A stretch of 64,000 bases of DNA from Candidatus Binataceae bacterium. GTDB lineage: Bacteria > Desulfobacterota > Binatia > Binatales > Binataceae. Under the pieces are notes generated by a model. The model was not told the DNA's origin and searched no databases. It saw only the letters and a list, made by a program, of their open reading frames with translations. The DNA is taken from positions 4,574 through 68,573 of the forward strand of contig JADMIL010000009.1 in the NCBI GenBank assembly GCA_015478645.1, written 5' to 3'. Below, one piece after another: positions 1-64,000 of this stretch; within the stretch, counting starts at the first letter, position 1, and the number at the start of each line of letters is the position of its first letter. Made by a program: the position numbers and the translations under genes.

Positions 1-392
1 AACGGCTGCGGCACCGTCAGGATATTGCCGAACAGCACATTCAGGATCTCGCCTTCGCCCCGCGGCGCCTTGACGATTAGCAGCACGGCGGCGGCTGAGC
101 CGCCCGCGTAGAGCATCCCGATCAGCGCCTCCAGCGGCAGCCGCGGCGAGTCGGCCGCGCGCGAGAAGCCGAGGAAGGTCAGCAGCGTCAGCACCAGCGC
201 GACGGCGAACGGCTCGACCTGGAACAGCACCGCCAGTGCGACGCCGGCCGAGGAAATCTCGGCGACCGCCGCACCAACGAACACGATCCGCCGCAGCACC
301 ACGTAAACGCTGAGCGGTGCCAGCCCGAGCGCGACCAGCACGCCGGCCAGCAGCGTGTTGCGCATGAACTCAATCGTCAGAATTTCGAGCAT
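1..392 (-). CDS. Metal ABC transporter permease (ABC-3, ZnuB/TroC type); the C-terminal part runs off the window start
   Basis: The supplied track lists only a wrong-frame ORF (188..373). Reverse complement from the ATG at 392 reads MLEILTIEFMRNTLLAGVLVALGLAPLSVYVVLRRIVFVGAAVAEISSAGVALAVLF..., which is TM-rich. It lies 21 nt downstream of the ATPase gene on the same strand. Confidence 0.75.
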   Translation of the reverse strand, partial: MLEILTIEFMRNTLLAGVLVALGLAPLSVYVVLRRIVFVGAAVAEISSAGVALAVLFQVEPFAVALVLTLLTFLGFSRAADSPRLPLEALIGMLYAGGSAAAVLLIVKAPRGEGEILNVLFGNILTVPQP

Positions 393-413
393 GATGTAGG
401 TGCCGACCTCCGC

Positions 414-1133
414 TCAGGTCTCGGTCGCCGCGTAGGCGCGCGCCATATTGTCGGGCGCGAGCATCGCCGCCTTGTCGCCGATTACCACGGTGCCGTCGCG
501 CGTGATCAGCGCCACGCGCCGCGCGAAATGCTCGATCGCGCTCAGCAGATGCGTCACGAAGACGATGGTCGTCGATTTTTCCTGCTGCAGGCCGAGCAGC
601 AACTCCATGATCGCGCGCTCGGCCTCAACGTCCATCCCGTTGGTCGGTTCGTCGAGCAGCAGCAAATCGGGCTCGCCGGCCAGTGCCCGCGCGATCAATA
701 CGCGCTGCTGCTGCCCGCCCGACAGTTCTCGATAGGGGCGCGCCGCGCGGTTCTCCATTCCGACCCGCCGCAGGCATCCGCGTGCGATTTCGTTATCCTC
801 GCGGCGCGGGCGGCGCAGCGCGCGGATCATCCCGAAGCGGCCCATGATCGCGACCTCGAGCGCGGAGAGCGGGAAGTGCGCGTCGAGCCGCTCACGCTGG
901 GTCACGTAGCCGATCCTGAGCGGCACCCCGTTGGCCGGCCGCATCTCGATCGTACCTTCGAGCGGATCGAGCAGGCCGAGCAGGGTCTTCAGCAGCGTGG
1001 TCTTGCCCGATCCGTTAGGTCCCATTACGCCCATGAAGTCGCCGCGCTCGATCGCGAAGTTGAGGTTGCGCAAAATCGCCCGGCCGTGGTAGCCGACCGT
1101 AACGCTGCGGACGCTTACGAGTTCATTTGCCAT
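414..1133 (-). CDS. Metal (Zn/Mn-type) ABC transporter ATP-binding protein
   Basis: 239 aa. Walker A GPNGSGKTT, ABC signature LSGGQQQR, Walker B LLLLDEP. Flanked by the binding-protein and permease genes. Confidence 0.9.
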   Translation of the reverse strand: MANELVSVRSVTVGYHGRAILRNLNFAIERGDFMGVMGPNGSGKTTLLKTLLGLLDPLEGTIEMRPANGVPLRIGYVTQRERLDAHFPLSALEVAIMGRFGMIRALRRPRREDNEIARGCLRRVGMENRAARPYRELSGGQQQRVLIARALAGEPDLLLLDEPTNGMDVEAERAIMELLLGLQQEKSTTIVFVTHLLSAIEHFARRVALITRDGTVVIGDKAAMLAPDNMARAYAATET

Positions 1134-2052
1134 GGCTGGCCAGCGCCTGAGCGACGTGGGTCACGACATAGTCGACCATCGAGATGTAATCCTTCTGCTC
1201 CGGGGTGCCGTCCACGTCGATGTAAAGATTGACGTAAGGGATGCCCGCCTGCCTGGAGATCAGTTGTGCGATCGAAACGTCGTAGTAGGGCTCGGTCACG
1301 ATCAGCCTGACGCCGTCGGTTTTGCAGGTCTCGATCACCTGCTCGACGCGGGCCGGCGACGGTACGAAGCCGGGCTTGCTCTCGATCGTCTCGGGAATCT
1401 TGAGCTTGAAAAACCGCGCGAAGTAGTCCCACGACTCGTGATACGGAATGATCTTGTCGCCGGCGTACGGCGCCATCTCGGCGCTCCATTTCTTCTCCGC
1501 GGCCGTCAGTTGCGCCTCGAACGTGGCCAGATTGGCGCCGAAGTAGGCTTTGTCGGCCGGATCGACGTAGGCCAGCGCGTTGAAGATATTGCGCGCCATC
1601 ACGCGGCCCGATTCGGGGTCGAGCTGGTAGTGCGGATTACCGAACGGATGGATGTCGCCGAAGCTGTAATCGACGTGGCCAGTCGGAATATCCATCAGCG
1701 TGATCCCGTAGGAGACCTGCGCTTTCACCAGGTTCGAGTTGTTGGCCTCGGCGACCAAATCGCGCGCCCAATCCTCGAGCCCGAGGCCGACCTGGATAAA
1801 GAGCCGCGCCCGATGAATTTTGAAGAGGTCGCTCGGGCGCGGCGAATAGAGGTCGGCGTTGAAGCCGGGCGGCACCAGCGACTCGGCATCGACCTTGTCG
1901 CCGCCAATCGACTTGGACAGCGACGCCAGGTCGGTCGTCGTGGTAACCACCTTGATCACTTCGGCGTGCGCCGCGGCCGGCCACGCGATCGCCAGCATAA
2001 ACGCCAGCGGCACCGCCTCCCGCAAAAATATATTGTATAGTTTTCTAATCAT
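1123..2052 (-). CDS. Periplasmic metal-binding protein, ZnuA/TroA family
   Basis: 309 aa. N-terminal signal peptide (AFMLAIAWPAAAHA). Contains a DIHPFGNPHYQLDP-type metal-binding motif typical of cluster-9 binding proteins. Overlaps the ATPase gene start by 11 nt. Confidence 0.85.
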   Translation of the reverse strand: MIRKLYNIFLREAVPLAFMLAIAWPAAAHAEVIKVVTTTTDLASLSKSIGGDKVDAESLVPPGFNADLYSPRPSDLFKIHRARLFIQVGLGLEDWARDLVAEANNSNLVKAQVSYGITLMDIPTGHVDYSFGDIHPFGNPHYQLDPESGRVMARNIFNALAYVDPADKAYFGANLATFEAQLTAAEKKWSAEMAPYAGDKIIPYHESWDYFARFFKLKIPETIESKPGFVPSPARVEQVIETCKTDGVRLIVTEPYYDVSIAQLISRQAGIPYVNLYIDVDGTPEQKDYISMVDYVVTHVAQALASHGK

Positions 2053-2056
2053 GTAG

Positions 2057-3520
2057 TTAGTCCAGGGGTTTAAGATTGCCGAGCGAAAAGGTCATCTGCA
2101 GAAAAAATTCGTTCGCCGCGCGTTCCGGACCGCTGCCCGTCGTATAAGTGTATTGGCCGCGCAGGCGCGTGTTGTCGGATACAAAATAGGTGAAGACCGG
2201 CGAGAAGCCGGCGGTAGTGCCGCTCATTACCAGCGGCCGATCGGCGATATCGACCAGGAATCCCGCGTGGTAGCGTAGCCAGAAATTGTAATCGAGCATG
2301 GTGTAGAAGCCGCGCTTGAGCCCGTGCTCGCCGACTGCCTGGCGCTCCGTGAGCAGCCCTTCGAGATTCAGCGTCCAGATATCGCGCTGATCGGGCGCGT
2401 ACTGAAACTGCACGAACGGATCCCCATAGTAAGCCTGGCCGCCCGGTCCCGGTCCGCCCGCCACGCTGCCGCCGGCTTGCATGTAGCCCGAGGTGAACAG
2501 GTCGCGCGAGTAGGTCAGCGTGCCCATGTACGCGAAGTCGAAGTTCGCGCCGTTACGGTGATTGAAGGCCAGCGGATTTACGCCGCTCAGCATGTCGGTG
2601 TCCAGCTTGATGTCGGCGTCCCACGGATTCGGGATGTAGGCGGTCAGATTGATGCCGGGCTCGACGAAGCCGTCCTGGGTCGTGAAGTTGGCGAGCGCGT
2701 TCGGGCGATTGACGATCGGGAGCTGAAAGGTGTCGGTCGCGTTGAGCAGGCCGAAGACCGGCCGGAACTGGCCCACCCGCAACTGCAGGTTGTAGGGCAG
2801 CTTGTTGAAGACCACGAAGGCTTCCTCGATATCGAACGGGCCGTTGTTGGGCTTGTCGATCGAGATCTGCGCATTGGTGTACGGGTCGATCGGCGAGAAC
2901 AGGATGATCTGCGTGTCGCGCGCGGTGAACTTGTCGGCCGACGGGTTATAGCGCGGATCGGCCTTCTTGTAATCGTCCTGTTGCAGGGCAAAGTCGCCGA
3001 CCGCGCTGATATCCGGAATAAACATCTGTGGCACGCCCGGGATACTCGGGATAATCACGCCCTCACCGCTGGGCGAGACTTCGCCCGATGCACCCGCCAT
3101 CCGCGGCGCTTGCGGCTCGTTGACCGGGCCGGGCAGCAACTGTTTGAGGGATTCGCCGACGGTGACGCCCGGAGATGGTTGGCCCGCGGGCGTAACGCCC
3201 GGCGGCGGCGCGCCCTCGGCGTTGCTCGCGGCGGTCGCGCCGATGTTCGCTTCCGCCCTGGCGCTCGCCGGCGTGCCGGCGCCGGATTGTGCGTCCGCAC
3301 CGGATTGTGCGCCCGCGCCGGTTGCCGCCAGGCGCGCTTCGAGCGCCGACATGCGATTCTGCATCTGCTTCATCTGCGCAGCCATTGCGCGCATTTCTTT
3401 GCGTAGTTGAGCGTTGCTCTCGTAACCCGAGTCGGTGGAATTGTCCGCCGCAACGGCCGGCTTGCCGAATGCGAATGCAACCGCCACGATCAATATCAGC
3501 GCGCGTATGCGCATGGTCAT
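2057..3520 (-). CDS. Outer-membrane beta-barrel porin-like protein with N-terminal coiled coil (possibly phosphate-selective porin O/P-like)
   Basis: Start chosen at MTMRIRALILIVAVAFAFGKPAVAADN (signal peptide), with GGGGGAG upstream. A coiled-coil segment (LRKEMRAMAAQMKQMQNRMSALEARLAA) is followed by a low-complexity linker. The C-terminal ~330 aa are rich in alternating aromatic/Gly residues. Only 4 nt separate it from the binding-protein gene. Confidence 0.55.
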   Translation of the reverse strand: MTMRIRALILIVAVAFAFGKPAVAADNSTDSGYESNAQLRKEMRAMAAQMKQMQNRMSALEARLAATGAGAQSGADAQSGAGTPASARAEANIGATAASNAEGAPPPGVTPAGQPSPGVTVGESLKQLLPGPVNEPQAPRMAGASGEVSPSGEGVIIPSIPGVPQMFIPDISAVGDFALQQDDYKKADPRYNPSADKFTARDTQIILFSPIDPYTNAQISIDKPNNGPFDIEEAFVVFNKLPYNLQLRVGQFRPVFGLLNATDTFQLPIVNRPNALANFTTQDGFVEPGINLTAYIPNPWDADIKLDTDMLSGVNPLAFNHRNGANFDFAYMGTLTYSRDLFTSGYMQAGGSVAGGPGPGGQAYYGDPFVQFQYAPDQRDIWTLNLEGLLTERQAVGEHGLKRGFYTMLDYNFWLRYHAGFLVDIADRPLVMSGTTAGFSPVFTYFVSDNTRLRGQYTYTTGSGPERAANEFFLQMTFSLGNLKPLD

Positions 3521-3613
3521 GTGCTCCCCCAGGGGAAGTCGCGGGGTGCCTGGCCGATGCCGGATCGGCACGGGCAGATGCGCACGTGGCAAAGCGCCAC
3601 GCGACCTTCGTCA

Positions 3614-3627
3614 AACGAAATTCCGTT
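3614..3627. promoter_or_regulatory. AT-rich imperfect palindrome, candidate metalloregulator (Zur/Fur-type) operator upstream of the porin-znu operon
   Basis: AACGAAATTCCGTT is a 7-0-7 palindrome with one mismatch. It lies about 95 nt upstream of the porin ATG in a 124-nt intergenic gap and is one of the few AT-rich patches there. Confidence 0.25.
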
Positions 3628-3644
3628 ATGTCAGCGGGAAATCG

Positions 3645-4037
3645 TCAGACCGCGAGGCGGGGCGGGGCCCGCGTCTGGCATGAGGAGAGCGCGCACGTAA
3701 TCACCGCGCGTACGGTGACCGCGGCGATCGGCTGGGCGTCGGCGTGCGGCTGTTCGACGGCCGCAACGGCCGCCGGATTCAGCGGCACATGAAAGGCCAG
3801 GATACAGAGCGCGCACAGACCGTCGTCGGCGACGACCTGCGCCTGCGAATCTATCCTGCGGACCGGGTCGCTCTGATGGTAATGGGCGACGGCGAGCAAC
3901 TGGGCCGCAAGGATCAGTACGGCGGCGAGCGTGGCGGTTGCCCGCCCGCATCGTCTCGCCCAAGCGATAGTTGATCCGATCCTGCGCTGCCCTGAGGCCA
4001 TTGTCACCTGCGGGCTCGTGCCCTCGCGGCGCGACAC
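3645..4037 (-). CDS. Small membrane protein, DUF2946-like (C-x2-C plus His motif); start may be at 4001
   Basis: 130-aa ORF with one hydrophobic helix (ATLAAVLILAAQLLAVAHYH) and the motif GLCALCILAFHVPL. This resembles the CxxC-LH segment I recall for DUF2946 proteins found with metal uptake genes. Confidence 0.35.
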   Translation of the reverse strand: MSRREGTSPQVTMASGQRRIGSTIAWARRCGRATATLAAVLILAAQLLAVAHYHQSDPVRRIDSQAQVVADDGLCALCILAFHVPLNPAAVAAVEQPHADAQPIAAVTVRAVITCALSSCQTRAPPRLAV

Positions 4038-4061
4038 CCGGTGCCGGTCATGCGCCGGCCC

Positions 4062-5261
4062 CTAGACGATACCCTCTTGCTTGAGACGGTCCAAGTCGGC
4101 CGCCGAAAGCCCGAGCATCTCGCCATAGACCTCGCCGTTATGCTGTCCGAGCAGCGGCGCGGCGGTGACCTCGGCGGGCGAGTCCTCGAGCTTCACCGGA
4201 CATCCGGGCATCGTGAATTTGCCGCGCACCGGATGGTCGACAGTCACCACCATGCCGCGCTCGCGCATGTGCGGATCGTTGAGCAGCTCGACGCTGTCGA
4301 GAATCGCACCGCAGGGCACGCCGGCCTCGCCCATCATGCGCATCACGTCGTGCTTGGAATGCTGGGTGGTCCACGCCTCGATAATCTGCGTCAGATCCTC
4401 GATGTATTTGATCCGTTCCTTGCGTTCCTTGAAGCGTGGATCGTCGGGCACGTCGGGCCGTCCGATGGTCGTGCACAGCGCGTGGAACATCTCGGGCGTG
4501 GTGCACAGCATGTAAACGTAATCGTTGTCGCCGCCGGGAGCGCATTTGTAGATGTCGCCGATTGCGCCGCTGGCCAGGCGGTTGCCGGCGCGCGGAGTCG
4601 GCTGCCCCGTGATGTAGGTGCCCATCATCGGCACGCGTACGAAATTGAACACCGCCTCCTGCATCGCGACTTCGACCTTCTGCCCCTTGCCGGTGCGCTC
4701 GCGCTGAATATAGGCCGCGAGCACGCCGCATGCCGCGTGGATGCCGGTGCCGGTGTCGCCGATGGTCGGGCCGGGTTTGAGCGGCGGCGAGCCGGGGAAG
4801 CCAGTCAGCGACATCGCGCCGCCGGCGGCCTGCGCGATCATGTCGAAGCTCTTGTACTTGCTGTTCGGTCCGTAGGTGCCAAAGCCCTTGATCGTCAGGT
4901 AGATCAGGCGCGGGTTGATCTCGCGCAGATGGTCGTAGCCGAGCCCCCAGCTTTCGAGCGTGCCGAGCGAGTAGTTCTCGGCCAGGATATCGACCTGCTT
5001 GACCAGATCGATGAACATCTGTTTGCCGCGCTCGGACTTGGTGTTGAGCGTGATGCTGCGCTTGTTGGCATTGAGCAGCATGAAGTAGTGCGAATCGACG
5101 CCCGGCTTTTCGCTCAGCAGCCAGCGCCCCTGCTCGCCCATCTTGGGCGGCTCCATCTTGATCACGTTGGCGCCGAGCCAGGCCAGCATCTCGGTGCACG
5201 AGGTGCCGGCTTCAAACTGCGTCAGGTCGAGGACTTTTACACCAGCCAGGGCTTTTTCCAT
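4062..5261 (-). CDS. Family III CoA-transferase (CaiB/BaiF), formyl-CoA transferase-like
   Basis: From MEKALAGVKVLDLTQFEAGTSCTEMLAWLGANVIKMEPP..., which closely parallels the N-terminus of Frc-type enzymes (xVLDFTHxxAGPxCTQxxxxLGAxVIKIE). Start trimmed from the 420-aa ORF to the ATG at 5261. Confidence 0.8.
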   Translation of the reverse strand: MEKALAGVKVLDLTQFEAGTSCTEMLAWLGANVIKMEPPKMGEQGRWLLSEKPGVDSHYFMLLNANKRSITLNTKSERGKQMFIDLVKQVDILAENYSLGTLESWGLGYDHLREINPRLIYLTIKGFGTYGPNSKYKSFDMIAQAAGGAMSLTGFPGSPPLKPGPTIGDTGTGIHAACGVLAAYIQRERTGKGQKVEVAMQEAVFNFVRVPMMGTYITGQPTPRAGNRLASGAIGDIYKCAPGGDNDYVYMLCTTPEMFHALCTTIGRPDVPDDPRFKERKERIKYIEDLTQIIEAWTTQHSKHDVMRMMGEAGVPCGAILDSVELLNDPHMRERGMVVTVDHPVRGKFTMPGCPVKLEDSPAEVTAAPLLGQHNGEVYGEMLGLSAADLDRLKQEGIV

Positions 5262-5463
5262 CGAAGATTCTCCAGCGGCCTGAACCGGCCGCGGCCGCGC
5301 GTGCCAGCGCACATCCATCGTCAACGCGGGCCAATGATTTCTCGTTAGCTTGCAGATAACTTCTCATCGTTGTAGCGCCGAAGTTCGCGCGCGGCAAGGC
5401 GATCGCCGCCTGAGTGAGTATCAGGGATGTCCTGCGATTTTCTGGCAAGCGTGCATCAGGCAT

Positions 5464-5682
5464 TCATGCATTATTCCATTCGTCGTCACTGATGTTGGCG
5501 GTGCGCAATATCCGCTTGAGCAAATCGACGCTCACGTCTCCCCGATGCGGGTTCGGAATCGTTACGGTCCCTCGCGGACCAGTCATAAAAAGATGCTTGC
5601 CACCAGAAAACGGCCCGTCGTAACCCAATGCCTTGAACGTACGGACAAGTTCACGGTGCGAGCAGGGAGACAGCCCGGCCAC
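5464..5682 (-). CDS. hicA: Type II toxin HicA (mRNA interferase)
   Basis: 72 aa. SHRELVRTFKALGYDGPFSGGKHLFM... matches the HicA/YcfA fold signature, and the gene lies directly downstream of a HicB-like gene. Confidence 0.8.
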   Translation of the reverse strand: MAGLSPCSHRELVRTFKALGYDGPFSGGKHLFMTGPRGTVTIPNPHRGDVSVDLLKRILRTANISDDEWNNA

Positions 5683-5706
5683 AATTGCCGCTCCTTGCGT
5701 GACGTT

Positions 5707-5973
5707 CTAGGGGGTTTTTTTGGGGCTTTCAGAAAGAGTGAAGCCGTCGACAATCGGTACGTGTTGCGGCTCGCCAGTCGGCTGGGGGAATCTTAACCAT
5801 TCGTACAGCGTAGCGATCAGCTCTTGACGCGCGGCATCCTCGGTCGAGCCGGTTGCCCACAAACCGAAAAATCCCGGGATAGAGGCGAACCATTCCCCAG
5901 ATTCCATTGGCTCGAATTGCGCCTTGCGCATCGCCGCCTCCAGATATTCAGCGAAGGTTCTCGACTTTGGCAC
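5707..5973 (-). CDS. hicB: Type II antitoxin HicB (UPF0150 family), GTG start
   Basis: 88 aa. FEPMESGEWFASIPGFFGLWATGSTEDAARQEL is typical of the HicB N-terminal domain. 24 nt upstream of hicA. Confidence 0.75.
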   Translation of the reverse strand: MPKSRTFAEYLEAAMRKAQFEPMESGEWFASIPGFFGLWATGSTEDAARQELIATLYEWLRFPQPTGEPQHVPIVDGFTLSESPKKTP

Positions 5974-6109
5974 TCTTTCAGCATAGCCCGCGGGTGGTAA
6001 TTTGTCATTCGATGAATTGGCGCCGGCCGTTGCCGTTTAAGCCGCGCGGTGCGCGATGCTAGATTGATCAAACGTGTGCCGCGCTCTCGTCCGCGCCGCG
6101 TTATCCACG

Positions 6110-7237
6110 ATGCCTGACGCACTGGTCAATCTGGCGGCAATCCGCACCGAGTTGAATCAGCTCTTCCTCGAGCGCGCCGATCTGGTCGACGGGGCGCTAT
6201 GCGCGCTGCTCTCGGCCAGCCATATCCTGGTAATCGGGCCGCCGGGCACCGCCAAATCGATGCTGGCCGACGAACTGTGCCGGCGGGTCGAAGGGGCCGA
6301 TTACTTCCAATGGCTGCTGACCCGCTTCAGCACGCCCGAGGAGATTTTTGGCGCGGTGAGCCTCAAGGGACTCGAGCAGGACGACTATCGCCGCGTCACC
6401 GATCACAAGCTGCCTGAGGCGCATATCGCTTTTCTCGACGAGATCTTCAAGGCCAACTCCTCGATCCTCAACGCGCTGCTCACCGTGATCAACGAGCGCG
6501 TCTATCATAACGGCCGCCAGCGCGTAGCCGTTCCGCTGGTCACGATGTTCGGCGCGTCCAACGAGTTGCCGGACGAGGAAGATCTGACGGCGCTCTACGA
6601 CCGCTTCATGCTGCGCTTTACGGTCGACTATATCGGCGAGGATTTTCGTTTCCTCAAAATGCTCGAGGGCATCGCGCCGGCCGCGCGCACCGCGATCACG
6701 CTTGCCGACCTGACGGCGCTGCGCGCGCGCACTGAGGCAATCAAGGTGCCGGGAGCGATCCTGCGCGCGATCGCGGAACTGCGGCGGATCCTGGCCGCGC
6801 AGCAGATCGTGGTCTCGGATCGGCGCTGGCGCAACGCGCTGGGCGTGCTGCGCGCCCATGCGCTGATCTGCGGCCGCGCGCAGGTGGCCGAGGACGATCT
6901 GCCGTTTCTCGAACACGTGCTGTGGAAGGATCCCGAGGAACTGCCCAAGGTGCGCGACGCGATTCGCCGGCTGGTCAAGGGCTTCGAGGACGAGGCGCGC
7001 GAGCTGCTGATCGAGGCCGAGGAGCAGCGCGAGCGGGCGTCCGACGGCGTGTGGGAGAGCGACGAACTGCGCCGGCGCGCGGTGATCGAGGCGCATACCA
7101 AGCTCGCCAATATCCTGGTCAAATTCGAGAAGCTGGTCGGCGAAGCCACCGCCAACGGCCGCGATACCGGCGGCCTCGAAGCGATGCGCGTCCAGGTTAA
7201 AGCGATTCAGCAGGCGATGCTGCGAGCGGCGCTCTAG
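6110..7237 (+). CDS. MoxR-class AAA+ ATPase, RavA-like N-terminal module (no LARA domain)
   Basis: Walker A GPPGTAKS, Walker B AFLDEIFKA. The string YFQWLLTRFSTPEEIFGAVSL...LPEAHIAFLDEIFKANSSILNALLTVINER aligns almost residue for residue with my recollection of E. coli RavA. ATG at 6110 preferred over GTG at 6074. Confidence 0.8.
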   Translation: MPDALVNLAAIRTELNQLFLERADLVDGALCALLSASHILVIGPPGTAKSMLADELCRRVEGADYFQWLLTRFSTPEEIFGAVSLKGLEQDDYRRVTDHKLPEAHIAFLDEIFKANSSILNALLTVINERVYHNGRQRVAVPLVTMFGASNELPDEEDLTALYDRFMLRFTVDYIGEDFRFLKMLEGIAPAARTAITLADLTALRARTEAIKVPGAILRAIAELRRILAAQQIVVSDRRWRNALGVLRAHALICGRAQVAEDDLPFLEHVLWKDPEELPKVRDAIRRLVKGFEDEARELLIEAEEQRERASDGVWESDELRRRAVIEAHTKLANILVKFEKLVGEATANGRDTGGLEAMRVQVKAIQQAMLRAAL

Positions 7238-7241
7238 GCCG

Positions 7242-7997
7242 ATGCCGGCCGAGGAATCGACGCCCGCGATCGTGCTGCGTGCGCGCGACTATTCCGAATC
7301 CGATCGCATCGTGACCCTGCTCACGCGCCATTTCGGCAAGCTCAGCGGAATCGCCAAGGGCGCCAAGGCTTCGCGCCGGCGCTTCGAGCGCAAACTCGAG
7401 CCGTTCTCGCAGGTCGCGCTCTACTTTCGCCGCCGCCCGCACGGCCAGTTGGTCTTTATCACGCGCGCCGAACGCGGCGAGACCGACGCGCCAGTGATCG
7501 AAGACGATCTTGCGAAAATCGCACTGGGCAGCTACATGCTCGAACTGGCCGAGGCGCTGACCTCCGAAGAGGCCGAAGCGGCCGACGCATATCACGTTCT
7601 GCTCGATGCGCTCGGCGCCTTGGGGCGCGGCCCGGCGACGCTCGCGATGCGCCAGGCGTACGAGATGCGGCTGCTGCGCGCGGCCGGGTTCGGACTCGAG
7701 TTCGCCCATTGCCGGCTCTGCGCCACGACCGGCACAGAGCGCGGCGGCGCGGTCTACTTCGTCGTCGCGCGCGGCGGCGTGGTCTGCACGCGATGCCGTC
7801 CGCAGGCGCCCGAGGGCGCGGTGCGGATGGCCGCGGCGAGCGCGATCGCGCTGGCGCGGATTGCCGCCGCGCCGTGGCCGGAGGCGGCCGCGCTCAGCCA
7901 TAGCGGGGCCGACGGGGCGCTGGCGATCGCGCGCTTTCTGGCCTCGATAATCGATCGCAAGCTACGTTCGGTCGAATTTCTCGACAAGATGATTTGA
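7242..7997 (+). CDS. recO: DNA repair protein RecO
   Basis: 251 aa. N-terminal OB-fold signature AIVLRARDYSESDRIVTLLTRHFGKLSGIAKGAKASRRRF. Zinc-finger cysteines CRLC...CTRC. Starts 4 nt after the AAA+ gene. Confidence 0.9.
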   Translation: MPAEESTPAIVLRARDYSESDRIVTLLTRHFGKLSGIAKGAKASRRRFERKLEPFSQVALYFRRRPHGQLVFITRAERGETDAPVIEDDLAKIALGSYMLELAEALTSEEAEAADAYHVLLDALGALGRGPATLAMRQAYEMRLLRAAGFGLEFAHCRLCATTGTERGGAVYFVVARGGVVCTRCRPQAPEGAVRMAAASAIALARIAAAPWPEAAALSHSGADGALAIARFLASIIDRKLRSVEFLDKMI

Positions 7998-8085
7998 TCG
8001 CGCCGGCGCCACCCGCGCCGATCGCGGTTCGATGGGCGTGCGGCGATGGCGCCAGGAATTTCCGTCAGCACCGGTCGCCGTCCGA

Positions 8086-9063
<978 letters not shown>

Positions 9064-9246
9064 GATGACTCCTTTGACAAACGACCGACGCTTGCTGAAA
9101 GACGTGTAGTGAAAACACCCATGATGCGGGCGGTTGATCGCGCGCGCTCATCGCTCAAGTTCGTCCACAAAAGAATAATCGAAGCAACGGCGCACGCGAC
9201 GCGATTGGGGCGGACGCTCACGCGCGGGGGGCGCACTGACGCCGGC

Positions 9247-9834
9247 CTAGTCGTGGACGATCAGCGGCGGATGGAAGCGATCGGCTTCATGCTCGATCAG
9301 CACGATCTCGCAATTGGCCGGCAGATGCGCCTTCTCCCATTTGCCCATCACGTGCGCCCACATCGAAAGCATCACGCCGCCGTGGCTGACGACGACCAGC
9401 TCCTCGGCGGGATAGCGCGCGCGGAGGTCCTCGATCGCGGCGGCCACCCGCCGCCGGACGTCCTCGTAGCTCTCGCCGCGCTCCGGCCGCCAGAGCCATC
9501 CCCGGGTCGGGTCATAGCGCGGATCCTGTTTGACCAGCTCGCGCAGCAGATCGTAGGACTCGCCCTTGAGCGCGCCGAGATCGCGTTCGTGGAGATCGTG
9601 GACGACCTCGATTGGCAGGCCGAGTTCGCCGGCGATAATCTCGCTGGTCTGGCGCGCGCGCCGAAAGGGACTCGAGATCACGCGCACCGGAGCAAAGCGC
9701 CGCGCGATGCGCGCGGCGGCCGCGCGGGCCTGCTCGCGTCCGAGTTCGGTCAGCGGAACCTCGGGCGAGATGGTGAAGCGGCGATCGCGATTACCCTCGC
9801 TCTCGCCGTGACGGACCATGATGAGCTTGCCCAT
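9247..9834 (-). CDS. Histidine phosphatase family protein (phosphoglycerate-mutase-like)
   Basis: 195 aa. N-terminal catalytic motif MVRHGESEGN and a downstream VVVSHGGV motif. Confidence 0.85.
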   Translation of the reverse strand: MGKLIMVRHGESEGNRDRRFTISPEVPLTELGREQARAAAARIARRFAPVRVISSPFRRARQTSEIIAGELGLPIEVVHDLHERDLGALKGESYDLLRELVKQDPRYDPTRGWLWRPERGESYEDVRRRVAAAIEDLRARYPAEELVVVSHGGVMLSMWAHVMGKWEKAHLPANCEIVLIEHEADRFHPPLIVHD

Positions 9835-9931
9835 GGATGCGGATAGGGGAGTCAGCGGTTAACCCGGCGGCATCTGGCGCCGCGCCGCGTCCGCCCGCTG
9901 ATCGAGGCGGCGATCGAGATCGCGCGCGGTT

Positions 9932-10501
9932 TCAATCGCATGTGCAATCCGAGCAAACTTCGAATTGCCCGGCGGAATAATAATTGATCGTGCCGGGCAG
10001 GATCAGCCCCTGCTCGGCGGCCAGTCCGGTCACCGCAGTGCCGGCCAGCGGCGGGACGTTCAATCCGCCCGGGACGCCCGAACTTATCAAGGGCGCCGCG
10101 GGTTCACGATTGACGTTGTAGGCGAGGCATGCGCCGATCGCCTGCTGGCGCGCATTGAAGTAGCTCAGCGCCGTGACCCGGCCCATCCATTGGGTGCCCG
10201 TGCCGCGGCCGAAGCAACTGCAATTAAAGGCGCGCTGCACGGGCGTGGGGGACGGCGTCGGGAGTCCCGGCACCGGTATCAGCACCGGCGCGATCGCGGT
10301 GCTGACCGGCGCGGGCAATTGCGCGGGCGCGCTCGGCGCGGGCACCGGCGCGATGAGCGGATTGGTCGCCGCGACCTGCGCCCATAGCGGCGCGACGGCG
10401 CGCGATCCAAGCGCGAGCACGAACAGCGTCGCGAGCGCGGCGCTTGCACTAAATTTGATCCAGCGCATCCGCCGCGCCATGCGTTCAACTGAAGGGTTCA
10501 T
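9932..10501 (-). CDS. Secreted Cys-rich hypothetical protein (start uncertain: 10501, 10480 or 10468)
   Basis: Signal-like segment MRWIKFSASAALATLFVLALGSRAVA, then a Pro/Ala linker, then a C-terminal domain with eight Cys (FNCSCFGRG...IGACLAY...FEVCSDCTCD). I recognise no family. Confidence 0.45.
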   Translation of the reverse strand: MNPSVERMARRMRWIKFSASAALATLFVLALGSRAVAPLWAQVAATNPLIAPVPAPSAPAQLPAPVSTAIAPVLIPVPGLPTPSPTPVQRAFNCSCFGRGTGTQWMGRVTALSYFNARQQAIGACLAYNVNREPAAPLISSGVPGGLNVPPLAGTAVTGLAAEQGLILPGTINYYSAGQFEVCSDCTCD

Positions 10502-10702
10502 CCGGTAGAGCCTGTCGGAGCCTTTGGCTATAATCGCGCGACTGGCGCGTTGCAAGCGCCCTCGACGCGATGGAAGCGGTGGCGATGCGACGGTGCTTCG
10601 AGGCCCGCCAGTTCCTTCCTTGCCCGCATTGCGCTAGATGGTTCGGGCGACGAAGTTCCGCTTCCCGCCGGCGGTCTGGTGTAGTAAGGAGGCTCCCGAA
10701 CG

Positions 10703-12604
10703 ATGTTACGGACGAAATACGCTCTGCTGGCGCTCTTGCTCGGGCCGCTCATGTGCGTTGATGCCGGGCCGGCGCGGGCCCAGTACAAATCCTCCTCGAT
10801 GTACGGGGCGAGCGGCCTGCAGGCCCCGTCGTTGAGCGGCCAGGCGGTGCCGGCGACGATTCCGCAGGGCGAGATGGCGCTGCCGCGGGTCAGCGTGCCG
10901 GCGTCAGCGGCGAACCAGTTCGAGCGCAATCCGGTGCTCTCGCTGCCCGACATCTTCGGCCGCCAATGGTCGCCGTCGAAAGAAGTCGCGCCCGAGGAAC
11001 TGATCAGCGAACGCTACCTGCGCACGGCGGACGACACGGCGCGGAAGATCACGCTCAAAGAGGCGATCTATATCGCGATCCATAACAATCCGGCGCTCGA
11101 GGCCAGCGAGCTCGATCCGATCGCCGCGACCGAAAGCGTGCGCCAGGCCAACGCGGCCTTCGATCCGGATTTGACTTCGCAGCTTGACGTCAGCAAGGAC
11201 GTAAGTCCGGTCACCAACGCATTTCAGGCGATCGGCTCGGACGCCTTCACCCAGAAGAACTACGACTGGAACTTCGGGGTGACCAAGGTTTCGGCGATCA
11301 CCAACGGCACCTTTGCCCTCACCTTCGACAACAACCGCCTGCTCACCAACTCGAGCTTCTCGTCGGTGAATCCGGCCTATCAGCCGACGCTCGAGGCGTC
11401 GCTGGTGCAGCCGCTGCTGCGCAATTTCGGCTGGAACTTCGCGACCATCAATGTGCGCCTGTCCGAGTCGGCACAGCGCTCCGCGCAATGGAACTACGGG
11501 GCCGCGCTCAACCAGTTCGTCGAGCGGATCGGCGGCGACTACTGGTCGGTGGTCGGCTCCAATGAAAATCTGCAGGTCGCCGAGGCCGCGCTCAAGTTCA
11601 ACTCCGACCTGGTGCGGGTCAACCGGATCAGCGAACAGGTCGGCACGCTCGCGCCCATCGACCTGCAGGAGGCGCAATCCGCCGCAGCCACGGCCGAGGC
11701 CAACGTCTATGCCGCCGAGGCGGCGGTCAAGGGATCGCGCGCGCAATTGCGCCAGGACGTGATGCTCAATCCGGCCGGGACTTTCCTGCCTGAAAATATC
11801 GAGCCCGCCGAGGAGCCCAATCCAAGCATCGAGATCAACGACAGCGAAGAGGTCGCGCTGGAAAAGATGGTCGAGTACAGCCCGAGCCTGGGCGGTCTGC
11901 GCGAGGCGATCCGCACCGCGCTGCTGCAGGTCAAGTTCCAGGAGAACCAGACCCTGCCGCAGCTCAATCTGGGTACGCAATTTGGCGTCACCGCGCTGTC
12001 TGGCACGGCGAAATGCGTCGGCGCCTTTAGCGCGAGCCCGTTCAACAATTGCACCGCTCCCGGCAGCTCGCTGAAGCCGCCCGACAACGGCACGCGCCTG
12101 CCCTTTGGCGGGATCTACGGCGACGCGCTCAATCGCATGCTCAACGCGCAGTTCTACAACTACGCCGGCGTGCTGACCTTCGAGATGCCGCTCGACAACG
12201 CCTCGGCCAAGGCGGCCCTCGCGCAGGCCCGCGTATCCTACGAGCAGGCGCGGCTCACTTACCGCGCGACGCTGTCGCAGTCGGTCACCGCGATCGAATC
12301 GGGGCTGGCCAACCTGCATGCCGACTTCAAGCGCGCCGAGGCGACCAAGGAGGCGACCTTCTATGCCGAGAAATCGTTGCGCGATGAGCAGGTGCGCTTT
12401 CGCGTCGGGATGGCGACGACGCACGACCTGCTGCAATTCCAGAGCGAACTGGTGACCGCGCAGGGCAATGAGGTCTCGGCCGATATCGATCTGGAAAACG
12501 CGCGGCTGGCGTTATGGGCCGCCGAGGGCACGCTGCTGCAGGCGTTCAATATCGACTTCCAGGTCCAGGATCCGCGCGAAACGCCGTGGTTCGCGAGATT
12601 CTAG
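10703..12604 (+). CDS. TolC-family outer membrane efflux protein (long, 633 aa)
   Basis: Signal peptide MLRTKYALLALLLGPLMCVDAGPARA. Two OEP-type repeats with coiled-coil Ala/Gln-rich helices (e.g. AQSAAATAEANVYAAEAAVKGSRAQLRQ and AQARVSYEQARLTYRATLSQS). Confidence 0.8.
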   Translation: MLRTKYALLALLLGPLMCVDAGPARAQYKSSSMYGASGLQAPSLSGQAVPATIPQGEMALPRVSVPASAANQFERNPVLSLPDIFGRQWSPSKEVAPEELISERYLRTADDTARKITLKEAIYIAIHNNPALEASELDPIAATESVRQANAAFDPDLTSQLDVSKDVSPVTNAFQAIGSDAFTQKNYDWNFGVTKVSAITNGTFALTFDNNRLLTNSSFSSVNPAYQPTLEASLVQPLLRNFGWNFATINVRLSESAQRSAQWNYGAALNQFVERIGGDYWSVVGSNENLQVAEAALKFNSDLVRVNRISEQVGTLAPIDLQEAQSAAATAEANVYAAEAAVKGSRAQLRQDVMLNPAGTFLPENIEPAEEPNPSIEINDSEEVALEKMVEYSPSLGGLREAIRTALLQVKFQENQTLPQLNLGTQFGVTALSGTAKCVGAFSASPFNNCTAPGSSLKPPDNGTRLPFGGIYGDALNRMLNAQFYNYAGVLTFEMPLDNASAKAALAQARVSYEQARLTYRATLSQSVTAIESGLANLHADFKRAEATKEATFYAEKSLRDEQVRFRVGMATTHDLLQFQSELVTAQGNEVSADIDLENARLALWAAEGTLLQAFNIDFQVQDPRETPWFARF

Positions 12605-12661
12605 CGGCGCGGGAGCGGGCGGCGGCGATCGGCCGCCCGGCCCGGTAGCGGGACCGCTGCG

Positions 12662-13057
12662 ATGGCTTACGTGTGGGTCGCGATCGGCGGTGCGCTGGGC
12701 AGCGCCGCGCGCTACGGGATGAGCGGTGTGATCGCCAACCTGACCGGCGGCGTGTTTCCCTACGGCACGCTCTTCGTCAACGTGACGGGCGGCATCCTGA
12801 TCGGATTTCTCGCCACGATCAGCGGTCCCGACAGCCGTTTCATTATTCCGACGGCCGCGCGTATCTTCATGATGACCGGCATCTGCGGCGGTTACACGAC
12901 CTTCTCAACCTTCAGCCTCGAAACCGTCAATCTGATGCGCGAAGGCGATTGGATGCGGGCCGCGGCCAACGTGATCGGCTCAGTCGTGCTGTGCCTGATC
13001 GCGGTGATGGCCGGGCACGCGGGGGCGCTGTTTCTAAATCGCGTTCGAGGAGGCTAA
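12662..13057 (+). CDS. crcB: Fluoride channel CrcB/FluC
   Basis: 131 aa. GGALGSAARYG...FPYGTLFVNVTGGILIGF...GGYTTFSTFSLE is the canonical CrcB signature. Confidence 0.92.
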   Translation: MAYVWVAIGGALGSAARYGMSGVIANLTGGVFPYGTLFVNVTGGILIGFLATISGPDSRFIIPTAARIFMMTGICGGYTTFSTFSLETVNLMREGDWMRAAANVIGSVVLCLIAVMAGHAGALFLNRVRGG

Positions 13058-13062
13058 CGGCG

Positions 13063-13416
13063 ATGCAAGTCCCACGCGACGCGGTATTGCTTAGAGTGTT
13101 CATGGGGGAAAGCGACCGCTACCAGGGTAGCCCGCTGTACGAGGCAATCGTGCTCAAGGCGCGCGAGTTGCATCTGGCGGGCGCGACGGTACTGCGCGGT
13201 CCAATGAGCTTTGGATTGAGCAGCCGGCTGCATTCGGCCAAGATTCTGCGGCTGTCGGACGACCTGCCGATAGTGATCGAAATTGTCGACAGCAAAGAGC
13301 ATATCGATCAGTTTCTGCCGCAGCTCGAGATCATGATGGGCGCCGGGGTCGGCTCCGGCCTCGTGACGATCGAGAAGGTCCAGGTGCTGCGCTACGGCGC
13401 GGCACCGACGACCTGA
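13063..13416 (+). CDS. DUF190 domain protein (commonly linked to crcB)
   Basis: Starts at the in-frame ATG at 13063 (MQVPRDAVLLRVFMGESDRYQGSPLYEAIV...). The longer track ORF (12673..) overlaps crcB and is an artefact. It begins 5 nt after the crcB stop. Confidence 0.75.
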   Translation: MQVPRDAVLLRVFMGESDRYQGSPLYEAIVLKARELHLAGATVLRGPMSFGLSSRLHSAKILRLSDDLPIVIEIVDSKEHIDQFLPQLEIMMGAGVGSGLVTIEKVQVLRYGAAPTT

Positions 13417-13539
13417 CGCGCGCCGGCTATGCGACGCGTGCTGCGGGAGGCGCGGCGGAGCGCGATGGGCAATTGCGGCTTATTCGTCAGCCACTTCGCC
13501 CTTGTCCGTAATCATTTCGCCACGGCCCGTTGACGATTT

Positions 13540-16500
13540 TCAATCCGGTTCATAAATCACTTCGACCGCTTCGAGATAGCCGGCGAGTTGCTCGATCACC
13601 ACGCGCACCGCGTCTGGCTGGCGCGCGGCAATGGCCGGTTCGAGCGCGGCGCCCAGCTCGGTTACGGCGTCGAATCCGTAGCTGCCGCCTTCGCCCTTAA
13701 TCTTGTGCGCGAGGGCGGCCAGCGCCGTGTAGTCTCCGCGGTCGAGTGCGGCGCGCAGCGTGACCACGTCGGCGCGCTTGTGTTCGAGGAAGCCGGGAAT
13801 CAGATCGCTCAGATCCGCGTCGACCTGCACGCTGGGACGTTTGACGATGGCTCCTGCGGTCATGAATTCTCCTCCTGACGCGGCGGCGTCGGGCGATGCG
13901 CCATTGGTGGCGAGGCGGCCGGCCGTCGCCGTCGCGTTGTAAATCGCTTCGAGCAAGGTCGCTTTCTTGACCGGTTTCGAGACATGCGCATCGCATCCAG
14001 CTGCAACGCTGCGGCGCACCGCATCGTCAAGGGCCGACGCCGTCAGCGCGATTATCGGCACGCGGCGGCGGCCCTCGGCGGCTTCGCAATTACGAATCGT
14101 GGTGGTCGCCGTATAGCCATCGACCACCGGCATCTGGATATCCATCAGCACCAGGTCGTAGGCGTTGCGTCCGGCCATCTCGATCGCGATCGCGCCATTC
14201 TCGGCGTGGTCGATCCGATAGGGCATATTTTTGAGGTACGCGTCGATCAAAAGCCGGTTGTCGGGTGAATCGTCGGCCAGCAGGATGTGCAGCGGACGCT
14301 CGTCGCGATCAATTGCCGCAGCGGATCCTGCGCCGCGCATCGTGGCCGCGGCGGCGATCATGGCCGCGGTTTGCGCGGCCGGCCTGAACGCCGCGTTGGC
14401 GGCCGCTGATCGATCGGTCAGTTCCGCGATCATATGGAGCAGTTCGGAGCGTTTGGCCGGCTTGACCAGATAGCGGCATCCGCGTGCCGGGTCGAGCCCG
14501 ACCAATTCCAGATGCGCGCGCGTCAACTGTAGCGTGTCGGTCGCGAGCATCAGGATGATCGCGCCGTGGGGATCGTGAAGATCCAGGGCCGCGCGCCAGT
14601 GCAGGAGCTGCTGGGCGGCTTCAATTCCGTCAAATAGGGGCGGATGGTGATCGACGATGATGACGTCGTAGGGAAAGCCATCGGCGCGCGCCCGATCCGC
14701 TGCGGCAAGCGCCGCTGTGGGGTCGGCGACCGCGACCGCGGTTGCGCCCGCCGCCGTGAGCATTTCGATGGTTGCCGCGGCGCGCGCCGCGCGGCCGTCG
14801 GCGATCAGCACACGCACACCCTCAAGACGCGGCACGGACGGAGCGTCGCCGGGGTCGCCGGGCGTGAGCGGAATGGTAAAGCTGAAGGTGCTGCCGCGGC
14901 CCGCTTCGCTGATCACGGTCAATTTCCCGCGCATCAGCTCGACCAGACGCTTGGCGATGGAGAGCCCCAGCCCGCTGCCGCCGTAGCGGCGCGCGGTCGA
15001 CGAATCGGCCTGCGTGAAGCTCGAGAAAATGCTCGCCAACTGGTCAGCGGCGATTCCGATGCCGGTGTCGGTTACGGCGAAGCGGATCCACGCCGCGTCG
15101 TCATTGGCGGGCGCGCCGTCGGTGCGGGCGAGCGCATCGTTGTAATTCGCGGAGTCGAGGCGCAGCGCGTCGGCGGGCGGGGCGACGGTCTCGACCGTCA
15201 CCGTGATTGCGCCGCGGGTGGTGAATTTGATCGCGTTGCCGATCAGGTTGATCAGAATCTGGCGCAGGCGCAGCGGATCGCCGATGACGCCGGGCGCGAC
15301 GCCGGGCGCGATTCGTCCACTCAACTCGAGCCGCTTTTCATGGGCGCGGATGGCGAGAGTTTCGAGCACCTTTTCGACCGTCTCGACGATCGCGAAGGGC
15401 GTGCGCTCGAGGCTGATGCGCCCGCTTTCGACCTTGGCCAGGTCAAGGATGCCGTTGATCAGATCGAGCAAGGCGTTGCCGTTATTGCGCATCGTCTCAA
15501 GGTAGCGGCGCTGCTCGCTATCCAGCGGACTCTCCCACAGCAGGTCGGCCATCCCGAGCACGGCGTTCATCGGGGTGCGGATTTCGTGCGACATGCTCGA
15601 GAGAAACTCCGACTTGGCCTGCGAGGCGGCGAGCGCGCTCTCGCGCGCGGCAATCAGCTCGCGTTCGACCCGCTTGCTCTCGGTGATGTCGCGGGTGTGG
15701 ACGACCATGCAGGGCTCGCCGTCGATCTCGACCATGGTCGCCGAGATTTGCGCCAGCATGATTCGTCCGTTCTTGGCGCGCAGTTTCACTTCGCGGTTGC
15801 GGATGGTCTGGACCTGCTGGACTTCGGCGATGAATTGGCGGAAATCCCCGGTCTCGAGCCAGCTCCCGATGGCCGCCGGAGTTTGGCCCAGGACTTCGTC
15901 GCGGGTGTAGCCGAAGGCCCGCGTGAATTCGGTATTGGCGTCGATAAAGTTGCCCTCGCTCATCCGATGAACCGTGATCGTGTCGAAGCTCGAGTCGAAA
16001 ATTTTCCGCAGCCGGGTCTCGCTCTCGGTGAGTTTGCGCTGGGCGCGCGCGCGCTCGGCCATGACGCGCTCGCGCTCCGAGACCTCGGCGCGCAGCCGCC
16101 GCTGGCTGTCGCGCAGGGCGCGAACCTGCAGCGAGAGCTCTTCGCGCGCGGCAATCAGCGCGATCTCGGCGGTTTTGCGCTCGCCGTTATCGCGCGCGAT
16201 CGTCACGATGCATGGTTCGCCGCCGATCTCGGTGACCACCGCCGAGGCCAGATAGGGCATCAGGCGGCCGTCGCGATGGCGCAGCGTCACCTCCATGTTG
16301 CGCACGAAACCGTGCCGGCGCAGCCGCCGGACGTATTCGGCCAGCTGAGCGAGATCCGCCCATATGCCGAGTTCCCGCCCCGGCCGGCCGATCACCTCGG
16401 CGAGAGTCAGACCGCTCATCTCGAGGAAGCTTTGGTTGACCTCGATACAGCGTCCGTCGACCAGGCTGGCAATCGCGATGGTATCGAGACTTGCCTCGAA

Positions 16501-17991
16501 GACCTTGCGCAGCTTGGCCTCGCTTTCGCCGAGGCGCCGCAGCGCGTCGACATAATCGGCCATCACGCGCTCGCGCTGGGCGATCTCGGCGCGCAGCTGC
16601 GTATCGCTCAGGCGCAAGGCCGCGATCTGCTCGCGTAACTCTTCGCGCACTCCGATCAAGTCGGCTTCGGTCTGCTTGATCGACCGGATATCGCGACCGA
16701 TCGTAACCACGCACTGCTCGCCGCCCAGGTCGATTACTTTGGCCGAGATCAGAAAAGGCAGGATACCGCCGTCCCGGGCCCGAAGGATGACTTCCTGGTT
16801 AACCACGCCGCCGGTGGTCTTGAGGGCCTTCAATAGCCTGCGCAATGCCGCCTGGTCCGTCCAGATGCCCAGGGCGCCGGACGATCCCGACAGCGCCTGC
16901 TCGCGGGTATAGCCAAACACGCTGAAGGCCTCATTGACCTCGAGGTAGCGTCCGTCACTCATTCGATTGATGGTGATAGCGTCGCTGCTGGTCTCGAAGA
17001 TCTTGCGCAGTTTCGCCTCGCTCTCGGCCAGTTGCCGATGGACCTGCTCGCTGGCCGCCACCACCGACTCGCGCTGCGCGATCTCGGCGAGCAGATGGCG
17101 ATGAGCAATCTCGAAGGCCATGATGCGTTGGGCGATCTCGCGCCGATAGAGCTGGCCCTGGAGCGCCGCGTAATGGGCTACGGCGGCGGCCGCCGCGATC
17201 GCCAGCCAATCGTTGCCCAGATGAGCATCGAGACCCGGGCGAATAGCGGTCATCGCCGCCATCGCAACGACGCCGGCGGTGGCGAGGACGGCCTGCCAGC
17301 GCCAATCCCATGGCACCAGTGCGGCGGCGCCGACCAGCGTAAGGATCACCGTCAGGGTCAGCGGCGCGCTATTTGCGGTGACCACCGACGCTACGGTAGT
17401 GGCCGCAAACAGCAGTGCGCATCCGGCCAGGATAAAGAGTTCCATGCGGCGGCGGAAAACCGGGAGATAGGTCAGGCGCAGGAAAATCGCGGCGGTCAGA
17501 ATACTGAAGAGGTGCGGCGGTAAATACGCCGCGGATGGTGCGTTACTCCATTTCCAATCGGCCGCCAGATATAGCACCTGAAAGGCCAGTACGATCACCG
17601 CACTCGCACGCAGGACGCGCATTTGCCGGAAATCGTCGGATCGATCGATCATTGAATCGTCAGGCGTCGAATCGTCAGGCGTCGAATCGTCAGCGGCGGA
17701 TTCTTCGGCCGAGGCTTCTTTGGCCATCGCGAGATCGCCCGGGCGGTCGCTCGATCGATCGCCACCCGCATCGCTGACGCCCGCATCGGGAAGCTGCGGC
17801 CCGCGCGTCTCTGACGCGATCGGTGCGGTGGATTCATCGGTAAGAGTTGGCTGCATGATACGATGCGGCGGCGCGACCGCCGAGGTTCGGCTGATCGGAC
17901 GCAGAATGCCATCTAAACTAGAAGCAAGAGTGATGCCTGATTTATGGGCGCTTTTGGTACGCCGCACCGCGAAACCGTCGCCTGCTTCCAA
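13540..17991 (-). CDS. Hybrid sensor histidine kinase: TM region, 3 PAS modules, HisKA/HATPase, pseudo-receiver, receiver, Hpt (N-terminal start uncertain)
   Basis: H-box SHEIRTPMN (His codon at 15586..15588), G-box TDTGIGI...GGSGLGLSI, a canonical receiver (ILLADDSPDNR...DLVLMDIQMPVVDG) and an Hpt motif AHKIKGEGGSYG. Three PAS modules each follow a coiled-coil linker. Confidence 0.9.
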   Translation of the reverse strand: MEAGDGFAVRRTKSAHKSGITLASSLDGILRPISRTSAVAPPHRIMQPTLTDESTAPIASETRGPQLPDAGVSDAGGDRSSDRPGDLAMAKEASAEESAADDSTPDDSTPDDSMIDRSDDFRQMRVLRASAVIVLAFQVLYLAADWKWSNAPSAAYLPPHLFSILTAAIFLRLTYLPVFRRRMELFILAGCALLFAATTVASVVTANSAPLTLTVILTLVGAAALVPWDWRWQAVLATAGVVAMAAMTAIRPGLDAHLGNDWLAIAAAAAVAHYAALQGQLYRREIAQRIMAFEIAHRHLLAEIAQRESVVAASEQVHRQLAESEAKLRKIFETSSDAITINRMSDGRYLEVNEAFSVFGYTREQALSGSSGALGIWTDQAALRRLLKALKTTGGVVNQEVILRARDGGILPFLISAKVIDLGGEQCVVTIGRDIRSIKQTEADLIGVREELREQIAALRLSDTQLRAEIAQRERVMADYVDALRRLGESEAKLRKVFEASLDTIAIASLVDGRCIEVNQSFLEMSGLTLAEVIGRPGRELGIWADLAQLAEYVRRLRRHGFVRNMEVTLRHRDGRLMPYLASAVVTEIGGEPCIVTIARDNGERKTAEIALIAAREELSLQVRALRDSQRRLRAEVSERERVMAERARAQRKLTESETRLRKIFDSSFDTITVHRMSEGNFIDANTEFTRAFGYTRDEVLGQTPAAIGSWLETGDFRQFIAEVQQVQTIRNREVKLRAKNGRIMLAQISATMVEIDGEPCMVVHTRDITESKRVERELIAARESALAASQAKSEFLSSMSHEIRTPMNAVLGMADLLWESPLDSEQRRYLETMRNNGNALLDLINGILDLAKVESGRISLERTPFAIVETVEKVLETLAIRAHEKRLELSGRIAPGVAPGVIGDPLRLRQILINLIGNAIKFTTRGAITVTVETVAPPADALRLDSANYNDALARTDGAPANDDAAWIRFAVTDTGIGIAADQLASIFSSFTQADSSTARRYGGSGLGLSIAKRLVELMRGKLTVISEAGRGSTFSFTIPLTPGDPGDAPSVPRLEGVRVLIADGRAARAAATIEMLTAAGATAVAVADPTAALAAADRARADGFPYDVIIVDHHPPLFDGIEAAQQLLHWRAALDLHDPHGAIILMLATDTLQLTRAHLELVGLDPARGCRYLVKPAKRSELLHMIAELTDRSAAANAAFRPAAQTAAMIAAAATMRGAGSAAAIDRDERPLHILLADDSPDNRLLIDAYLKNMPYRIDHAENGAIAIEMAGRNAYDLVLMDIQMPVVDGYTATTTIRNCEAAEGRRRVPIIALTASALDDAVRRSVAAGCDAHVSKPVKKATLLEAIYNATATAGRLATNGASPDAAASGGEFMTAGAIVKRPSVQVDADLSDLIPGFLEHKRADVVTLRAALDRGDYTALAALAHKIKGEGGSYGFDAVTELGAALEPAIAARQPDAVRVVIEQLAGYLEAVEVIYEPD
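17654..17693. repeat. 15-nt tandem repeat (about 2.7 copies) inside the kinase N-terminus
   Basis: gaatcgtcaggcgtc occurs at 17654..17668 and 17669..17683, with a partial third copy. It encodes DDSTP-DDSTP-DDS on the minus strand. Confidence 0.8.
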
Positions 17992-18158
17992 GTTATTTTC
18001 TCTCTGAGCGATCCAAAATAGGTCATCGTGACGACCCCGTTCATATTTGCAACGAACGCGTATCGCCGCCTCGCCGAACGCCGCGGCCGGCTGGCCGCCT
18101 CAATCGCAGTGGCAAGCGCCGGGCGCTCGGAGCGTTCGTGCGTTGGTGCGTGCGGCGT

Positions 18159-19319
18159 TCAGCAGGATTCCAGCGAGCGCGTAAAGTCCTCGATCAGATC
18201 GCCGGTGGCCTCGAGTCCGACCGACAGCCGGATCAGCCCGTCACGGATTCCCACACGCTCGCGCTCGGCCGGCGGCATCCCGGAATGCGACGTGGTGGCG
18301 GGCCGCGTGATCAGGCTCTCGACTCCGCCCAGGCTCGGCGCACTGATTGGAATCGTGACGCCGTCGATGAAGCGATCGGCTGCCGCGAGTCCGTCGCGCA
18401 GCTCAAAGCTCAGCATCCCGCCGAAGCCGTCGAACAGCTCGCGCGCCCGCTGATGTTCCGGATGCGACGGCAGGCCGGGATAGTTGACCGCCGCGATCTT
18501 GGGATGCGCCGCGAGGAAATGCGCGACCTCAAGCGCGCTCGCGTTCTGATAGCGCATCCGCACGCCCAGGGTCTTGATCCCGCGATGGAGCAGAAAGCAG
18601 GCGTGGGGATCGAGCGAGCCGCCAAAATGGCTCGCCGTGCGATTGATCTTTTCGATCAGGTCGGCGCGTCCGATGATCGCGCCCGCGACGATGTCCGAAT
18701 GGCCGTTCAGGTATTTCGTTCCGCTATGAATCGAGAGGTCGAAGCCGTGCTCGGCCGGCCGGAAATTGATCGGGCTGGCGAAGGTGTTGTCGACGATCGA
18801 GATCAGTCCGTGCGCGCGCGCAAAGGCCGCCGCCGCGCGCAGATCCGCCACCTGCATCAGCGGATTCGAGATGGTCTCGACGTAGATCGCGCGGGTCTGC
18901 GGGGTGAGCGCTTCGCGCCATCCGGCGGCGTTCGCGCCGTCGATGAAGTCGACGCCAATTTTCATGCGCGGAAATTCGTCGCGCATCAGATCGTGCGTGC
19001 CGCCGTACAGGCATTCCTGCGCCATCACGCGCTCGTCGGCGCCCGCGACGGTGATCAGAGTGGTGCTCACCGCGGCCATCCCGCTGGCCAGCACCAGCGC
19101 CGCCTCGGCGCCTTCGAGCGCGGCGAGCTTGCGATGGAGCGCGACATGATTGGGCGTATTGTTGAGCCGGATGTAGCGCAGCGCGTGGTAGCTGGTTTCG
19201 CCGCGATAGGCAAAGGTCGACGACTGAAATATCGGCATCGCGACCGCGCCCTCGATCGGCGGATCGGGCTCGCCCGCATGAATCAGCCGCGTGTCGATGC
19301 CGCGCATGATTTTTTCCAT
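18159..19319 (-). CDS. PLP-dependent Cys/Met metabolism enzyme (cystathionine gamma-synthase/lyase family)
   Basis: 386 aa from MEKIMRGIDTRLIHAG... PLP-lysine motif HSGTKYLNGHSD. The 905-aa track ORF is an upstream open-frame artefact running antisense through the ThiO-like gene. Confidence 0.88.
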   Translation of the reverse strand: MEKIMRGIDTRLIHAGEPDPPIEGAVAMPIFQSSTFAYRGETSYHALRYIRLNNTPNHVALHRKLAALEGAEAALVLASGMAAVSTTLITVAGADERVMAQECLYGGTHDLMRDEFPRMKIGVDFIDGANAAGWREALTPQTRAIYVETISNPLMQVADLRAAAAFARAHGLISIVDNTFASPINFRPAEHGFDLSIHSGTKYLNGHSDIVAGAIIGRADLIEKINRTASHFGGSLDPHACFLLHRGIKTLGVRMRYQNASALEVAHFLAAHPKIAAVNYPGLPSHPEHQRARELFDGFGGMLSFELRDGLAAADRFIDGVTIPISAPSLGGVESLITRPATTSHSGMPPAERERVGIRDGLIRLSVGLEATGDLIEDFTRSLESC

Positions 19320-19460
19320 CGCTATTCCCCTCGTGGTTGCGGGTCGGGCCGCGGTCCAACGCCGTGATCCGGCCGGGCCGTGGCAATGCGCCAGGCGCGC
19401 GGATAATCTTAGCGTGGATGGGCGCTCGGCGCGCCCGCCCGTGCGAATGGAGCGCGCAGC

Positions 19461-20570
19461 GTGAAAGCGATCATTATAGGCGGCGGAATTATCGGCAGTT
19501 CGATTGCCTGGCGGCTGGCCCGCGAAGGCGTCGCGGCTATCGTGCTCGAGCGCGCCCGGATTGGGCAGGAGGCCTCGTGGGCCGCCGCCGGGATGATCGC
19601 GCCGCAGGCCGAAGCGCAGGGCTCGGGCCTGTTCTTCGACCTGTGCCTGGCGGCGCGCCGCAGCTTCGACGCGTCGATCGATCGCCTGATCGCGGAATCC
19701 GGCGTCGATCCCGAATACGATCCGCACGGCATCCTCTACCTCGCGCTCGACGCCGCCGAGCAGGCGGAACTGCAAGGCCGCGCCCGCTGGCATCGCGAGG
19801 CCGGCGCGCTGGTCGAGGAGCTGACGCCGGCGGCGGCGCGCAAGGTCGAGCCGGCGATCTCGCCGGATACGGTTTACGCGCTGCATCTGGCCGACAATCG
19901 CCGGGTCGACAATCGCAAGCTCACTCACGCCTACGCCGCCGCCGCGATTAAGGCCGGCGCCGATTTCCGCGAGGGCGTGCGCGTCGATTCGATCGTCGCC
20001 GCCAACGGCAGAGCGACCGGGGTGCTGATCCACGACGGCGCGATCCTCGAGGCCGACCTGATCGTGGTCGCCGCGGGGGCGTGGTCGCATGAGCTTCGCG
20101 GGCTGGAGGCTGACCGCGTCAAGCTGCATCCGGTACGCGGGCAGATGGTCTGTTTCGAGGCACGTCCGCAGCTGATCGCGCCGGCCATTTTCTCGATGCG
20201 TGGCTACCTGGTGCCGCGGCGCGACGGGCGGATCCTGTCCGGTTCGACGATGGAAGAGGCGGGCTACAACAAGTCCGTCACGCTGGCCGGCCTCGACAAG
20301 ATCGCGCGCGGCGCGCTCGCGATGGTGCCGGGTCTCGGCGAATTGCCGCTGCGCGAGGCTTGGGCGGGCCTGCGTCCGGCCACCCGCGATCTGCTGCCGG
20401 TGCTGGGCGCGTCGCCCTCGGTCGCCGGCGTAATCTGGGCGACCGGCCATTTCCGCAGCGGGATATTGCTCTCGATGCTGACCGGCGAAGTGATCGCCGA
20501 CGTCGCGATGGGGCGGCGTCCGGCGATCGATCTTGCGCCCTTTTCCGCCGCGCGCTTTGCCAATCAATGA
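19461..20570 (+). CDS. FAD-dependent oxidoreductase, glycine oxidase ThiO-like (GTG start)
   Basis: 369 aa. Dinucleotide-binding motif IIIGGGIIGSSIAWRLAREG. DAO-family length and C-terminal HFRSGILL motif. No other thi genes are nearby. Confidence 0.7.
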   Translation: MKAIIIGGGIIGSSIAWRLAREGVAAIVLERARIGQEASWAAAGMIAPQAEAQGSGLFFDLCLAARRSFDASIDRLIAESGVDPEYDPHGILYLALDAAEQAELQGRARWHREAGALVEELTPAAARKVEPAISPDTVYALHLADNRRVDNRKLTHAYAAAAIKAGADFREGVRVDSIVAANGRATGVLIHDGAILEADLIVVAAGAWSHELRGLEADRVKLHPVRGQMVCFEARPQLIAPAIFSMRGYLVPRRDGRILSGSTMEEAGYNKSVTLAGLDKIARGALAMVPGLGELPLREAWAGLRPATRDLLPVLGASPSVAGVIWATGHFRSGILLSMLTGEVIADVAMGRRPAIDLAPFSAARFANQ

Positions 20571-20591
20571 GCCCTTGGCCGGGACCGCTAT

Positions 20592-20978
20592 GTGGCGCCT
20601 GAACGCGCTGCCGGGATGACTACCATGACGCCAATCAAAGTTCTCGCCCTGGTGCGCGACCTGCTGCTGCGCTCGCGGATCGAAGCGGTCGCCGCGACGC
20701 TCGGCGCCGAAATGGCGACGGCCGCATCGCTCGACCAGGCCACCGCGCGCGCCGCCGCGGTCGCCCCGGCGATCGTCTTCGCCGATCTCTCCGACGCGAA
20801 CTTTCCCGCCGTCGCCACGGCGCGCGACCTGCGGGCGGCGGCGCCCGGCGCGCGGCTGGTCGGCTTCGCCTCGCACGTCGACCTGAAATCGCTGGCCGCC
20901 GCGCGCGCGGCCGGCTTCGACCTGACGCTCTCGCGCAGCGAATTCACCGCGCGCCTGCCCGAGCTGCTCAAACCCTGA
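20592..20978 (+). CDS. Hypothetical protein with degenerate CheY-like receiver features (start may be 20616)
   Basis: 128 aa. The beta-alpha alternation (KVLALVRD...AIVFADLSD...RLVGFASH) resembles a receiver domain but lacks the canonical DD pair and the Lys-Pro. Confidence 0.35.
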   Translation: MAPERAAGMTTMTPIKVLALVRDLLLRSRIEAVAATLGAEMATAASLDQATARAAAVAPAIVFADLSDANFPAVATARDLRAAAPGARLVGFASHVDLKSLAAARAAGFDLTLSRSEFTARLPELLKP

Positions 20979-21113
20979 AAGCGGATGCGCGGCCTGCGCC
21001 GTGGCATATCATTCTACGCTGGCACGCACGCGCGTCTTTCCGCTCCGTCGCGGCTCTGGCCGTGCTAGGATACGCGGGGCCGCGGCGCTCGTCCGCGGCC
21101 CGCGGCGGCGAAT

Positions 21114-24100
21114 GTGAAACCGGTCACTTCATCAGGTACCGACGGCATCCTGGACGCGTTCCATCCCGCGGTCCGCGAATGGTTCCGGCGGCGCTTCGCC
21201 GCGCCGTCGCGCGCGCAGCAACTCGGCTGGCCGGTAATCGCCGGCGCGCTTAAGCCGCCCGGCCACGACGTCCTGCTGTGCGCGCCGACCGGCAGCGGCA
21301 AGACGCTGGCCGCCTTCATGTGGGCGATCGATCGGCTGATCACCCAGGCGGCGGCCGGCCCGCTGGCCGACGAAGTCGCGGTGCTCTACGTCTCGCCGCT
21401 TAAGGCGCTGGCCAACGATATCCGCCTCAACCTCGAAGAGCCGCTCATCGGGGTGCGCGAAGTCGCCGGCGCAATGGGCCTCGAGCTCGCGCCGGTGCGC
21501 GCCGGCCTGCGCACCGGCGACACGCCGGTCGCCGAGCGTGCGGCGATGCTCCGGCGGCCGCCGCAAATTCTCGTCACGACGCCGGAATCGCTCTTCATCC
21601 TGCTGACCTCGCCACGCTTTCGCGCCAAGCTGCGTGCCGTCCGCTACGTAATCGTGGACGAACTCCACGCGGTCGCCGGCGACAAGCGCGGCGCGCATCT
21701 GGCGCTCACGCTCGAGCGGCTCGAGCGCATGGTCCGGCGGGCCGGCGCGCCGCGCCCGGTGCGCATCGGGCTCTCGGCCACGCTCAATCCGATCGCGGCG
21801 CTGGCGGCCTTTCTGGCCGGCGCCGAGGTCGCCGCCGACGGCACGCGCACGCCGCGCCCGGTGCGCATCGTCCGCGCCGACGACCTGCCGCGCGCGCTTG
21901 ACCTCAAGGTTATTGCGCCCGGCCCCGACCTTGGCGCGCTCGCGACGCATCGGCATTGGGACGCGATGTACGACGCGATCGCCGAGCTGATTCGCGCGCA
22001 TCGTACGACGCTGGTCTTCACGCTGAGCCGGCGCTGGGCGGAGCGGGTCGCGCTCGCCCTGCAAAAGCGCGTCGGCGCCGACGCCGTGATGGCGCATCAT
22101 GGCAGTCTGGCCCGCGCCGAGCGGTTGGTCGCCGAGCAGCGGCTCAAGCGCGGCGATCTCAAGGCGATCGTCGCCACCGCGTCGCTCGAACTCGGCATCG
22201 ACGTTGGCGCGGTCGACCTGGTATGCCAGATCGACTCGCCCAAATCGATTTCCGCGGCGATCCAGCGCGTCGGCCGTTCGGGCCATAGCCTTGGTGCGAC
22301 GCCCAAGGGGCGGCTGTTCGCGCTCACCGTCGACGATCTGCTCGAATGCGCCGCGGCGGTGCGCGCGATCCGCGCCGGCCATCTCGACGAAGTCGAAGTG
22401 CCGCTCGGCTGCCTCGACGTCGCCGCCCAACAAATTGTCGCGATTACTGCCGAAGAGGAGGATATCGCCGAGCACGATCTGCTGGCTCTGCTGCGCTCCT
22501 CGTGCAATTACGGCGCGCTCGGCGCGGCCGAACTGCGCATCCTGCTGGAACAGATGGCGGCGCCGCTGGCCGATCGGATTCAGGGCGCCGCGCCCAAGAT
22601 TTTCCACGATCGCGCGGCCCGCCGCGTCCGCCCGCGCCGCGGCGCGCGGCTCGCCGCGATCACCTCGGGCGGGACCATTCCGGAAAGCGGCAACTACGAC
22701 GTGGTGATCGCGTCGGCCGGCCGCAAAATCGGCGACGTCGAGGAGGATTTCGCGCAGGAGTCGGCGCGCGGCGACGTCTTTTCGCTCGGCTCGATGCCAT
22801 GGAAGATTCTCGGCATCGCGAAGAACCGCCTGATGGTCGAGCCGGCCCCCGGCATGGCGCCCACGCTGCCGTTCTGGCAGACCGAAGCGGCGGGGCGCTC
22901 GCCCGCGCTCTCGGCCGAGGTTTCGGATCTGCGCGAGCGGGTGGCGGCGATGCTGCTTGCGGCCGGCCGGCGCGTGGCGAGCAACGGCGCCGGTGATGGC
23001 GCCGCGAAGGAGCGCGCGGCGAGGTCGGCGGCCAAATGGCTGGCCGACGAGTGCGCGATGGACGAGGGCGCCGCCGCGCAGGCGGTCGCGTGGATCGCGC
23101 GCGGGCTCGCCGCGCTCGGCGTGGTCCCCGGCCCGCGCACCATCGTGGTCGAGCGCTTCTTCGACGGCCTGGGCGGCACCCAGATCGTCATCCACTCGCC
23201 CTTTGGGATGCGCGTCAACCGCGGCCTCGGACTCGCGCTGCGCAAGCGCCTGTGCCAATCGTTCGATTTTGAAATCCAGGCTTCGGCGATCGACGACGCC
23301 GTGCTGCTCGCGCTCAACTCGCGTCACAGCTTTGCGCTCGAACAGGTCATGGCGATGCTCCCCGCGCGCACCGCCCGCGCGACGCTGGTGCAGGCGCTGC
23401 TCGACGCGCCGATGTTCGAGGTGCGCTTTCGCCACGTCGCGACGCGCGCGCTCGCGGTGATGCGCGCGATGGGCGGCCGGCGCGTGCCGGCCTGGATTCA
23501 GCGGCTGCGCACGCAGGACCTGATCACCGCGCTCTTTCCGCGCCGCAACGCCTGCTTCGAGAATCGGCCGCCGGCCATCGAGATCCCCGGCCATTTCGTG
23601 GTCGGCGAAACGGTCCGCGAATGCCTCGAGGAGTCGACCGACGCGACGCGCATGGTCGCGCTGCTCGAGGGCTTCGAGAGCGGCGCGGTGCGCGCGGTCT
23701 ATGTCGATAACGTCGCGCCGTCGGTCTTCGCGCAACGGATCCTGCTGGCCTGGGACTACTCGTTTCTCGACGACGGTGAACGCGCCAATCGCCGCAGCCG
23801 TTCGGTCACGATGAACCGTGAGATGGCCGCCGAGGTGCTGCGCGAGGAAGACCTGAGCGCGATGCTCTCGGCCGACGCGGTCGAGCGGGTGGCGGCCGAA
23901 CTCGGCGGGGGCATCCCCGGGTCGCAGCCGCGCACCGGCGACGAACTCTATGAATTGATCTACGCTCACGGCGCGATCGAGGTCGCGGCGATCGCGCGGC
24001 GCGCGGGCGCCCAGGCCGATGCGCTTGCCGGGCGGCTGGAACGGGAGGGACGGATCGTCCGCGCCCGCGTAGCCCCGGCGATGCCCGAAGTCTATATCGC

Positions 24101-25880
24101 GGCGGAGGACCGCGGGCGGTATGCCGCCGCCTATCCCGACGCGCGCTTCGCGCAATCGATCATGCCGTTTGTCCAAGGCACGCAAGCGTCCGCTTCGGAG
24201 GGCGCGCGAGCGCCTGATTTGGACGATGCGCCGGCGCCCGACGCGGATGCGGCGCGTCACGAGATCGTGCGGCGGGCGCTAGCCACCTCGATTCCCGCGA
24301 GCGCTCGCGAATTTGCCGCGCGGCTGGCGCTGCCGACGGCGGTCGTCGAGCGGATTCTGGCCGCGCTCGAAGGGCAGGGCACCGTCTTTCGTGGCTATTT
24401 CACCACGCCTCGTCCGTCCGCTCTTGGAAATCTGCACGATGTGGCGCAAGGCCCTGGCCAGGACGCATCGGACGCGCTTGAGATTCGCGGCGCGGCGGCC
24501 GGCACGGCCGAGCAATGGTGCGATCGCTATGTGCTCGAGCGGATCCATCGGCAGACCCTGGCGCGGCTGCGCGCCGAAATCGCGCCGGTCGACGATCGCG
24601 AATTTGCCGCGTTTCGTCTGAAGTGGCTCAACGTCGGAGCCGGACTCGCGCCAAATCGCGAGAGCGTCGAATTGATCGTCGAGCAATTGGCCGGACTCGC
24701 CTTCACGCCGGAGTTCTGGGAGCGTGCAATTTTGCCCGCGCGCATCCCGGGCTATCGTCCCGAGGACCTCGATCTGCTCTGCCTGAGCGGCGATCTGCGC
24801 TGGATCGCCTCGCCGGAGAGCGTTGATGGCGCCAATGCAACTGCCGAATTTCCCGGACGTGTTGCGTTTATGCCACGGCGCGCGCGCCTCGCGATCGCAT
24901 CCCCGCCGGCGCCCGATCGGGATCCTGGCGCGCACGCGGTTTACGGCGCGTTGCGGACGCGCGGCGCCCAGTACCTCGACGAGATTGCCGAACGTGCCGG
25001 GCTCTCCGAGCGCGACACGCTGGCGGCGCTCTGGCGGCTGGCCGCCGCCGGACTCGCCTCCAACGACAGCTTCGCGCCGCTGCGGCTGCTCGCGTCCGAC
25101 CACGATGCTTCGCGCGCCGTCATCAGCGTGCCCGGCGCGAGACCGGCGAACCGTCACGACGCGGCCTTGCGGGCGCGCCTGAAATCGAGCCTGAGCGGAC
25201 GCTGGTCGGCGCTCGGCGGGGAGTCTCCGGCGGTCGCGAGCGACACGGCGGGATTCGATGAGACGCGCGAGCGGGCGCTCGCGTTGCTCGCCCGCAATGG
25301 TGTGCTGACGCGCGAGATGCTCACGCTCGAGTCGCAGCCGATCGCCTGGTCCGACCTGGTCTTCGCGCTGCGGCGGATGGAGTATGGCGGCACAATTCGG
25401 CGCGGCTATTTCGTTCGTGCGCTGGCGGGCGAGCAATACGCCTTGCCCGAGGCGCTCGAGATGCTTCGGGCGGGGCGTGTGCGCAATGGCGGCGGCGAGC
25501 GCGCGGTCGCGATCAGCGCGGCCGATCCGGCCAATCCCTACGGCGCGCTTCTGCCGGCGTGCGGGGTGGCGCGCGAGGCGGGAAATCTGCTCGTCATGCA
25601 GGGCGGCCGGATGATCCTGGGACTCGCCGGCCGCGCGCTGGTCGGCGGCGGCGCGCTCGACGATGCGGCCTTCGCGGCGGCGCTCGGCGCGCTGATCGCA
25701 TTGCGCCCCAAACTCTATATCGAGACGATCGCGGAGCGGCCCGCGCTGGAGTCGGATCGGGTGGTGGCGATGGCCGCGATGGGATTCCATTCCGACGGCC
25801 GCGCGCTGGTCTATGACGGCCTGCCGGGTCCGGTCCCGGCTCGCGCGATCCGTGCGCCGCAGACCGCGATGCCGTCATGA
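21114..25880 (+). CDS. lhr: Lhr-family large ATP-dependent helicase (GTG start)
   Basis: 1588 aa. Motif I CAPTGSGKT, motif II VIVDELH, motif VI QRVGRSGH. The long C-terminal extension is typical of Lhr. Confidence 0.88.
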   Translation: MKPVTSSGTDGILDAFHPAVREWFRRRFAAPSRAQQLGWPVIAGALKPPGHDVLLCAPTGSGKTLAAFMWAIDRLITQAAAGPLADEVAVLYVSPLKALANDIRLNLEEPLIGVREVAGAMGLELAPVRAGLRTGDTPVAERAAMLRRPPQILVTTPESLFILLTSPRFRAKLRAVRYVIVDELHAVAGDKRGAHLALTLERLERMVRRAGAPRPVRIGLSATLNPIAALAAFLAGAEVAADGTRTPRPVRIVRADDLPRALDLKVIAPGPDLGALATHRHWDAMYDAIAELIRAHRTTLVFTLSRRWAERVALALQKRVGADAVMAHHGSLARAERLVAEQRLKRGDLKAIVATASLELGIDVGAVDLVCQIDSPKSISAAIQRVGRSGHSLGATPKGRLFALTVDDLLECAAAVRAIRAGHLDEVEVPLGCLDVAAQQIVAITAEEEDIAEHDLLALLRSSCNYGALGAAELRILLEQMAAPLADRIQGAAPKIFHDRAARRVRPRRGARLAAITSGGTIPESGNYDVVIASAGRKIGDVEEDFAQESARGDVFSLGSMPWKILGIAKNRLMVEPAPGMAPTLPFWQTEAAGRSPALSAEVSDLRERVAAMLLAAGRRVASNGAGDGAAKERAARSAAKWLADECAMDEGAAAQAVAWIARGLAALGVVPGPRTIVVERFFDGLGGTQIVIHSPFGMRVNRGLGLALRKRLCQSFDFEIQASAIDDAVLLALNSRHSFALEQVMAMLPARTARATLVQALLDAPMFEVRFRHVATRALAVMRAMGGRRVPAWIQRLRTQDLITALFPRRNACFENRPPAIEIPGHFVVGETVRECLEESTDATRMVALLEGFESGAVRAVYVDNVAPSVFAQRILLAWDYSFLDDGERANRRSRSVTMNREMAAEVLREEDLSAMLSADAVERVAAELGGGIPGSQPRTGDELYELIYAHGAIEVAAIARRAGAQADALAGRLEREGRIVRARVAPAMPEVYIAAEDRGRYAAAYPDARFAQSIMPFVQGTQASASEGARAPDLDDAPAPDADAARHEIVRRALATSIPASAREFAARLALPTAVVERILAALEGQGTVFRGYFTTPRPSALGNLHDVAQGPGQDASDALEIRGAAAGTAEQWCDRYVLERIHRQTLARLRAEIAPVDDREFAAFRLKWLNVGAGLAPNRESVELIVEQLAGLAFTPEFWERAILPARIPGYRPEDLDLLCLSGDLRWIASPESVDGANATAEFPGRVAFMPRRARLAIASPPAPDRDPGAHAVYGALRTRGAQYLDEIAERAGLSERDTLAALWRLAAAGLASNDSFAPLRLLASDHDASRAVISVPGARPANRHDAALRARLKSSLSGRWSALGGESPAVASDTAGFDETRERALALLARNGVLTREMLTLESQPIAWSDLVFALRRMEYGGTIRRGYFVRALAGEQYALPEALEMLRAGRVRNGGGERAVAISAADPANPYGALLPACGVAREAGNLLVMQGGRMILGLAGRALVGGGALDDAAFAAALGALIALRPKLYIETIAERPALESDRVVAMAAMGFHSDGRALVYDGLPGPVPARAIRAPQTAMPS

Positions 25881-26083
25881 AGCGCGCCGCTTAAGCCTGA
25901 GTCCGGCGGCGTATGAACGGCCGCGCCACGGCGCCAATCACCGCCGAGGCCTTAAGCGGCAGCCCTTAAGTGGCAGCGGATGTTGCGCAGAAATTTCGTC
26001 GCCAGGCCCCAGTAGCCCTCGGGATCGATCGCGACTTCGGGTGCGCATCCGGTATCGACAGAACGAGACCCTTGGGATGTTCG

Positions 26084-26482
26084 ATGGCGCTATGCTCGTT
26101 CGCGATGGACACGCGCGGGATGGATAGCGGCGGCGATTTTGCGCGCGGCCTCGAACTGTTCAATGGCGGACAGTTCTTCGCCTGCCATGAGGTGTGGGAG
26201 GCGAGCTGGAAGCGCAGCGACGGGCTCGATCGGCAATTCGTCCAGGGCTTGATTCAGGCGGCTGCGGCGATTCTGCACGTCGAGCGCGGCAATCTGAACG
26301 GCGCCGCCTCGACCTGGCGCAAGGCCTGCGCGCGGCTCGACCCGCTGGCCGACGACTATGGCGCAATCGCGCTGGGCGACCTGCGCGCGGCGCTGGCGCG
26401 ATTCTTTGCGATCGCGCTTGGCGGCGGCGTCCTGCCGCCGCGTCCGCAAATCCGCCGGCTCGCCCCGCGATCGGATTTGTAA
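26084..26482 (+). CDS. DUF309 domain protein (start uncertain, 26084-26120)
   Basis: FARGLELFNGGQFFACHEVWEASWKR...QGLIQAAAAILHVERGN matches the DUF309 helical-pair signature as I remember it. Confidence 0.6.
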   Translation: MALCSFAMDTRGMDSGGDFARGLELFNGGQFFACHEVWEASWKRSDGLDRQFVQGLIQAAAAILHVERGNLNGAASTWRKACARLDPLADDYGAIALGDLRAALARFFAIALGGGVLPPRPQIRRLAPRSDL

Positions 26483-26542
26483 GTTGCGCGCGAAGCCGTC
26501 ATAAGCACGGATAACCGGATTCAGGATTTCAGGAGGTCGCAC

Positions 26543-27304
26543 ATGGCAGGACGAGTCGCAGGCAAGGTCGCATTGATCACCGGAGGCAGCTCGGGAATCG
26601 GACAAGCGGCGGCAATGCTGTTCGGGCGCGAAGGCGCCAAGGTGATGGTCGCCGATTACAACGCCGAGGGCGGCGAGCGTACGGCCAAGGCGATTCGCGA
26701 GGCCGGTGGCGTGGCCGCCTTTCACGCCGCCGACGTCTCGCTTCCGCATGACGTCGAGGCGCTCATCGCCAAGGTCGTTGAGACCTACGGACGGATCGAT
26801 TGCGCGTTCAACAACGCGGGTATCGAAGGCCAGATGGCGAATACCGCCGAATGCACGATCGAGAACTGGAACCGCGTGATCGCGATCGATCTGACCAGCG
26901 TCTTCCTGTGCATGAAGTACGAGCTGGCCCAGATGGTCAAGACGGGCGGCGGTAGTATCGTCAACACCGCCTCGGTCGCCGGGCTGCTGGGCCTCGCCAG
27001 TGCGCCCGCCTACGTCGCCGCCAAGCATGGCGTGGCCGGGCTGACCAAGACCGCGGCGCTCGAATTTGCCCAAAAGGGGATTCGCGTAAACGCGGTCTGC
27101 CCAGGCTTTATCCGCACGCCGATGGTCGAGCGGGTGCTCGATCGCGGGGTTTTCAGCGAGGAGCAGATCTTCGCCGCCGAGCCGATGCATCGCATGGGCA
27201 AGCCCGAGGAGATCGCGGAGTCGGTGCTGTGGCTGTGCTCGGACGCCTCGTCGTTTGTGACCGGGCTGCCGATGCCGGTGGATGGCGGATACGCCGCGCA
27301 ATAG
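26543..27304 (+). CDS. Short-chain dehydrogenase/reductase (classical SDR)
   Basis: 253 aa. TGGSSGIG cofactor motif, NNAG, catalytic YVAAKHG. Confidence 0.9.
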   Translation: MAGRVAGKVALITGGSSGIGQAAAMLFGREGAKVMVADYNAEGGERTAKAIREAGGVAAFHAADVSLPHDVEALIAKVVETYGRIDCAFNNAGIEGQMANTAECTIENWNRVIAIDLTSVFLCMKYELAQMVKTGGGSIVNTASVAGLLGLASAPAYVAAKHGVAGLTKTAALEFAQKGIRVNAVCPGFIRTPMVERVLDRGVFSEEQIFAAEPMHRMGKPEEIAESVLWLCSDASSFVTGLPMPVDGGYAAQ

Positions 27305-27413
27305 CGCTGCGACGCGAGCGGGCGCGGTGTGCGGCGGTCAGGCGGCGCGAGCGAGTTGATCTTCGCGCCGACTAAAGGACTAACAGGATCGCGAGCGGAT
27401 TAAGCGGCGTGGA

Positions 27414-27845
27414 CTAAAAGGGGATGTCCTCGTCGTCCATCGGGGCGCCGCCGCCACCACCACCGGGCGACATCTCGATCGGATCGTCCATCGTGCCGCC
27501 CGCGCCGGCTCCGGCGCGTCCGCCGAGGAACTGGACGCGCTGGGCGATGATCTCGGTGCGATAGCGCTTGCCGCTGCCGTCCTTGGCCTCGTACTGCTGA
27601 TTCGAGATGCGCCCCTCGATGTACGCCTGGCGGCCTTTCTTGAGGTACTGGCCGCACAATTCGGCCTGTTTGCCCCAGACCACGATGTTGTGCCACTCGG
27701 TGCGCTCCTGGCGCGCCCCGGCGCGATCGTTAAACGAGTCGCTGGTCGCGAGCGTGAACTTGGCCACGGTCTGTCCCGACGGGAGGTAGCGCAATTCGGG
27801 GTCGCGTCCAAGATTACCAACCAGAATCACCTTATTGACCGACAT
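27414..27845 (-). CDS. ssb: Single-stranded DNA-binding protein
   Basis: 143 aa from [34 protein letters not shown]...[10 protein letters not shown]. Gly-rich linker and acidic tail DDEDIPF. The 674-aa track ORF is an upstream artefact. Confidence 0.95.
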
Positions 27846-28055
27846 CGTGTGCCACCTCTTGAGAGAAAAGCTAAACCCCATAATACCGCAACGCAAGTCG
27901 CGATGCGGTGCGGTTGTGCACAAGTGCCGCGAATCGCTGGTGACGGCCGGGCGATCTGTTGACCGCCGACGGCGCCGGCCGGCGGAGCCTTTCGCATCGG
28001 GCGGCGGCTTTATATACTTCCAGCGTCTGCGCGCGGCGGTGGCTGAGAGGGGCTG

Positions 28056-29717
28056 ATGGCGGCAATCAAACCTGTAGCGGTAAAAATTGTGCCATTGGGC
28101 GGCCTCGGCGAGATCGGGCTCAACCTGATGGTGATCGAATGCGCCGGCAGCGCCCTGATAATTGACGCCGGCGTGATGTTTGCCGAGGAGCGCGAACTGG
28201 GCGGCGGCCTGCTGCTGCCCGACCTTGCGTATCTCGAGCAGAGCCGCCTCAAAATCGAGGGCATCATCCTGACCCATGCGCACGAGGATCATCTCGGCGC
28301 GCTGCCGTATCTGTTGCGGAGCTGGCCCGCGCCGGTATTCGGAACTGAAGTAACACTTGCATTTGCGCGCCGCGGGCTGGCCGAAGACGGTCTGGCCGGG
28401 GCCGATTTGCGCAAGTTTGCGCCCGGCCACGAATTGGAGCTGGGACCGTTTCGGGTCGAGCCGGTGCGCGTGACCCATTCGACGCCCGATTCGGTCGCGC
28501 TCGCGATTCGCACGCCGGCCGGCCTGATCGTGCATTCGGGCGACTTCAAGATCGATCCGTCGCCGGTTGACGGGCAGCTTTTCGACACCGATCGCTTTGC
28601 CCGCCTGGGCGAGGAAGGGGTGACGCTCCTGCTGTCGGATTCGACCAACGTCGAGCGTCCGGGGCGCAGCGGCTCCGAGAGTTCGCTCAAGCCGGTGATC
28701 AAGGATCTGATCGCGCGCACGCGCGGCCGCTTTTTCCTGTCGTCGTTTTCCTCGCATCTCCATCGTATCCGCCAGCTCGCCGAAGCCGCCCATGAGGCCG
28801 GGCGTTACGTCGTGCCGCTGGGGCGGCGGATGGCGCAGAGCGTGCGCCTGGGGATCGAGACCGGGCAGCTCGAGCTGCCGCCCGGCACCTTTATCGAGCA
28901 GGCCGAGGCCGATTTCCTCGAGCCGCGGCGGCTGGCGTTTCTGGCCAGCGGCAGCCAGGGCGAGCCGCTCTCGGCGCTGGCCAAGCTCGCCGTCGATGGC
29001 CATCCGCGAGTGCGCATCGCGGCGGACGATGCGGTGGTGCTCTCGTCGCGTTTCATTCCGGGCAACGAGCGCACGATCAATACGCTGGTCAATCATCTGT
29101 GCAAGCGCGGCGCCGAGGTCTATTACGACGCGGTCGCGCCGGTCCACGTCTCGGGCCATGCCTGCCGCGACGAATTGGCCGAACTGATCCGGCTGGTGCG
29201 GCCGAAGCATTTCATTCCGATCCACGGCGAATACCGGCATCTGACGGGCCATCGCAAACTGGCGATCGCGGCCGGCGTCACGGAGCGCAATTGTTTCCTG
29301 CTCGAGAATGGCGAGACCCTGGTGCTCGAAGATGGAGCTGCGCGGCGCGGGCGGACGGCGCCGGCCGGGCGGATCGTCGCCGACGGCGAAGATCTGGGCG
29401 GGCCGGAACTGATGCGTGAGCGGCGCACGCTGGCGCATGACGGCACGGTGATCGCAATCGTCGCAATCTCGGCGCGCGACGGCAAAATCGTCGCGGGACC
29501 GGACCTGCTCTCGCGCGGCGTTGTCAGCGGCGACGGCAGCTCACCCCATCTGACCCGCGCGCGCACCGAACTCGCGCTGCGCATCCGCGGACTCAACGGC
29601 TTCGTGCGCGACGATCCGGAGCGGCTCAAGGAGGAGATGGTGCGGATGCTGCGCCGGTACTTCTCCGACGCGATTCGCAAGCGCCCGATGATCGTGCCCT
29701 ACGTCGTGGAGGTCTGA
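28056..29717 (+). CDS. rnj: Ribonuclease J (metallo-beta-lactamase / beta-CASP)
   Basis: 553 aa. [26 protein letters not shown], and the [11 protein letters not shown] motif. Confidence 0.92.
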
Positions 29718-29758
29718 GCGCTATCGCGCGCCAACCGAAAGCGCCGCCAATCGAATTG

Positions 29759-32002
29759 ATGCCGACGGCCGTGGCGCCGCCGCGCGACGGACGGATCGTG
29801 CGCGAGCTGTTTTCGCTGGCGATCCTGGCCGCGGCGGCGTGGGCAATCCTGAGCCTGACTTCGTCGAGCCTTGCGTGGCGGCCCAACCTGGGCGGTCCGC
29901 TCGGCGAAATCCTCGCGCAAAGTCTCACCGAATGGTTCGGCTACCAGGCGGCGGTGGTCGTGATCCTGGCTGCGATTCTGGGCTGGCGCGCGCGGGCGGC
30001 GCCGGGATCGATCGCGCTGGTCCGCGAGGCGGCTGGCGGCGCGATCGTGGTCGCCGCGCTGAGCGCGATGGCCGGCTTCATCGATTCGCCCGGCGTAGCG
30101 ATGGGCGGCGCGGTGGGATCGGCATTAGCCGCGGCGCTGGGCGCCTACGTCAACGTCGGGGGCGGCTATATCGTCGCGATGCTCGCACTGGTGGGCGGGC
30201 TGGCGCTGATGCTGCGCCGGGCGCCAACCGATCTGCTCGCGGCGCTGGCCGGAGCGGCATGGCGCGGCGGGCGCCGGGCGGGCGATCGTGCGGACGATAG
30301 CGCAGCAGCCGCCGGGCTCTGGGGCGATGGGGCCGCAGCGCCAAGGCTCGACCATGCGATCGTCACGCGGGCAGCGGCGCGCGATCTCAATCCGCATGCG
30401 GCGGGAATTAATGGCGGGCGCGGCGATCCGCCGCTGGTGCGGCGCGCCGAGATCGCCAAGCCGGCCGCGCGCGAGAAGTCCGACAAGCCACCCAAGCCGA
30501 GCGCGCGCAGTGCCGGCGGCTTCAAGCTCCCGCCGCTCGCACTGCTCGATACGCCGCCGCTTGAACATAGCCACGTCGACGAGTCGGCGCTCGCGGGCAG
30601 TGCGCGCGTGCTCGAACAGAAGCTGGCCGATTTCGGCGTCGCGGGGCGGGTGGTCGAGGTGCAGCCCGGCCCGGTCGTTACGATGTACAAATTCGAGCCG
30701 GGCTCCGGGATCAAGGTCAGCCAGATCGTGAACCTGGCCGACGATCTCTCGATGGCGCTGCGGGCGGCCACGGTGCGGATTCAGGCGCCGGTGCCGGGCG
30801 AGGCAGTCGTCGGGATCGAAGTGCCCAACCGCAAGCGCGAAAAGGTCTATCTGCGCGAAATCCTGGAGGCCGACGAATTCGTCGCCGCACAGAGCCATCT
30901 CACCATCGCGCTGGGCAAGGATATCGCGGGGCATCCGGCAGCCGCCGACCTGGCGACGATGCCCCATCTGCTGATCGCGGGCGCGACCGGCACCGGCAAG
31001 TCGGTATCGATCCATACGATGATCGCGTCGATCCTGTTCAGCGCGACGGCCGACGACGTGCGCTTTATCCTGATCGACCCCAAGATGCTCGAGCTTTCGG
31101 TCTACGACGCGCTGCCGCATCTGCTGGTGCCGGTGGTGGTCGATCCGGAAAAGGCCGCCGCCGCGCTGCTCTGGGCGACCCAGGAAATGGAGGGGCGCTA
31201 TCGCGTGATGCGCGAGCTCGGCGTGCGCAATATCGACGGCTACAACCGCACGATCGGACAGGGCGGCGAGCTGGTCGAGCTCAAGCGCGGGACGATCGCC
31301 GACAACCAGGGCGACAGCGAGGATTGGCAGGACACCCCGGTCAAGCATCGCAAGCTGCCCAAGATCGTGATCGTGATCGACGAGCTGGCCGACCTGCTGC
31401 TCGCGGAGGGCAAGACCGTCGAACGCGATATCACGCGGTTGGCGCAAAAGGCGCGCGCCGCCGGAATCCACCTGATCCTCGCGACCCAGCGGCCGTCGGT
31501 CGACGTGCTGACCGGCCTGATCAAGGCGAACCTGCCGGCGCGCATCTCGCTGCAGGTGACATCGCGCGTCGATTCGCGCACGATTCTGGATTCGATCGGC
31601 GCCGAGCGCCTGCTCGGCGCGGGCGATATGCTGTTTATGCCGCCAGGCACCGCCAAGCTGCGCCGCCTGCACGGGCCGTTCGTCTCCGAGATCGAGATTC
31701 GCAAGGTCTGCGAGTTCATCCGGGCACAGGGCGCTCCCGACTACCAGATGGAGATTCTCGAAACGGCGGTGGCGGGCGAAGCCGACGGCGGCGGTCCCGA
31801 CGGCGATCGCGACGAGCATTACGACGAAGCCGTGCGCATCGTGATGGAGACCAATCAGGCGTCGATCTCGATGATCCAGCGGCGCTTACGGATCGGCTAC
31901 AACCGCGCCGCCCGGATGGTCGAGCAGATGGAGCGTGAGGGGCTGGTGCTGCCGGCCGACGGTGCGCGCCCGCGCGAAGTCCGCATGCGCGGCGCGAGTT
32001 AG
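29759..32002 (+). CDS. ftsK: DNA translocase FtsK
   Basis: N-terminal TM helices, Pro-rich linker, motor domain with Walker A GATGTGKS and the IVIDELADL motif, and a C-terminal gamma domain (ISMIQRRLRIGYNRAARMVEQME). Confidence 0.95.
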   Translation: MPTAVAPPRDGRIVRELFSLAILAAAAWAILSLTSSSLAWRPNLGGPLGEILAQSLTEWFGYQAAVVVILAAILGWRARAAPGSIALVREAAGGAIVVAALSAMAGFIDSPGVAMGGAVGSALAAALGAYVNVGGGYIVAMLALVGGLALMLRRAPTDLLAALAGAAWRGGRRAGDRADDSAAAAGLWGDGAAAPRLDHAIVTRAAARDLNPHAAGINGGRGDPPLVRRAEIAKPAAREKSDKPPKPSARSAGGFKLPPLALLDTPPLEHSHVDESALAGSARVLEQKLADFGVAGRVVEVQPGPVVTMYKFEPGSGIKVSQIVNLADDLSMALRAATVRIQAPVPGEAVVGIEVPNRKREKVYLREILEADEFVAAQSHLTIALGKDIAGHPAAADLATMPHLLIAGATGTGKSVSIHTMIASILFSATADDVRFILIDPKMLELSVYDALPHLLVPVVVDPEKAAAALLWATQEMEGRYRVMRELGVRNIDGYNRTIGQGGELVELKRGTIADNQGDSEDWQDTPVKHRKLPKIVIVIDELADLLLAEGKTVERDITRLAQKARAAGIHLILATQRPSVDVLTGLIKANLPARISLQVTSRVDSRTILDSIGAERLLGAGDMLFMPPGTAKLRRLHGPFVSEIEIRKVCEFIRAQGAPDYQMEILETAVAGEADGGGPDGDRDEHYDEAVRIVMETNQASISMIQRRLRIGYNRAARMVEQMEREGLVLPADGARPREVRMRGAS

Positions 32003-32091
32003 GCGGAGCCGGCGTAGCATGATGCGATGAAGCGCGGGGCTCGGGATTTCGTCTAAAGTGATAGCGCGAGCGTGATGCAACGAAAATCGAT

Positions 32092-32814
32092 ATGAGAATT
32101 GGGAAAATCTGTCCGGCGCGATGGGCCGCGGGATTCGCGGCGGCGATCGTTCTGGCGCCCGTCATCGCGACCCATCGCTATGCTGGCGGGACCGAGGTGG
32201 TCGAGGCCGCCACCACCGTCGCGAGCGGTGCGGCCGCGCTGCGGACGCTGCTCGAGCGCTTGCAACAGCATTACCAGGCGACCCATTCGTTCACCGGCAA
32301 ATTCACCCAGACGGTTACGCGGGTCGGGATGGCACCGCGGATTCGCGTCGGAACGATCGCGTACAGCCGGCCGGGGCGGATTCGCCTCGAGTTCGGCGAT
32401 CCGCAACCCGAGACGATTGTCAGCGACGGCGAACTGTTTTACGACTACGATCCGGGTCTCAACCAGGTCTTGCAGACGCCCGTGAAGTCGGCGATCAAAA
32501 CCCAGGCGGCGGCGGCGTTTCTGCTCGGCGTGGGCAACGTCGAGCGCGATTTCAAGGCGTCGCTACCGGCTACGGCGGCCTCCGATGGGCTGAGCCACGT
32601 CGTCCTGGCGCCGCGCGGCGGCGGCGATCCGATCGAAATCGGCATCGACCCGGCCACGCTGAATATCGCGTCCCTGACCATCGCCGACGCGCTGGGCAAC
32701 ACGACGGTCTTTCTTTTCAGCGACTTGCGGATCAACGCGCCGATCGCGCCCGCAATGTTCGTGTTCAACACGCCGGCCGGCGCCGACATCGTAAATTCGG
32801 GCGCGGCGCAATAA
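32092..32814 (+). CDS. lolA: Outer-membrane lipoprotein carrier protein LolA
   Basis: 240 aa, signal peptide, LolA-like size and beta-rich sequence. It shows the classical ftsK-lolA synteny. Confidence 0.75.
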   Translation: MRIGKICPARWAAGFAAAIVLAPVIATHRYAGGTEVVEAATTVASGAAALRTLLERLQQHYQATHSFTGKFTQTVTRVGMAPRIRVGTIAYSRPGRIRLEFGDPQPETIVSDGELFYDYDPGLNQVLQTPVKSAIKTQAAAAFLLGVGNVERDFKASLPATAASDGLSHVVLAPRGGGDPIEIGIDPATLNIASLTIADALGNTTVFLFSDLRINAPIAPAMFVFNTPAGADIVNSGAAQ

Positions 32815-32901
32815 ATCGTACGGTCTCATTCGCGGGGCGGATTGCACCACGACGCCCACGCGAGTAGACATATATGCCCTTGGGTGCTTGGCGAACCAGT
32901 C

Positions 32902-34245
32902 ATGGAAAAGGTTCATCTTCTGACCTTGGGATGCCCCAAGAACCTGGCCGATAGCGAATTGATGCTGGGTGCGCTGATGGGCGCGGGCTTCGAAGTGACA
33001 CTCGATCCCGGCGACGCGCAAGTGCTGATAATCAACACCTGCGCGTTTATCGAATCCGCGAAAAAGGAATCGATCGGCGCGATTCTTGAGGCGTCCGAGG
33101 TAAAAAAGCGCGCGGCGGGGCGCAGGCTGGTGGTAGCTGGATGTTTGGCCCAGCGCTACGGCGCGGAGTTGCGCGCCGAGCTGCCGGAAGTCGATATCTT
33201 TGTCGGCACGGGTAATTTCCTCGATCTTCCCGAACTGCTGCGCCGCACGGAAGCTCCCGAATCGCGCCCGGTGCCATACGCCGGCGCGGCCCATCTGCTG
33301 CCCACGATGGCGGCACCGCGGGTCAAGACGGGCGATTTCTTTACCGCGTACCTCAAGATTTCCGAAGGCTGCAATCACCAGTGCGCCTTCTGCATAATCC
33401 CCAAGATTCGCGGCCTGCATGAGAGCCGCACGGCCGACGACGTGATCGCCGAGGCCGCGTCGCTGGCGGCGGTCGGCGTGCGCGAGATCAATCTGATTGC
33501 GCAGGACTTGACCGCCTATGGCCGCGACCTTAAGCCGCCGTCGAGCCTGGCCGCGCTGATCCGGCGGATCGCGCAGGTCGACGGGATCCGCTGGATCCGG
33601 CTGCTCTACTGTTACCCAAACTTTGTTACCGACGAATTGCTCGAGACCATCGCAGAGTTGCCGCGAGTGGTTAAATATATTGATATGCCCTTGCAGCATG
33701 CCGACGACGCGATCCTGCGCGCGATGAAGCGCGAGCGGTCGGGCGACGCCCTGCGCAAGCTGCTCGAACGGATTCGCCGCAAGGTGCCAGGAGTGGCGCT
33801 GCGCACTTCGTTTATCGTGGGCTTTCCGGGCGAGGATGACGCGGCGTTTGCGCGGCTGATGGATTTCGTCCGTACGGAACAATTTGACCGGGTGGGAGTA
33901 TTCACCTACTCGCGCGAAGAGAATACGACGGCCTACGCATTCGGTGGGCAGGTGCCCGAGCGGCTCAAGCGGGCGCGGCGGTCGGAGTTGATGGAGACCC
34001 AGGCGGAGATTTCGCTGCGCCGGAACCGCGGCCTGGTGGGACAGGAAATTGAAGTGATGATCGAAGGCTCGACGCCCGGGCGTGGTACGCGGCGGCGCGG
34101 ACGCACCGCCGCACAGGCGCCCGAAATCGACGGGATGGTGATCCTCAAGGGGGAAGCCGAGCCCGGGGAGTTCGTGCGCGCGCGCGTCGAGCGGGCGCTG
34201 AGTTATGACCTGCACGCGGTCATCAGCGGCGCGATCGTAAATTAA
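32902..34245 (+). CDS. rimO: Ribosomal protein S12 methylthiotransferase RimO
   Basis: From MEKVHLLTLGCPKNLADSE (UPF0004 Cys triad). Radical-SAM CNHQCAFC. C-terminal TRAM domain. Confidence 0.9.
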   Translation: MEKVHLLTLGCPKNLADSELMLGALMGAGFEVTLDPGDAQVLIINTCAFIESAKKESIGAILEASEVKKRAAGRRLVVAGCLAQRYGAELRAELPEVDIFVGTGNFLDLPELLRRTEAPESRPVPYAGAAHLLPTMAAPRVKTGDFFTAYLKISEGCNHQCAFCIIPKIRGLHESRTADDVIAEAASLAAVGVREINLIAQDLTAYGRDLKPPSSLAALIRRIAQVDGIRWIRLLYCYPNFVTDELLETIAELPRVVKYIDMPLQHADDAILRAMKRERSGDALRKLLERIRRKVPGVALRTSFIVGFPGEDDAAFARLMDFVRTEQFDRVGVFTYSREENTTAYAFGGQVPERLKRARRSELMETQAEISLRRNRGLVGQEIEVMIEGSTPGRGTRRRGRTAAQAPEIDGMVILKGEAEPGEFVRARVERALSYDLHAVISGAIVN

Positions 34246-34258
34246 AGGGTGGCGAACG

Positions 34259-34711
34259 ATGGCTAAAAAATCACCGGCGGCAACCCGCAAGAAGTTTCTG
34301 GCCGACCAGCACGCGAATCTCGAAGCGATGAAGGCCAAGCTGCTCGCCGAAATCAGTTCCGAGCTCAAAGCCGAACGCGAAGGCAACAAGGACGAGGGCA
34401 TGGATACCTATGACCTCGCCTCCGAAGAGCGCGACCGTGAAATCAACTTCATCCTGTCGGATCGTGAACGGGTCAAGATCAAGCAGATCGACGACGCGCT
34501 CGCGCGGATGAACGAGGGCACCTACGGGGCGTGCGAATCGTGCGGACTGGAGATCGCGGAGGAGCGCTTGCTTGCGATGCCGTTTACGCGGCTGTGCCGC
34601 GACTGCCAGCAGGACCAGGAGCGCGAAGCCAAGTCGCAGCGCCGCTTCGACGACGAGCGCAATTCCTATCGCAAGATCGGATCGACCGACGCGGACGAAG
34701 ATAATATCTAG
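34259..34711 (+). CDS. DksA/TraR-family C4 zinc-finger protein
   Basis: 150 aa. Coiled-coil N-terminal part and the motif CESCGLEIAEERLLAMPFTRLCRDC. Confidence 0.85.
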   Translation: MAKKSPAATRKKFLADQHANLEAMKAKLLAEISSELKAEREGNKDEGMDTYDLASEERDREINFILSDRERVKIKQIDDALARMNEGTYGACESCGLEIAEERLLAMPFTRLCRDCQQDQEREAKSQRRFDDERNSYRKIGSTDADEDNI

Positions 34712-35040
34712 CGCCGCCGGCGGCGGATCGATCGGCATGCGGACCGCCGCACTGGATGACGCGGGGCGTTGAGTGCTGGTTGTCGCGCGGCCGACCGGCG
34801 CGCGCGCTTGCGGCGTTAGTCATTGCGTCTTTGACCGGCTTACCCGGTTGCCGCGTAGCCGCGCATTGAGGGGAACGTGGTGATGTGCGACGGTCCTACA
34901 TTTCGCCGATACACTTGATTCATCCACCCGCTTTACGCCGGGGCGTCAACAGGGCATCTTAACGGGAGTCCCCGCGCGTTTCGCGGCGCTCGCAGATGGC
35001 GTTGAGGCCGCGCAGGAAAGTTGATGCGTAACGGTAGGTA

Positions 35041-36072
35041 ATGAGAATTTTCAGGGAAATCGAGGCGCTGCCGGGCGCCGACGGCGCGTATTCCGCGCCG
35101 GACCTGGCGCATCTGCGAGCCAACCTGTCCGGGATCAAGTCGATCGTCGCGGTCTCCAGCGCCAAAGGCGGTACTGGCAAGAGCGCGATCACAATCAATA
35201 TCGCGGCGGCGCTGGCGATTGCCGGCCGCAAGGTCGGGATTCTCGACGCCGATCTGAATTCACCCAGCGTTCTGCCGATGCTGGGCATGAAGGCGCCGCG
35301 CCGTATCTTTGCCTTCGAAGGGGCGGAGCCGGGCGCCGGTCCGCTCGGTCTGCGGGTCGCCTCAAGCAATCTGCTGCCCGACGGTGAGCCGCCGCCGATG
35401 AACTTTCTCGACGAGGAGCCGGTGGCCGGGATCGTGATCACTGAAGAGCATTCGGCCCGCGCCGATTTTCCGGCTGACGGCGAGGTTTCGGTCAACGGCG
35501 AAGTTACCGAAGGACGTGAAGTCGCGGCGAGTCGTGAAGTTTCGGCCAATGGCAACGGTGCGGTGGAGCTGAGCTACAGCGGCACCTTGCGGCGATTACT
35601 CACGGAGACCCGCTTCGGCGCACTCGATATGCTGTTGATCGATCTGGCGCCCGGACTCGACGAGCTCTACCGGATCGCGCGCATCGCGCCGTTGAGCGGC
35701 GCGGTGATCGTGACCCATCCGTCGGATAGCTCGGTGACCGCGGCCAGGCACGCGCTCGAGATTGCGGCGCATTGCGCGACCCGCGTGATCGGGATCGTCG
35801 AAAACATGGTCGGCTTCAGTTGCGACGGATGCCATACGGTGCGTCCGCTGATGCCGCAGGGCGATCTGGCGGCGATTGCGCGCATCGCCGGTTCCACGAT
35901 TCTGGGACGGCTGCCGTTCGATCCGCGGTTGGCGGAGAGTTCCGATCGCGGCGTGCTGTTCGTGCGCGAATACGCGGCGACGCCGCTGGCGCTCAATCTG
36001 ACGGCGATCGCGCAGAGCATCGACCAGGCGCTGATCGCGATCAATCACGCGCCGCTCGCATCACCGGTCTGA
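35041..36072 (+). CDS. Mrp/ApbC/NBP35-family P-loop ATPase with an acidic insertion
   Basis: Deviant Walker A SSAKGGTGKS, VENMVGFSCDGC motif, LPFDPRL. Carries a ~55-aa Glu/Val-rich insert not typical of the family. Confidence 0.8.
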   Translation: MRIFREIEALPGADGAYSAPDLAHLRANLSGIKSIVAVSSAKGGTGKSAITINIAAALAIAGRKVGILDADLNSPSVLPMLGMKAPRRIFAFEGAEPGAGPLGLRVASSNLLPDGEPPPMNFLDEEPVAGIVITEEHSARADFPADGEVSVNGEVTEGREVAASREVSANGNGAVELSYSGTLRRLLTETRFGALDMLLIDLAPGLDELYRIARIAPLSGAVIVTHPSDSSVTAARHALEIAAHCATRVIGIVENMVGFSCDGCHTVRPLMPQGDLAAIARIAGSTILGRLPFDPRLAESSDRGVLFVREYAATPLALNLTAIAQSIDQALIAINHAPLASPV

Positions 36073-36151
36073 ACCCTGCGCGGCCTCGTTCCGCGCGATT
36101 TTTCTCCATCCTGCGAAGTAGTAATCCGCGTCGAGCGCGAGGGCGGCGGCG

Positions 36152-37987
36152 TCAGTCGCTGTCGGCGTCGTCGCTATCGCCGGCGGCGGAGGGCAATACG
36201 CCGACCACGCGCGAATACTCGAACATCCCGGCGCCCCGCGCGTCGCCCATCTGGTAGGTCGCGAAGCCGAGCGAGGTGTGGATGCGGGTGGCGTCGAGGC
36301 CGGGCCGCGAGAGCGTCATGAAGTTGTCGGCGCGCCCGCTGAGCGTCGTGGCCACACCGTCATGCAATGTGATCGCGGCGTGAATTGGGCCGGGACGCGC
36401 GCCGGGCACAGGCGTGTCCAGATCGATCGCGCCAAGCTCGCATTCGCGCCAGGCGCCGGCGTCGAGGATGCGCGCGGTGCAGGCTTGCGGGGCGCCGTCG
36501 AAGGTCATGGTGCGGGCCTCGAGCGCGGATTGCGCCGCGCCTCCGCTGGAAAAGCATGCCCAGAGCATCCGGCGCGTGGTGAAGCGCTGAGCTCCGAGTC
36601 CCAGGCATGAGGTGCCGACGCGGGCGACTGCGTCGATCTCACGGCGCACGCCGCCGACCGTCAACGCGCCGCGCAGGCGGCCGAACCGCGCCGTGCCGGC
36701 ACGGGCTGCCGTGGCGAGATCGCTGTCGCCCGGCGCGCTATCGTCCGCGGAAGCGTCGCACGCAGGCGCGCCGCAATCGTCGAGTTCAATCGTTGCCGCA
36801 AGCTCCATCGCGGTGTCGAGTTGCCCGCCGGCCAGCGCGCGCTCGACGCTCAAGTAGGCCGCGCCGTCGTCGACCACCATCGCCGGGCCGCGAAAGCTGA
36901 GTCCGCCGCGGCCGCCCGCCAGGGTCATGCTCAGCGGACCGAGATGAATCTGCGCACCGGCAAATTCGCTCTTGCCTTCACCGGTGAACAGCGCTGCGTG
37001 GCATCCGTCGAACATCACCATGATCCGCGCGCCCGCGGCGCCCGCGCCGAAGTCGAAACTCGCCATCCCGCCTACGCGCGCATCGGGGTCGTAAAACTCC
37101 ACACCGATGCGCATCGCGGCGCCCGCCGGTGTGGCTGACACGACGCGGGCGGGACGCGGCCGCGCGTCGCGCACGACGATCATCGCCGGCGCCGCCGCAG
37201 GCGACCCCATCGATGACGCCGACGTCGCCGATGACGAAGATGCGGTGGCGGGTGCGAAGGCCTCGGCGATCGCGTCGAGATTGGACGCGCGCAACGCCCC
37301 GGGCATCCGCACGGCGACCGACATTTCGAGTTGCAGCGCATCGATCGCGCCGTGCGCGGCGAGCGCGGCAAGCTCGCGCAGCGCGGCAAGCTCACTCGCG
37401 CAATGGCGCTGGGTGAAAGCCTGGAGCAGGTTCTGACTCGCGCCGCCGGGATAGCGCAGGCCAAAGGTCGGGATGATGCCGGCGGTCGTGAGGCGCGCGG
37501 CGAGCGCGGCGACCGGTCCGTTGATGAATCCGTCGCTGGCCGAAACGTGGGCGCCCGCGGGTGGCCGCAGACGGCCGCCGGCTTCGCGCAGGCCGAGTCC
37601 CAGATCGACGCGCGGCTCGATCACGTTCCATCCGTGAATCAAGAGCACGGTCGCCCGGCCATAACGGCGGGTGATCGCGGCGACGCGCCCCACGATCAGA
37701 TCGATCAGCCAGGGCGCGCGCTGGGCGAGCTGCGCCAGGCGGTTGCAGTCGAGTTCATTGCGATCCATCGCGGCGTTGATCAAGGCCGGCGCGCCAAGCC
37801 GGCGCGCGAGTTCCCGCGTGATCGCGGCGGTCTCGAGATCGTTGACCTTGGGATGGAGCGTGGCGCGGGCGGCTGCGCCGGCCCGTCCGCCGTGTGGCGC
37901 GATCAGCAGGAGCGGCGCGTCGCCGTCGATGATCTCGAGCCAGGGTTCGGGTCCGCTGCCGGGCGCGGCGATCGCATCCATCGGCAT
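36152..37987 (-). CDS. Fusion protein: N-formylglutamate-amidohydrolase-like (FGase family) N-domain plus a ~330-aa domain of unknown function
   Basis: 611 aa. The N-terminal motifs LLLIAPHGGRAG, VNDLETAAITRELA, DRNELDCNR and VLLIHGW resemble the PHxG / DxNR / IHS motifs of FGase-family hydrolases. I recognise no family for the C-terminal half. Its ATG directly abuts the pcs stop codon. Confidence 0.55.
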   Translation of the reverse strand: MPMDAIAAPGSGPEPWLEIIDGDAPLLLIAPHGGRAGAAARATLHPKVNDLETAAITRELARRLGAPALINAAMDRNELDCNRLAQLAQRAPWLIDLIVGRVAAITRRYGRATVLLIHGWNVIEPRVDLGLGLREAGGRLRPPAGAHVSASDGFINGPVAALAARLTTAGIIPTFGLRYPGGASQNLLQAFTQRHCASELAALRELAALAAHGAIDALQLEMSVAVRMPGALRASNLDAIAEAFAPATASSSSATSASSMGSPAAAPAMIVVRDARPRPARVVSATPAGAAMRIGVEFYDPDARVGGMASFDFGAGAAGARIMVMFDGCHAALFTGEGKSEFAGAQIHLGPLSMTLAGGRGGLSFRGPAMVVDDGAAYLSVERALAGGQLDTAMELAATIELDDCGAPACDASADDSAPGDSDLATAARAGTARFGRLRGALTVGGVRREIDAVARVGTSCLGLGAQRFTTRRMLWACFSSGGAAQSALEARTMTFDGAPQACTARILDAGAWRECELGAIDLDTPVPGARPGPIHAAITLHDGVATTLSGRADNFMTLSRPGLDATRIHTSLGFATYQMGDARGAGMFEYSRVVGVLPSAAGDSDDADSD

Positions 37988-38713
37988 TCAGGGCACCCGG
38001 TGCGCGGCGCGGCGCGCCGGGTCGGCATAGAGGACGAACGACATCACAAAGTAGTAAACGACGAAGGCGAGCGACGTGTAAAGCGCCACGCGGCTGTATG
38101 CGGGGAGCGTCGCGATCACGACGGCGGTGGCAATCGCCCAGATGACAGCCAGTGTCAGCGTGAGCGGGCGCATCGCGGCCGTGCGGCTCGGATAGATATA
38201 GCCGATCGGCACGAAGACCATCGCGGCCAGAATCGCGACGATGACGCCATTGAGCGCGGGCACGAGACCGAGACAAAACAGATAGAGCGCGACGATATTC
38301 CAGTACGACGGGAAGCCGCGGAAGTAGTGGTCGGGGGTCTTGGCGTCGCGGTGGCAAAAGCCGTAGCCGCTCGCGACCATCACGCTCGCGGTGATTGCAA
38401 AACCGCTTGGCCCTTGCGGCAGAATGCCCGCGCGCAGCATCAACAGCGCCGGTGCGGCGACGTAAGTCAGATAGTCGACGACGTTGTCGAGCAGCGCGCC
38501 ATCGAATTGCGGGATGCGATCGCGCACGCGCAGCGCGCGGGCGAGTGTGCCGTCGGTCGCGTCGATCGCGATCGCCACGCCCATCGCGGCGAACGCGGTG
38601 CGCCATTCGCGGTCGGCGATGCAATTGAGGGCGAAGAGTCCGGCGACCGCACCGAGTGCGGTGTAAAGATGCACCGTCCAGGCGAATGCGAGGAGGATGC
38701 GGTCGCGCGCCAT
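37988..38713 (-). CDS. pcs: Phosphatidylcholine synthase (CDP-alcohol phosphatidyltransferase family)
   Basis: 241 aa from MARDRILLAFAWTVHLYTALG. DATDGTLARALRVRDRIPQFDGALLDNVVDYLTYVAAPA and TPDHYFRGFPSYWNIV closely parallel rhizobial Pcs (DGIDGPIARK...NWSGDTLDNVIDYVTYVLLPA; DEYFFSGFPVVWNMV), recalled from memory. Confidence 0.85.
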   Translation of the reverse strand: MARDRILLAFAWTVHLYTALGAVAGLFALNCIADREWRTAFAAMGVAIAIDATDGTLARALRVRDRIPQFDGALLDNVVDYLTYVAAPALLMLRAGILPQGPSGFAITASVMVASGYGFCHRDAKTPDHYFRGFPSYWNIVALYLFCLGLVPALNGVIVAILAAMVFVPIGYIYPSRTAAMRPLTLTLAVIWAIATAVVIATLPAYSRVALYTSLAFVVYYFVMSFVLYADPARRAAHRVP

Positions 38714-38736
38714 CGTCGCCGCCTGCCTGCCCGCGA

Positions 38737-39270
38737 TCAGCGATCCGGCTTGAAGCCGCGCGGCCCGAAGTGATCTTCGAGCACGGTCATGAAGGGACCG
38801 CAGGCGCGCCGCTGTTTGACCAGCGCCATCGCCTCGTCGAGCGAAAGTCCGCCGTGCGCGCGCAGGTAGGCGATCGCGAGCGTGGGCGCGCGGTTGAGGC
38901 CGGCGTTGCAATGGAGAAATACGCGATGGCCCGCGCCGAGCAGCGCCGCCAGATCGTCGAGCGCGGCGACCAGCCGATCAGCCATGTCGTCGGCACTGCC
39001 GTCCTGGATCGGCGTGCGCACCAGACTGATCCGATGGCGCGCGCAGACCTCGCGCAGCGCGTCGATATCGATCGCGTTGATGCGCAGGTCCTCATCGTCC
39101 TGCAGATTATGAATCGCGGTCACGCGATGCTCGCGCGCGAGCCATTCGATATCGTCGACACGCGGGTATTCGCCGACCAGCAGATGCGGGGTGATCTCGC
39201 TGACGGTCGGCCGCACGTCGCCGCGCGTGGGGCGCGGTCCGTTATCGCGTCGTGGGCTAAACCATTCCAT
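38737..39270 (-). CDS. Dual-specificity (Cys-based) phosphatase
   Basis: 177 aa. Active-site loop FLHCNAGLNRAPT (HCx5R). No Shine-Dalgarno sequence is evident, and an AT-rich palindrome lies directly upstream. Confidence 0.8.
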   Translation of the reverse strand: MEWFSPRRDNGPRPTRGDVRPTVSEITPHLLVGEYPRVDDIEWLAREHRVTAIHNLQDDEDLRINAIDIDALREVCARHRISLVRTPIQDGSADDMADRLVAALDDLAALLGAGHRVFLHCNAGLNRAPTLAIAYLRAHGGLSLDEAMALVKQRRACGPFMTVLEDHFGPRGFKPDR

Positions 39271-39274
39271 GGTT

Positions 39275-39287
39275 ATAAATTATTTAT
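39275..39287. promoter_or_regulatory. Perfect AT-only palindrome ATAAAT-T-ATTTAT directly upstream of the phosphatase start codon
   Basis: Lies 4 nt from the ATG at 39270, in the only sizeable intergenic gap (82 nt) of the lipid operon. Confidence 0.3.
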
Positions 39288-39352
39288 GCGCTTTGGGCGG
39301 GGGAAACGAGCGCGCGGCCCGGCGTGCGCGGCGTGCTCTGCCTTTGGCGCGA

Positions 39353-42300
39353 TCAACCTTCGGCGCCTTTGGCCGCATGCGGAGTGCGGTGGCGCGGCGG
39401 CGCTTCGGCCGCGTGATCAATTACGTGATCGTCCGAATGATCGGTCGCATGTTCGATCGCGGCGCCATCAGCAGCGCCGGCGGCGATCGCGGCGGCATGC
39501 TTGGGATCGTGGACGTTGGCTTGGGTGGCCAACGAGCGGCGCGCGGCGCGCGGTCGATCCCCGGCGAGTTCGACGATGGCGGCGCGCAGATGCTCGGCGA
39601 GCCGCCGATAGGCCGCCGCGCCGGTGGTGCCTTGCGCAACGTCGAGCAGTTCCGCCGCGCCGATTACGCGGCCGATGCGCACCTCGACTGGCGCATGGCG
39701 TGGCACGAGCGCGCCTTTGCCCAGCACCTCAAAGGAGCCGCGAATATGGATCGGAAGCACGTCGCATCGCGATTGCATCGCGAGGAAGCCGGCGCCGCTC
39801 TTGAATTCGTGGATCGCGCCGTCGGGTGAACGGGTGCCTTCGGGAAACATCAGGACGCTGCGGCCGGCGGCGAGTTCGGCGAGCGCGCCGTCGAGCGAGT
39901 CGAGTTGCGAGCGCTCGCGATCGATCGCAAGCAGGTGGGTAAAGTTGCGCGCGACGAAGCGGCGCAGCGGCGTCTTGAAGAAATAATCCTTCGCGGCGAG
40001 CACCACCAGATCGCGGCCGGCGGTGCCGAGCGCATATGCGATCAGGCCGAAGTCGAGATGGCTGGCGTGATTGGCGACGACGATCACGTTGCGGTTCGCC
40101 GGGATATTGCCGCGGCCCATCACGCGCGGCTTGAGCCACGAATCGAACGCCGCGCCGATCGAGCGCCGCAGCGCGAACTCACCGATGCGCCGGAGCGGGG
40201 CCGGGAGTTCGACGGTGAAGGGCTCGGCGAAGCGCGCGTAAGAGGGTAGGCGAGGCCGTACGGTGCCGTCGCCGGCCAGGCGTTGCAGATCGCCGACCGT
40301 CGCGGCCGCGGAAAGCTCGTCGGCGGTGAGCTCGCGGCCCGCCTTGACGGCGATCTGTTCGGCGAGTTCGGCCAGTGCGAGCGAGTCGAGTCCGAGATCC
40401 TCGATGAGCCGCGTGCCGGTGCCGATTGGTACCGTGCCGATCGCGACTTGCGCCAACGCCTGCGCGAGCCACGGGACGATTTCGTCGCCGGTTACCGCGG
40501 CCTCGCCGCCGCGATTGTCGAGCGGACGATCGAGGATCTCGCGCAGCCGCGCGGCGACTTCCGCGCGCTTGATCTTGCGTGTGCGGGTGCGTGGCAATTC
40601 GGTCTCGCTGAAGCGCAGGATGCGCACGCGGCTGTGCGGGTTGAGCCCGGCGCCGACGATCGCGAAGTGCGCGCGCACGCGGTCTTCGATCGTGCGGCGG
40701 CTCTCGCCGCGCGCGTAGGCCGGCACGACCAGCGCGGCCACCTGCTCGCCCGCGCCGATAGTCAGTCCGGCGACCGCGATCTCTTTGATAAAATGGCTGT
40801 GGCCGTAGGCCTGTTCGATCTCGTCGATATAGATATTGTTGCCGCCGGCGTCGACGATGACGTCCTTGGCGCGGCCCACGATGTAGAGCCGGCCGGCGTC
40901 ATCGAAGCGGCCGAGGTCGCCGGTATGCAGCCAGCCGTCCTTGAGCACTTCGGCGGTCGCGGCCGGATTGCGGTAATAGCCGCTCATCACGTTGGGGCCG
41001 CGCGCGATGATTTCGCCGATGCCGCCCGCATCGGCGGGGCTGTCGATGCGCACCTCGAGCTTGCCGAGCGGCTGGCCGACCGAGCCCGCAATTAGCGGCT
41101 CGTCGGGCCGCGCGACGCTCAGCACGGGCGCGGCCTCGGTCAGGCCGTAGCCTTCGAGCAGCTTGATGCCGAGGTCGTGGAAAAAGGTGGCGACGCGCTG
41201 CGGCAAGGCCGCGCCGCCGCTGACGGCGAGCCGCAGATGGCCGCCGAGCGCGTTGTGCGCCGGCCGAAAGAGCATTGCGCCAAAGTTGACGTGATAGTCC
41301 CGGTCGAGGCGCCGATTGAGGTTGCGCAGGCGATCGAAGGCCGCCGCGAACAGCGGGCCACGCCCCTCGACTTCGTCGACGATCCGCCGGTGCACCGCTT
41401 CCCATAGCGCCGGCACGCCGATCAGCGCGGTCGGCCGCACGTCGGCCAGCGTGCGCGACAAATTGGCGGCATCTATGCCCAGCGGGTAGACGATGCGCGC
41501 GCCGCTGGCAATCGGCAGCAGCAGGCCGCAGGTGAATTCGAGCGTGTGATGGAGCGGCAGGATCGAGAGCACCGTGTCGTCGGCGCCGAGCGCGAAGACT
41601 CGCGCGAGCATCGCGACTTCCGCGGTGAAATTGCCGTGCGAGAGCATCACGCCCTTGGGCGTGCCGGTGGTGCCGGAGGTGAAGACGATTGACGCGAGCG
41701 TCTTACGCTCGGCGGCGACCGGCGCGCCCGGCGCGGTGCGCAATACGAAGGGGCGCTGCAATTCGCCGATTTCAATTTCGACGGCTCCAGGAGCGGCGGT
41801 GCGGACCGCCTTGCCGAGCCGCTTGCGGCAGGCGGACGAAATCAGCGCGGCCCGCGGCGCGGCGATGCGGCCGATGGCGGCGAGTTCGTCGGGGGCGATC
41901 AGATGGTCGAGCGGCACGGCGACCGCGCCCGCGTAGAGAATCGCGAAGTAGGCGATGACCCAGTCGGGCGAGTTCTCCGCGATCAGCAGGACGCGATCGC
42001 CCGGCTTGATCGCGCGTCCACCGAGCATCAGGCCGCCGCGATGGGCGCGGTCGCGCAGCTCGCGATAGCTGATCGGCGTGCGTTGGCCGGCGAGTTCGCG
42101 CGCCTCGAGCGCGGGTGCGGCGCCGAATCGATGGGCCGCGCTGTCGAGCATTTCGATCAACGTGCGATGGCGCGGGACGCCGCGCGGGCGCGCCCGCGTA
42201 TGCAATTCGAGCTGGCCGAAGATATGGCGGCGCAGGCCCGGCAGATGGACGTCGATCCAGTAGCGGGCCCAGTCGATCTTTTCCGGATGATAGGGATGGC

Positions 42301-43855
42301 GCGCGGCGTCGGCGGGTTCGAGCGTGGCGTAAAGCGCGCGGATATTTTTGCCGTGAAAGGTGTAGACCAGATCCTGGATATAGGGCCGGTAGACCTCGAC
42401 CAGCGATCGCGCCATCGCGGTGTTGTCGGCTAGCTTGGCGATCCGATCCTCGAACTTGCGCGCCGGCGCCGACTCCTCGCCCATCACCGTGCGGGCCAGC
42501 GCGGCGGCCTGCTTGAGCATCGCGGGCAGCGTCGAGCTGAACATCTCGTAGGTGCGATGGGACACCACAACGGCTTCGAGATGCGGTGCGAGCTTGCCCA
42601 TCGGACCGCCGCGCCGCCGATGCTCGCGGCGGTTGCTGAGCGCGGTCAGCTCCACCAGCCGGCGCATCGGCAACGGATTAACGTCGGAGGTGCAGAGCTG
42701 ATAGATGGGCTGATGGCGGCCGAGCAGGAGTGCGGCCAGGATCGGGACGATCGCGTGGGCCGCGAGATCGACCGGGATGACGTCGAGCACCAGGTCGCCG
42801 CGCGCCGGATAAAATCGATAGCCGCGGCCCGCCAGATAAGTCAGCGGCGCGCTGGTGTTAACGCCCTGGTTCCATCCCGGAAGCGGGTCGCAAAGCGCGC
42901 TCTCGATCACCGACGGACGGACCACGGTCGCCGCGACCGCGCCGCGCGCGGTCATCACGATCTGCTCGCCGAGGCTCTTGGTATAGCTGTAGGTGTTGGG
43001 CCATCCCCAACTGAGCGCGCGGCGGCGGCCGATCGCCTTGAGCCGATCCTCGACCCAGCTTTTGCGCCGCGCCTCGATCGAACGATCATGATGGTCCGCG
43101 CGGTCGTGATGGTCGCCGGCGGCGTCGCTCTCGCGATCGCCGGCCGCGCCGAGATGGAACTCGGCCAGGTGCGACTCGTCGTGCGATTCGGCTTCGACGC
43201 GATCGATCGCGGCCTGCGCGTCGCGCAGTTCGCGGCGCAGATTGAAGTTGCGCCGTCCGTTGGGACACCAGTCGGTCGGCAGGTCGTCTTCGTAGCGCTG
43301 GCCGTCGGCAACGCCCGCGGCATAGCAGGTCGAGACGTGAAGGAGGGCGGCGCCGTGGGTGCGGCAGAACTCGACGACGTTGCTCACGCCGTCGGCGTTG
43401 ATTGCGATCGCCTTGGCCAGCGAGGCCTCGAAGTTGACCAGCCCCGCGCAATGGATTACGGCGTCGATCGATCCGGTACGCGGCATCCCGGCGCCGTCGG
43501 CGGCGAGGCCGGGCTCCGTGATATCGCCCGCGATCACCGCGACCTTACCCTCGACATACTGGTCGAAGCGCGTGCCCAGGCGCTCGCGCAGAGGAGCCAG
43601 CGCGGCCGAGTCGAGAATCTCGCGGCGCAAGCGATTGAGGCTCGAGCGGCGATCGCCGCGAATCAGCAGATAGATGCGATCGAGTTCGGGGTGATGTTCG
43701 AGCAGGATCGCGAGCAGCACTTTGCCGAGAAAGCCGGTCGCACCGGTAATCAGCAGACGGCGCTTGCGCAGTACCTGCTCGAGCGGCGGCATCGCGCCCG
43801 CGGCGGCCGCGGGTTTGCGTACACGGGCGCGACGCGGAGCGGGCCTATTCGACAT
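39353..43855 (-). CDS. Multidomain lipid megasynthase: fatty-acyl reductase (NAD_binding_4), AMP-dependent acyl ligase, ACP, 1-acyl-glycerol-3-phosphate acyltransferase (ElbD-like)
   Basis: 1500 aa. The Rossmann motif ITGATGFLGK (aa 36-45) and YSYTK (aa 289-293) mark the reductase domain. The AMP-binding motifs are IVFTSGTTGTPKG (aa 723-735), EGYGLTE and WLHTGD. The phosphopantetheine site is LGLDSLA (Ser1158). The PlsC motifs are NHASHLD (H1263-x4-D1268) and FPEGTRS (aa 1337-1343). Confidence 0.9.
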   Translation of the reverse strand: MSNRPAPRRARVRKPAAAAGAMPPLEQVLRKRRLLITGATGFLGKVLLAILLEHHPELDRIYLLIRGDRRSSLNRLRREILDSAALAPLRERLGTRFDQYVEGKVAVIAGDITEPGLAADGAGMPRTGSIDAVIHCAGLVNFEASLAKAIAINADGVSNVVEFCRTHGAALLHVSTCYAAGVADGQRYEDDLPTDWCPNGRRNFNLRRELRDAQAAIDRVEAESHDESHLAEFHLGAAGDRESDAAGDHHDRADHHDRSIEARRKSWVEDRLKAIGRRRALSWGWPNTYSYTKSLGEQIVMTARGAVAATVVRPSVIESALCDPLPGWNQGVNTSAPLTYLAGRGYRFYPARGDLVLDVIPVDLAAHAIVPILAALLLGRHQPIYQLCTSDVNPLPMRRLVELTALSNRREHRRRGGPMGKLAPHLEAVVVSHRTYEMFSSTLPAMLKQAAALARTVMGEESAPARKFEDRIAKLADNTAMARSLVEVYRPYIQDLVYTFHGKNIRALYATLEPADAARHPYHPEKIDWARYWIDVHLPGLRRHIFGQLELHTRARPRGVPRHRTLIEMLDSAAHRFGAAPALEARELAGQRTPISYRELRDRAHRGGLMLGGRAIKPGDRVLLIAENSPDWVIAYFAILYAGAVAVPLDHLIAPDELAAIGRIAAPRAALISSACRKRLGKAVRTAAPGAVEIEIGELQRPFVLRTAPGAPVAAERKTLASIVFTSGTTGTPKGVMLSHGNFTAEVAMLARVFALGADDTVLSILPLHHTLEFTCGLLLPIASGARIVYPLGIDAANLSRTLADVRPTALIGVPALWEAVHRRIVDEVEGRGPLFAAAFDRLRNLNRRLDRDYHVNFGAMLFRPAHNALGGHLRLAVSGGAALPQRVATFFHDLGIKLLEGYGLTEAAPVLSVARPDEPLIAGSVGQPLGKLEVRIDSPADAGGIGEIIARGPNVMSGYYRNPAATAEVLKDGWLHTGDLGRFDDAGRLYIVGRAKDVIVDAGGNNIYIDEIEQAYGHSHFIKEIAVAGLTIGAGEQVAALVVPAYARGESRRTIEDRVRAHFAIVGAGLNPHSRVRILRFSETELPRTRTRKIKRAEVAARLREILDRPLDNRGGEAAVTGDEIVPWLAQALAQVAIGTVPIGTGTRLIEDLGLDSLALAELAEQIAVKAGRELTADELSAAATVGDLQRLAGDGTVRPRLPSYARFAEPFTVELPAPLRRIGEFALRRSIGAAFDSWLKPRVMGRGNIPANRNVIVVANHASHLDFGLIAYALGTAGRDLVVLAAKDYFFKTPLRRFVARNFTHLLAIDRERSQLDSLDGALAELAAGRSVLMFPEGTRSPDGAIHEFKSGAGFLAMQSRCDVLPIHIRGSFEVLGKGALVPRHAPVEVRIGRVIGAAELLDVAQGTTGAAAYRRLAEHLRAAIVELAGDRPRAARRSLATQANVHDPKHAAAIAAGAADGAAIEHATDHSDDHVIDHAAEAPPRHRTPHAAKGAEG

Positions 43856-45485
43856 CCGCGATCACCAGCGGGGGTAGATGAAGATAGGTGATGCTCGCCG
43901 AACGGCCGTGATCGGCGGTGGCCATCGCGATCGCCTCGTCGAGCGTATCGGCCGCCTCCCAGCCCATCCGCGCGGCGACCTGCGGCTCTTCGCAGCCGGC
44001 TGCGATCACGCGGCCGACGTGCTGGCGCGCGGGCTCGCCCCAATACCACATGTAGAACGGATGCACGCCGTGGTAGGCATGGCCGAAGCGATACATATGC
44101 TTGTAGGTCGGATTGATCGCGAACTCGGCCTCGAAGCGCTTCTCCAGTTGCATCGCGTCGGTGGTCTCGGCCAGGCAGCGATGGAAAAACTCGATGTAGC
44201 TCGGATGATGCTCGGGGTGAAATTCGTCGCGCAGCGGATGACAGATGATCATCGTGCCGCCCGGCTTCACCAGCGGCTGATTGCGATACATGTTGAACAG
44301 GTAGCCCAGCCCGGTGCACTGTACGAGGACCGGATTCATGATCGAGTTGACGTTGTACGGACAGATGTACGGCACGCCGACAATCAGGATGTCAGACTGG
44401 CCTTTGACCGGCACCGCGTATTGCTGGAAGACCCGCGCCAGGGCCTGCCGATGCACCGCTTCGGTCTCGCCCGCCCACACGCCCGTCAAACCATAAGGTG
44501 CGGCGTACTGATGCATCATCTGGCGGCGGGTGTCGTTGGAGAGATTGCCGAGCGTCCAGCGGAAACCCTTGAGCCGCGCGCGATCCCAGTCGTTGAACTG
44601 GTCTTCGTTCTTTTGCAGAAAGTCGAGCATCCCGCCGTACATCTGGGTATTGACGGCGGTCTCGATGGAAAAAACGTTGAGCTGCGCATTGACCAGCCGG
44701 CCCATCCGGTTGGCCGAGCTGTGCAGTGCCGAGCGCTTGGGATCCATGTAGGAGTGGCTGTCGCGCAGAGTCGCCGGATTATGATGATGGCGCAGGCTCT
44801 GGTAGGGCGCGAGACCGACGGCGACCGATTTGTGCCCGCCATCCATCGGCACCAGATTCAAGTTGAGATAGATGACCAGGTCGGATTCGGCGGCGCGCCG
44901 CGAGAGCCAGACCTCTTCGCCATGATCGGTCTTGCCGAGCATCGCGAGTTCGGCGCGGTTTTCGCCGTCGAAGTTGTAGAGCCGGTCGGGCCAGTACTGC
45001 TTGAAGGCGCGCTCGCCGACCATCCGGCGAATCTCGCTCTCGGTCATCCGCCGATGGAGCGCGGTGGCGACGATCAGATGAACGTCGTCGACGCCGTAAT
45101 CGGCCAGCGTCTGGAGCACCTGGTTGAGCAGGCGCTCGCGGATATCGGGCCGGCGCATCGGCGGCAGCGGCAGGCTGATGTCGTCCAGCGCGATCGTCAC
45201 GCGCATGTTGGGGTTGAGTTGCGCGAAGAGCGGGTCGGCGTTGAGCGGACGCAGCAGCGCATAGCGAATCGCGGCGTCGGGGTCGGGCAGGGCGTCGAGC
45301 GGCGGCGGCGGATAGATCACCCGGGTGCCGGCCGGCAACTTCTCGAACATGAACTCGTCGCCGTAGGGAATCAGGCGCGGCGCGGAGCGGCGGTTAAGGG
45401 TCACGACCAGGTCGCGGCGCGCGCCAACCTCATGCTTGAGCTCAGCCTGCTTGAGCTCTTTGAGCTTAGCTTCGGGCCGCGCCAT
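43845..45485 (-). CDS. LarA-like protein (DUF2088, lactate-racemase N-terminal domain family)
   Basis: From MARPEAKLKE. Segments ALDDISLPLPPMRRPD, IVATALHRRMT and PMDGGHKSV resemble the LarA D-x-TRP, ATGxHR and GG-x-K regions. Overlaps the megasynthase start by 11 nt and the HAD gene stop by 20 nt. Confidence 0.65.
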   Translation of the reverse strand: MARPEAKLKELKQAELKHEVGARRDLVVTLNRRSAPRLIPYGDEFMFEKLPAGTRVIYPPPPLDALPDPDAAIRYALLRPLNADPLFAQLNPNMRVTIALDDISLPLPPMRRPDIRERLLNQVLQTLADYGVDDVHLIVATALHRRMTESEIRRMVGERAFKQYWPDRLYNFDGENRAELAMLGKTDHGEEVWLSRRAAESDLVIYLNLNLVPMDGGHKSVAVGLAPYQSLRHHHNPATLRDSHSYMDPKRSALHSSANRMGRLVNAQLNVFSIETAVNTQMYGGMLDFLQKNEDQFNDWDRARLKGFRWTLGNLSNDTRRQMMHQYAAPYGLTGVWAGETEAVHRQALARVFQQYAVPVKGQSDILIVGVPYICPYNVNSIMNPVLVQCTGLGYLFNMYRNQPLVKPGGTMIICHPLRDEFHPEHHPSYIEFFHRCLAETTDAMQLEKRFEAEFAINPTYKHMYRFGHAYHGVHPFYMWYWGEPARQHVGRVIAAGCEEPQVAARMGWEAADTLDEAIAMATADHGRSASITYLHLPPLVIADVE

Positions 45486-46284
45486 CGAGCTTCTCCTCGG
45501 TCCAATCTTGCGCCGCAGTGCGCGGATCGAGATCGCCGGCCGCGCCTCGGCGCGCCTGCGCCTTGGCAAAGCGCAGCACGGGCCATTGGCGGCTCTGCGC
45601 GATCGCTCGCAGGCGCCGGTCGGGATTGACCGCGACCGGATGGCCCAGGGCGATCAGGAAAGGCAGGTCATAGCGCGAATCGGCATAACCCCAGCATTTG
45701 GCCAGGTCGACGCGGTGTTCGGCGGCGTAGGTCGCACACCAGGCGGCTTTGGCTTCACCCGCCATCACCGGCTCGCGCAGGCGGCCGGTCGCGCGGCCGC
45801 GGCTGTAGATGAGACGGTTGGCGACGAAGGTGTCGATACGCAGGCGGCTGGCCAACGGCGCAACGATGAAGTCGGGCGAACCGGTGACCAGCACGGGCGC
45901 GAAGCCGGCGGCGCGGTTGGCCTCGATAATGTCGAGCGCGCGCGGATACAGATGGGCCATCAGGATGCGCTCGCAATACTCTTCGCCCAGCGCCTCGAGG
46001 CGGTCCTGCGAGAGGCCTTTGAAGGTCTCGTAGAGGGCGACGTTGAGCAGATGGCGATCGCGCCGCTCGGCCATGTAGAGCATCGGCAGGCGTGCGACGA
46101 AGGCGGCGAGATAGCTGACCCGCCCGCTCCATTCGCCGAGATTGGCGAATATAAAGAACGCTGCATGTACCAGGTTGAGATCCATCAGGGTGCCGTCGAG
46201 ATCGTAAAACGCCGCGGCTTTGGGCACGCCGCGCGCGGCGCGCGCACGCGACCTGGGAGTTCTGGTTTTTGGCTGAACTGACAT
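45466..46284 (-). CDS. HAD-superfamily subfamily IB hydrolase (SerB/PSPase-like phosphatase)
   Basis: 272 aa. Motif I FYDLDGTL, motif II LVTGSP, motif III/IV GEAKA...YADSRYDLP. Confidence 0.8.
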   Translation of the reverse strand: MSVQPKTRTPRSRARAARGVPKAAAFYDLDGTLMDLNLVHAAFFIFANLGEWSGRVSYLAAFVARLPMLYMAERRDRHLLNVALYETFKGLSQDRLEALGEEYCERILMAHLYPRALDIIEANRAAGFAPVLVTGSPDFIVAPLASRLRIDTFVANRLIYSRGRATGRLREPVMAGEAKAAWCATYAAEHRVDLAKCWGYADSRYDLPFLIALGHPVAVNPDRRLRAIAQSRQWPVLRFAKAQARRGAAGDLDPRTAAQDWTEEKLDGAARS

Positions 46285-46285
46285 G

Positions 46286-46942
46286 TCAGTCTATTTTCGG
46301 GCCATAAAAAATTTGATCCTGTGCAGGCGTCGCAGCGCCGAGACCGGCGGCTTCGAGTAATTCGGGCCGGGCGACGCCGCGCAGGCCGAAATCGAGCACC
46401 TCTTCGGCCAGCGCGCCAACGTCGCGCCGCTGATCGCGCGACAACTGGCCGACGATTTCTTTGACCCCGCCCAGGATGCAATAGGCGACCGGGCGCGTGT
46501 CGCATTCGCGCACCAGGTTCATCTCGATACCGAGGTCCAGCGAGCGCTGGATCTGATCCGTCACGCGCTCGTAAAAGTCGTGGATGCGTGCGTCGAGGTC
46601 ACGGTCGAAGCCGGTCGAATGGTTGAGCAGAATATCGGTCAACTCGCGCTCGGCCAGCACGAAGGTCAGGACGCGCTTGAGGTTCGAGCGCAACTGCTCA
46701 ACCGGGTCGGGCTCGCCGGGACCGATCTTGAGCCGGCGGATGCGGCTGCGCAATTCGCCGAGCGCCTGTTCAAGCAATTCCGCAAAGATGTCACGTTTGT
46801 TCTGGAAGTAAAGATAGAACGTGCCGCGGGCGATGCGCGCCTGCGCGATGATGTCGGCGATATTGGTGCGGTGATAGCCCTTACGGGCAAACAGCCGCTT
46901 GGCGTGGCGCAGAACCTGCGCGCGCCGGGCCTGTCGCTCCAT
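46286..46942 (-). CDS. TetR-family transcriptional regulator
   Basis: From MERQARRAQVLRHAKRLFARKGYHRTNIADIIAQARIARGTFYLYFQNK (HTH). GGAGG lies 4 nt upstream of the ATG. The stop is 1 nt from the HAD gene start. Confidence 0.88.
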   Translation of the reverse strand: MERQARRAQVLRHAKRLFARKGYHRTNIADIIAQARIARGTFYLYFQNKRDIFAELLEQALGELRSRIRRLKIGPGEPDPVEQLRSNLKRVLTFVLAERELTDILLNHSTGFDRDLDARIHDFYERVTDQIQRSLDLGIEMNLVRECDTRPVAYCILGGVKEIVGQLSRDQRRDVGALAEEVLDFGLRGVARPELLEAAGLGAATPAQDQIFYGPKID

Positions 46943-47093
46943 GCATCCTCCGCGTGGCCGGACAGTAGCGGCGGGAAGTTTAGGAGTCAAACCTGCCATG
47001 CGCCGCTATCCACAAATTATCAACCGTCAATCAACAGTTCCCGATCGGCCGGCCGATTCCGGAGGCTCGAGCGGGCCGTCGCGTCGCCCAGCG

Positions 47094-47693
47094 CTAGGGA
47101 CACGCCGCCGGACAGGTCGCAGGGTCCTGATCGACGCCGATCTCCACCGTTTGACTGATGAGGCCGGCATCGGTGACCGTCACACAGGTGCATCCGGGCG
47201 TTACGGCGACGAATTCGCCATTACCCAGGTAGTTGATGACGCCAGTAAAGTTGGTGCTCGGCGGAAAGGTATTCCAGCTGGTGCTGCCGTGATTGGTCAC
47301 GTCGTGATAGGTCTGCGCCACCGTCTTGGACTTCCTGCTGAACGAGCCCTGCGCATTGAATTGCACGGTGTTTGGCACCGTGGTTGGTATCGGCGACGGG
47401 ATCACGGTGGTGCAGAAGACATTGGTGCTACCCGGCACACACACCGCCGCTGCCGCGACCGGACTGCATTGTGGGGTTGGCGACGGCTTGGGCGTCGGCA
47501 CACTGGTCGGCGTGGGGGTAGGGGTAGGCACGGGCGGTGACCCGGAGCAAATCGCGACCGCGATAATCCCGTTAAAGAACTGGGGCACGGTGGTCACCGG
47601 AAAGCCGCCGCCGCCACCGCAACTCAACATTAGTGCCGCTGCCAGAAAGGACAGCACCGGCACCAGCACCAAGCATCGTCGCCACCAATTCAT
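47094..47693 (-). CDS. Lipoprotein with Pro/Thr linker and Cys-containing beta-rich C-domain
   Basis: 199 aa from MNWWRRCLVLVPVLSFLAAALMLSCGGG (lipobox LSC). Linker PPVPTPTPTPTSVPTPKPSPTP. The longer 287-aa track ORF reads through a terminator hairpin and is rejected. Confidence 0.6.
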   Translation of the reverse strand: MNWWRRCLVLVPVLSFLAAALMLSCGGGGGFPVTTVPQFFNGIIAVAICSGSPPVPTPTPTPTSVPTPKPSPTPQCSPVAAAAVCVPGSTNVFCTTVIPSPIPTTVPNTVQFNAQGSFSRKSKTVAQTYHDVTNHGSTSWNTFPPSTNFTGVINYLGNGEFVAVTPGCTCVTVTDAGLISQTVEIGVDQDPATCPAACP

Positions 47694-47702
47694 CAAGCAA
47701 TG

Positions 47703-47732
47703 ACCTATGACGGCGCATCGACGCGCTGTCAA
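47703..47732 (-). promoter_or_regulatory. Sigma70-like promoter candidate for the lipoprotein gene (TTGACA-18-ATAGGT)
   Basis: The minus strand reads TTGACAgcgcgtcgatgcgccgtcATAGGTcattgcttgATG. The -10 ends 9 nt before the ATG, implying a leaderless or near-leaderless mRNA. Confidence 0.3.
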
Positions 47733-47763
47733 GCAACGGCCGGCGCACTTTGGCGGTCGAGGG

Positions 47764-47817
47764 TAAAAAAAGAAGGCGGGACGTTGAGGGAGGGGGAGTT
47801 CCCTAACGCCCGCCTTC
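47764..47817 (-). terminator. Rho-independent terminator (minus strand)
   Basis: On the minus strand, GAAGGCGGGCGTTAGGGA-loop-TCCCTCAACGTCCCGCCTTC forms a stem of about 18 bp with one bulge. It is followed immediately by TTTTTTTA (A-run at 47765..47771 on the plus strand). Confidence 0.7.
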
Positions 47818-48050
47818 AGCCGTACGTCTTGCGACGCACGGTCCCCGGCTGCTGGGAGGAGGACGCATCCGGGGTGGCTTGGATTATCGCGTTCAATACT
47901 ATTCGACGAAGGCCGTTCAAAATTATTCATCGCAGGCGGATTACGAAAATTCATCAACTGCGGATGGCGCTTGGCGCGCGCCGAAAAAACGAATTCTTTT
48001 GCGGTCGCGGCGTGCGCGCATCGCGCGGGCAGCCTGGCTACGGGCCGGAG
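47764..48050 (-). ncRNA. Candidate small RNA or leader transcript (perfect TATAAT to intrinsic terminator)
   Basis: A perfect TATAAT lies on the minus strand at 48056..48061, in an otherwise GC-rich genome. The intrinsic terminator lies about 285 nt downstream. There is no convincing ORF between them, and the region contains a CCTCCTCCC anti-SD-like tract. Confidence 0.3.
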
Positions 48051-48237
48051 CGCAAATTATAGCCGAGGTGGTTCCGGCATGGATTGACGATGTTTCGTTC
48101 TGCTATACCGAGGATGCGCCAGCAGCAATGCGCATCTCGCGGATATCGACTGAGCGGCTTTTCGTTCGATCGGTCGCGAGAACAAGGGGAAGCACTTCCA
48201 TTCACGCGTCGCCGCGCATCGCCGTTCGTCTCACCTG

Positions 48238-51200
48238 ATGACTCGCCTGAAGATCAGAGCGCGGCTCGACCGCATCAACGCGCGCGCCTCGGCCATCGCC
48301 CACGCCCGCCGCACGCGCCGCGTGGCGATCGGCGTGGCCATCACGATCGTGGTCTATGGTTTGCTGGGATTTATCGCCTTGCCGATGATTCTGCGGCATG
48401 TCGTGACCGGGCAGGTCGCGACCAGCCTGCACCGACCGGTGAGCGTCGGCAAAATTGTCTTCAATCCGTACACCTTGCGGCTTCAGGTAGACGATCTGCG
48501 GGTGGGCGAGCGCGAGGGAGCGCAAGCGTTCGCTGGCCTGGGGCATCTGGACGTCAAGGTCTCATGGACGTCGCTGTTTCGGCTGGCCCCGGTCATCGGT
48601 GAAGTCAAGCTCGAGCGTCCGCAGGTGCATGTCGTGCGGGTCGCGGAGAACCGCTTCAACTTCTCCGATTTAATCGCCCCATCCGCATCGCCGAAGCCGC
48701 CGCCGGGCAAGCCGACGCGATTTGCGGTATCGAACATTCAACTCCACCAGGGGTCGGTGCTATTCGACGACCAGGTCACCGGCCAGCAGCACAAGATCGA
48801 GAAAATCGAACTCGACGTGCCGTTCGTGGCCAACTTGCCGGCCGACGTCAATATCTACGTGCAGCCGTTGCTCGCGATGGTGATCGACGGCAGTCCGCTG
48901 CGGGTGGCGGGCAAGGGGCGCCCGTTCAACGCCGAACCCGAGTCGATCATGCAGGTAAATCTGCGCGACCTGAAACTTTCGCAGTATCTTGCCTATGTGC
49001 CGCGCAAGCTCCCGGTCAAGCTCCCGCAGGGGACGCTGTCGGCGCACCTGCTGGTCCATTTCGTCAACGCGTTTGCTGGACCGGCGATTCGGATTGGTGG
49101 CGCGGTGACGCTCGATCAGATCGATCTGCGCGACGCCGCCGACGCACCTCTGCTCGCGCTCAAGAGCGCGGTGGTGAACCTCGACGACGTCGATACGCTT
49201 CAGAACTTCGCCCACGTCGGCGCGATCACGCTCGACGGTCTCGAGACCTACGTGGTGCGCAATGCGGACGGCACCACCAACCTGACGCCATTGACCGCCG
49301 CTAATCCGCCCGCCGCCACGTCAGTGCCGGCTCGCGCATCTTCGCCACAGGCTTCGCCCATTCCGCAGGGCACGACGGCCGCGCCAGCGCCGCCGGTGAA
49401 GGCCGCCATCGTCGCGGCGAAGGTGGCCCCGTCGGCGCGCCCGGCACCGGCGATCGCGACACCGGTAATTGCGCCGCCGTCACCCGTCGCGACGGTCAGT
49501 GCGGCCATGCCAATCGCGTCGGCGAGTGCGTCGATGACCCCGGCCGCAGCGTCAACCGCGGCGAGCTTAGCACCGTCAATCATGGAGACGGCTCCCACAA
49601 AGACGGCGAGCGGTGGCACGGCGACTAGCGGGACGAGCGGCGCGTTCAATCTGATTCTCGATTCGTTCGCGCTGACCAACGGCGCGGTGCATCTGACGGA
49701 CCACAGCGCGGCGGTGGCGACCACGGCCAACCTGCAGGCGATCCACGCGACGCTGACCAACTTGCGCACGGCGCCGCAATCGCCACCGGCCCCCTTCGCG
49801 GTCGCTGGCACGCTGAGCGGTGGCGGCAGCGTCGCGATCAAGGGTGTGCTGAACTTGCTGCAATCGCAGGTCACGACCGACCTCACGCTGGCGCAAATCG
49901 ATGTGCCGGCCTTGCAGGGCTTCGCGCAGACTTTCCTCGCGGCGAAAATCGCGACCGGCAAGCTGAACGTGCAGGCCAGCGTCGCGACGCAATTCGCGGC
50001 CGGCAAGTTCAATGTTCACGTTGAGCCGGCGACCCTTGCGCTCGACGATTTCGATATCCGGCCGCCGGGCGCACATCAGCCGCCGATCACCTGGAAGACG
50101 ATCGCGGCGACGATCGGCCAGGTCGATCTCGCGTCGCATCAGGCGACCGTCACGGAGCTGCGCACCGACAGTATCCATCTGTCGGTGCTGCGCGATCGCA
50201 AAGGGGCATTGTCGCTCGCGTCGTTAATCCGCAAGCCGGGCGAACCGCCGGGCGCCGCTTCCGCACCGGAGAACCGCCCCGCGCGACGGCCGGCGCGTGA
50301 GGCACATTCGCGCGCTGAAATGGCACGGGCCGAGCGGGCGCGCCGGGCAGCGGAGCGCGCGGCGTATCGGACGCAGGAGGAGCGCAGGCTTGCGGCGCGG
50401 ACGCACGGCGGTATTCGCGCAGCCGCCAAGCCGGCCACACCGGTGGTCTCGCCCACGCCGCCGGCGGGCGGATGGCAGTACAAGATTGCGGCGGTCACGC
50501 TGGAGAAATCCGCGATCGCGATTGAAGATCATACCGTGGCGCGGCCGGTCAAGATCGGCGTCGCGCCGCTCAATATCCGGCTCAAGGATGTCACCAGCGA
50601 TTTCGCCAAGCCGTTTTCGCTTGAGCTCGACGGCACGGCGGACAAGACCGGCACTTTCGCGATCGACGGCACCGCCGCGATCGAGCCGCTCAAGGCCGAC
50701 CTGCGGGTGACCACGCGGCGGCTCGACGTGGCGCCGGCCACGCTCTATGCGCAGAGCAATCTAAACGCGACGATCACCAGCGCCGCACTGACCACCAAGG
50801 GTGCGGTGGCGCTCGCCGACCCGGGTGGCAAGTTGCGCGTGAGCTATCGCGGCGACGCGACGCTAACCAACGTGCGCGTGCTCGACAAGCTGACCAGCGA
50901 TCTGTTCCTGCGCTGGAACGCGCTGAGCGTCCATCGAATCGATTTCCGGATGGGCGAGGGTCAGCCCAGGATTCATATCGGGGCGATCGCGCTCGACGAT
51001 TTCTACACCCGGCTGATTCTGAATGCCGACGGCCATCTGAACGTGAGCGATATCACGTCGTCGGCACGCCAGGCGCCGACTTCGCTGACCCGTCCGGGGG
51101 CCAAGCCACTGCCCGCGCCATCCGCACCTAGCGCGCCGGCGCCGGGGCCATCCGAGGCGGGGGCGCCCTCCGCGCAGACCTCGGCGACGGCAACTCCGGC

Positions 51201-52434
51201 GGCTGCGCTACCGCCGCCGACACCGCATCCGATCGCCGCCGATATCGCGATTGGGCAGATTGGGCTGCGCGGCGGCCACGTCAACTACACCGACAATTTT
51301 ATCAAGCCGAACTACACCGCCGATTTGACCGCGATTGCCGGGCACGTCGGTGAGTTCGGCACGCGCTCGACGGCGCCGGCCGACGTCAACCTCGACGGCC
51401 TGATCAACGGCAACGCGCCAATCAGCATCCAGGGATCGATCAATCCGCTCGCGCCGATGGCTGCGGTCGACATCAAGGCCAAGGCCACCCAGATCGAGTT
51501 GACCGACCTGACGGCCTACTCGAGCAAGTACACCGGCTATCCGATTACCAGGGGCAAGCTCTCGGTCGACGTGCATTACGTGCTCGATCACGACCTGCTG
51601 ACCGCGCAGAATCATATCCTGCTCGACCAGTTGACCTTCGGCGACAAGGTCGAGACGCCGGGCGCGATGAATCTGCCGCTGCGCCTGGCCGTGGCGATTC
51701 TCAAAGACTCCAAGGGCCAGATTAGCCTGGATCTGCCGGTCTCGGGATCGCTCGCGGATCCGCAATTCAGCCTCGGCGGGATCATCTGGCACGCGATGGT
51801 AAGCCTGCTGCTCAAGGCGGTAACGTCGCCATTCCGGTTGCTGGCGGCGGCGTTGCCGGGCGGCGGCAACAGCGGCCAGGATCTGTCCTATGTGGAATTC
51901 ACTCCAGGGTTTGCGACGCTGCCGCCGGCCAGCCGGCAAAAGCTCGATTCGGTGGCCGCGGCGCTGAAGCAACGACCGTCGCTCAAGCTGAGTATCGCGG
52001 GCGTGGCCGACCCGGCCCTCGATCGGCCGGGACTGCATGACGCGAAACTCTACGATCTGATCAAGGCGGCGAAGATCCACGACCTGGGCGGCGCGGCGGC
52101 GGGCATCGATCCCGACACCGTATCGGTCGGTCCCGACGATTACGCCAAGTACCTCAAGCGGGTCTACAAGGCGGCCAAGTTTGACAAGCCGCTCGACGTG
52201 CTCGGGATGAACAAATCGCTGCCGCCCGACGAGATGAAAAAGCTGCTGATTAAAAATATGCAGGTGAGCGACAAGGATCTGGCGACGCTGGCCGATGCGC
52301 GCGCGGCGGCGGTGCGCAAATATATGAGCAAGCGGATCGATCCCGCGCGGCTGGCGGTGGCCGCGCCGAATCTCACCGCCGCAGGGATTACGGATAAAGG
52401 GCCGGCCACGCGGGTCGCCCTGTCGCTCGAATGA
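48238..52434 (+). CDS. Giant envelope protein, DUF748 / AsmA-TamB-like
   Basis: 1398 aa. N-terminal anchor VAIGVAITIVVYGLLGFIALPMIL followed by the typical DUF748 opening (VSVGKIVFNPYTLRLQVDDLRV...LERPQVHVVR...RFNFSDL). Long beta-rich repeats, three low-complexity inserts, and a C-terminal region weakly OmpA_C-like. Confidence 0.75.
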   Translation: MTRLKIRARLDRINARASAIAHARRTRRVAIGVAITIVVYGLLGFIALPMILRHVVTGQVATSLHRPVSVGKIVFNPYTLRLQVDDLRVGEREGAQAFAGLGHLDVKVSWTSLFRLAPVIGEVKLERPQVHVVRVAENRFNFSDLIAPSASPKPPPGKPTRFAVSNIQLHQGSVLFDDQVTGQQHKIEKIELDVPFVANLPADVNIYVQPLLAMVIDGSPLRVAGKGRPFNAEPESIMQVNLRDLKLSQYLAYVPRKLPVKLPQGTLSAHLLVHFVNAFAGPAIRIGGAVTLDQIDLRDAADAPLLALKSAVVNLDDVDTLQNFAHVGAITLDGLETYVVRNADGTTNLTPLTAANPPAATSVPARASSPQASPIPQGTTAAPAPPVKAAIVAAKVAPSARPAPAIATPVIAPPSPVATVSAAMPIASASASMTPAAASTAASLAPSIMETAPTKTASGGTATSGTSGAFNLILDSFALTNGAVHLTDHSAAVATTANLQAIHATLTNLRTAPQSPPAPFAVAGTLSGGGSVAIKGVLNLLQSQVTTDLTLAQIDVPALQGFAQTFLAAKIATGKLNVQASVATQFAAGKFNVHVEPATLALDDFDIRPPGAHQPPITWKTIAATIGQVDLASHQATVTELRTDSIHLSVLRDRKGALSLASLIRKPGEPPGAASAPENRPARRPAREAHSRAEMARAERARRAAERAAYRTQEERRLAARTHGGIRAAAKPATPVVSPTPPAGGWQYKIAAVTLEKSAIAIEDHTVARPVKIGVAPLNIRLKDVTSDFAKPFSLELDGTADKTGTFAIDGTAAIEPLKADLRVTTRRLDVAPATLYAQSNLNATITSAALTTKGAVALADPGGKLRVSYRGDATLTNVRVLDKLTSDLFLRWNALSVHRIDFRMGEGQPRIHIGAIALDDFYTRLILNADGHLNVSDITSSARQAPTSLTRPGAKPLPAPSAPSAPAPGPSEAGAPSAQTSATATPAAALPPPTPHPIAADIAIGQIGLRGGHVNYTDNFIKPNYTADLTAIAGHVGEFGTRSTAPADVNLDGLINGNAPISIQGSINPLAPMAAVDIKAKATQIELTDLTAYSSKYTGYPITRGKLSVDVHYVLDHDLLTAQNHILLDQLTFGDKVETPGAMNLPLRLAVAILKDSKGQISLDLPVSGSLADPQFSLGGIIWHAMVSLLLKAVTSPFRLLAAALPGGGNSGQDLSYVEFTPGFATLPPASRQKLDSVAAALKQRPSLKLSIAGVADPALDRPGLHDAKLYDLIKAAKIHDLGGAAAGIDPDTVSVGPDDYAKYLKRVYKAAKFDKPLDVLGMNKSLPPDEMKKLLIKNMQVSDKDLATLADARAAAVRKYMSKRIDPARLAVAAPNLTAAGITDKGPATRVALSLE

Positions 52435-52491
52435 CTAATCGACGGCGCCGCCGCGGTGTCGATCGCCGCAGCCGCCCGGTGAGATAGCATC

Positions 52492-53508
52492 GTGAAGCTC
52501 TCGATTATCGATCAATCGCCGGTTGCGGAAGGCTTTACGCCGGCCGACGCACTGCGCAATACGATTGAGCTGGCGCGCCTCGCCGATCGGCTGGGCTACG
52601 AGCGCTACTGGATCGCCGAGCATCACGGGATCGAGGCGCTGGCCAGCCCGGCGCCGGAAATCCTGATGGCGCGGGTGGGCGCCGAAACCTCGGCTATCAG
52701 AATTGGCTCGGGCGCGGTGCTGCTGCCGCACTACAGCCCCTTCAAGGTGGCCGAGACTTTTCGCGTGTTGCACGCGCTCTATCCCGATCGGATCGACCTG
52801 GGCCTGGGCCGCGCGCCGGGCGGCACGCAGCTCGACGCGATGGCGCTGCGGCGCGATCGCAGCCGCGCGATGCCCGACGATTTCGGCCAGCAACTGGTCG
52901 AATTGCTGGCCTGGCTGCACGGCGGCTTTCCGCCCGAGCATGCCTTCAGCCGGATCCGGATTTCGCCCGCGATGCCCGGGGCTCCCGCCGTGTGGCTGCT
53001 CGGATCGAGTCCGTGGAGCGCGTCGGCGGCGGCCCAACTGGGACTGCCGTACGCCTTCGCGCACTTTATCGATCAGCGATCGACGCGCACCGCGATCGAG
53101 CATTACCGATCGCATTTCGTGGCGGCCGAGGCCGGCGACCGTCCGCGCGTGATTCTGGCGTTGGGCGCGATCTGTGCGGCGAGCGACGAGGAGGCGGCGT
53201 GGCTGCTGGGCAGCGCGCGCCTGTTCCGCCGGCGCATCATGCAGGGCGACCTGCGCACGATTCCCACGCCCGAGGAGGCGCGGATCGAGTTGGGATCCAG
53301 TGTCACGGCGAGCCCGCCGGGCGACGGCGAATGGCCCCGCTATTTTACCGGCGAGCCCGAGCGGCTGCGCGATCAGCTAATCGATATGGCGAGCGTGCTC
53401 AACGCCGACGAGTTGATGATCGTCACGATCGTCCATGACCATCGCGCGCGGATGCGATCGTACGAGCTGCTCGCGCAAGCCTTCGCGCTGGCGCCGCGCA
53501 AACCCTGA
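52492..53508 (+). CDS. Luciferase-like (LLM-class) flavin-dependent oxidoreductase, GTG start
   Basis: 338 aa. MKLSIIDQSPV...LGYERYWIAEHH is the typical N-terminus of the MsnO8-type LLM family. Confidence 0.85.
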   Translation: MKLSIIDQSPVAEGFTPADALRNTIELARLADRLGYERYWIAEHHGIEALASPAPEILMARVGAETSAIRIGSGAVLLPHYSPFKVAETFRVLHALYPDRIDLGLGRAPGGTQLDAMALRRDRSRAMPDDFGQQLVELLAWLHGGFPPEHAFSRIRISPAMPGAPAVWLLGSSPWSASAAAQLGLPYAFAHFIDQRSTRTAIEHYRSHFVAAEAGDRPRVILALGAICAASDEEAAWLLGSARLFRRRIMQGDLRTIPTPEEARIELGSSVTASPPGDGEWPRYFTGEPERLRDQLIDMASVLNADELMIVTIVHDHRARMRSYELLAQAFALAPRKP

Positions 53509-53650
53509 CCCGCCGCGGCCCGCTGGGCGAAATTGATTCGGCGGAACGCGTCTGGACGGGCATCAACTTAGAGTATGAAAATACGTCTATTTGACAATGC
53601 TGGGTCGCCCGATCTGTGCGATGGCGGATGCGGATCGCTGCGCATCGGCC

Positions 53651-54391
53651 TCAGATAACCGTTCCGCCGCTCATGTTGAGGATCTGTCCGGTCACGTAGG
53701 CCGATTCGTCTGAAGCGAAATAGAGCGCGGCCTCAGCGATCTCCTCCGGCCGCCCAATCCGGCCGATTGGAACTCTGCGGCTGAACTCCTTGAGCGCCTC
53801 CTCGGTGAAGTTGCCCAGGATCGGCGTATCGACCAACCCCGGCGCAATTACATTTACCGTCACTCCCGCCGAGGCGAACTCCGCCGCGATCGATCGCGCG
53901 AAGCCGTGCGCGCCGGTCTTCGCCGCCGCAATATGCGCCATCTGTGGTGGCGGATTGATACCCGAGGTCGCCGTGATGTAGACGATGCGGCCCCATCTGC
54001 GCTCGGCCATCCGCGCGATCGCCGTCCGCGTGCAATTGAAAAGTCCTTTGAGGTCGACGGTCAGAACCTCGTCCCACTCTTCTTCGCTCAATTTCAGAAA
54101 GGGCGTGTGATGGAATACGCCAGCGCTGCATACCAGGATGTCGAGATGGCCGAACTCGGACTGTGTCCGTTCGACCATCGATCTGGATTCGGCGAAGCTG
54201 CCGACATTAGCGCGGATTCCGAGTGCGCGGCGTCCGAACGCCTCGGCTTCCTTCACCACGCTCGCGATTTTCCCTTCGTCGCGGCCATTGATGGCCACGT
54301 CGGCGCCCTCGCGCGCAAAGCGCAGCGCGATCGCGCGGCCGATACCCGAACTCGAACCCGTCACCAGTGCGGTCTTCCCCGAAAGACGCAT
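53651..54391 (-). CDS. SDR-family oxidoreductase with a non-canonical active-site region
   Basis: From MRLSGKTALVTGSSSGIGRAIA, with a strong RBS GAAGGAGAG upstream. The usual YxxxK is replaced by HIAAAK. Confidence 0.8.
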   Translation of the reverse strand: MRLSGKTALVTGSSSGIGRAIALRFAREGADVAINGRDEGKIASVVKEAEAFGRRALGIRANVGSFAESRSMVERTQSEFGHLDILVCSAGVFHHTPFLKLSEEEWDEVLTVDLKGLFNCTRTAIARMAERRWGRIVYITATSGINPPPQMAHIAAAKTGAHGFARSIAAEFASAGVTVNVIAPGLVDTPILGNFTEEALKEFSRRVPIGRIGRPEEIAEAALYFASDESAYVTGQILNMSGGTVI

Positions 54392-54763
54392 CGTCGACTC
54401 TCCTTCACGCGCGCGTGGCGGCCCGCCCTGGTCTCGCGCGTATTTCGCGAATACCTTTTCAATATCTGAATATCTCTCGACTAAGAAATCTCTTTTGGGT
54501 TCTCCATAGAACGTAGTCCGACTCTCGCACGAGGTGTTTCCCTGCGTCAATGAGTTACACTGGAGAGGTCAGTCGTGCTGGAATGAGTTGAGGCAAAAAG
54601 AAGAAAGCGCGTGATACTCATTCGCCACGCCAGGCACGTCGCAACGCGGCAGAAAGGTGTATTTCAGCGCTGCAAGTTTGCGGTCGAAGAACTGAAAGAA
54701 TCGGCGTGTTGACTCTTTCGCGCGAGTCGTCGGACGGATAAAGACGGACGGTGGAACCTGATC

Positions 54764-54922
54764 ATGATTAAAAAGCTCAGCCTATTGCTGTTTATTGTCG
54801 AAGCTATGTTGCTGGCGAGTTGCGCCCCTTTTGAATCTTACCCGCAGCAGCAGACCTCGACCACGACTACCACTTCGTGCCCGAACGGAACCCAACTTGG
54901 AAGCGACGGGATGTGCCGGTAA
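54764..54922 (+). CDS. Small lipoprotein (52 aa), below the ORF-track cutoff
   Basis: ATG at 54764. Reads MIKKLSLLLFIVEAMLLASCAPFESYPQQQTSTTTTTSCPNGTQLGSDGMCR, ending in TAA. Lipobox LLASC. Lies in an AT-richer stretch. Confidence 0.4.
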   Translation: MIKKLSLLLFIVEAMLLASCAPFESYPQQQTSTTTTTSCPNGTQLGSDGMCR

Positions 54923-55055
54923 GCAGTGAGTCGAAGCCGCTTTCCTTCATAGCCATTACCAGAATTGTAATGTGAAGGCGGAGTGGCGCGCCGCGGCCCC
55001 TTCACGCCGCGACGCGCCTTCCAGTGACTATCTGTCCGCGGACGGACCCCTTCTC

Positions 55056-55775
55056 CTATGCGGCAAAAACCTCGGCGAGGAACGACGCCATCGCATGCCA
55101 TGAGCGCTCGTCAGCCGATTTGTTATAGGCGATACCCGCCGCGCCAATCGACGCGGCGTCCGGATTGGTAAAGCTATGGACCGTGCCGCCGTAGTTGATC
55201 ATCTGCCAGTCGACGCCAGCCTTGGTCATCTCCTCATTGAATTCCGCGATTTGCGCAGCCGGCACAAACGGATCGTCCGCACCGTTGCATACCAGAACTT
55301 TCGCCTTGACCTGGCCCGCCACCGCCGGCTGTTTGGTCGCCAGTCCGCCATGGAAGGAGACCACCCCGCGAACCGCGGCGCCGGAGCGCGCAATCTCGAG
55401 GGAACAGGTTCCGCCCATGCAATAGCCCATTACCGCCAGCCGACTCGAATCGACCTGGGGCAGCGAGGCGAGCTTATCGAGCGCTGCCTGGACGCGCGCG
55501 CGGACGACGGCCGGATTCTCCAGCAGCGCCATCGCGTACTTGATCCCTTCCTGCAAGTCCTTCGCGGTGAAGCCGTTGCCATATGGATCAGCGCCGAATC
55601 CGACATAGCCCAACCTGGCCAGCCGCTCGGCCCGCTCCCTGACGAATGGAGCAATTCCGAATGCGTCAGGCATGATTACAACGCCGGGGCGTTTGCCCGA
55701 AGTGCCCTCGTCGTAGGCCACCAGCCCGTGCAGATTCAGGTCGCCGTCTTTGTACTGAAGATTGTCTACTTTCAT
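55056..55775 (-). CDS. Dienelactone hydrolase family protein
   Basis: 239 aa. Nucleophile motif MGYCMGG, and a C-terminal GTVHSF motif (His). Confidence 0.85.
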   Translation of the reverse strand: MKVDNLQYKDGDLNLHGLVAYDEGTSGKRPGVVIMPDAFGIAPFVRERAERLARLGYVGFGADPYGNGFTAKDLQEGIKYAMALLENPAVVRARVQAALDKLASLPQVDSSRLAVMGYCMGGTCSLEIARSGAAVRGVVSFHGGLATKQPAVAGQVKAKVLVCNGADDPFVPAAQIAEFNEEMTKAGVDWQMINYGGTVHSFTNPDAASIGAAGIAYNKSADERSWHAMASFLAEVFAA

Positions 55776-55935
55776 TTGCTTCCTCTCGCGCTGGTTTTAG
55801 CCGAGCAAAGGGCCACCTGGCAACCTTGTCCATCGCGCCGCGCGCGGCAGTGCAGGCATCGGCGCAGCCCCGTCGCATGCGCTCATCCGCGGCGCCCGCG
55901 GCGGTTGAAGGATTAGAACTGAGACCGCGCTAAAG

Positions 55936-56041
55936 AACCTCTGCACAAGTCAGGTTGTCATTCTGAGCGCAGCGAAGAATCCCGGATCCGGGACCCCTGC
56001 GCTGCACTCAGGGTGACAGCAGCGCCTTGTGCAGAGGTTCC
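55936..56041. repeat. Nested palindromic REP/MITE-like element
   Basis: Perfect 15-bp outer inverted repeat: gaacctctgcacaag (55936..55950) and cttgtgcagaggttc (56027..56041). Inner 18-bp imperfect inverted repeat: gtcattctgagcgcagcg (55958..55975) and cgctgcactcagggtgac (56001..56018). Central palindrome cccggatccggg. The element abuts the stop codon of the gene at 56042. Confidence 0.65.
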
Positions 56042-58357
56042 CTAATGGGCGAGTTCGCGCGCGGCGATATCGTTGGCGGCGGCGGCGGCGCGCGCCAGTC
56101 CGGCCGGATGAAATTCGAGAATTAGTAACCACTGCATGCTCTCGGCCAGGTTCTCCGTACGCACTTCCGGACCAAGCAGGACGGCTCGTCCGACGCGAGT
56201 CGCCAATTCAAACGAACCAACGGGGATCTCGGCGTATGGACCGAACGCCTTGGCAAGCTCGAGCAGACTTTCATGGTCGCCAAACAGGCCGACGCCGATA
56301 ATCCCGCCTGAAAAATAGCCAAGAAACAGACCATCCTGAACGTTTAGATATCGCCCCGGTCCGAACAAGTAGTCCCCCCCGATCCACATTGGTGGAAGTA
56401 AACCAGCCTGCTCCACTCGCAATGGCGTCAATTGATCCAGTTCCTGACCCTTGGACACGTACTCGCTTGCGGCACGAATCAGCGTCGTCATGCGGGCGAC
56501 CGTGACCCGTTTCTCCAAAAGGTCCGGGCTTAAAGCTGCATACTTTTGTAAATCGTCCAGCGGCACCCGGTAGAGAGTAATCCCGCCGACTTTCAAAGGC
56601 GCAGGATCGAGATTCCCAACGAGCGATTGAATAACCCGTTGGTCGCCAGAGGAGAACGGATCGCGGTCAAATGTGAGGACGGGAAACTGTCGATCAGGCA
56701 GCCATTGACCCCAGTCGTTCGCGACGATGATATATTCGACGTTCTTGTTGACCAGAAACGCTTTGAACTGTTCGTCCTGGTCGGGGATGTTTACGAGATT
56801 GTATAGCGAACTCACGATGGGATACTTCACAAAATTGGGAGGCACCGGGGGCGAAATAGCCACGTAACCTTCTGGCATGGTAAAGTAGAAATTGGTACTC
56901 GCCTGCCAGAAGTCGCTGTCGCCCCTTACGCCATAAGGCAAAATCAAAACATTTGCACCATAAGATATATATTGCCGGTACATCCCGTTCTTGAAAAACG
57001 CCGGCGTATTGAGCGTAGTCGTCCAGAATGATGCATTGAGATTAGGCAGGAGCGATATCGCAACGAGTGCAGCGGCAGCGGTGCGCCAGCGAACATCAAT
57101 CGTACGGTCGGAGAGCCAGAGAGCCAACGCGACTGTTAGAGCCAGAAACATATAGACAGCGAGGCGCGCCGGTAAAATCATCCGTACAAGCGGCAACGGC
57201 ATGATCGCCTTCCAGGGCAATGGAAGGGAGATTCTTCCGAGGTGCAGGACCGGTCCGAAGGTTGCGACGGAAATGAGAATAATGAATACCAGCAGCGTTC
57301 GGATCGCCGACTCATTCCACCTTCGGCGCCCGAGATTCCACAAGACGAGCAAAAGCGGCAAGCCGATGTATTCGCTCGCTTCCCACAGGTTCAGTGCCAT
57401 TGCGGTAGTTCGAAAGACCTTCCATTCGCCGAAGATATTGGTCGCTACCGGAATGATCAGGCTGGTCGGCGAAGCCGAGAACAACTCCGGCCAATTCTTT
57501 GCAAACGGGACGGGACCGGAAGCAAAAAAATAATACAGGTATGGGCTCGCCAGGATTGCGGTGGCGAGATAGCTCGCGACTAATAGAGGTAAGAGATCTC
57601 GTATCTGCTTTCGCGTGGTGGGATGGAATAACCATACCAAACCGAGGAATACTCCGCCGGTTCCAGTCAAAGTGGCTAGTAGTTCAGGGGAAGCCAGGAG
57701 TTGAGCCGACAGGAGCAGCCCGAGAAGGCACACGAACTTTCGACTCGATACTTCATTGCCGAACCATAGCAGTACTAAATATACCGCGAGCGGCAAAAGA
57801 AAAATCATGGTTAATGTCAGATGGCCCAAAAGATGGGAAGACATGAAGGAAGAAAAGCCAAATATGTAGCCACCGATAGCAGACGGCCAAAATGAATTTG
57901 TGAGTTTCCGACAGAGGATAAAGGCCGTAAACGCCGAAAGTGCAGGACAAAGCAGGATCGCGACGTTATATGCCGCGATCGGTCCGCAGGCTACTTCGAG
58001 CGGTAACATTGAGAGCGCCGCTAATGGAATTGGCGTAGCCCAGGTCAGATTGGAGCCGCCGGGGGCCCAAACAATGTTCATTTTGAATGGATTTAGATGA
58101 TTCGCCAGTGCGTGGCGCCACCATGCGAAGAAAAACATCGCTGCTGCTGGATCGGAGCCCATGCCGATATAGCGATCGGACCAGTGGCCGATCAGGTTGC
58201 GCCCGAACAACGCCACCGACAGCACGCCAAAGGAAAGCAGAACCGCCAGCGCAGGCATCGCGCGCCGCAAACGATCATATCGCGGCACGACAATCGCGGA
58301 TGCGCAGTCCGGGCGCGCTGCGACGACGTGAGTTTGCTTTTCAACGCTAGCAGCCAT
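56042..58357 (-). CDS. Large polytopic membrane protein with C-terminal soluble domain (possibly GT-C-like glycosyltransferase); start uncertain (58402, 58357 or 58258)
   Basis: About 770 aa with at least 12 hydrophobic helices in the first ~480 aa, then a ~300-aa soluble domain. G+C is markedly lower than in neighbouring genes (spot counts of 60-nt lines about 45-55 percent). Confidence 0.7.
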   Translation of the reverse strand: MAASVEKQTHVVAARPDCASAIVVPRYDRLRRAMPALAVLLSFGVLSVALFGRNLIGHWSDRYIGMGSDPAAAMFFFAWWRHALANHLNPFKMNIVWAPGGSNLTWATPIPLAALSMLPLEVACGPIAAYNVAILLCPALSAFTAFILCRKLTNSFWPSAIGGYIFGFSSFMSSHLLGHLTLTMIFLLPLAVYLVLLWFGNEVSSRKFVCLLGLLLSAQLLASPELLATLTGTGGVFLGLVWLFHPTTRKQIRDLLPLLVASYLATAILASPYLYYFFASGPVPFAKNWPELFSASPTSLIIPVATNIFGEWKVFRTTAMALNLWEASEYIGLPLLLVLWNLGRRRWNESAIRTLLVFIILISVATFGPVLHLGRISLPLPWKAIMPLPLVRMILPARLAVYMFLALTVALALWLSDRTIDVRWRTAAAALVAISLLPNLNASFWTTTLNTPAFFKNGMYRQYISYGANVLILPYGVRGDSDFWQASTNFYFTMPEGYVAISPPVPPNFVKYPIVSSLYNLVNIPDQDEQFKAFLVNKNVEYIIVANDWGQWLPDRQFPVLTFDRDPFSSGDQRVIQSLVGNLDPAPLKVGGITLYRVPLDDLQKYAALSPDLLEKRVTVARMTTLIRAASEYVSKGQELDQLTPLRVEQAGLLPPMWIGGDYLFGPGRYLNVQDGLFLGYFSGGIIGVGLFGDHESLLELAKAFGPYAEIPVGSFELATRVGRAVLLGPEVRTENLAESMQWLLILEFHPAGLARAAAAANDIAARELAH

Positions 58358-58535
58358 GTTTGTCAATCGTGCCAGATTGCCCGGATTATGGCGACAGCGC
58401 ATCGTTTCGTCGCCGGATCGACGGAATCACGACTGCGTTTTTCGAGCGCAACACGGCATTCGCTCGGCGACGCGCCGAATGACGCCTTGGAATCGAGCGA
58501 TAATTCCTTTAGATGATTGAGGGGTGTCGACCTGC

Positions 58536-58612
58536 GCGCCCGTAGCTCAACTGGACAGAGCATCGGACTTCGGATCCGAGGGTTGGGGGTTCAAATCCCT
58601 CCGGGCGCGCCA
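58536..58612 (+). tRNA. tRNA-Arg (anticodon TCG)
   Basis: 77-nt cloverleaf folded by hand. Acceptor GCGCCCG/CGGGCGC, D-arm GCTC-AACTGGACA-GAGC, anticodon arm TCGGA-CTTCGGA-TCCGA (positions 34-36 = TCG), T-arm GGGGG-TTCAAAT-CCCTC, discriminator G, encoded CCA. Confidence 0.9.
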
Positions 58613-58635
58613 TTCACGTATCGGTGCGGCGGCGT

Positions 58636-58664
58636 TTGACACTTCGCGTGAAGCATCCTAGGGT
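58636..58664 (+). promoter_or_regulatory. Sigma70-like promoter candidate (TTGACA-17-TAGGGT)
   Basis: TTGACA at 58636..58641, a 17-nt spacer, TAGGGT at 58659..58664. It would give a leader of about 330 nt before the ATG at 59003. Confidence 0.25.
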
Positions 58665-59002
58665 CGCAAAATCGATTGGGAGATTGCGCGCGGGGGTTGG
58701 CCAGGAAGAACGACGACCCCAGGCGAACCGGCTTTAATTCCGCTCGGCTGCGCCCTTCAGGCATCGCGATCCGCGCGAGTACATCACGCTCGATCCATCA
58801 CCGTGACGACGCTCGGGCGTGCCTCACAACGGGGTGCGGTGGCGAAGGATGAGAGCGGCATAGTTGGTGCCCGCGTGGGGGGCGCAGTCCGCCGCGGCGG
58901 CAGGTCTCTGGGTCAATCGCGCCAATGGCGCTGCGGTGAGTGTAACAACGGCCACTCCGGCCGGGCAGGCTGAGTAATTTCAGCGCAAAGGATATAGTCT
59001 CT

Positions 59003-60379
59003 ATGAAGATCATCGCGATTGCCGTCGGGCTGCTCTTTTTAATTCCATTCGCGAGGCCCGTGCTGGCACAGGATGGGTCATCGGCGGGCAAGCCGGCCGT
59101 GTCGTCCAGTGCCGCTCCGGCTGGGGCGGCTTCCGCGCCGGCGCCGGCGGCCGATTCATCGGGCAAGACGGCTGCGGGAATTCCGGTCGGGACGACGATC
59201 ACTGCGCAAAACTGGCGGGATTACCAACAGTATATGCCAGCGGGGATGATCGGGTTGTTCCAGGGTGAATACTATTGGAAGATGCCGGCCGATGTCCAAA
59301 TGACTATTGGCCCGACGATTATCCATCCGCTGCCCCGGAATTACGTGGCGGCGACCGAGAAGTATGCCTCGCAGATACGGATCGTGGACCTGCCCACGGG
59401 CGGACTGAGTATGCAGGGCTACCAGGGTGGCATGCCATTCCCGGATCCGGCCGAACCGCATCGCGGATGGAAGATTCTCGCCGACGTGTGGTACCGGTAC
59501 CTGCCGCATCTGATCGTCGATACCTATGGCACGTCATGTAGCCAGAACAATCTTGGCAATGTCAGTTGCAGCGCGGATGAACTGGTATTGAAACAATTGA
59601 GCTTTAACACCGACCCCGGTATTTCAGCCACGATTCCCGGGGCCGGCGACACGTTCTCGACCGAATGGTTCATGACGGTGGAGCCCGAGAATGAGCGATA
59701 CAATGCGAGCGTGGTCATTTCTTATACCGATCTGACCAAAGCACAGGCGGTCTATGCTTTCGTACCGTCATTGCGGCGCGCTCAGCCGGTCGCTACCAGC
59801 GCGCGCTGCTCGCAGTATTCCGGGACTGACTATACGTCCGATGATTATCGCTACGGCTTCAACGCCAACCTGACGCAAATGCAGGTCGCGGACCTTGGCG
59901 ATAAGAAAATCCTGGCGCTGGTCGACGCCGATTTGCCCACCGGAGCATTTCCCGACGGGTTCGATATGCCGTTGGGATGGCCCAAGCCTTCGTGGGGGAA
60001 ATGGCAGGTGCGGGACGCTTATGTAATCAGCGCGAGCAAGGTGGCGTCGCAGGCCGAAGGATATTGCTATGGCAAACGCGTCATGTACGTGGACAAGGCG
60101 TCCGGCGGGGTTTTGTGGCTCGACCTGTATGACACCGAAATGAACTACTGGAAATTCGGTGGATTCGTGCTGAAGACCATCGATGTGCCCGGGGTCGGGC
60201 CGGTGAATTGCAACGGCGCCGCGGTCGAGATGATGTGGGATATGCACAACCAGCATTCCAGCTTTTTTTCCGATCCGGCCTTGAATCATCCGCTGTATGT
60301 AAATCAACAGGCGCCGGCCGAATTCAATGATCTGACGCGTTTCAGTACCGCGAGCGGGCTGAATCAAATCATGCAGTAG
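59003..60379 (+). CDS. DUF1329 domain protein (LolA-like fold, secreted)
   Basis: 458 aa. Signal peptide MKIIAIAVGLLFLIPFARPVLA. ITAQNWRDYQQYMPAGMIGLFQGEYYWKM...GGMPFPDP resembles the DUF1329 N-terminal signature, from memory. Confidence 0.6.
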   Translation: MKIIAIAVGLLFLIPFARPVLAQDGSSAGKPAVSSSAAPAGAASAPAPAADSSGKTAAGIPVGTTITAQNWRDYQQYMPAGMIGLFQGEYYWKMPADVQMTIGPTIIHPLPRNYVAATEKYASQIRIVDLPTGGLSMQGYQGGMPFPDPAEPHRGWKILADVWYRYLPHLIVDTYGTSCSQNNLGNVSCSADELVLKQLSFNTDPGISATIPGAGDTFSTEWFMTVEPENERYNASVVISYTDLTKAQAVYAFVPSLRRAQPVATSARCSQYSGTDYTSDDYRYGFNANLTQMQVADLGDKKILALVDADLPTGAFPDGFDMPLGWPKPSWGKWQVRDAYVISASKVASQAEGYCYGKRVMYVDKASGGVLWLDLYDTEMNYWKFGGFVLKTIDVPGVGPVNCNGAAVEMMWDMHNQHSSFFSDPALNHPLYVNQQAPAEFNDLTRFSTASGLNQIMQ

Positions 60380-60558
60380 CGGAGTGCCGCCTGGCGGATC
60401 GAGAGCCGAGGCGCGCGGCCGCGGCCGGAACGCGCACAAGCGCCCGTGCATATGCTAGAAATTACGCTCGGCCCTCGACCGCGATCGCCAGGCATCAGCG
60501 CAAATCAGGGATTGGGATTGCGGCGGCGCGCCAATTGGAGAATTCGGGAGCTAGTTGA

Positions 60559-61830
60559 GTGGATTTCACGATACCCGCCGAAATAACCGCGTACCTGGCC
60601 GAGCTCGACGTCTTCATCGAGCGCGAAATCAAGCCGCTGGAGCGCGAAAACGACAATATCCGCTTCTTCGATCATCGCCGCGAATGGGCGCGGACCGATT
60701 TCGAGGGCGGCGGCCTGCCGCGCCACGAATGGGAGGCGCTGCTCGGCGAGATGCGCCGGCGGGCCGATCGCGCGGGCCATTTCCGCTACGGGTTGCCGCG
60801 CGAATATGGCGGCAAGGACGGCTCGAACCTGGCGATGGCGGTGATTCGCGAGCATCTCGCGGCCAAGGGCCTCGGCCTGCATAACGATTTGCAGAACGAA
60901 AGCTCGATCGTCGGTAATATGCCGATCGTGCTGATGTTCCGCGACTTCGGCACCGCCGAGCAAAAGAGCACCTATATACCCGGCATCCTCGACGACCAGA
61001 TTCGCATCGCGTTCGGGCTGACGGAGCCCAATCATGGCTCCGACGCGACCTGGATGGAGACGCGGGCGGTGCGCGAGGGCGATGGCTGGCGTATCACCGG
61101 CGCGAAGATGTGGAACACCGGCGTCAACGTCGCGACGCACGATCTGATCTTCGCGCGCATCAGCGGACGCGACGGCGCCGCGCGGGGGATCGGATGTTTC
61201 ATCGTGCCGACCGACAGCCCAGGCTTCAAGGTCGAGGAATATCTGTGGACGTTCAACATGCCGACCGACCATCCGCGCATCTCGCTGACCGAGGTCTATG
61301 TACCGGCCGGGGCGGTGCTGGGCGACCCTGAAAACGGGCTCGCGGTGGCGCAGCATTTCGTGCATGAGAATCGCATTCGGCAGGCGGCGTCGTCGGTGGG
61401 CGCGGCGCAATACTGCATCAATGAAAGCGTGCATTACGCCAAGGATCGCAAGCCGTTCGGCAAGCCGCTGGCGGGCAACCAGGCGATCCAATGGCCGCTG
61501 GTCGAACTGCATACCGAAGCCGCGATGATTCGGGGGTTGATCCATAAGACCGCGTGGGAGATGGATCAGATGTCGAAGCCCGAGGTCGCCGAAAAACTTT
61601 CCGACAAGGTCGCGATGTGTAACTACCGCGCCAACCGGCTGGTCTGCGAGGCGGCCGATCGCGCGATGCAGGTGCACGGGGGAATTGGCTATTCGCGGCA
61701 CAAGCCGTTCGAGCATATCTACCGGCATCATCGCCGCTACCGCATCACGGAGGGCGCGGAAGAGATCCAGATTCGGCGGGTGGCGCAAATACTATTTGGC
61801 TTCGGCGGCAAGGGACGTGGCGACGGCTGA
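60559..61830 (+). CDS. Acyl-CoA dehydrogenase family protein (GTG start)
   Basis: 423 aa. GLTEPNHGSDA, and the C-terminal catalytic region RITEGAEEIQ. Confidence 0.9.
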   Translation: MDFTIPAEITAYLAELDVFIEREIKPLERENDNIRFFDHRREWARTDFEGGGLPRHEWEALLGEMRRRADRAGHFRYGLPREYGGKDGSNLAMAVIREHLAAKGLGLHNDLQNESSIVGNMPIVLMFRDFGTAEQKSTYIPGILDDQIRIAFGLTEPNHGSDATWMETRAVREGDGWRITGAKMWNTGVNVATHDLIFARISGRDGAARGIGCFIVPTDSPGFKVEEYLWTFNMPTDHPRISLTEVYVPAGAVLGDPENGLAVAQHFVHENRIRQAASSVGAAQYCINESVHYAKDRKPFGKPLAGNQAIQWPLVELHTEAAMIRGLIHKTAWEMDQMSKPEVAEKLSDKVAMCNYRANRLVCEAADRAMQVHGGIGYSRHKPFEHIYRHHRRYRITEGAEEIQIRRVAQILFGFGGKGRGDG

Positions 61831-62875
61831 CACAATTGCACACGGCGCGAGCGCCGCGCCGGGCGATCAGGACTCGTTCGCGAGCCTGCTGCAGGCAGCC
61901 GTCGCGCGGCATCTCGGCGCGCCCGGCACGCTGCACGATCTGCAGCGCCTGACGGGCGGCGCGACCAAGGCGACGTGGTCGTTTGACGCCGAGTGCGGCG
62001 GCACGCGGATGCCGCTGATTATGCAGACCACCAATGCGGGCGCGGCATCGATCCCGCCGGCGATCGACGGACTGACGCCGCATCTGACGGCCGAAGAGGA
62101 CGCGCAGGTAATGCGCGCGGCGGAGCGCGCCGGGGTACCGGCGCCGCATGTGCATGCGCTGCTCGAACCGGCGGACGGACTCGGCCACGGCTATATCACC
62201 GGGCGGGTGCCGGGCGAGACGATCGGCACGCGCATCCTGCGCGAGGAGCGTTATGCGGCGGCGCGCGGCGCAATGGCGTCGCAATGCGGAACGATCCTCG
62301 CCGCGGTGCATACAATCGACGCGCAGGAGGTGCCGTTCCTGAAGGATCAGGATGCGGCGGCGCAGGTCGCGGCCTATCGCACGTATGTCGATCATTACCG
62401 CTTGCGGCTGCCGGCGGTGGAAATGGGCCTGCGCTGGGCGGCCGATCGAATACCCAGTAGGCCGCGCCGTGCGGTACTACATGGCGACTTTCGCATGGGC
62501 AATATAATCGTCGGCGAGGAGGGCGTGCGCTGTGTGCTCGACTGGGAAATCGCGCAGATCGGCGATCCGATGCAGGACCTGGGATGGCTCTGCGTCAAGA
62601 CCTGGCGCTTTGGCGGGCGCAATCCGGTGGGCGGCTTCGGCGGGCGCGAGGATCTGTTTGCCGCGTATGAAAAGGCCAGCGGCGTGACGGTCGATCCCGC
62701 GCAGGTGCTTTTCTGGGAGGCCTTCGGCGACGTGAAGTGGGCGATCATGTGCCTGTTCAAGGCGATGGCCTTCAGCGATGGCACGGAGCCGCTCAGCCTC
62801 GAGCAGGCGGCGATCGGGCGGCGCATCGAAGAGCCGCTGCTGGATTTCCTCAACCTGATCGAGGGGCGCGACTGA
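61817..62875 (+). CDS. Phosphotransferase (APH/choline-kinase-like) family protein
   Basis: Brenner motif HGDFRMGNIIV followed by LDWE. The GTG at 61817 overlaps the ACAD stop by 14 nt. The upstream part of the track ORF lies inside the ACAD gene. Confidence 0.8.
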   Translation: MATADTIAHGASAAPGDQDSFASLLQAAVARHLGAPGTLHDLQRLTGGATKATWSFDAECGGTRMPLIMQTTNAGAASIPPAIDGLTPHLTAEEDAQVMRAAERAGVPAPHVHALLEPADGLGHGYITGRVPGETIGTRILREERYAAARGAMASQCGTILAAVHTIDAQEVPFLKDQDAAAQVAAYRTYVDHYRLRLPAVEMGLRWAADRIPSRPRRAVLHGDFRMGNIIVGEEGVRCVLDWEIAQIGDPMQDLGWLCVKTWRFGGRNPVGGFGGREDLFAAYEKASGVTVDPAQVLFWEAFGDVKWAIMCLFKAMAFSDGTEPLSLEQAAIGRRIEEPLLDFLNLIEGRD

Positions 62876-63011
62876 ATCGCGGCGCGGTGCGGCTGAAACC
62901 GGCGTGGCGATCCGGGCCGCCAATATAGCTATTCGCGCGAATGACTAATGACGAATCAGCATAATGAATATGTGGAAAAAAACGCGATGAGGGACCGCCG
63001 CGGGAGCGATC

Positions 63012-63368
63012 ATGCCGAATAGCAAACCCGATGCGGCGACGCTGCTCGAAGCCGTGGTCAAGTACCTGGACGAGGAGCTGATCCCGACGCTCGCCGGGTA
63101 CCATCGTTTTCAGAGCCGGGTGGCGGCCAATGTGATCAGGACCGTGGGCCGGGAGATCGGCCTGCGCGCGGGGCAGGCGGCGGCGGAGCGGATGCGGCTG
63201 GCGGCTCTGCTCGGCCACGACGGCGAGGTCGAGGCGCTGAACTCCGAGCTGGCCGATCGGATTCGCGCGGGTGCGCTTGCGCTTGACGATGAGGCGCTGC
63301 GCGCGCATATTCGCCAATCGTTGAGCGACGCGCTGGCGATCAACAATCCCAAGTGGCTGAGCCGTTGA
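63012..63368 (+). CDS. Small helical protein, DUF6285-like
   Basis: 118 aa. Its position after an ACAD-phosphotransferase pair matches a recurrent triad I recall from annotated genomes. No catalytic motif. Confidence 0.5.
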   Translation: MPNSKPDAATLLEAVVKYLDEELIPTLAGYHRFQSRVAANVIRTVGREIGLRAGQAAAERMRLAALLGHDGEVEALNSELADRIRAGALALDDEALRAHIRQSLSDALAINNPKWLSR

Positions 63369-63444
63369 CGCGCGCCGCGCAATCGCCAGTAATCATCGTC
63401 AGGCACAATATCTAATCTGTTCGCATTCAGTTCAAGGAGAAATT

Positions 63445-64000
63445 ATGGCCAGCGCATTTGATCACGTGCTCAGCGGCATCCGCGTGCTGGATTTTTCGCG
63501 TGCCTTGGCGGGACCGACGTGTACCCGGATGTTCGCCGAGATGGGCGCCGAGGTCATCAAGGTCGAGTCGGCGCCGGCCGGCGACATGGTGCGGCGGATG
63601 TCGAAAATCCGCAACGAGCGCAGCCTCTATTACATCCAGCAGAACCTGGGCAAAAAGAGCCTGTGCATCGACGCGCGCGATCCGCGTGGGATGGCGATTC
63701 TGACCGGGTTGGTGGCCAAGGTCGACGTGGTGGTCGAGAACTTCAAGCCGGGCACGCTGGCCGAGATGGGCCTCGGCTACGATCGCCTGCGCGAGATCAA
63801 ACCGGACATTATCCTGTGCTCGATTTCCGCGCTGGGCCAGAGCGGTCCGCTGGCCACGCTCCCCGGCTACGACTTCATTGCGCAGGCCTATTCGGGCGTT
63901 ACCTCGATGATCGGCGAGGCTGGCGGAACACCGTACATCCCGCTGGTCGCGCTGGGCGACGTGAGCACGGGCGTGCACGGGGCGCTGGCGATCCTGGCGG
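63445..64000 (+). CDS. Family III CoA-transferase (CaiB/BaiF), N-terminal part; runs off the window end
   Basis: AAGGAGA lies 5 nt upstream of the ATG at 63445. Reads MASAFDHVLSGIRVLDFSRALAGPTCTRMFAEMGAEVIKVES... Not in the track because no stop codon is reached. Confidence 0.85.
   Translation, partial: MASAFDHVLSGIRVLDFSRALAGPTCTRMFAEMGAEVIKVESAPAGDMVRRMSKIRNERSLYYIQQNLGKKSLCIDARDPRGMAILTGLVAKVDVVVENFKPGTLAEMGLGYDRLREIKPDIILCSISALGQSGPLATLPGYDFIAQAYSGVTSMIGEAGGTPYIPLVALGDVSTGVHGALAILA

Follow-up and report, generated by a model that had tools for sequence, protein, structure and literature searches.

A Binataceae gene cluster that places an elb-type ether-lipid core beside a putative phosphatidylcholine synthase module

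Seven genes on one strand, among them those for an ElbD-like megasynthase and a candidate phosphatidylcholine synthase (Pcs), raise the question whether the uncultured soil family Binataceae joins ether-lipid backbone synthesis to a choline head group, and whether the locus is an undescribed system under TetR control, as an earlier note on this DNA had proposed. The genes span 36152–46942 of the window, i.e., the whole stretch of 64,000 nt from Candidatus Binataceae bacterium that was analysed.

Organization of the locus

Re-reading the sequence returned seven ORFs, all on the minus strand and with junctions as tight as had been claimed:

46962–46990, minus: conserved sigma-70-type promoter, upstream of TetR
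46286–46942, minus: TetR regulator (218 aa), first gene of the cluster
45466–46284, minus: HAD-IB phosphatase, ElbB orthologue (272 aa)
43845–45485, minus: LarA homologue, ElbC orthologue (546 aa)
39353–43855, minus: megasynthase, ElbD orthologue (1500 aa)
39271–39352, minus: spacer between the two probable modules (82 nt)
38737–39270, minus: DSP phosphatase (177 aa)
37988–38713, minus: Pcs-family CDP-alcohol phosphatidyltransferase (241 aa)
36152–37987, minus: FGase-like/AttH-like fusion protein (611 aa)

The TetR and HAD genes are 1 nt apart, and the HAD and LarA genes overlap by 20 nt, counting from Met29 of the longest HAD ORF, a start that agrees with the alignment onset of homologues. 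The LarA and megasynthase genes overlap by 11 nt (the database start, 21 codons downstream, would give a 52-nt gap). Gaps of 82 nt and 23 nt then precede the DSP and Pcs genes, respectively (Pcs ATG at 38713), and the Pcs stop abuts the start of the 611-aa gene. No terminator-like sites above shuffle expectation were found on the coding strand within the cluster. The domain calls of the earlier note were borne out by Pfam profiles (TetR_N, HAD, Lar_N, NAD_binding_4 plus Sterile/AMP-binding/PP-binding/Acyltransferase, DSPc, and CDP-OH_P_transf) and, for the fusion protein, by structure matches, with catalytic motifs intact across all seven proteins.

The TetR protein (Pfam TetR_N, 55 bits, and also TetR_C_24) has as its top NCBIfam match the Bacillus-type fatty-acid regulator FadR, at 67 bits and thus below the cutoff of 200. 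Upstream of its gene, a –35 box (5′-TTGACT-3′, 46990–46985), a 17-nt spacer and a –10 box (5′-TACTGT-3′, 46967–46962) are followed by GGAGG and the TetR ATG at 46942. A consensus scanner overlooked this promoter because its –10 box is weak; the pattern TTGAC(A/T)-N17-TA(C/G)nnT nevertheless keeps a constant distance to the start of TetR in almost all of the 54 Binataceae loci compared. Since this conserved sigma-70 promoter falls inside a longer version of the TetR ORF, it supports the start at 46942 that had been chosen before. A FadR-like TetR transcribed from it may control the cluster, with acyl-CoA as the probable signal.

The upstream genes correspond to the elb core

The upstream part of the locus was compared with the myxobacterial elbA–E ether-lipid cluster (M. 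xanthus MXAN_1525–1529; Lorenzen et al. 2014, as relayed in PMC9131029), using the canonical copy of a cultured myxobacterium, Anaeromyxobacter paludicola (AP025592.1, locus L081). Both share the order elbB (HAD)–elbC (LarA-like)–elbD with overlapping or abutting junctions and an identical four-domain order of ElbD, and identities reach 36% (ElbB), 56% (ElbC; 55.5% before rounding) and 42% (ElbD; 41.8% over 1492 aa). By these sequence criteria the HAD, LarA-like and megasynthase genes are orthologues of elbB, elbC and elbD, an orthology that extends to other Myxococcota loci (L052, L067, L076). Unlike elbA–E, the Binataceae loci lie in a different phylum (Binatota) and are extended by TetR on the upstream side and by DSP, Pcs and the FGase/AttH fusion on the downstream side, with a phospholipase C (PLC)-like gene in 22 of the 61 species. 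Neither the window nor any Binataceae locus contains ElbA or ElbE, the short-chain dehydrogenases/epimerases of the canonical cluster.

The ElbD orthologue is full-length, N-terminal reductase domain included, and comprises NAD_binding_4 (36–369), Sterile (479–546), AMP-binding (571–961), PP-binding (1130–1190) and Acyltransferase (1244–1371) domains, in which the motifs GATGFLG, YSYTK, TSGTTGTPKG, GLDSL, NHASHLD and FPEGTR are all intact. The ElbD-like call of the earlier note thereby holds, including the domain order FAR-ACS-ACP-AGPAT described for ElbD (PMC9131029). In M. xanthus, alkyl and vinyl ether lipids require elbD, and the ACS and ACP activities of ElbD have been shown in vitro (PMC9131029). 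Two of its domains also find counterparts in the fatty-acyl reductase and glycerol-backbone acyltransferase of the eukaryotic and minor myxobacterial FAR1/GNPAT/AGPS pathway, whereas the Binataceae cluster has no homologue of AGPS, the FAD-dependent alkyl-DHAP synthase.

ElbB scored 117 bits with Pfam HAD and 116 bits with TIGR01490 (cutoff of 98), carries its DxDxT motif as DLDGT at residue 28, and is 39% identical to the HAD protein of locus L067. ElbC, which falls in groups LarAH14/15/16, scored 837 bits with NCBIfam NF052592 (cutoff 740) and conserves D101/D102, H144, K219 and H235. It retains the lysine and histidine that bind the nickel-pincer cofactor as well as one catalytic histidine, and lacks the second: the His174 position is occupied by Asn210 (Thr at locus L033). 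ElbC, listed with "unknown function" in the literature, is by this residue pattern a single-histidine LarA homologue of groups LarAH14–16. The same retained residues and missing histidine are found in LarA_Sp and LarA_Bw (9q2u/9q3j; PMC12611868) and in Frankia LarAH14 (PMC7583248). The two former, single-histidine enzymes too, are its best PDB matches across both domains, yet with low identity and different active-site residues, whereas the group 14 pattern matches Binataceae ElbC. Moreover, the genomic context of LarA_Sp and LarA_Bw suggests carbohydrate metabolism, whereas that of groups 14–16 is of the elb lipid type: AGPAT, HAD, reductase and acyl-CoA-synthetase genes adjoin them in 88–100% of surveyed genomes (Desguin 2020, PMC7583248, Table S1). 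Among the neighbours of ElbD, the HAD and LarA-like genes were thus already known as elbB and elbC, and TetR, DSP, Pcs and the fusion stand as lineage-specific additions.

The downstream genes include a Pcs-family enzyme

The 241-aa protein scored 136–210 bits with five NCBIfam Pcs models, versus 28 bits for the next family, and stays below every lineage-specific Pcs cutoff (210 bits vs. 300–440). It is 44.6%, 38.9% and 30.6% identical to the annotated or characterized Pcs proteins of Legionella adelaidensis, Pseudomonas aeruginosa and Sinorhizobium meliloti, respectively, resembles them in size and polytopic hydropathy, and carries the family motif DGx2ARx12Gx3Dx3D and a KT..F.GFP..WN block. 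The earlier Pcs call is upheld, as motif and profiles identify a true Pcs-family enzyme. The Binataceae pcs has DSP, 611-aa fusion and elbD genes as neighbours, none of which was found at the pcs loci of S. meliloti and Legionella that were examined.

The DSP protein matches Pfam DSPc (54.9 bits, cutoff 33.5) and has the CX5R motif HCNAGLNR at residue 120, in agreement with its designation as a Cys-based phosphatase of the dual-specificity type; among solved structures it comes closest to LSF2 (E 6e-18), SEX4 and laforin, phosphatases that act on non-protein substrates. Since the Pcs reaction needs no phosphatase, any role given to DSP is a guess.

The N-terminal domain of the 611-aa protein (about 17–244) resembles N-formylglutamate amidohydrolase (FGase), and the C-terminal domain (about 292–597, DUF7064) is an AttH/CrtC-like double beta-barrel. 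Its AlphaFold2 model (pLDDT 79, pTM 0.81) gave Foldseek matches to Fsa2 (1e-8), AttH 2ich (1e-7), 25-phosphosteroid lyase (6e-7), kievitone hydratase (3e-6) and FGase 2q7s (1.5e-4), the last in line with the FGase-like fusion proposed before; in its homologues Pfam DUF7064 lies over and FGase under threshold. The family is very small (334 representatives among 1.84 billion), with invariant PHGG, DCNR and HGW motifs, and its distant homologues have neighbours of catabolism rather than lipid synthesis, namely MFS, enoyl-CoA hydratase, and steroid or beta-oxidation-like genes.

Conservation points to two adjoining modules

Linkage was surveyed in 61 Binataceae-type loci, with denominators limited to those having enough flank on the relevant side. 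All seven genes occur in one order and strand in 46 of 48 species loci, so the arrangement is not due to chance; TetR-HAD-LarA is kept in 53/53 and DSP-Pcs-611 in 48/50 loci. Synteny is just as strong for downstream housekeeping genes with no relation to the cluster (parA/mrp, dksA, miaB, lolA), so this conserved adjacency is a weaker sign of functional coupling than it seems.

All three rearrangements found break between elbD and dsp and spare dsp-pcs-611 (an inversion in L027, a 7-kb insert in L023 and a 1.8-kb insert in L061). The 82-nt spacer at this point has no Shine-Dalgarno sequence ahead of dsp and contains an AT-rich promoter-like element, GCATAAATAATTTATAACC, immediately 5′ of the dsp ATG. 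A –10-like element is conserved 6–11 nt 5′ of the dsp start in the compared loci, with or without the PLC gene, and suggests independent transcription of the dsp module. Because the breaks fall between elbD and dsp and a promoter-like element precedes dsp, the cluster probably comprises two modules; order, strand and spacing of the proposed seven-gene operon stand, its unity probably does not.

The TetR-DSP-Pcs-fusion set was found only in Binataceae among the loci compared, and none of 20 non-Binataceae ElbD loci had a CDP-alcohol transferase within 10 kb. Elsewhere, elbD/elbB-centred clusters of sponge symbionts (Acidobacteriota and Poribacteria, phyla other than that of the Binataceae host) have been read as ether-lipid-diversifying variants; CDP-alcohol phosphatidyltransferase genes adjoin some of them, and a phosphatase occurs in one clade (bioRxiv 10.64898/2026.06.23.733905). 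The terms "lactate racemase", "DUF2088", "phosphatidylcholine" and "Binat" are absent from the text of that preprint. A pairing of elbD with a CDP-alcohol phosphatidyltransferase is hence less unprecedented than had been supposed, and what is particular to Binataceae is the TetR-DSP-Pcs-fusion set. With both elb core and Pcs already known, the locus represents a variation, specific to this lineage, on systems described before and not, as the earlier note would have it, a new kind of system.

A possible route to ether-linked choline lipids

Since the elb core and the Pcs module stand side by side, ether-linked choline lipids are predicted. We give about an even chance to the reading that the cluster joins 1-O-alkyl glycerolipid backbone synthesis (module A, tetR-elbB-elbC-elbD) to a choline head group supplied by module B (dsp-pcs-611), and infer 1-O-alkyl-2-acyl-glycerophosphocholine as its end product. 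In module A, ElbD would adenylate a fatty acid and load it on its own ACP, a step demonstrated for the M. xanthus enzyme only; its reductase domain would turn a portion of the acyl-ACP into fatty aldehyde or alcohol, its AGPAT domain would acylate a glycerol-phosphate backbone, and ElbC and the ElbB phosphatase would finish the 1-O-alkyl-glycerol(-phosphate) backbone. A housekeeping CdsA encoded outside the cluster would first supply the glycerol (alkyl-acyl or diacyl) in CDP-activated form, and Pcs would then join it to choline, yielding phosphatidylcholine. The likeliest task of DSP would be to release choline from phosphocholine or to remove a phosphate from a lipid intermediate, and the fusion may be a lipid-binding tailoring or salvage enzyme. 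Counted against such coupling are the missing ElbE, the 0/20 outside loci and the catabolic contexts of the 611-aa relatives.

The main rival, possible if somewhat doubtful, holds that two functionally independent modules are neighbours merely by vertical synteny, with tetR-elbBCD making ether backbones for any head group the cell uses, and dsp-pcs-611 being a general phosphatidylcholine and choline-salvage unit that draws on ordinary CDP-diacylglycerol from its own promoter. The position of the breaks, the element 5′ of dsp and the equal synteny of the housekeeping genes fit this well, as do the elb core without Pcs in Myxococcota and Pcs without elb in Proteobacteria. Arguing for coupling instead are the common strand and lack of terminator-like sites, the adjacency in 48/50 species, a phospholipid-related gene that overlaps the elbD stop with its own start and fills the gap in 22 species, and the sponge-symbiont loci, which suggest that the pairing recurs in other phyla.

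It seems unlikely that the ElbD-like enzyme forms no ether bonds and recycles or remodels lipids, by Aas-like lysophospholipid reacylation or by making fatty aldehyde/alcohol for wax or neutral lipids, with a small substrate, either a hydroxy-acid or a sugar-phosphate, for the LarA-like and HAD proteins. In its favour, the cluster lacks ElbE, a contributor to ether-lipid formation in M. xanthus, and characterized LarA homologues work on 2-hydroxy acids; NCBIfam acyl-[ACP]-phospholipid O-acyltransferase (Aas) models do hit, at 180–210 bits and far under their cutoffs (1221 and 1349), and the ElbD reductase and acyltransferase activities are putative, never shown in vitro (PMC9131029). However, the protein is a full-length orthologue, reductase included, of an enzyme genetically required for ether lipids, the elbB-elbC-elbD triad is common to several phyla, and Frankia LarAH14 was inactive in all seven racemase/epimerase assays tried (PMC7583248). 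Less likely still in our estimation would be a specialized signalling or secondary-metabolite lipid, such as an alkyl-phosphocholine akin to platelet-activating factor or a tailored lyso-lipid, in place of a bulk membrane lipid, with DSP and the fusion as dedicated tailoring enzymes: a dedicated TetR, two accessory enzymes with no role in standard phosphatidylcholine synthesis, the very small 611-aa family and the unusual lyase, hydratase and pericyclase chemistry of AttH/CrtC-fold enzymes favour it, whereas the conserved gene set includes no transporter or export gene, and its housekeeping neighbourhood and near-universal presence in the family are typical of core membrane functions.

For the coupled ether-choline pathway, independent precedent exists in Acidobacteria SD4, where ether lipids carry choline head groups (bioRxiv 10.64898/2026.06.23.733905). 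The Zn-PLC-like gene between elbD and dsp in about a third of species, with none at this position in the window, encodes a protein predicted to be secreted (signal peptide, mature N-terminal Trp) that could free phosphocholine from external phosphatidylcholine; itself phospholipid-related, it counts for the coupled reading of the locus.

Gene order and domain content of the cluster

Seven consecutive minus-strand genes had been claimed at 36152-46942 in the earlier note, and this arrangement was borne out by ORF listing and translation. Each of its junction figures was re-read from the sequence and proved correct:

TetR/HAD junction, minus strand, 1-nt gap
HAD/LarA-like junction, minus strand, 20-nt overlap with Met29 of the longest ORF as start
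LarA-like/megasynthase junction, minus strand, 11-nt overlap (52-nt gap with the database start, 21 codons downstream)
Megasynthase/DSP junction, minus strand, 82-nt gap
DSP/Pcs junction, minus strand, 23-nt gap (pcs ATG at 38713)
Pcs/611-aa protein gene junction, minus strand, abutting

Met29 as the start of the LarA-like gene coincides with the point where homologue alignments begin. When the domain calls were tested by Pfam, the expected TetR_N/TetR_C_24, HAD, Lar_N, NAD_binding_4 with Sterile/AMP-binding/PP-binding/Acyltransferase, DSPc and CDP-OH_P_transf domains were all found, and a motif check revealed the catalytic motifs of the cluster proteins to be intact. On the coding strand within the cluster, no terminator-like sites exceeded the shuffle expectation.

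Correspondence of the core to the known elb cluster

The megasynthase (ElbD) is a single polypeptide in which Pfam delineates, in order, a FAR-like reductase, an acyl-AMP ligase, an ACP and an AGPAT domain, each with intact motifs, and it shares 41.8% identity over 1492 aa with ElbD of the cultured myxobacterium Anaeromyxobacter paludicola (locus L081). Directly upstream of elbD and on the same strand are elbB and elbC, i.e., the HAD gene (its product 36% identical to A. paludicola ElbB, and 36–39% across the counterparts in L081 and the Myxococcota locus L067) and the LarA-like gene (55.5% and 55–56%, respectively). The A. paludicola locus reads SDR, HAD, Lar_N (537 aa), ElbD (1582 aa) and SDR, and is a canonical five-gene elb cluster in which a LarA homologue occupies the elbC position. 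In three more Myxococcota loci as well, a LarA-like gene directly precedes elbD. ElbD has been described as a FAR-ACS-ACP-AGPAT protein; around its gene lie elbC, of "unknown function", the HAD gene elbB and the genes elbA/elbE for NAD-dependent epimerases. M. xanthus requires elbD to make alkyl and vinyl ether lipids, the ElbD ligase and ACP are active, and the reductase domain is absent from almost all ElbD-like homologues outside myxobacteria (PMC9131029). As judged by homology, the elbBCD core is the known elb cluster rather than a set of new neighbours. A literature search for Binat* together with ElbD yielded no match.

In contrast to the myxobacterial elb cluster with its flanking elbA/elbE genes, neither was found at the Binataceae loci. 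ElbE queries from A. paludicola and from the Myxococcota locus L052 found no homologue within the 64-kb window, the L052 query found none in any of the 61 Binataceae loci, and the match of A. paludicola ElbA in the window was weak, partial and confined to the reductase domain of ElbD itself. Both genes may be encoded elsewhere in the genome. Some species have an extra stretch of ~1 kb between elbD and dsp; ElbE was considered as its content, but was rejected since a Zn-phospholipase C/P1-nuclease-like gene (~290 aa) is located there. This gene occurs in 22 of 61 Binataceae species (L002:14377-15258, L014:14347-15204 and 20 other loci), though not in the window; it overlaps the elbD stop with its start, and its product carries a predicted signal peptide followed by W-D-S-x-T-H. 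A Trp at the mature N-terminus is a hallmark of the Zn-phospholipase C/P1-nuclease family.

Among database proteins, one 580-aa entry (P0288) has both Lar_N and NAD_binding_4 domains, and represents an ElbC-ElbD fusion or else a read-through. Its two-domain make-up agrees with a tight coupling of ElbC and ElbD.

Conservation and transcription architecture

Relatives of the megasynthase make up more than 120 database clusters at 65–74% identity, and their named sources are mostly Candidatus Binataceae, a family of the phylum Binatota. A scan with one genome per species yielded 80 loci, in which all seven proteins were compared by tblastn; 61 of these were of the Binataceae type, and many of the loci belong to metagenome-assembled genomes of peat, palsa and soil origin. 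TetR-HAD-LarA was present in all 53 Binataceae-type loci with sufficient upstream flank, and DSP-Pcs-611 (611 being the gene for the 611-aa protein) followed on the same strand in 48 of the 50 with sufficient downstream flank. The earlier note had called for such a neighbourhood survey, in which the complete seven-gene set was kept together in 46/48 Binataceae-type loci with sufficient flank. Conversely, the 19 ElbD-like loci outside Binataceae gave no tblastn match to TetR, DSP, Pcs or the 611-aa protein, and a regex scan of those loci and the A. paludicola locus (n = 20) detected no CDP-alcohol transferase motif within 10 kb. Since the housekeeping genes downstream of the cluster (parA/mrp-like, dksA, miaB and lolA) are equally syntenic, adjacency within one family is no proof of functional coupling.

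A consensus promoter scanner returned no promoter; cross-species comparison revealed a conserved sigma-70 promoter upstream of TetR (TTGACT-17 nt-TACTGT at 46990-46962). GGAGG and an ATG at 46942 come after it, which fixes the TetR start at the coordinate initially assigned to it. Upstream of dsp, a conserved AT-rich –10-like element is situated 6–11 nt from the ATG, without a Shine-Dalgarno sequence, and is kept in the compared loci with and without the phospholipase gene. Three loci are rearranged: L027 carries an inversion, L023 an insert of 7 kb and L061 one of 1.8 kb. The break invariably falls between elbD and dsp and leaves dsp-pcs-611 intact; in L053, dsp-pcs-611 is missing from the 5.7-kb downstream flank. 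Because of the elbD/dsp breakpoints and the element upstream of dsp, the locus is read as two modules, i.e., tetR-elbBCD(-plc) and dsp-pcs-611, which are probably co-transcribed by read-through. The conservation of the element further suggests that dsp-pcs-611 is capable of independent expression as well.

Pcs, DSP and the 611-aa protein

At residue 54, the Pcs-like protein displays the motif DGx2ARx12Gx3Dx3D (DGTLARALRVRDRIPQFDGALLDNVVD), with a spacing identical to that in the S. meliloti and Legionella Pcs proteins, with which it has further blocks in common. The 12-residue spacer is said to have been put forward as a Pcs hallmark by Solis-Oviedo and colleagues in 2012. Five NCBIfam Pcs equivalog models gave 136–210 bits over their full length, all below the lineage-specific cutoffs of 300–440, vs. 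28 bits for the next family, and identity amounted to 44.6%, 38.9% and 30.6% with the enzymes of Legionella, P. aeruginosa and S. meliloti, respectively. When Pcs was compared by tblastn with plasmid and replicon records, the annotated features under the matches were Pcs-type synthases only, and four more matches fell where PLSDB has no listed gene. The protein (241 aa) contains several hydrophobic segments, whose mean Kyte-Doolittle score over 19 residues is 1.5 or more, and is a polytopic membrane protein by hydropathy. Motif and identity agree with its initial designation as a Pcs-family member, the substrates of which are putative. On a Legionella adelaidensis plasmid (L088, 2956-6179), pcs and a gene for a LicD-family phosphocholine transferase lie four genes apart, in another choline-related neighbourhood.

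The designation of the DSP also stood, with 54.9 bits against the Pfam DSPc profile (cutoff 33.5) and an HCx5R loop (HCNAGLNR) at residue 120. Its nearest solved structures are LSF2, SEX4 and laforin, i.e., phosphatases with non-protein substrates. An identity as a PTPMT1-like phosphatidylglycerophosphate phosphatase was not adopted, since none of the 60 PDB matches listed bears the name PTPMT1 and plant glucan phosphatases are the closest among these.

For the 611-aa protein, the single sequence gave no match in Pfam, NCBIfam or the PDB, nor did a family profile of 34 sequences against the PDB. An AlphaFold2 model (pLDDT 79, pTM 0.81) combined with Foldseek was required to resolve two domains. 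The N-terminal one resembles an FGase-like alpha/beta fold (2q7s, E 1.5e-4, probability 1.0); no FGase (PF05013) sequence match was found in the protein, and its homologues reached 12–20 bits vs. a cutoff of 28.9, so that this domain is predicted to be FGase-like by fold and is not classed within the FGase family. The C-terminal domain was modelled as an AttH/CrtC-like double barrel (Foldseek 1e-8 to 5e-6), with matches to Fsa2, CghA, AttH, 25-phosphosteroid lyase and kievitone hydratase; against DUF7064 (threshold 24.7 bits), close homologues scored 25.5–32.8 bits and the window protein itself 14.8 bits. The family numbers 334 representatives in 1.84 billion. Its distant members adjoin genes for MFS transporters and enoyl-CoA hydratases as well as steroid or beta-oxidation-like genes. 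In L082/L083 (8808-11800) and L086 (5839-9959), for instance, they are immediately preceded by an enoyl-CoA hydratase gene and an MFS transporter gene, with KshA-like/KstD-like genes nearby. Neither ElbD nor Pcs, and no link to lipid synthesis, was found near these distant homologues, and their contexts hint at a role of the wider family in the catabolism of a hydrophobic substrate.

ElbC as a LarA homologue

The window ElbC scored 837 bits against the NCBIfam model "LarAH14/15/16" (cutoff 740). The cofactor lysine (K219), nickel histidine (H235), ribose-binding aspartate (D101/D102) and catalytic H144 are kept (Lys184, His200, Asp72 and His108 in L. plantarum LarA numbering), and are invariant among the Binataceae and Myxococcota ElbC homologues compared. 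The second catalytic histidine (His174), by contrast, is not conserved, its position being taken by Asn210 in the window and by Thr in the locus L033. Since this residue is needed for racemisation, ElbC is a LarA homologue by sequence but probably not a racemase. Groups 14 and 15 have likewise been reported without the second catalytic histidine, a trait that the window ElbC shares, and Frankia LarAH14 displayed none of seven assayed racemase and epimerase activities (PMC7583248). Moreover, AGPAT, HAD-type phosphatase, thioester-reductase, acyl-CoA-synthetase and epimerase COGs are listed as neighbours of groups 14–16 (Desguin et al. 2020, Table S1; PMC7583248). The ElbC of ether-lipid research and the orphan LarAH14-16 group of nickel-pincer research are one and the same. 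A literature search found no paper linking LarAH14-16 to ether lipids, and the sole searchable paper mentioning elbC names its function as unknown. No LarB, LarC or LarE was found among the window ORFs scanned with Pfam.

Proposed pathway and implications

By orthology, we infer that the ether-lipid role of ElbD extends to Binataceae. The Pcs-family enzyme would then condense choline with a CDP-activated glycerolipid to yield ether PC, provided that it accepts alkyl-acyl species. More speculatively, the DSP could free choline from phosphocholine, which would fit the optional secreted phospholipase, and the fusion protein could serve in lipid tailoring or salvage. As precedents, Acidobacteria SD4 contain both ether lipids and lipids with phosphocholine, and CDP-alcohol transferases adjoin the elb clusters of sponge symbionts (bioRxiv 10.64898/2026.06.23.733905). 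The seven-gene arrangement claimed in the earlier note holds, and its reading as a dedicated ether-choline lipid pathway is supported in part. The system is nothing categorically new: it joins a lineage-specific form of the elb cluster to a known head-group enzyme and two uncharacterised accessory enzymes.

A bolder reading, which we consider rather unlikely, is that ElbC is a redox-neutral nickel-pincer enzyme forming the ether bond without AGPS, in a core wired to Pcs, DSP and the FGase/AttH-type enzyme as a self-contained ether-PC pathway. In this speculative hidden-redox, AGPS-like exchange, the 1-acyl-glycerol-3-phosphate produced by the ElbD AGPAT would be transiently oxidised at C2 to the acyl-DHAP level, its acyl group would be swapped for a fatty alcohol from the ElbD reductase domain, and the hydride would be returned to give 1-alkyl-G3P. 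Such chemistry would account for the single catalytic histidine, for the missing AGPS and (in Binataceae) ElbE, and for a conservation of ElbC exceeding that of ElbD.

The Binataceae, which are uncultured, abound in soil and peat. The main value of the analysis lies in the prediction, for an uncultured soil phylum, of ether-linked and possibly choline-headed membrane lipids, which bears on the source organisms of bacterial ether lipids in soils, in the presence of a full-length ElbD outside Myxococcota, and in the equation of ElbC with LarAH14-16. The latter joins two literatures left unconnected in the papers searched, marks ElbC as a candidate for the ether-forming step and places an orphan group of nickel enzymes in a physiological context. 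In addition, the DSP and the FGase/AttH fusion emerge as two uncharacterised accessory enzymes linked to Pcs.

Further features of the window

Several other features of the window were recorded:

47094-47693, minus strand, small ORF upstream of TetR with a lipoprotein-type signal peptide (…ALMLSC GGGG) and a Pro/Thr-rich linker
48238-52434, plus strand, AsmA/DUF748-family protein (1398 aa), divergent from the lipid cluster
18159-20876, minus strand, 905-aa ORF of which residues 528-903 match a Cys/Met-metabolism PLP enzyme
56042-58402, minus strand, 786-aa ORF with no Pfam match
58536-58609, plus strand, tRNA gene
59003-60379, plus strand, DUF1329 protein

The ORF at 47094-47693 has no Pfam match, and in many Binataceae loci a weak homologue of it lies upstream of TetR, at a distance that varies. 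AsmA/DUF748 is a family of envelope lipid-transfer bridges; the gene is probably no member of the cluster and was rejected as such, being syntenic in only one other locus (L041). The N-terminal half of the 905-aa ORF is without a match in this GC-rich DNA, so that the ORF is probably over-extended. Finally, the 786-aa ORF, the tRNA gene and the DUF1329 gene all fall within 54000-60500, the region of lowest GC in the window (0.54–0.60 vs. about 0.66), which may be a foreign or envelope-related island.

Follow-up and report, generated by a model that had tools for sequence, protein, structure and literature searches.

A probable orthologue of the ether-lipid enzyme ElbD in a conserved operon of Candidatus Binataceae

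The 1500-residue open reading frame (ORF) described here is very likely the Binataceae orthologue of ElbD, a multifunctional enzyme in the aerobic ether-lipid (elb) pathway of bacteria. It lies in a 64-kb stretch of DNA, called the window below, from an uncultured member of Candidatus Binataceae (Binatota) of soil and peat; judging by their MAG names, related loci come from peat, palsa and soil. The original prediction had suggested a comparison with ElbD, and once the alignment was made, the homology that defines the protein as an orthologue was found to run from end to end. The direct comparison partner was the ElbD of Myxococcus stipitatus (P0182), a species congeneric with the source of the M. 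xanthus ElbD (MXAN_1528, UniProt Q1DC43). The M. stipitatus locus (L081) encodes an epimerase, a HAD protein, a Lar_N protein, ElbD and a further epimerase, which correspond to elbA-E. In BLASTP the two proteins are collinear over 1453 aa (891 bits), at an identity to the characterised ElbD clade of only 39%. The Binataceae protein is presented here as a new member of an already known family, encoded in a slightly different gene cluster.

The Open Reading Frame

The ORF begins with an ATG that overlaps the stop codon of the preceding gene:

39353..43855, (-) strand: elbD orthologue, 1500 aa, ATG start at 43855, no interruption

If Met22 (nt 43792) is taken as the start, the product has 1479 aa; the database gene call (P0001, 1479 aa) begins at this residue, as does the conservation. 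The GC content is 0.84 at the third codon position against 0.50 at the second, as is typical for real genes in this window (background 65-70% GC), and ORFs antisense to elbD failed the codon-position GC filter. Among the best 120 homologue clusters, drawn from JGI, ENA, NCBI and Logan assemblies, 119 are full-length (at least 1380 aa) and keep the motifs named below.

The other giant ORFs of the window were considered as possible second ElbD-like genes; all three have other identities:

13540-17991: hybrid histidine kinase
21114-25880: Lhr helicase
48238-52434: AsmA/DUF748 protein

Domain Architecture

The claim that four catalytic modules reside on one polypeptide was borne out by a Pfam search, in which all four domains gave significant matches, in the order FAR-type reductase, adenylating ligase, ACP and PlsC-type acyltransferase. 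Domains were assigned from Pfam and from sequence matches to solved structures:

42749..43750, (-) strand: Rossmann domain of the FAR-type reductase (aa 36-369; NAD_binding_4, E 8e-48), with TGATGFLG at aa 37-44 and Y289xxxK293
42218..42658, (-) strand: FAR C-terminal domain (about aa 400-546), from the 7EOZ alignment and a sub-cutoff Sterile match
40574..42145, (-) strand: acyl-adenylating (ANL) domain (aa 571-1094), with AMP-binding (aa 571-961, E 2e-75) and AMP-binding_C (aa 1012-1094)
40286..40468, (-) strand: acyl carrier domain (aa 1130-1190), with PP-binding above cutoff (24.6 bits, cutoff 20.8)
39743..40126, (-) strand: PlsC/AGPAT-type acyltransferase domain (aa 1244-1371; Acyltransferase, E 5e-25), with NHASHLD (H1263, D1268) and FPEGTRS at aa 1337

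Each of the motifs read earlier from the translation sits where it had been placed: TGATGFLG at aa 37, the YxxxK motif as YSYTK at aa 289, SGTTGTPKG at aa 727, YGLTE at aa 903, HTGD at aa 977, DSL with Ser1158, the HxxxxD motif as HASHLD at aa 1263, and FPEGTRS at aa 1337.

The stretch between reductase and ligase (aa ~400-560), in which no motif had been recognised, turned out to be the C-terminal domain of the reductase. In a phmmer search, the solved fatty acyl-CoA reductase 7EOZ matches the ORF with E 3.6e-46, its residues 226-507 of 532 aligning with aa 269-546, and the Pfam Sterile model matches aa 479-546 at 26 bits, under its cutoff of 35.4. Residues Y498, F500, N504, R506, D528 and W529 are among those that this domain has in common with Myxococcus. 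With the Rossmann TGxTGFxG motif, the YxxxK motif and a 7EOZ alignment that covers both parts, the N-terminal reductase is, as judged by homology, a complete FAR1-type fatty acyl reductase and not an R domain of the NRPS type. Its N-terminal position had been called unusual, and so it is relative to the terminal reductases of CAR and NRPS enzymes; within ElbD it is standard. CAR and NRPS systems also couple adenylation, a carrier domain and a Tyr/Lys SDR-type reductase, but there the reductase is C-terminal and without FAR_C, whereas the Binataceae ElbD begins with a FAR-type reductase and has a PlsC-type transferase after the carrier. With the NCBIfam CAR model the protein reaches 164 bits, where the cutoff is 1300.

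The A3, A5, A7 and A8 motifs and the A10 lysine of the ANL family were all found (SGTTGTPKG at 727, GYGLTE at 902, TGD at 978, GRAKD at 994 and Lys1094), and the domain matches fatty acyl-CoA synthetases in the PDB with E 1e-43. The predicted phosphopantetheine site of the carrier is Ser1158 in LGLDSL (codon 40382-40384). The acyltransferase has H1263-D1268 and F1337-R1342 in addition to its Pfam match, and its best solved relative is the PlsC of T. maritima (5KYM, E 5e-17).

Conservation of the catalytic residues was followed at two distances. In an alignment with five myxobacterial sequences (A1) all of them are invariant: G38/T40/G41/F42/G44 and Y289/K293 in the reductase; T726-G735, E901-E907, T978-D980 and K1094 in the ligase; D1157-S1158-L1159 in the carrier; and H1263/D1268 and F1337-S1343 in the acyltransferase. 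Across the 119 full-length Binataceae-type homologues, catalytic motifs are retained in 110-119 sequences; the carrier motif G.DS[LI] is found in all 119, as are both the HX4D and FPEGTR blocks. The FAR Rossmann and YxxxK residues are kept in 116-117 of the 119, which indicates selection for catalysis.

The Binataceae Operon

Six further genes accompany elbD, all on the same strand:

46286..46999, (-) strand: TetR-family regulator, first gene of the conserved operon (Pfam TetR_N, TetR_C_24)
45466..46284, (-) strand: elbB orthologue, HAD-IB family phosphatase (Pfam HAD, 2e-33)
43848..45485, (-) strand: elbC orthologue, LarA superfamily; the ORF extends to 45569, conservation begins at 45407, and the probable start is near 45485
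38737..39270, (-) strand: dual-specificity-type phosphatase (Pfam DSPc, 1e-14), 82 nt downstream of elbD
37988..38713, (-) strand: phosphatidylcholine-synthase-like (Pcs-like) CDP-alcohol phosphatidyltransferase; probable start at Met67, ORF to 38911
36152..37987, (-) strand: conserved 611-aa protein, whose start adjoins the stop codon of the Pcs-like gene

The gene order is thus tetR, elbB, elbC, elbD, DSP phosphatase, pcs-like and the 611-aa gene, of which elbB-elbC-elbD is the canonical part. Neighbouring genes overlap or are separated by gaps of at most 82 nt, an operon-like spacing. The synteny was found in about 55 Binataceae species genomes, and an independent, ElbC-anchored scan recovered the operon at all 13 of the Binataceae-type metagenome loci whose length allowed a judgement. 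A scan of the operon gave no promoter-like sites, and terminator-like sites at chance level. Rfam and tRNA scans of the window gave a tRNA-Arg and an ARAGORN tRNA-Ala call inside a coding region.

The two genes upstream of elbD connect the operon most directly to the known pathway. The elbB product scores 115.6 bits with TIGR01490 (cutoff 98.3) and is 37% identical to M. stipitatus ElbB over 218 aa; in each of 27 Binataceae-type metagenome loci the gene precedes elbC. The elbC product shows 55% identity to M. stipitatus ElbC in a gapless alignment of 520 aa and, at 80-90% identity across Binataceae, is encoded by the best-conserved gene of the operon. It matches Pfam Lar_N and, with 837 bits (cutoff 740), NCBIfam NF052592 ('NPN-dependent hydroxyacid isomerase, LarAH14/15/16 family'); these matches place ElbC in the nickel-pincer LarA superfamily. 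An ElbD of full length that includes the FAR domain, together with its partners elbB and elbC, appears to belong to the syntenic core of the Binataceae.

The positions of the TetR gene at the front and of the DSP phosphatase after elbD are likewise conserved in Binataceae loci. Among solved structures the phosphatase comes closest to LSF2 and SEX4, two plant glucan phosphatases (E 6e-18). The Pcs-like protein matches Pfam CDP-OH_P_transf, and its best NCBIfam matches are the Pcs models (E 6e-62; 209 bits, where the cutoffs are 300-440); a DGTLAR-x12-G-x3-D-x3-D motif and multiple hydrophobic segments can be read from its sequence. The x12 spacing was used as an argument for this assignment; a literature search on the Pcs motif found nothing. 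Homologues of the 611-aa protein are all 'hypothetical proteins' of Binataceae, and sequence searches of Pfam, NCBIfam and the PDB gave no match. Its AF2 model (pLDDT 78, pTM 0.81) was compared by Foldseek, which returned an N-formylglutamate-amidohydrolase fold for the N-terminus and an AttH/CrtC-like double beta-barrel for the C-terminus, the relatives of the latter including the Fsa2 pericyclase, 25-phosphosteroid lyase and kievitone hydratase.

Comparison with Myxococcus and the Absence of elbE

The likeness to M. xanthus ElbD extends from the protein to its genes. Both proteins have a FAR1-like reductase, an acyl-CoA-synthetase-like ligase, an ACP and an AGPAT-like acyltransferase in equal order, are of similar length (1466-1500 aa), share their catalytic motifs, and are preceded immediately by elbB (HAD) and elbC (Lar_N). 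M. stipitatus ElbD and the protein at a Myxococcaceae locus (L048) have the same Pfam domains in the same order. At the Myxococcaceae MAG loci L045-L050, elbC does not adjoin elbD and the upstream genes vary; the upstream ORFs picked there gave no Pfam match.

The two systems differ in several respects. The Binataceae belong to Binatota, not Myxococcota; their ElbD has a His/Asp-rich insertion in the reductase (~aa 225-260) and a low-complexity C-terminal tail after ~aa 1437; and their operon adds the TetR regulator, the DSP phosphatase, the Pcs-like transferase and the 611-aa protein. The operon also has neither elbA nor elbE. A tblastn search for ElbE in the 64-kb window and the Binataceae loci found no homologue, the lone match being 21 aa within the Rossmann motif of ElbD, and an ElbE follows ElbD at none of 10 Binataceae-type loci, compared with all 14 loci from other lineages. 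The absence refers to the window and the loci examined; other parts of the genome may still carry an elbE. It is elbB-elbC-elbD, and not elbD-elbE, that forms the conserved core of the pathway.

The passages of PMC9131029 drawn on here describe what ElbD does in M. xanthus. The protein is needed for alkyl and alkenyl ether lipids (Lorenzen et al. 2014, via PMC9131029), and its fatty-acid ligase and ACP self-loading activities were shown in vitro; according to the same passages, acyltransferase and alcohol-forming activity could not be shown for the isolated protein, and only an elbD-dependent aldehyde was seen. Other elb genes matter too: inactivation of elbE lowers the ether lipids, and extra elbD does not rescue them.

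Proposed Mechanism

The idea of an in-cis ACP that carries the acyl chain between modules agrees with these in vitro activities of ligase and carrier (PMC9131029, in the passages cited). The description as a 'glycerolipid assembly line' did not name the known product class of the family, ether (alkyl and alkenyl) glycerolipids. The word 'self-contained' has to be given up, as the gene is fixed in a conserved operon with elbB and elbC, and in M. xanthus further elb genes play a part. In the reading preferred here, ElbD would stand at the centre of a multi-enzyme pathway and channel its substrates.

In the pathway that we envisage, the seven genes from tetR to the 611-aa gene would be transcribed as one tight operon. 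Going by its conserved motifs and the M. xanthus precedent, the ANL domain would adenylate a long-chain fatty acid and transfer it as a thioester to the phosphopantetheine of Ser1158. The FAR1-type domain (Rossmann plus FAR_C) would then reduce ACP-bound acyl chains with NAD(P)H to a fatty aldehyde or alcohol, and partner enzymes would join the alkyl chain by an ether bond to the glycerol-phosphate backbone. The similarity to PlsC suggests that the acyltransferase domain places a second acyl chain from the ACP on the glycerol backbone, with the sn-2 position of 1-alkyl (or acyl) glycerol-3-phosphate as the most likely acceptor. In Binataceae, the conserved gene order suggests the downstream Pcs-like transferase and the phosphatases as the enzymes that complete the head group.

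Such a scheme resembles the entry into ether lipids in eukaryotic peroxisomes (ACSL, FAR1, GNPAT/AGPAT, AGPS): the reductase of ElbD is of the FAR1 type including its C-terminal domain, and ligase and acyltransferase take the roles of ACSL and of GNPAT/AGPAT. In contrast to the eukaryotic pathway, the activities are fused in ElbD and an in-cis ACP takes the place of CoA, and neither the Binataceae operon nor the window has an AGPS, the FAD-dependent alkyl-DHAP synthase.

A bolder version, which we consider unlikely, is that the operon encodes a whole pathway that turns free fatty acid into an ether-linked lipid of the phosphatidylcholine type without ElbE, and in which ElbC, a single-histidine, nickel-pincer protein of the LarA family, supplies the ether step. 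ElbC would transiently oxidise the C2 hydroxyl of glycerol-phosphate (a 'borrowed hydride'), the fatty alcohol from ElbD would replace the acyl or hydroxyl group at C1, and the hydride would be returned.

Alternative Explanations

The protein might instead serve the synthesis of fatty alcohols or wax-type neutral lipids, with the reductase as the main output and the acyltransferase esterifying alcohol or glycerol, and no ether bond being made. The N-terminal half is indeed a complete FAR of the alcohol-forming type, and elbE is absent; moreover, Pontiella strains with elbD homologues showed no ether lipids (PMC11868695), so that an elbD homologue is no guarantee of ether lipids. We nevertheless regard this function as very unlikely, given that the acyltransferase is of the PlsC type (HX4D, FPEGTR and the 5KYM match) and not a wax synthase or DGAT, that the linkage to elbB and elbC is as strict as in the proven ether-lipid operon, and that a phospholipid head-group transferase is conserved downstream.

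Highly improbable, in our estimate, is a salvage function like that of Aas (2-acylglycerophosphoethanolamine acyltransferase / acyl-ACP synthetase), by which exogenous fatty acids would be activated on the protein's own ACP and used to re-acylate lysophospholipids, the reductase being minor or regulatory. Aas likewise combines a PlsC-type acyltransferase with an ACP-loading adenylating enzyme, a logic of adenylation, ACP and transferase that the Binataceae protein shares; the NCBIfam acyl-[ACP]-phospholipid O-acyltransferase (Aas) models match it at E 5e-62, and many ElbD-like proteins of other phyla are without the FAR domain (PMC9131029, in the passages cited; loci L072-L078). These scores are, however, far under the cutoffs (NF006386, 210 bits against 1221; NF005291, 178 against 1349), and in Aas the domains come in the opposite order, with neither a fused ACP nor a reductase. 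The retention of the FAR residues in nearly all homologues and the full-length orthology with ElbD also speak against it.

The chance that the long ORF consists of separate genes joined by an assembly or frameshift error is practically negligible, even though split forms of elbD, with the reductase apart from the ligase, are known in Poribacteria and Acidobacteriota (bioRxiv 10.64898/2026.06.23.733905), since about 120 homologue clusters from independent assemblies, including multi-megabase contigs and one closed chromosome, show an unbroken ORF of 1430-1500 aa, the codon-position GC is even along the whole of elbD, and the alignment with myxobacterial ElbD is collinear through each domain boundary. 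Well over 100 independent assemblies among the matches listed carry the uninterrupted ElbD-type fusion, which is therefore real, and 119 of the best 120 clusters have it at full length.

Significance

ElbD is one of the few genetic markers for bacterial ether-lipid producers, including those of brGDGT precursors. The brGDGTs (branched tetraethers) are palaeoclimate proxies whose sources in peat and soil are largely unknown. Our literature searches found nothing that links Binatota or Binatia with ElbD or ether lipids, and the gene content described above therefore suggests the Binataceae as a candidate lineage of ether-lipid producers, undiscussed in the literature searched.

ElbC, which the ether-lipid literature lists as of 'unknown function', is by its sequence a nickel-pincer protein of the LarA family and falls into subgroups that lack one of the two catalytic histidines and for which no substrate is known; searches for literature linking LarA or NPN with ether lipids found none. 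If it is true that ElbC supplies the ether step, the aerobic formation of ether bonds in bacteria would be nickel-dependent, and the Binataceae, a common group in peat and soil metagenomes, would be ether-lipid producers that have gone unrecognised.

A Four-Domain ElbD Protein and Its Operon

The long minus-strand gene at the center of this analysis encodes, judging by its sequence, a member of the known ElbD family that would work like ElbD; it is a new member, and its operon is a lineage-specific variant, that of the Binataceae. The genes concerned are as follows.

46286-46999, minus strand, tetR
45466-46284, minus strand, elbB (HAD)
43848-45485, minus strand, elbC
39353-43855, minus strand, elbD
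38737-39270, minus strand, small dual-specificity phosphatase
37988-38713, minus strand, Pcs-like membrane CDP-alcohol phosphatidyltransferase
36152-37987, minus strand, 611-aa "hypothetical protein"

As the original prediction had it, the elbD reading frame runs uninterrupted from an ATG at 43855 to 39353 (1500 codons). Its GC content, 0.84 at codon position 3 and 0.50 at position 2, has the profile of the real genes in this window (65-70% GC), a profile absent from the long antisense ORFs. The single uncertainty is the start codon: the first ATG overlaps the stop codon of the upstream gene (GATGTCGAATAG), and the database gene call (P0001, 1479 aa) starts at Met22, where conservation sets in. 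All of the motifs first quoted were found in place in the translation, and Pfam matched each of the four catalytic modules predicted to share the polypeptide.

Table. Motifs and Pfam matches in the window ElbD.
Reductase: TGATGFLG (aa 37), YSYTK (aa 289); NAD_binding_4, aa 36-369, 8e-48
Ligase: SGTTGTPKG (aa 727), YGLTE (aa 903), HTGD (aa 977); AMP-binding, aa 571-961, 2e-75; AMP-binding_C, aa 1012-1094
ACP: DSL with Ser1158; PP-binding, aa 1130-1190, 24.6 bits against a cutoff of 20.8
Acyltransferase: HASHLD (aa 1263), FPEGTRS (aa 1337); Acyltransferase, aa 1244-1371, 5e-25

By sequence, the sole solved relative of the acyltransferase domain is the T. maritima PlsC (5KYM, E 5e-17). The possibility, raised at the outset, that the fusion is an assembly artefact was rejected, since a length of at least 1380 aa and the motifs are shared by 119 of the 120 closest protein clusters.

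The stretch at aa ~400-560, between reductase and ligase, had been described as free of recognizable motifs; rather than a linker, it is part of a FAR-type reductase. Among solved structures, aa 22-560 matched the full-length fatty acyl-CoA reductase 7EOZ (532 aa, E 3.6e-46), with a second aligned stretch pairing ORF aa 269-546 with chain residues 226-507. The Pfam Sterile model (FAR C-terminal), which is listed for most homologues of the window ElbD, matched aa 479-546 with a score below its cutoff, and Y498, F500, N504, R506, D528, W529 and H537 are invariant between Binataceae and Myxococcus. Because of the alignment reaching aa 546, the Sterile match and these invariant residues, we assign the N-terminal 546 residues as a complete FAR1-type reductase, an assignment that rules out an NRPS- or CAR-type terminal reductase.

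Relation to the Myxococcal Family

In PMC9131029 and PMC13012113, M. xanthus ElbD, encoded in an elbA-E operon, is described as an N-terminal FAR1-like domain followed by acyl-CoA-synthetase, ACP and AGPAT-like acyltransferase domains; the window protein has the same architecture. The reference for alignment was the Myxococcus stipitatus orthologue (P0182) rather than the M. xanthus sequence. Its operon (locus L081) encodes an epimerase (ElbA), a HAD protein (ElbB), a Lar_N protein (ElbC, 536 aa), ElbD (1474 aa) and a second epimerase (ElbE). The alignment with ElbD that the original prediction called for gave 39% identity end to end over 1453 residues, and no catalytic residue in any of the four domains varies across a nine-sequence alignment. 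The window ElbC is 55% identical to its M. stipitatus counterpart over 520 aa with zero gaps, ElbB is 37% identical over 218 aa, and both genes lie upstream of elbD in the same order and orientation as in L081. The window protein thus carries every sequence-based mark of ElbD except linkage to elbE. An Aas identity was rejected on reversed domain order (210 bits against a cutoff of 1221), and a CAR identity because the reductase is of another type and N-terminal rather than C-terminal (164 bits against 1300).

Homologues of ElbD are on record in Myxococcota, Acidobacteriota, Poribacteria, Latescibacterota and others, and CDP-alcohol transferases have been noted beside them in sponge symbionts; our literature search found no published report of ElbD in Binatota. 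Closest among the genomic relatives are MAGs carrying the label Candidatus Binataceae or Binatus, once filed under "Deltaproteobacteria" and belonging to the phylum Candidatus Binatota. One is 93% identical and the others 57-75%, with Myxococcota next at about 40%. The remaining window genes are ordinary chromosomal ones (FtsK, LolA, a MiaB-like enzyme, DksA, an Mrp/ParA-like ATPase, Lhr, RecO, SSB), the base composition of the operon is that of its flanks, and neither gene content nor this comparison gave any sign of recent transfer. The order tetR, HAD, elbC, elbD, phosphatase, CDP-alcohol transferase and 611-aa gene is kept in about 55 Binataceae species genomes, where the same convergent housekeeping genes follow the operon.

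The Binataceae Operon Variant

ElbE, an extended-SDR protein, directly follows ElbD in all Myxococcota loci; neither the 64-kb window nor the Binataceae loci of 24 kb contain a homologue. Metagenome contigs were scanned independently with ElbC, not ElbD, as the anchor; an ElbC at least 80% identical defines the Binataceae type, one 52-64% identical the other lineages.

Table. Gene neighbors in the ElbC-anchored scan.
HAD upstream of ElbC: Binataceae-type 27/27; other lineages 35/43
Complete ElbD downstream of ElbC: Binataceae-type 13/13; other lineages 16/23
ElbE after ElbD: Binataceae-type 0/10; other lineages 14/14

These counts establish elbB-elbC-elbD as a widely shared core, of which the Binataceae version lacks ElbE and has three further conserved genes instead. 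The phosphatase and the Pcs-like transferase (37988-39270, minus strand) occupy the place that elbE has in other lineages. Among solved structures, the phosphatase is closest to the plant glucan phosphatases LSF2 and SEX4. The best models for the transferase are phosphatidylcholine synthases (E 6e-62, below curated cutoffs), and its motif, read from the sequence as DG-x2-AR-x12-G-x3-D-x3-D, has what we take to be the Pcs spacing. That these two genes follow elbD suggests that head-group completion is encoded within the operon.

The 611-aa protein is restricted to Binataceae and translationally coupled to the Pcs-like gene. Its AlphaFold model (pLDDT 78, pTM 0.81) has two domains, a predicted N-formylglutamate-amidohydrolase fold at the N-terminus and a predicted AttH/CrtC-like double beta-barrel at the C-terminus. 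In the model, the latter fold is shared with the Fsa2/Phm7 pericyclases, 25-phosphosteroid lyase and kievitone hydratase, whose substrates are hydrophobic.

A 1398-aa AsmA/DUF748 (TamB-like) protein, of a kind implicated in carrying lipids to the outer membrane, is encoded at 48238-52434 (plus strand) and transcribed away from the operon. This adjacency is probably coincidental, since just one further Binataceae locus (L041) has it.

Probable Mechanism

The product class known for the ElbD family is ether lipid. According to PMC9131029, M. xanthus deleted for elbD loses most of its alkyl and alkenyl ether lipids, in vitro work confirmed the activities of the ligase and the ACP, and iso-15:0 aldehyde is elbD-dependent; attempts to demonstrate acyltransferase activity or a fatty alcohol were unsuccessful. 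Judging by conserved residues and by homology, the ANL domain of the window protein would adenylate a long-chain fatty acid and load it on Ser1158, and the FAR domain would reduce the thioester with NAD(P)H. The PlsC-type domain would transfer acyl-S-ACP to a glycerol-phosphate acceptor, most plausibly at sn-2 of 1-alkyl-G3P. No AGPS gene is encoded near elbD. The channelling scheme originally proposed is reasonable on these grounds, but the protein is not the self-contained assembly line it was taken for.

ElbC as a Nickel-Pincer Protein

In the ether-lipid literature, ElbC is a protein of "unknown function" (PMC9131029). Against NCBIfam NF052592 ("NPN-dependent hydroxyacid isomerase, LarAH14/15/16 family", cutoff 740) its score is 837 bits, and by sequence we assign ElbC (43848-45485, minus strand, in the window; 6382-7992 in L081) to the LarA-superfamily nickel-pincer-nucleotide proteins. 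Equivalents of the catalytic His108, cofactor-tethering Lys184 and nickel ligand His200 of L. plantarum LarA (5HUQ) are kept. The second catalytic His174 apparently has no equivalent, an Asn being aligned with it in this distant alignment; LarA groups 14 and 15 also lack it (PMC12611868), and LarAH14 showed no activity on any 2-hydroxyacid tried (PMC7583248).

In the supplementary context table of the LarA survey, groups 14-16 occur at 75-100% with genes for a PlsC-type acyltransferase, a SerB-like HAD and a long-chain acyl-CoA synthetase. For group 14 the same table gives thioester-reductase genes at 50% and NDP-sugar epimerase genes at 38%; for group 15 the epimerase genes reach 150% (two per locus), and SWIB genes stand at 33%. 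This gene context is the elb operon. Our literature search found no paper linking nickel-pincer (LarA) enzymes with ether lipids. No protein of the operon is better conserved than ElbC, which stands at 80-90% within Binataceae, while ElbD is at about 65%. These observations lead to the testable, though unproven, hypothesis that a nickel-pincer hydride-shuttling enzyme acts in ether-bond formation or in glycerol-backbone redox.

Other Features of the Window and Significance

Elsewhere, GC content falls to 0.54-0.60 at 54000-60400, against 0.65-0.70 in the rest, around a tRNA-Arg(TCG) at 58536-58612. The stretch, possibly a genomic islet that entered at the tRNA, includes a 786-aa ORF with no Pfam match (56042-58402, minus strand) and a gene for a DUF1329 protein (59003-60379). 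In two minus-strand ORFs the recognizable domain covers only part of the length: a Cys/Met-metabolism PLP domain at aa 528-903 of the 905 aa of 18159-20876, and an SSB domain at aa 534-638 of the 674 aa of 27414-29438. Both are probably high-GC ORFs called too long, with their true starts further downstream, though the extra N-terminal sequence may be genuine. The 92-nt tRNA-Ala(GGC) called by ARAGORN at 11049-11140 (minus strand), within an outer-membrane-efflux-protein ORF (10703-12604), is likely a false positive, since Rfam did not report it at the gathering threshold.

Binataceae may be unrecognized ether-lipid producers of peat and soil, and this ecological angle, together with the nickel-pincer lead from ElbC, somewhat raises the significance of the ElbD finding.
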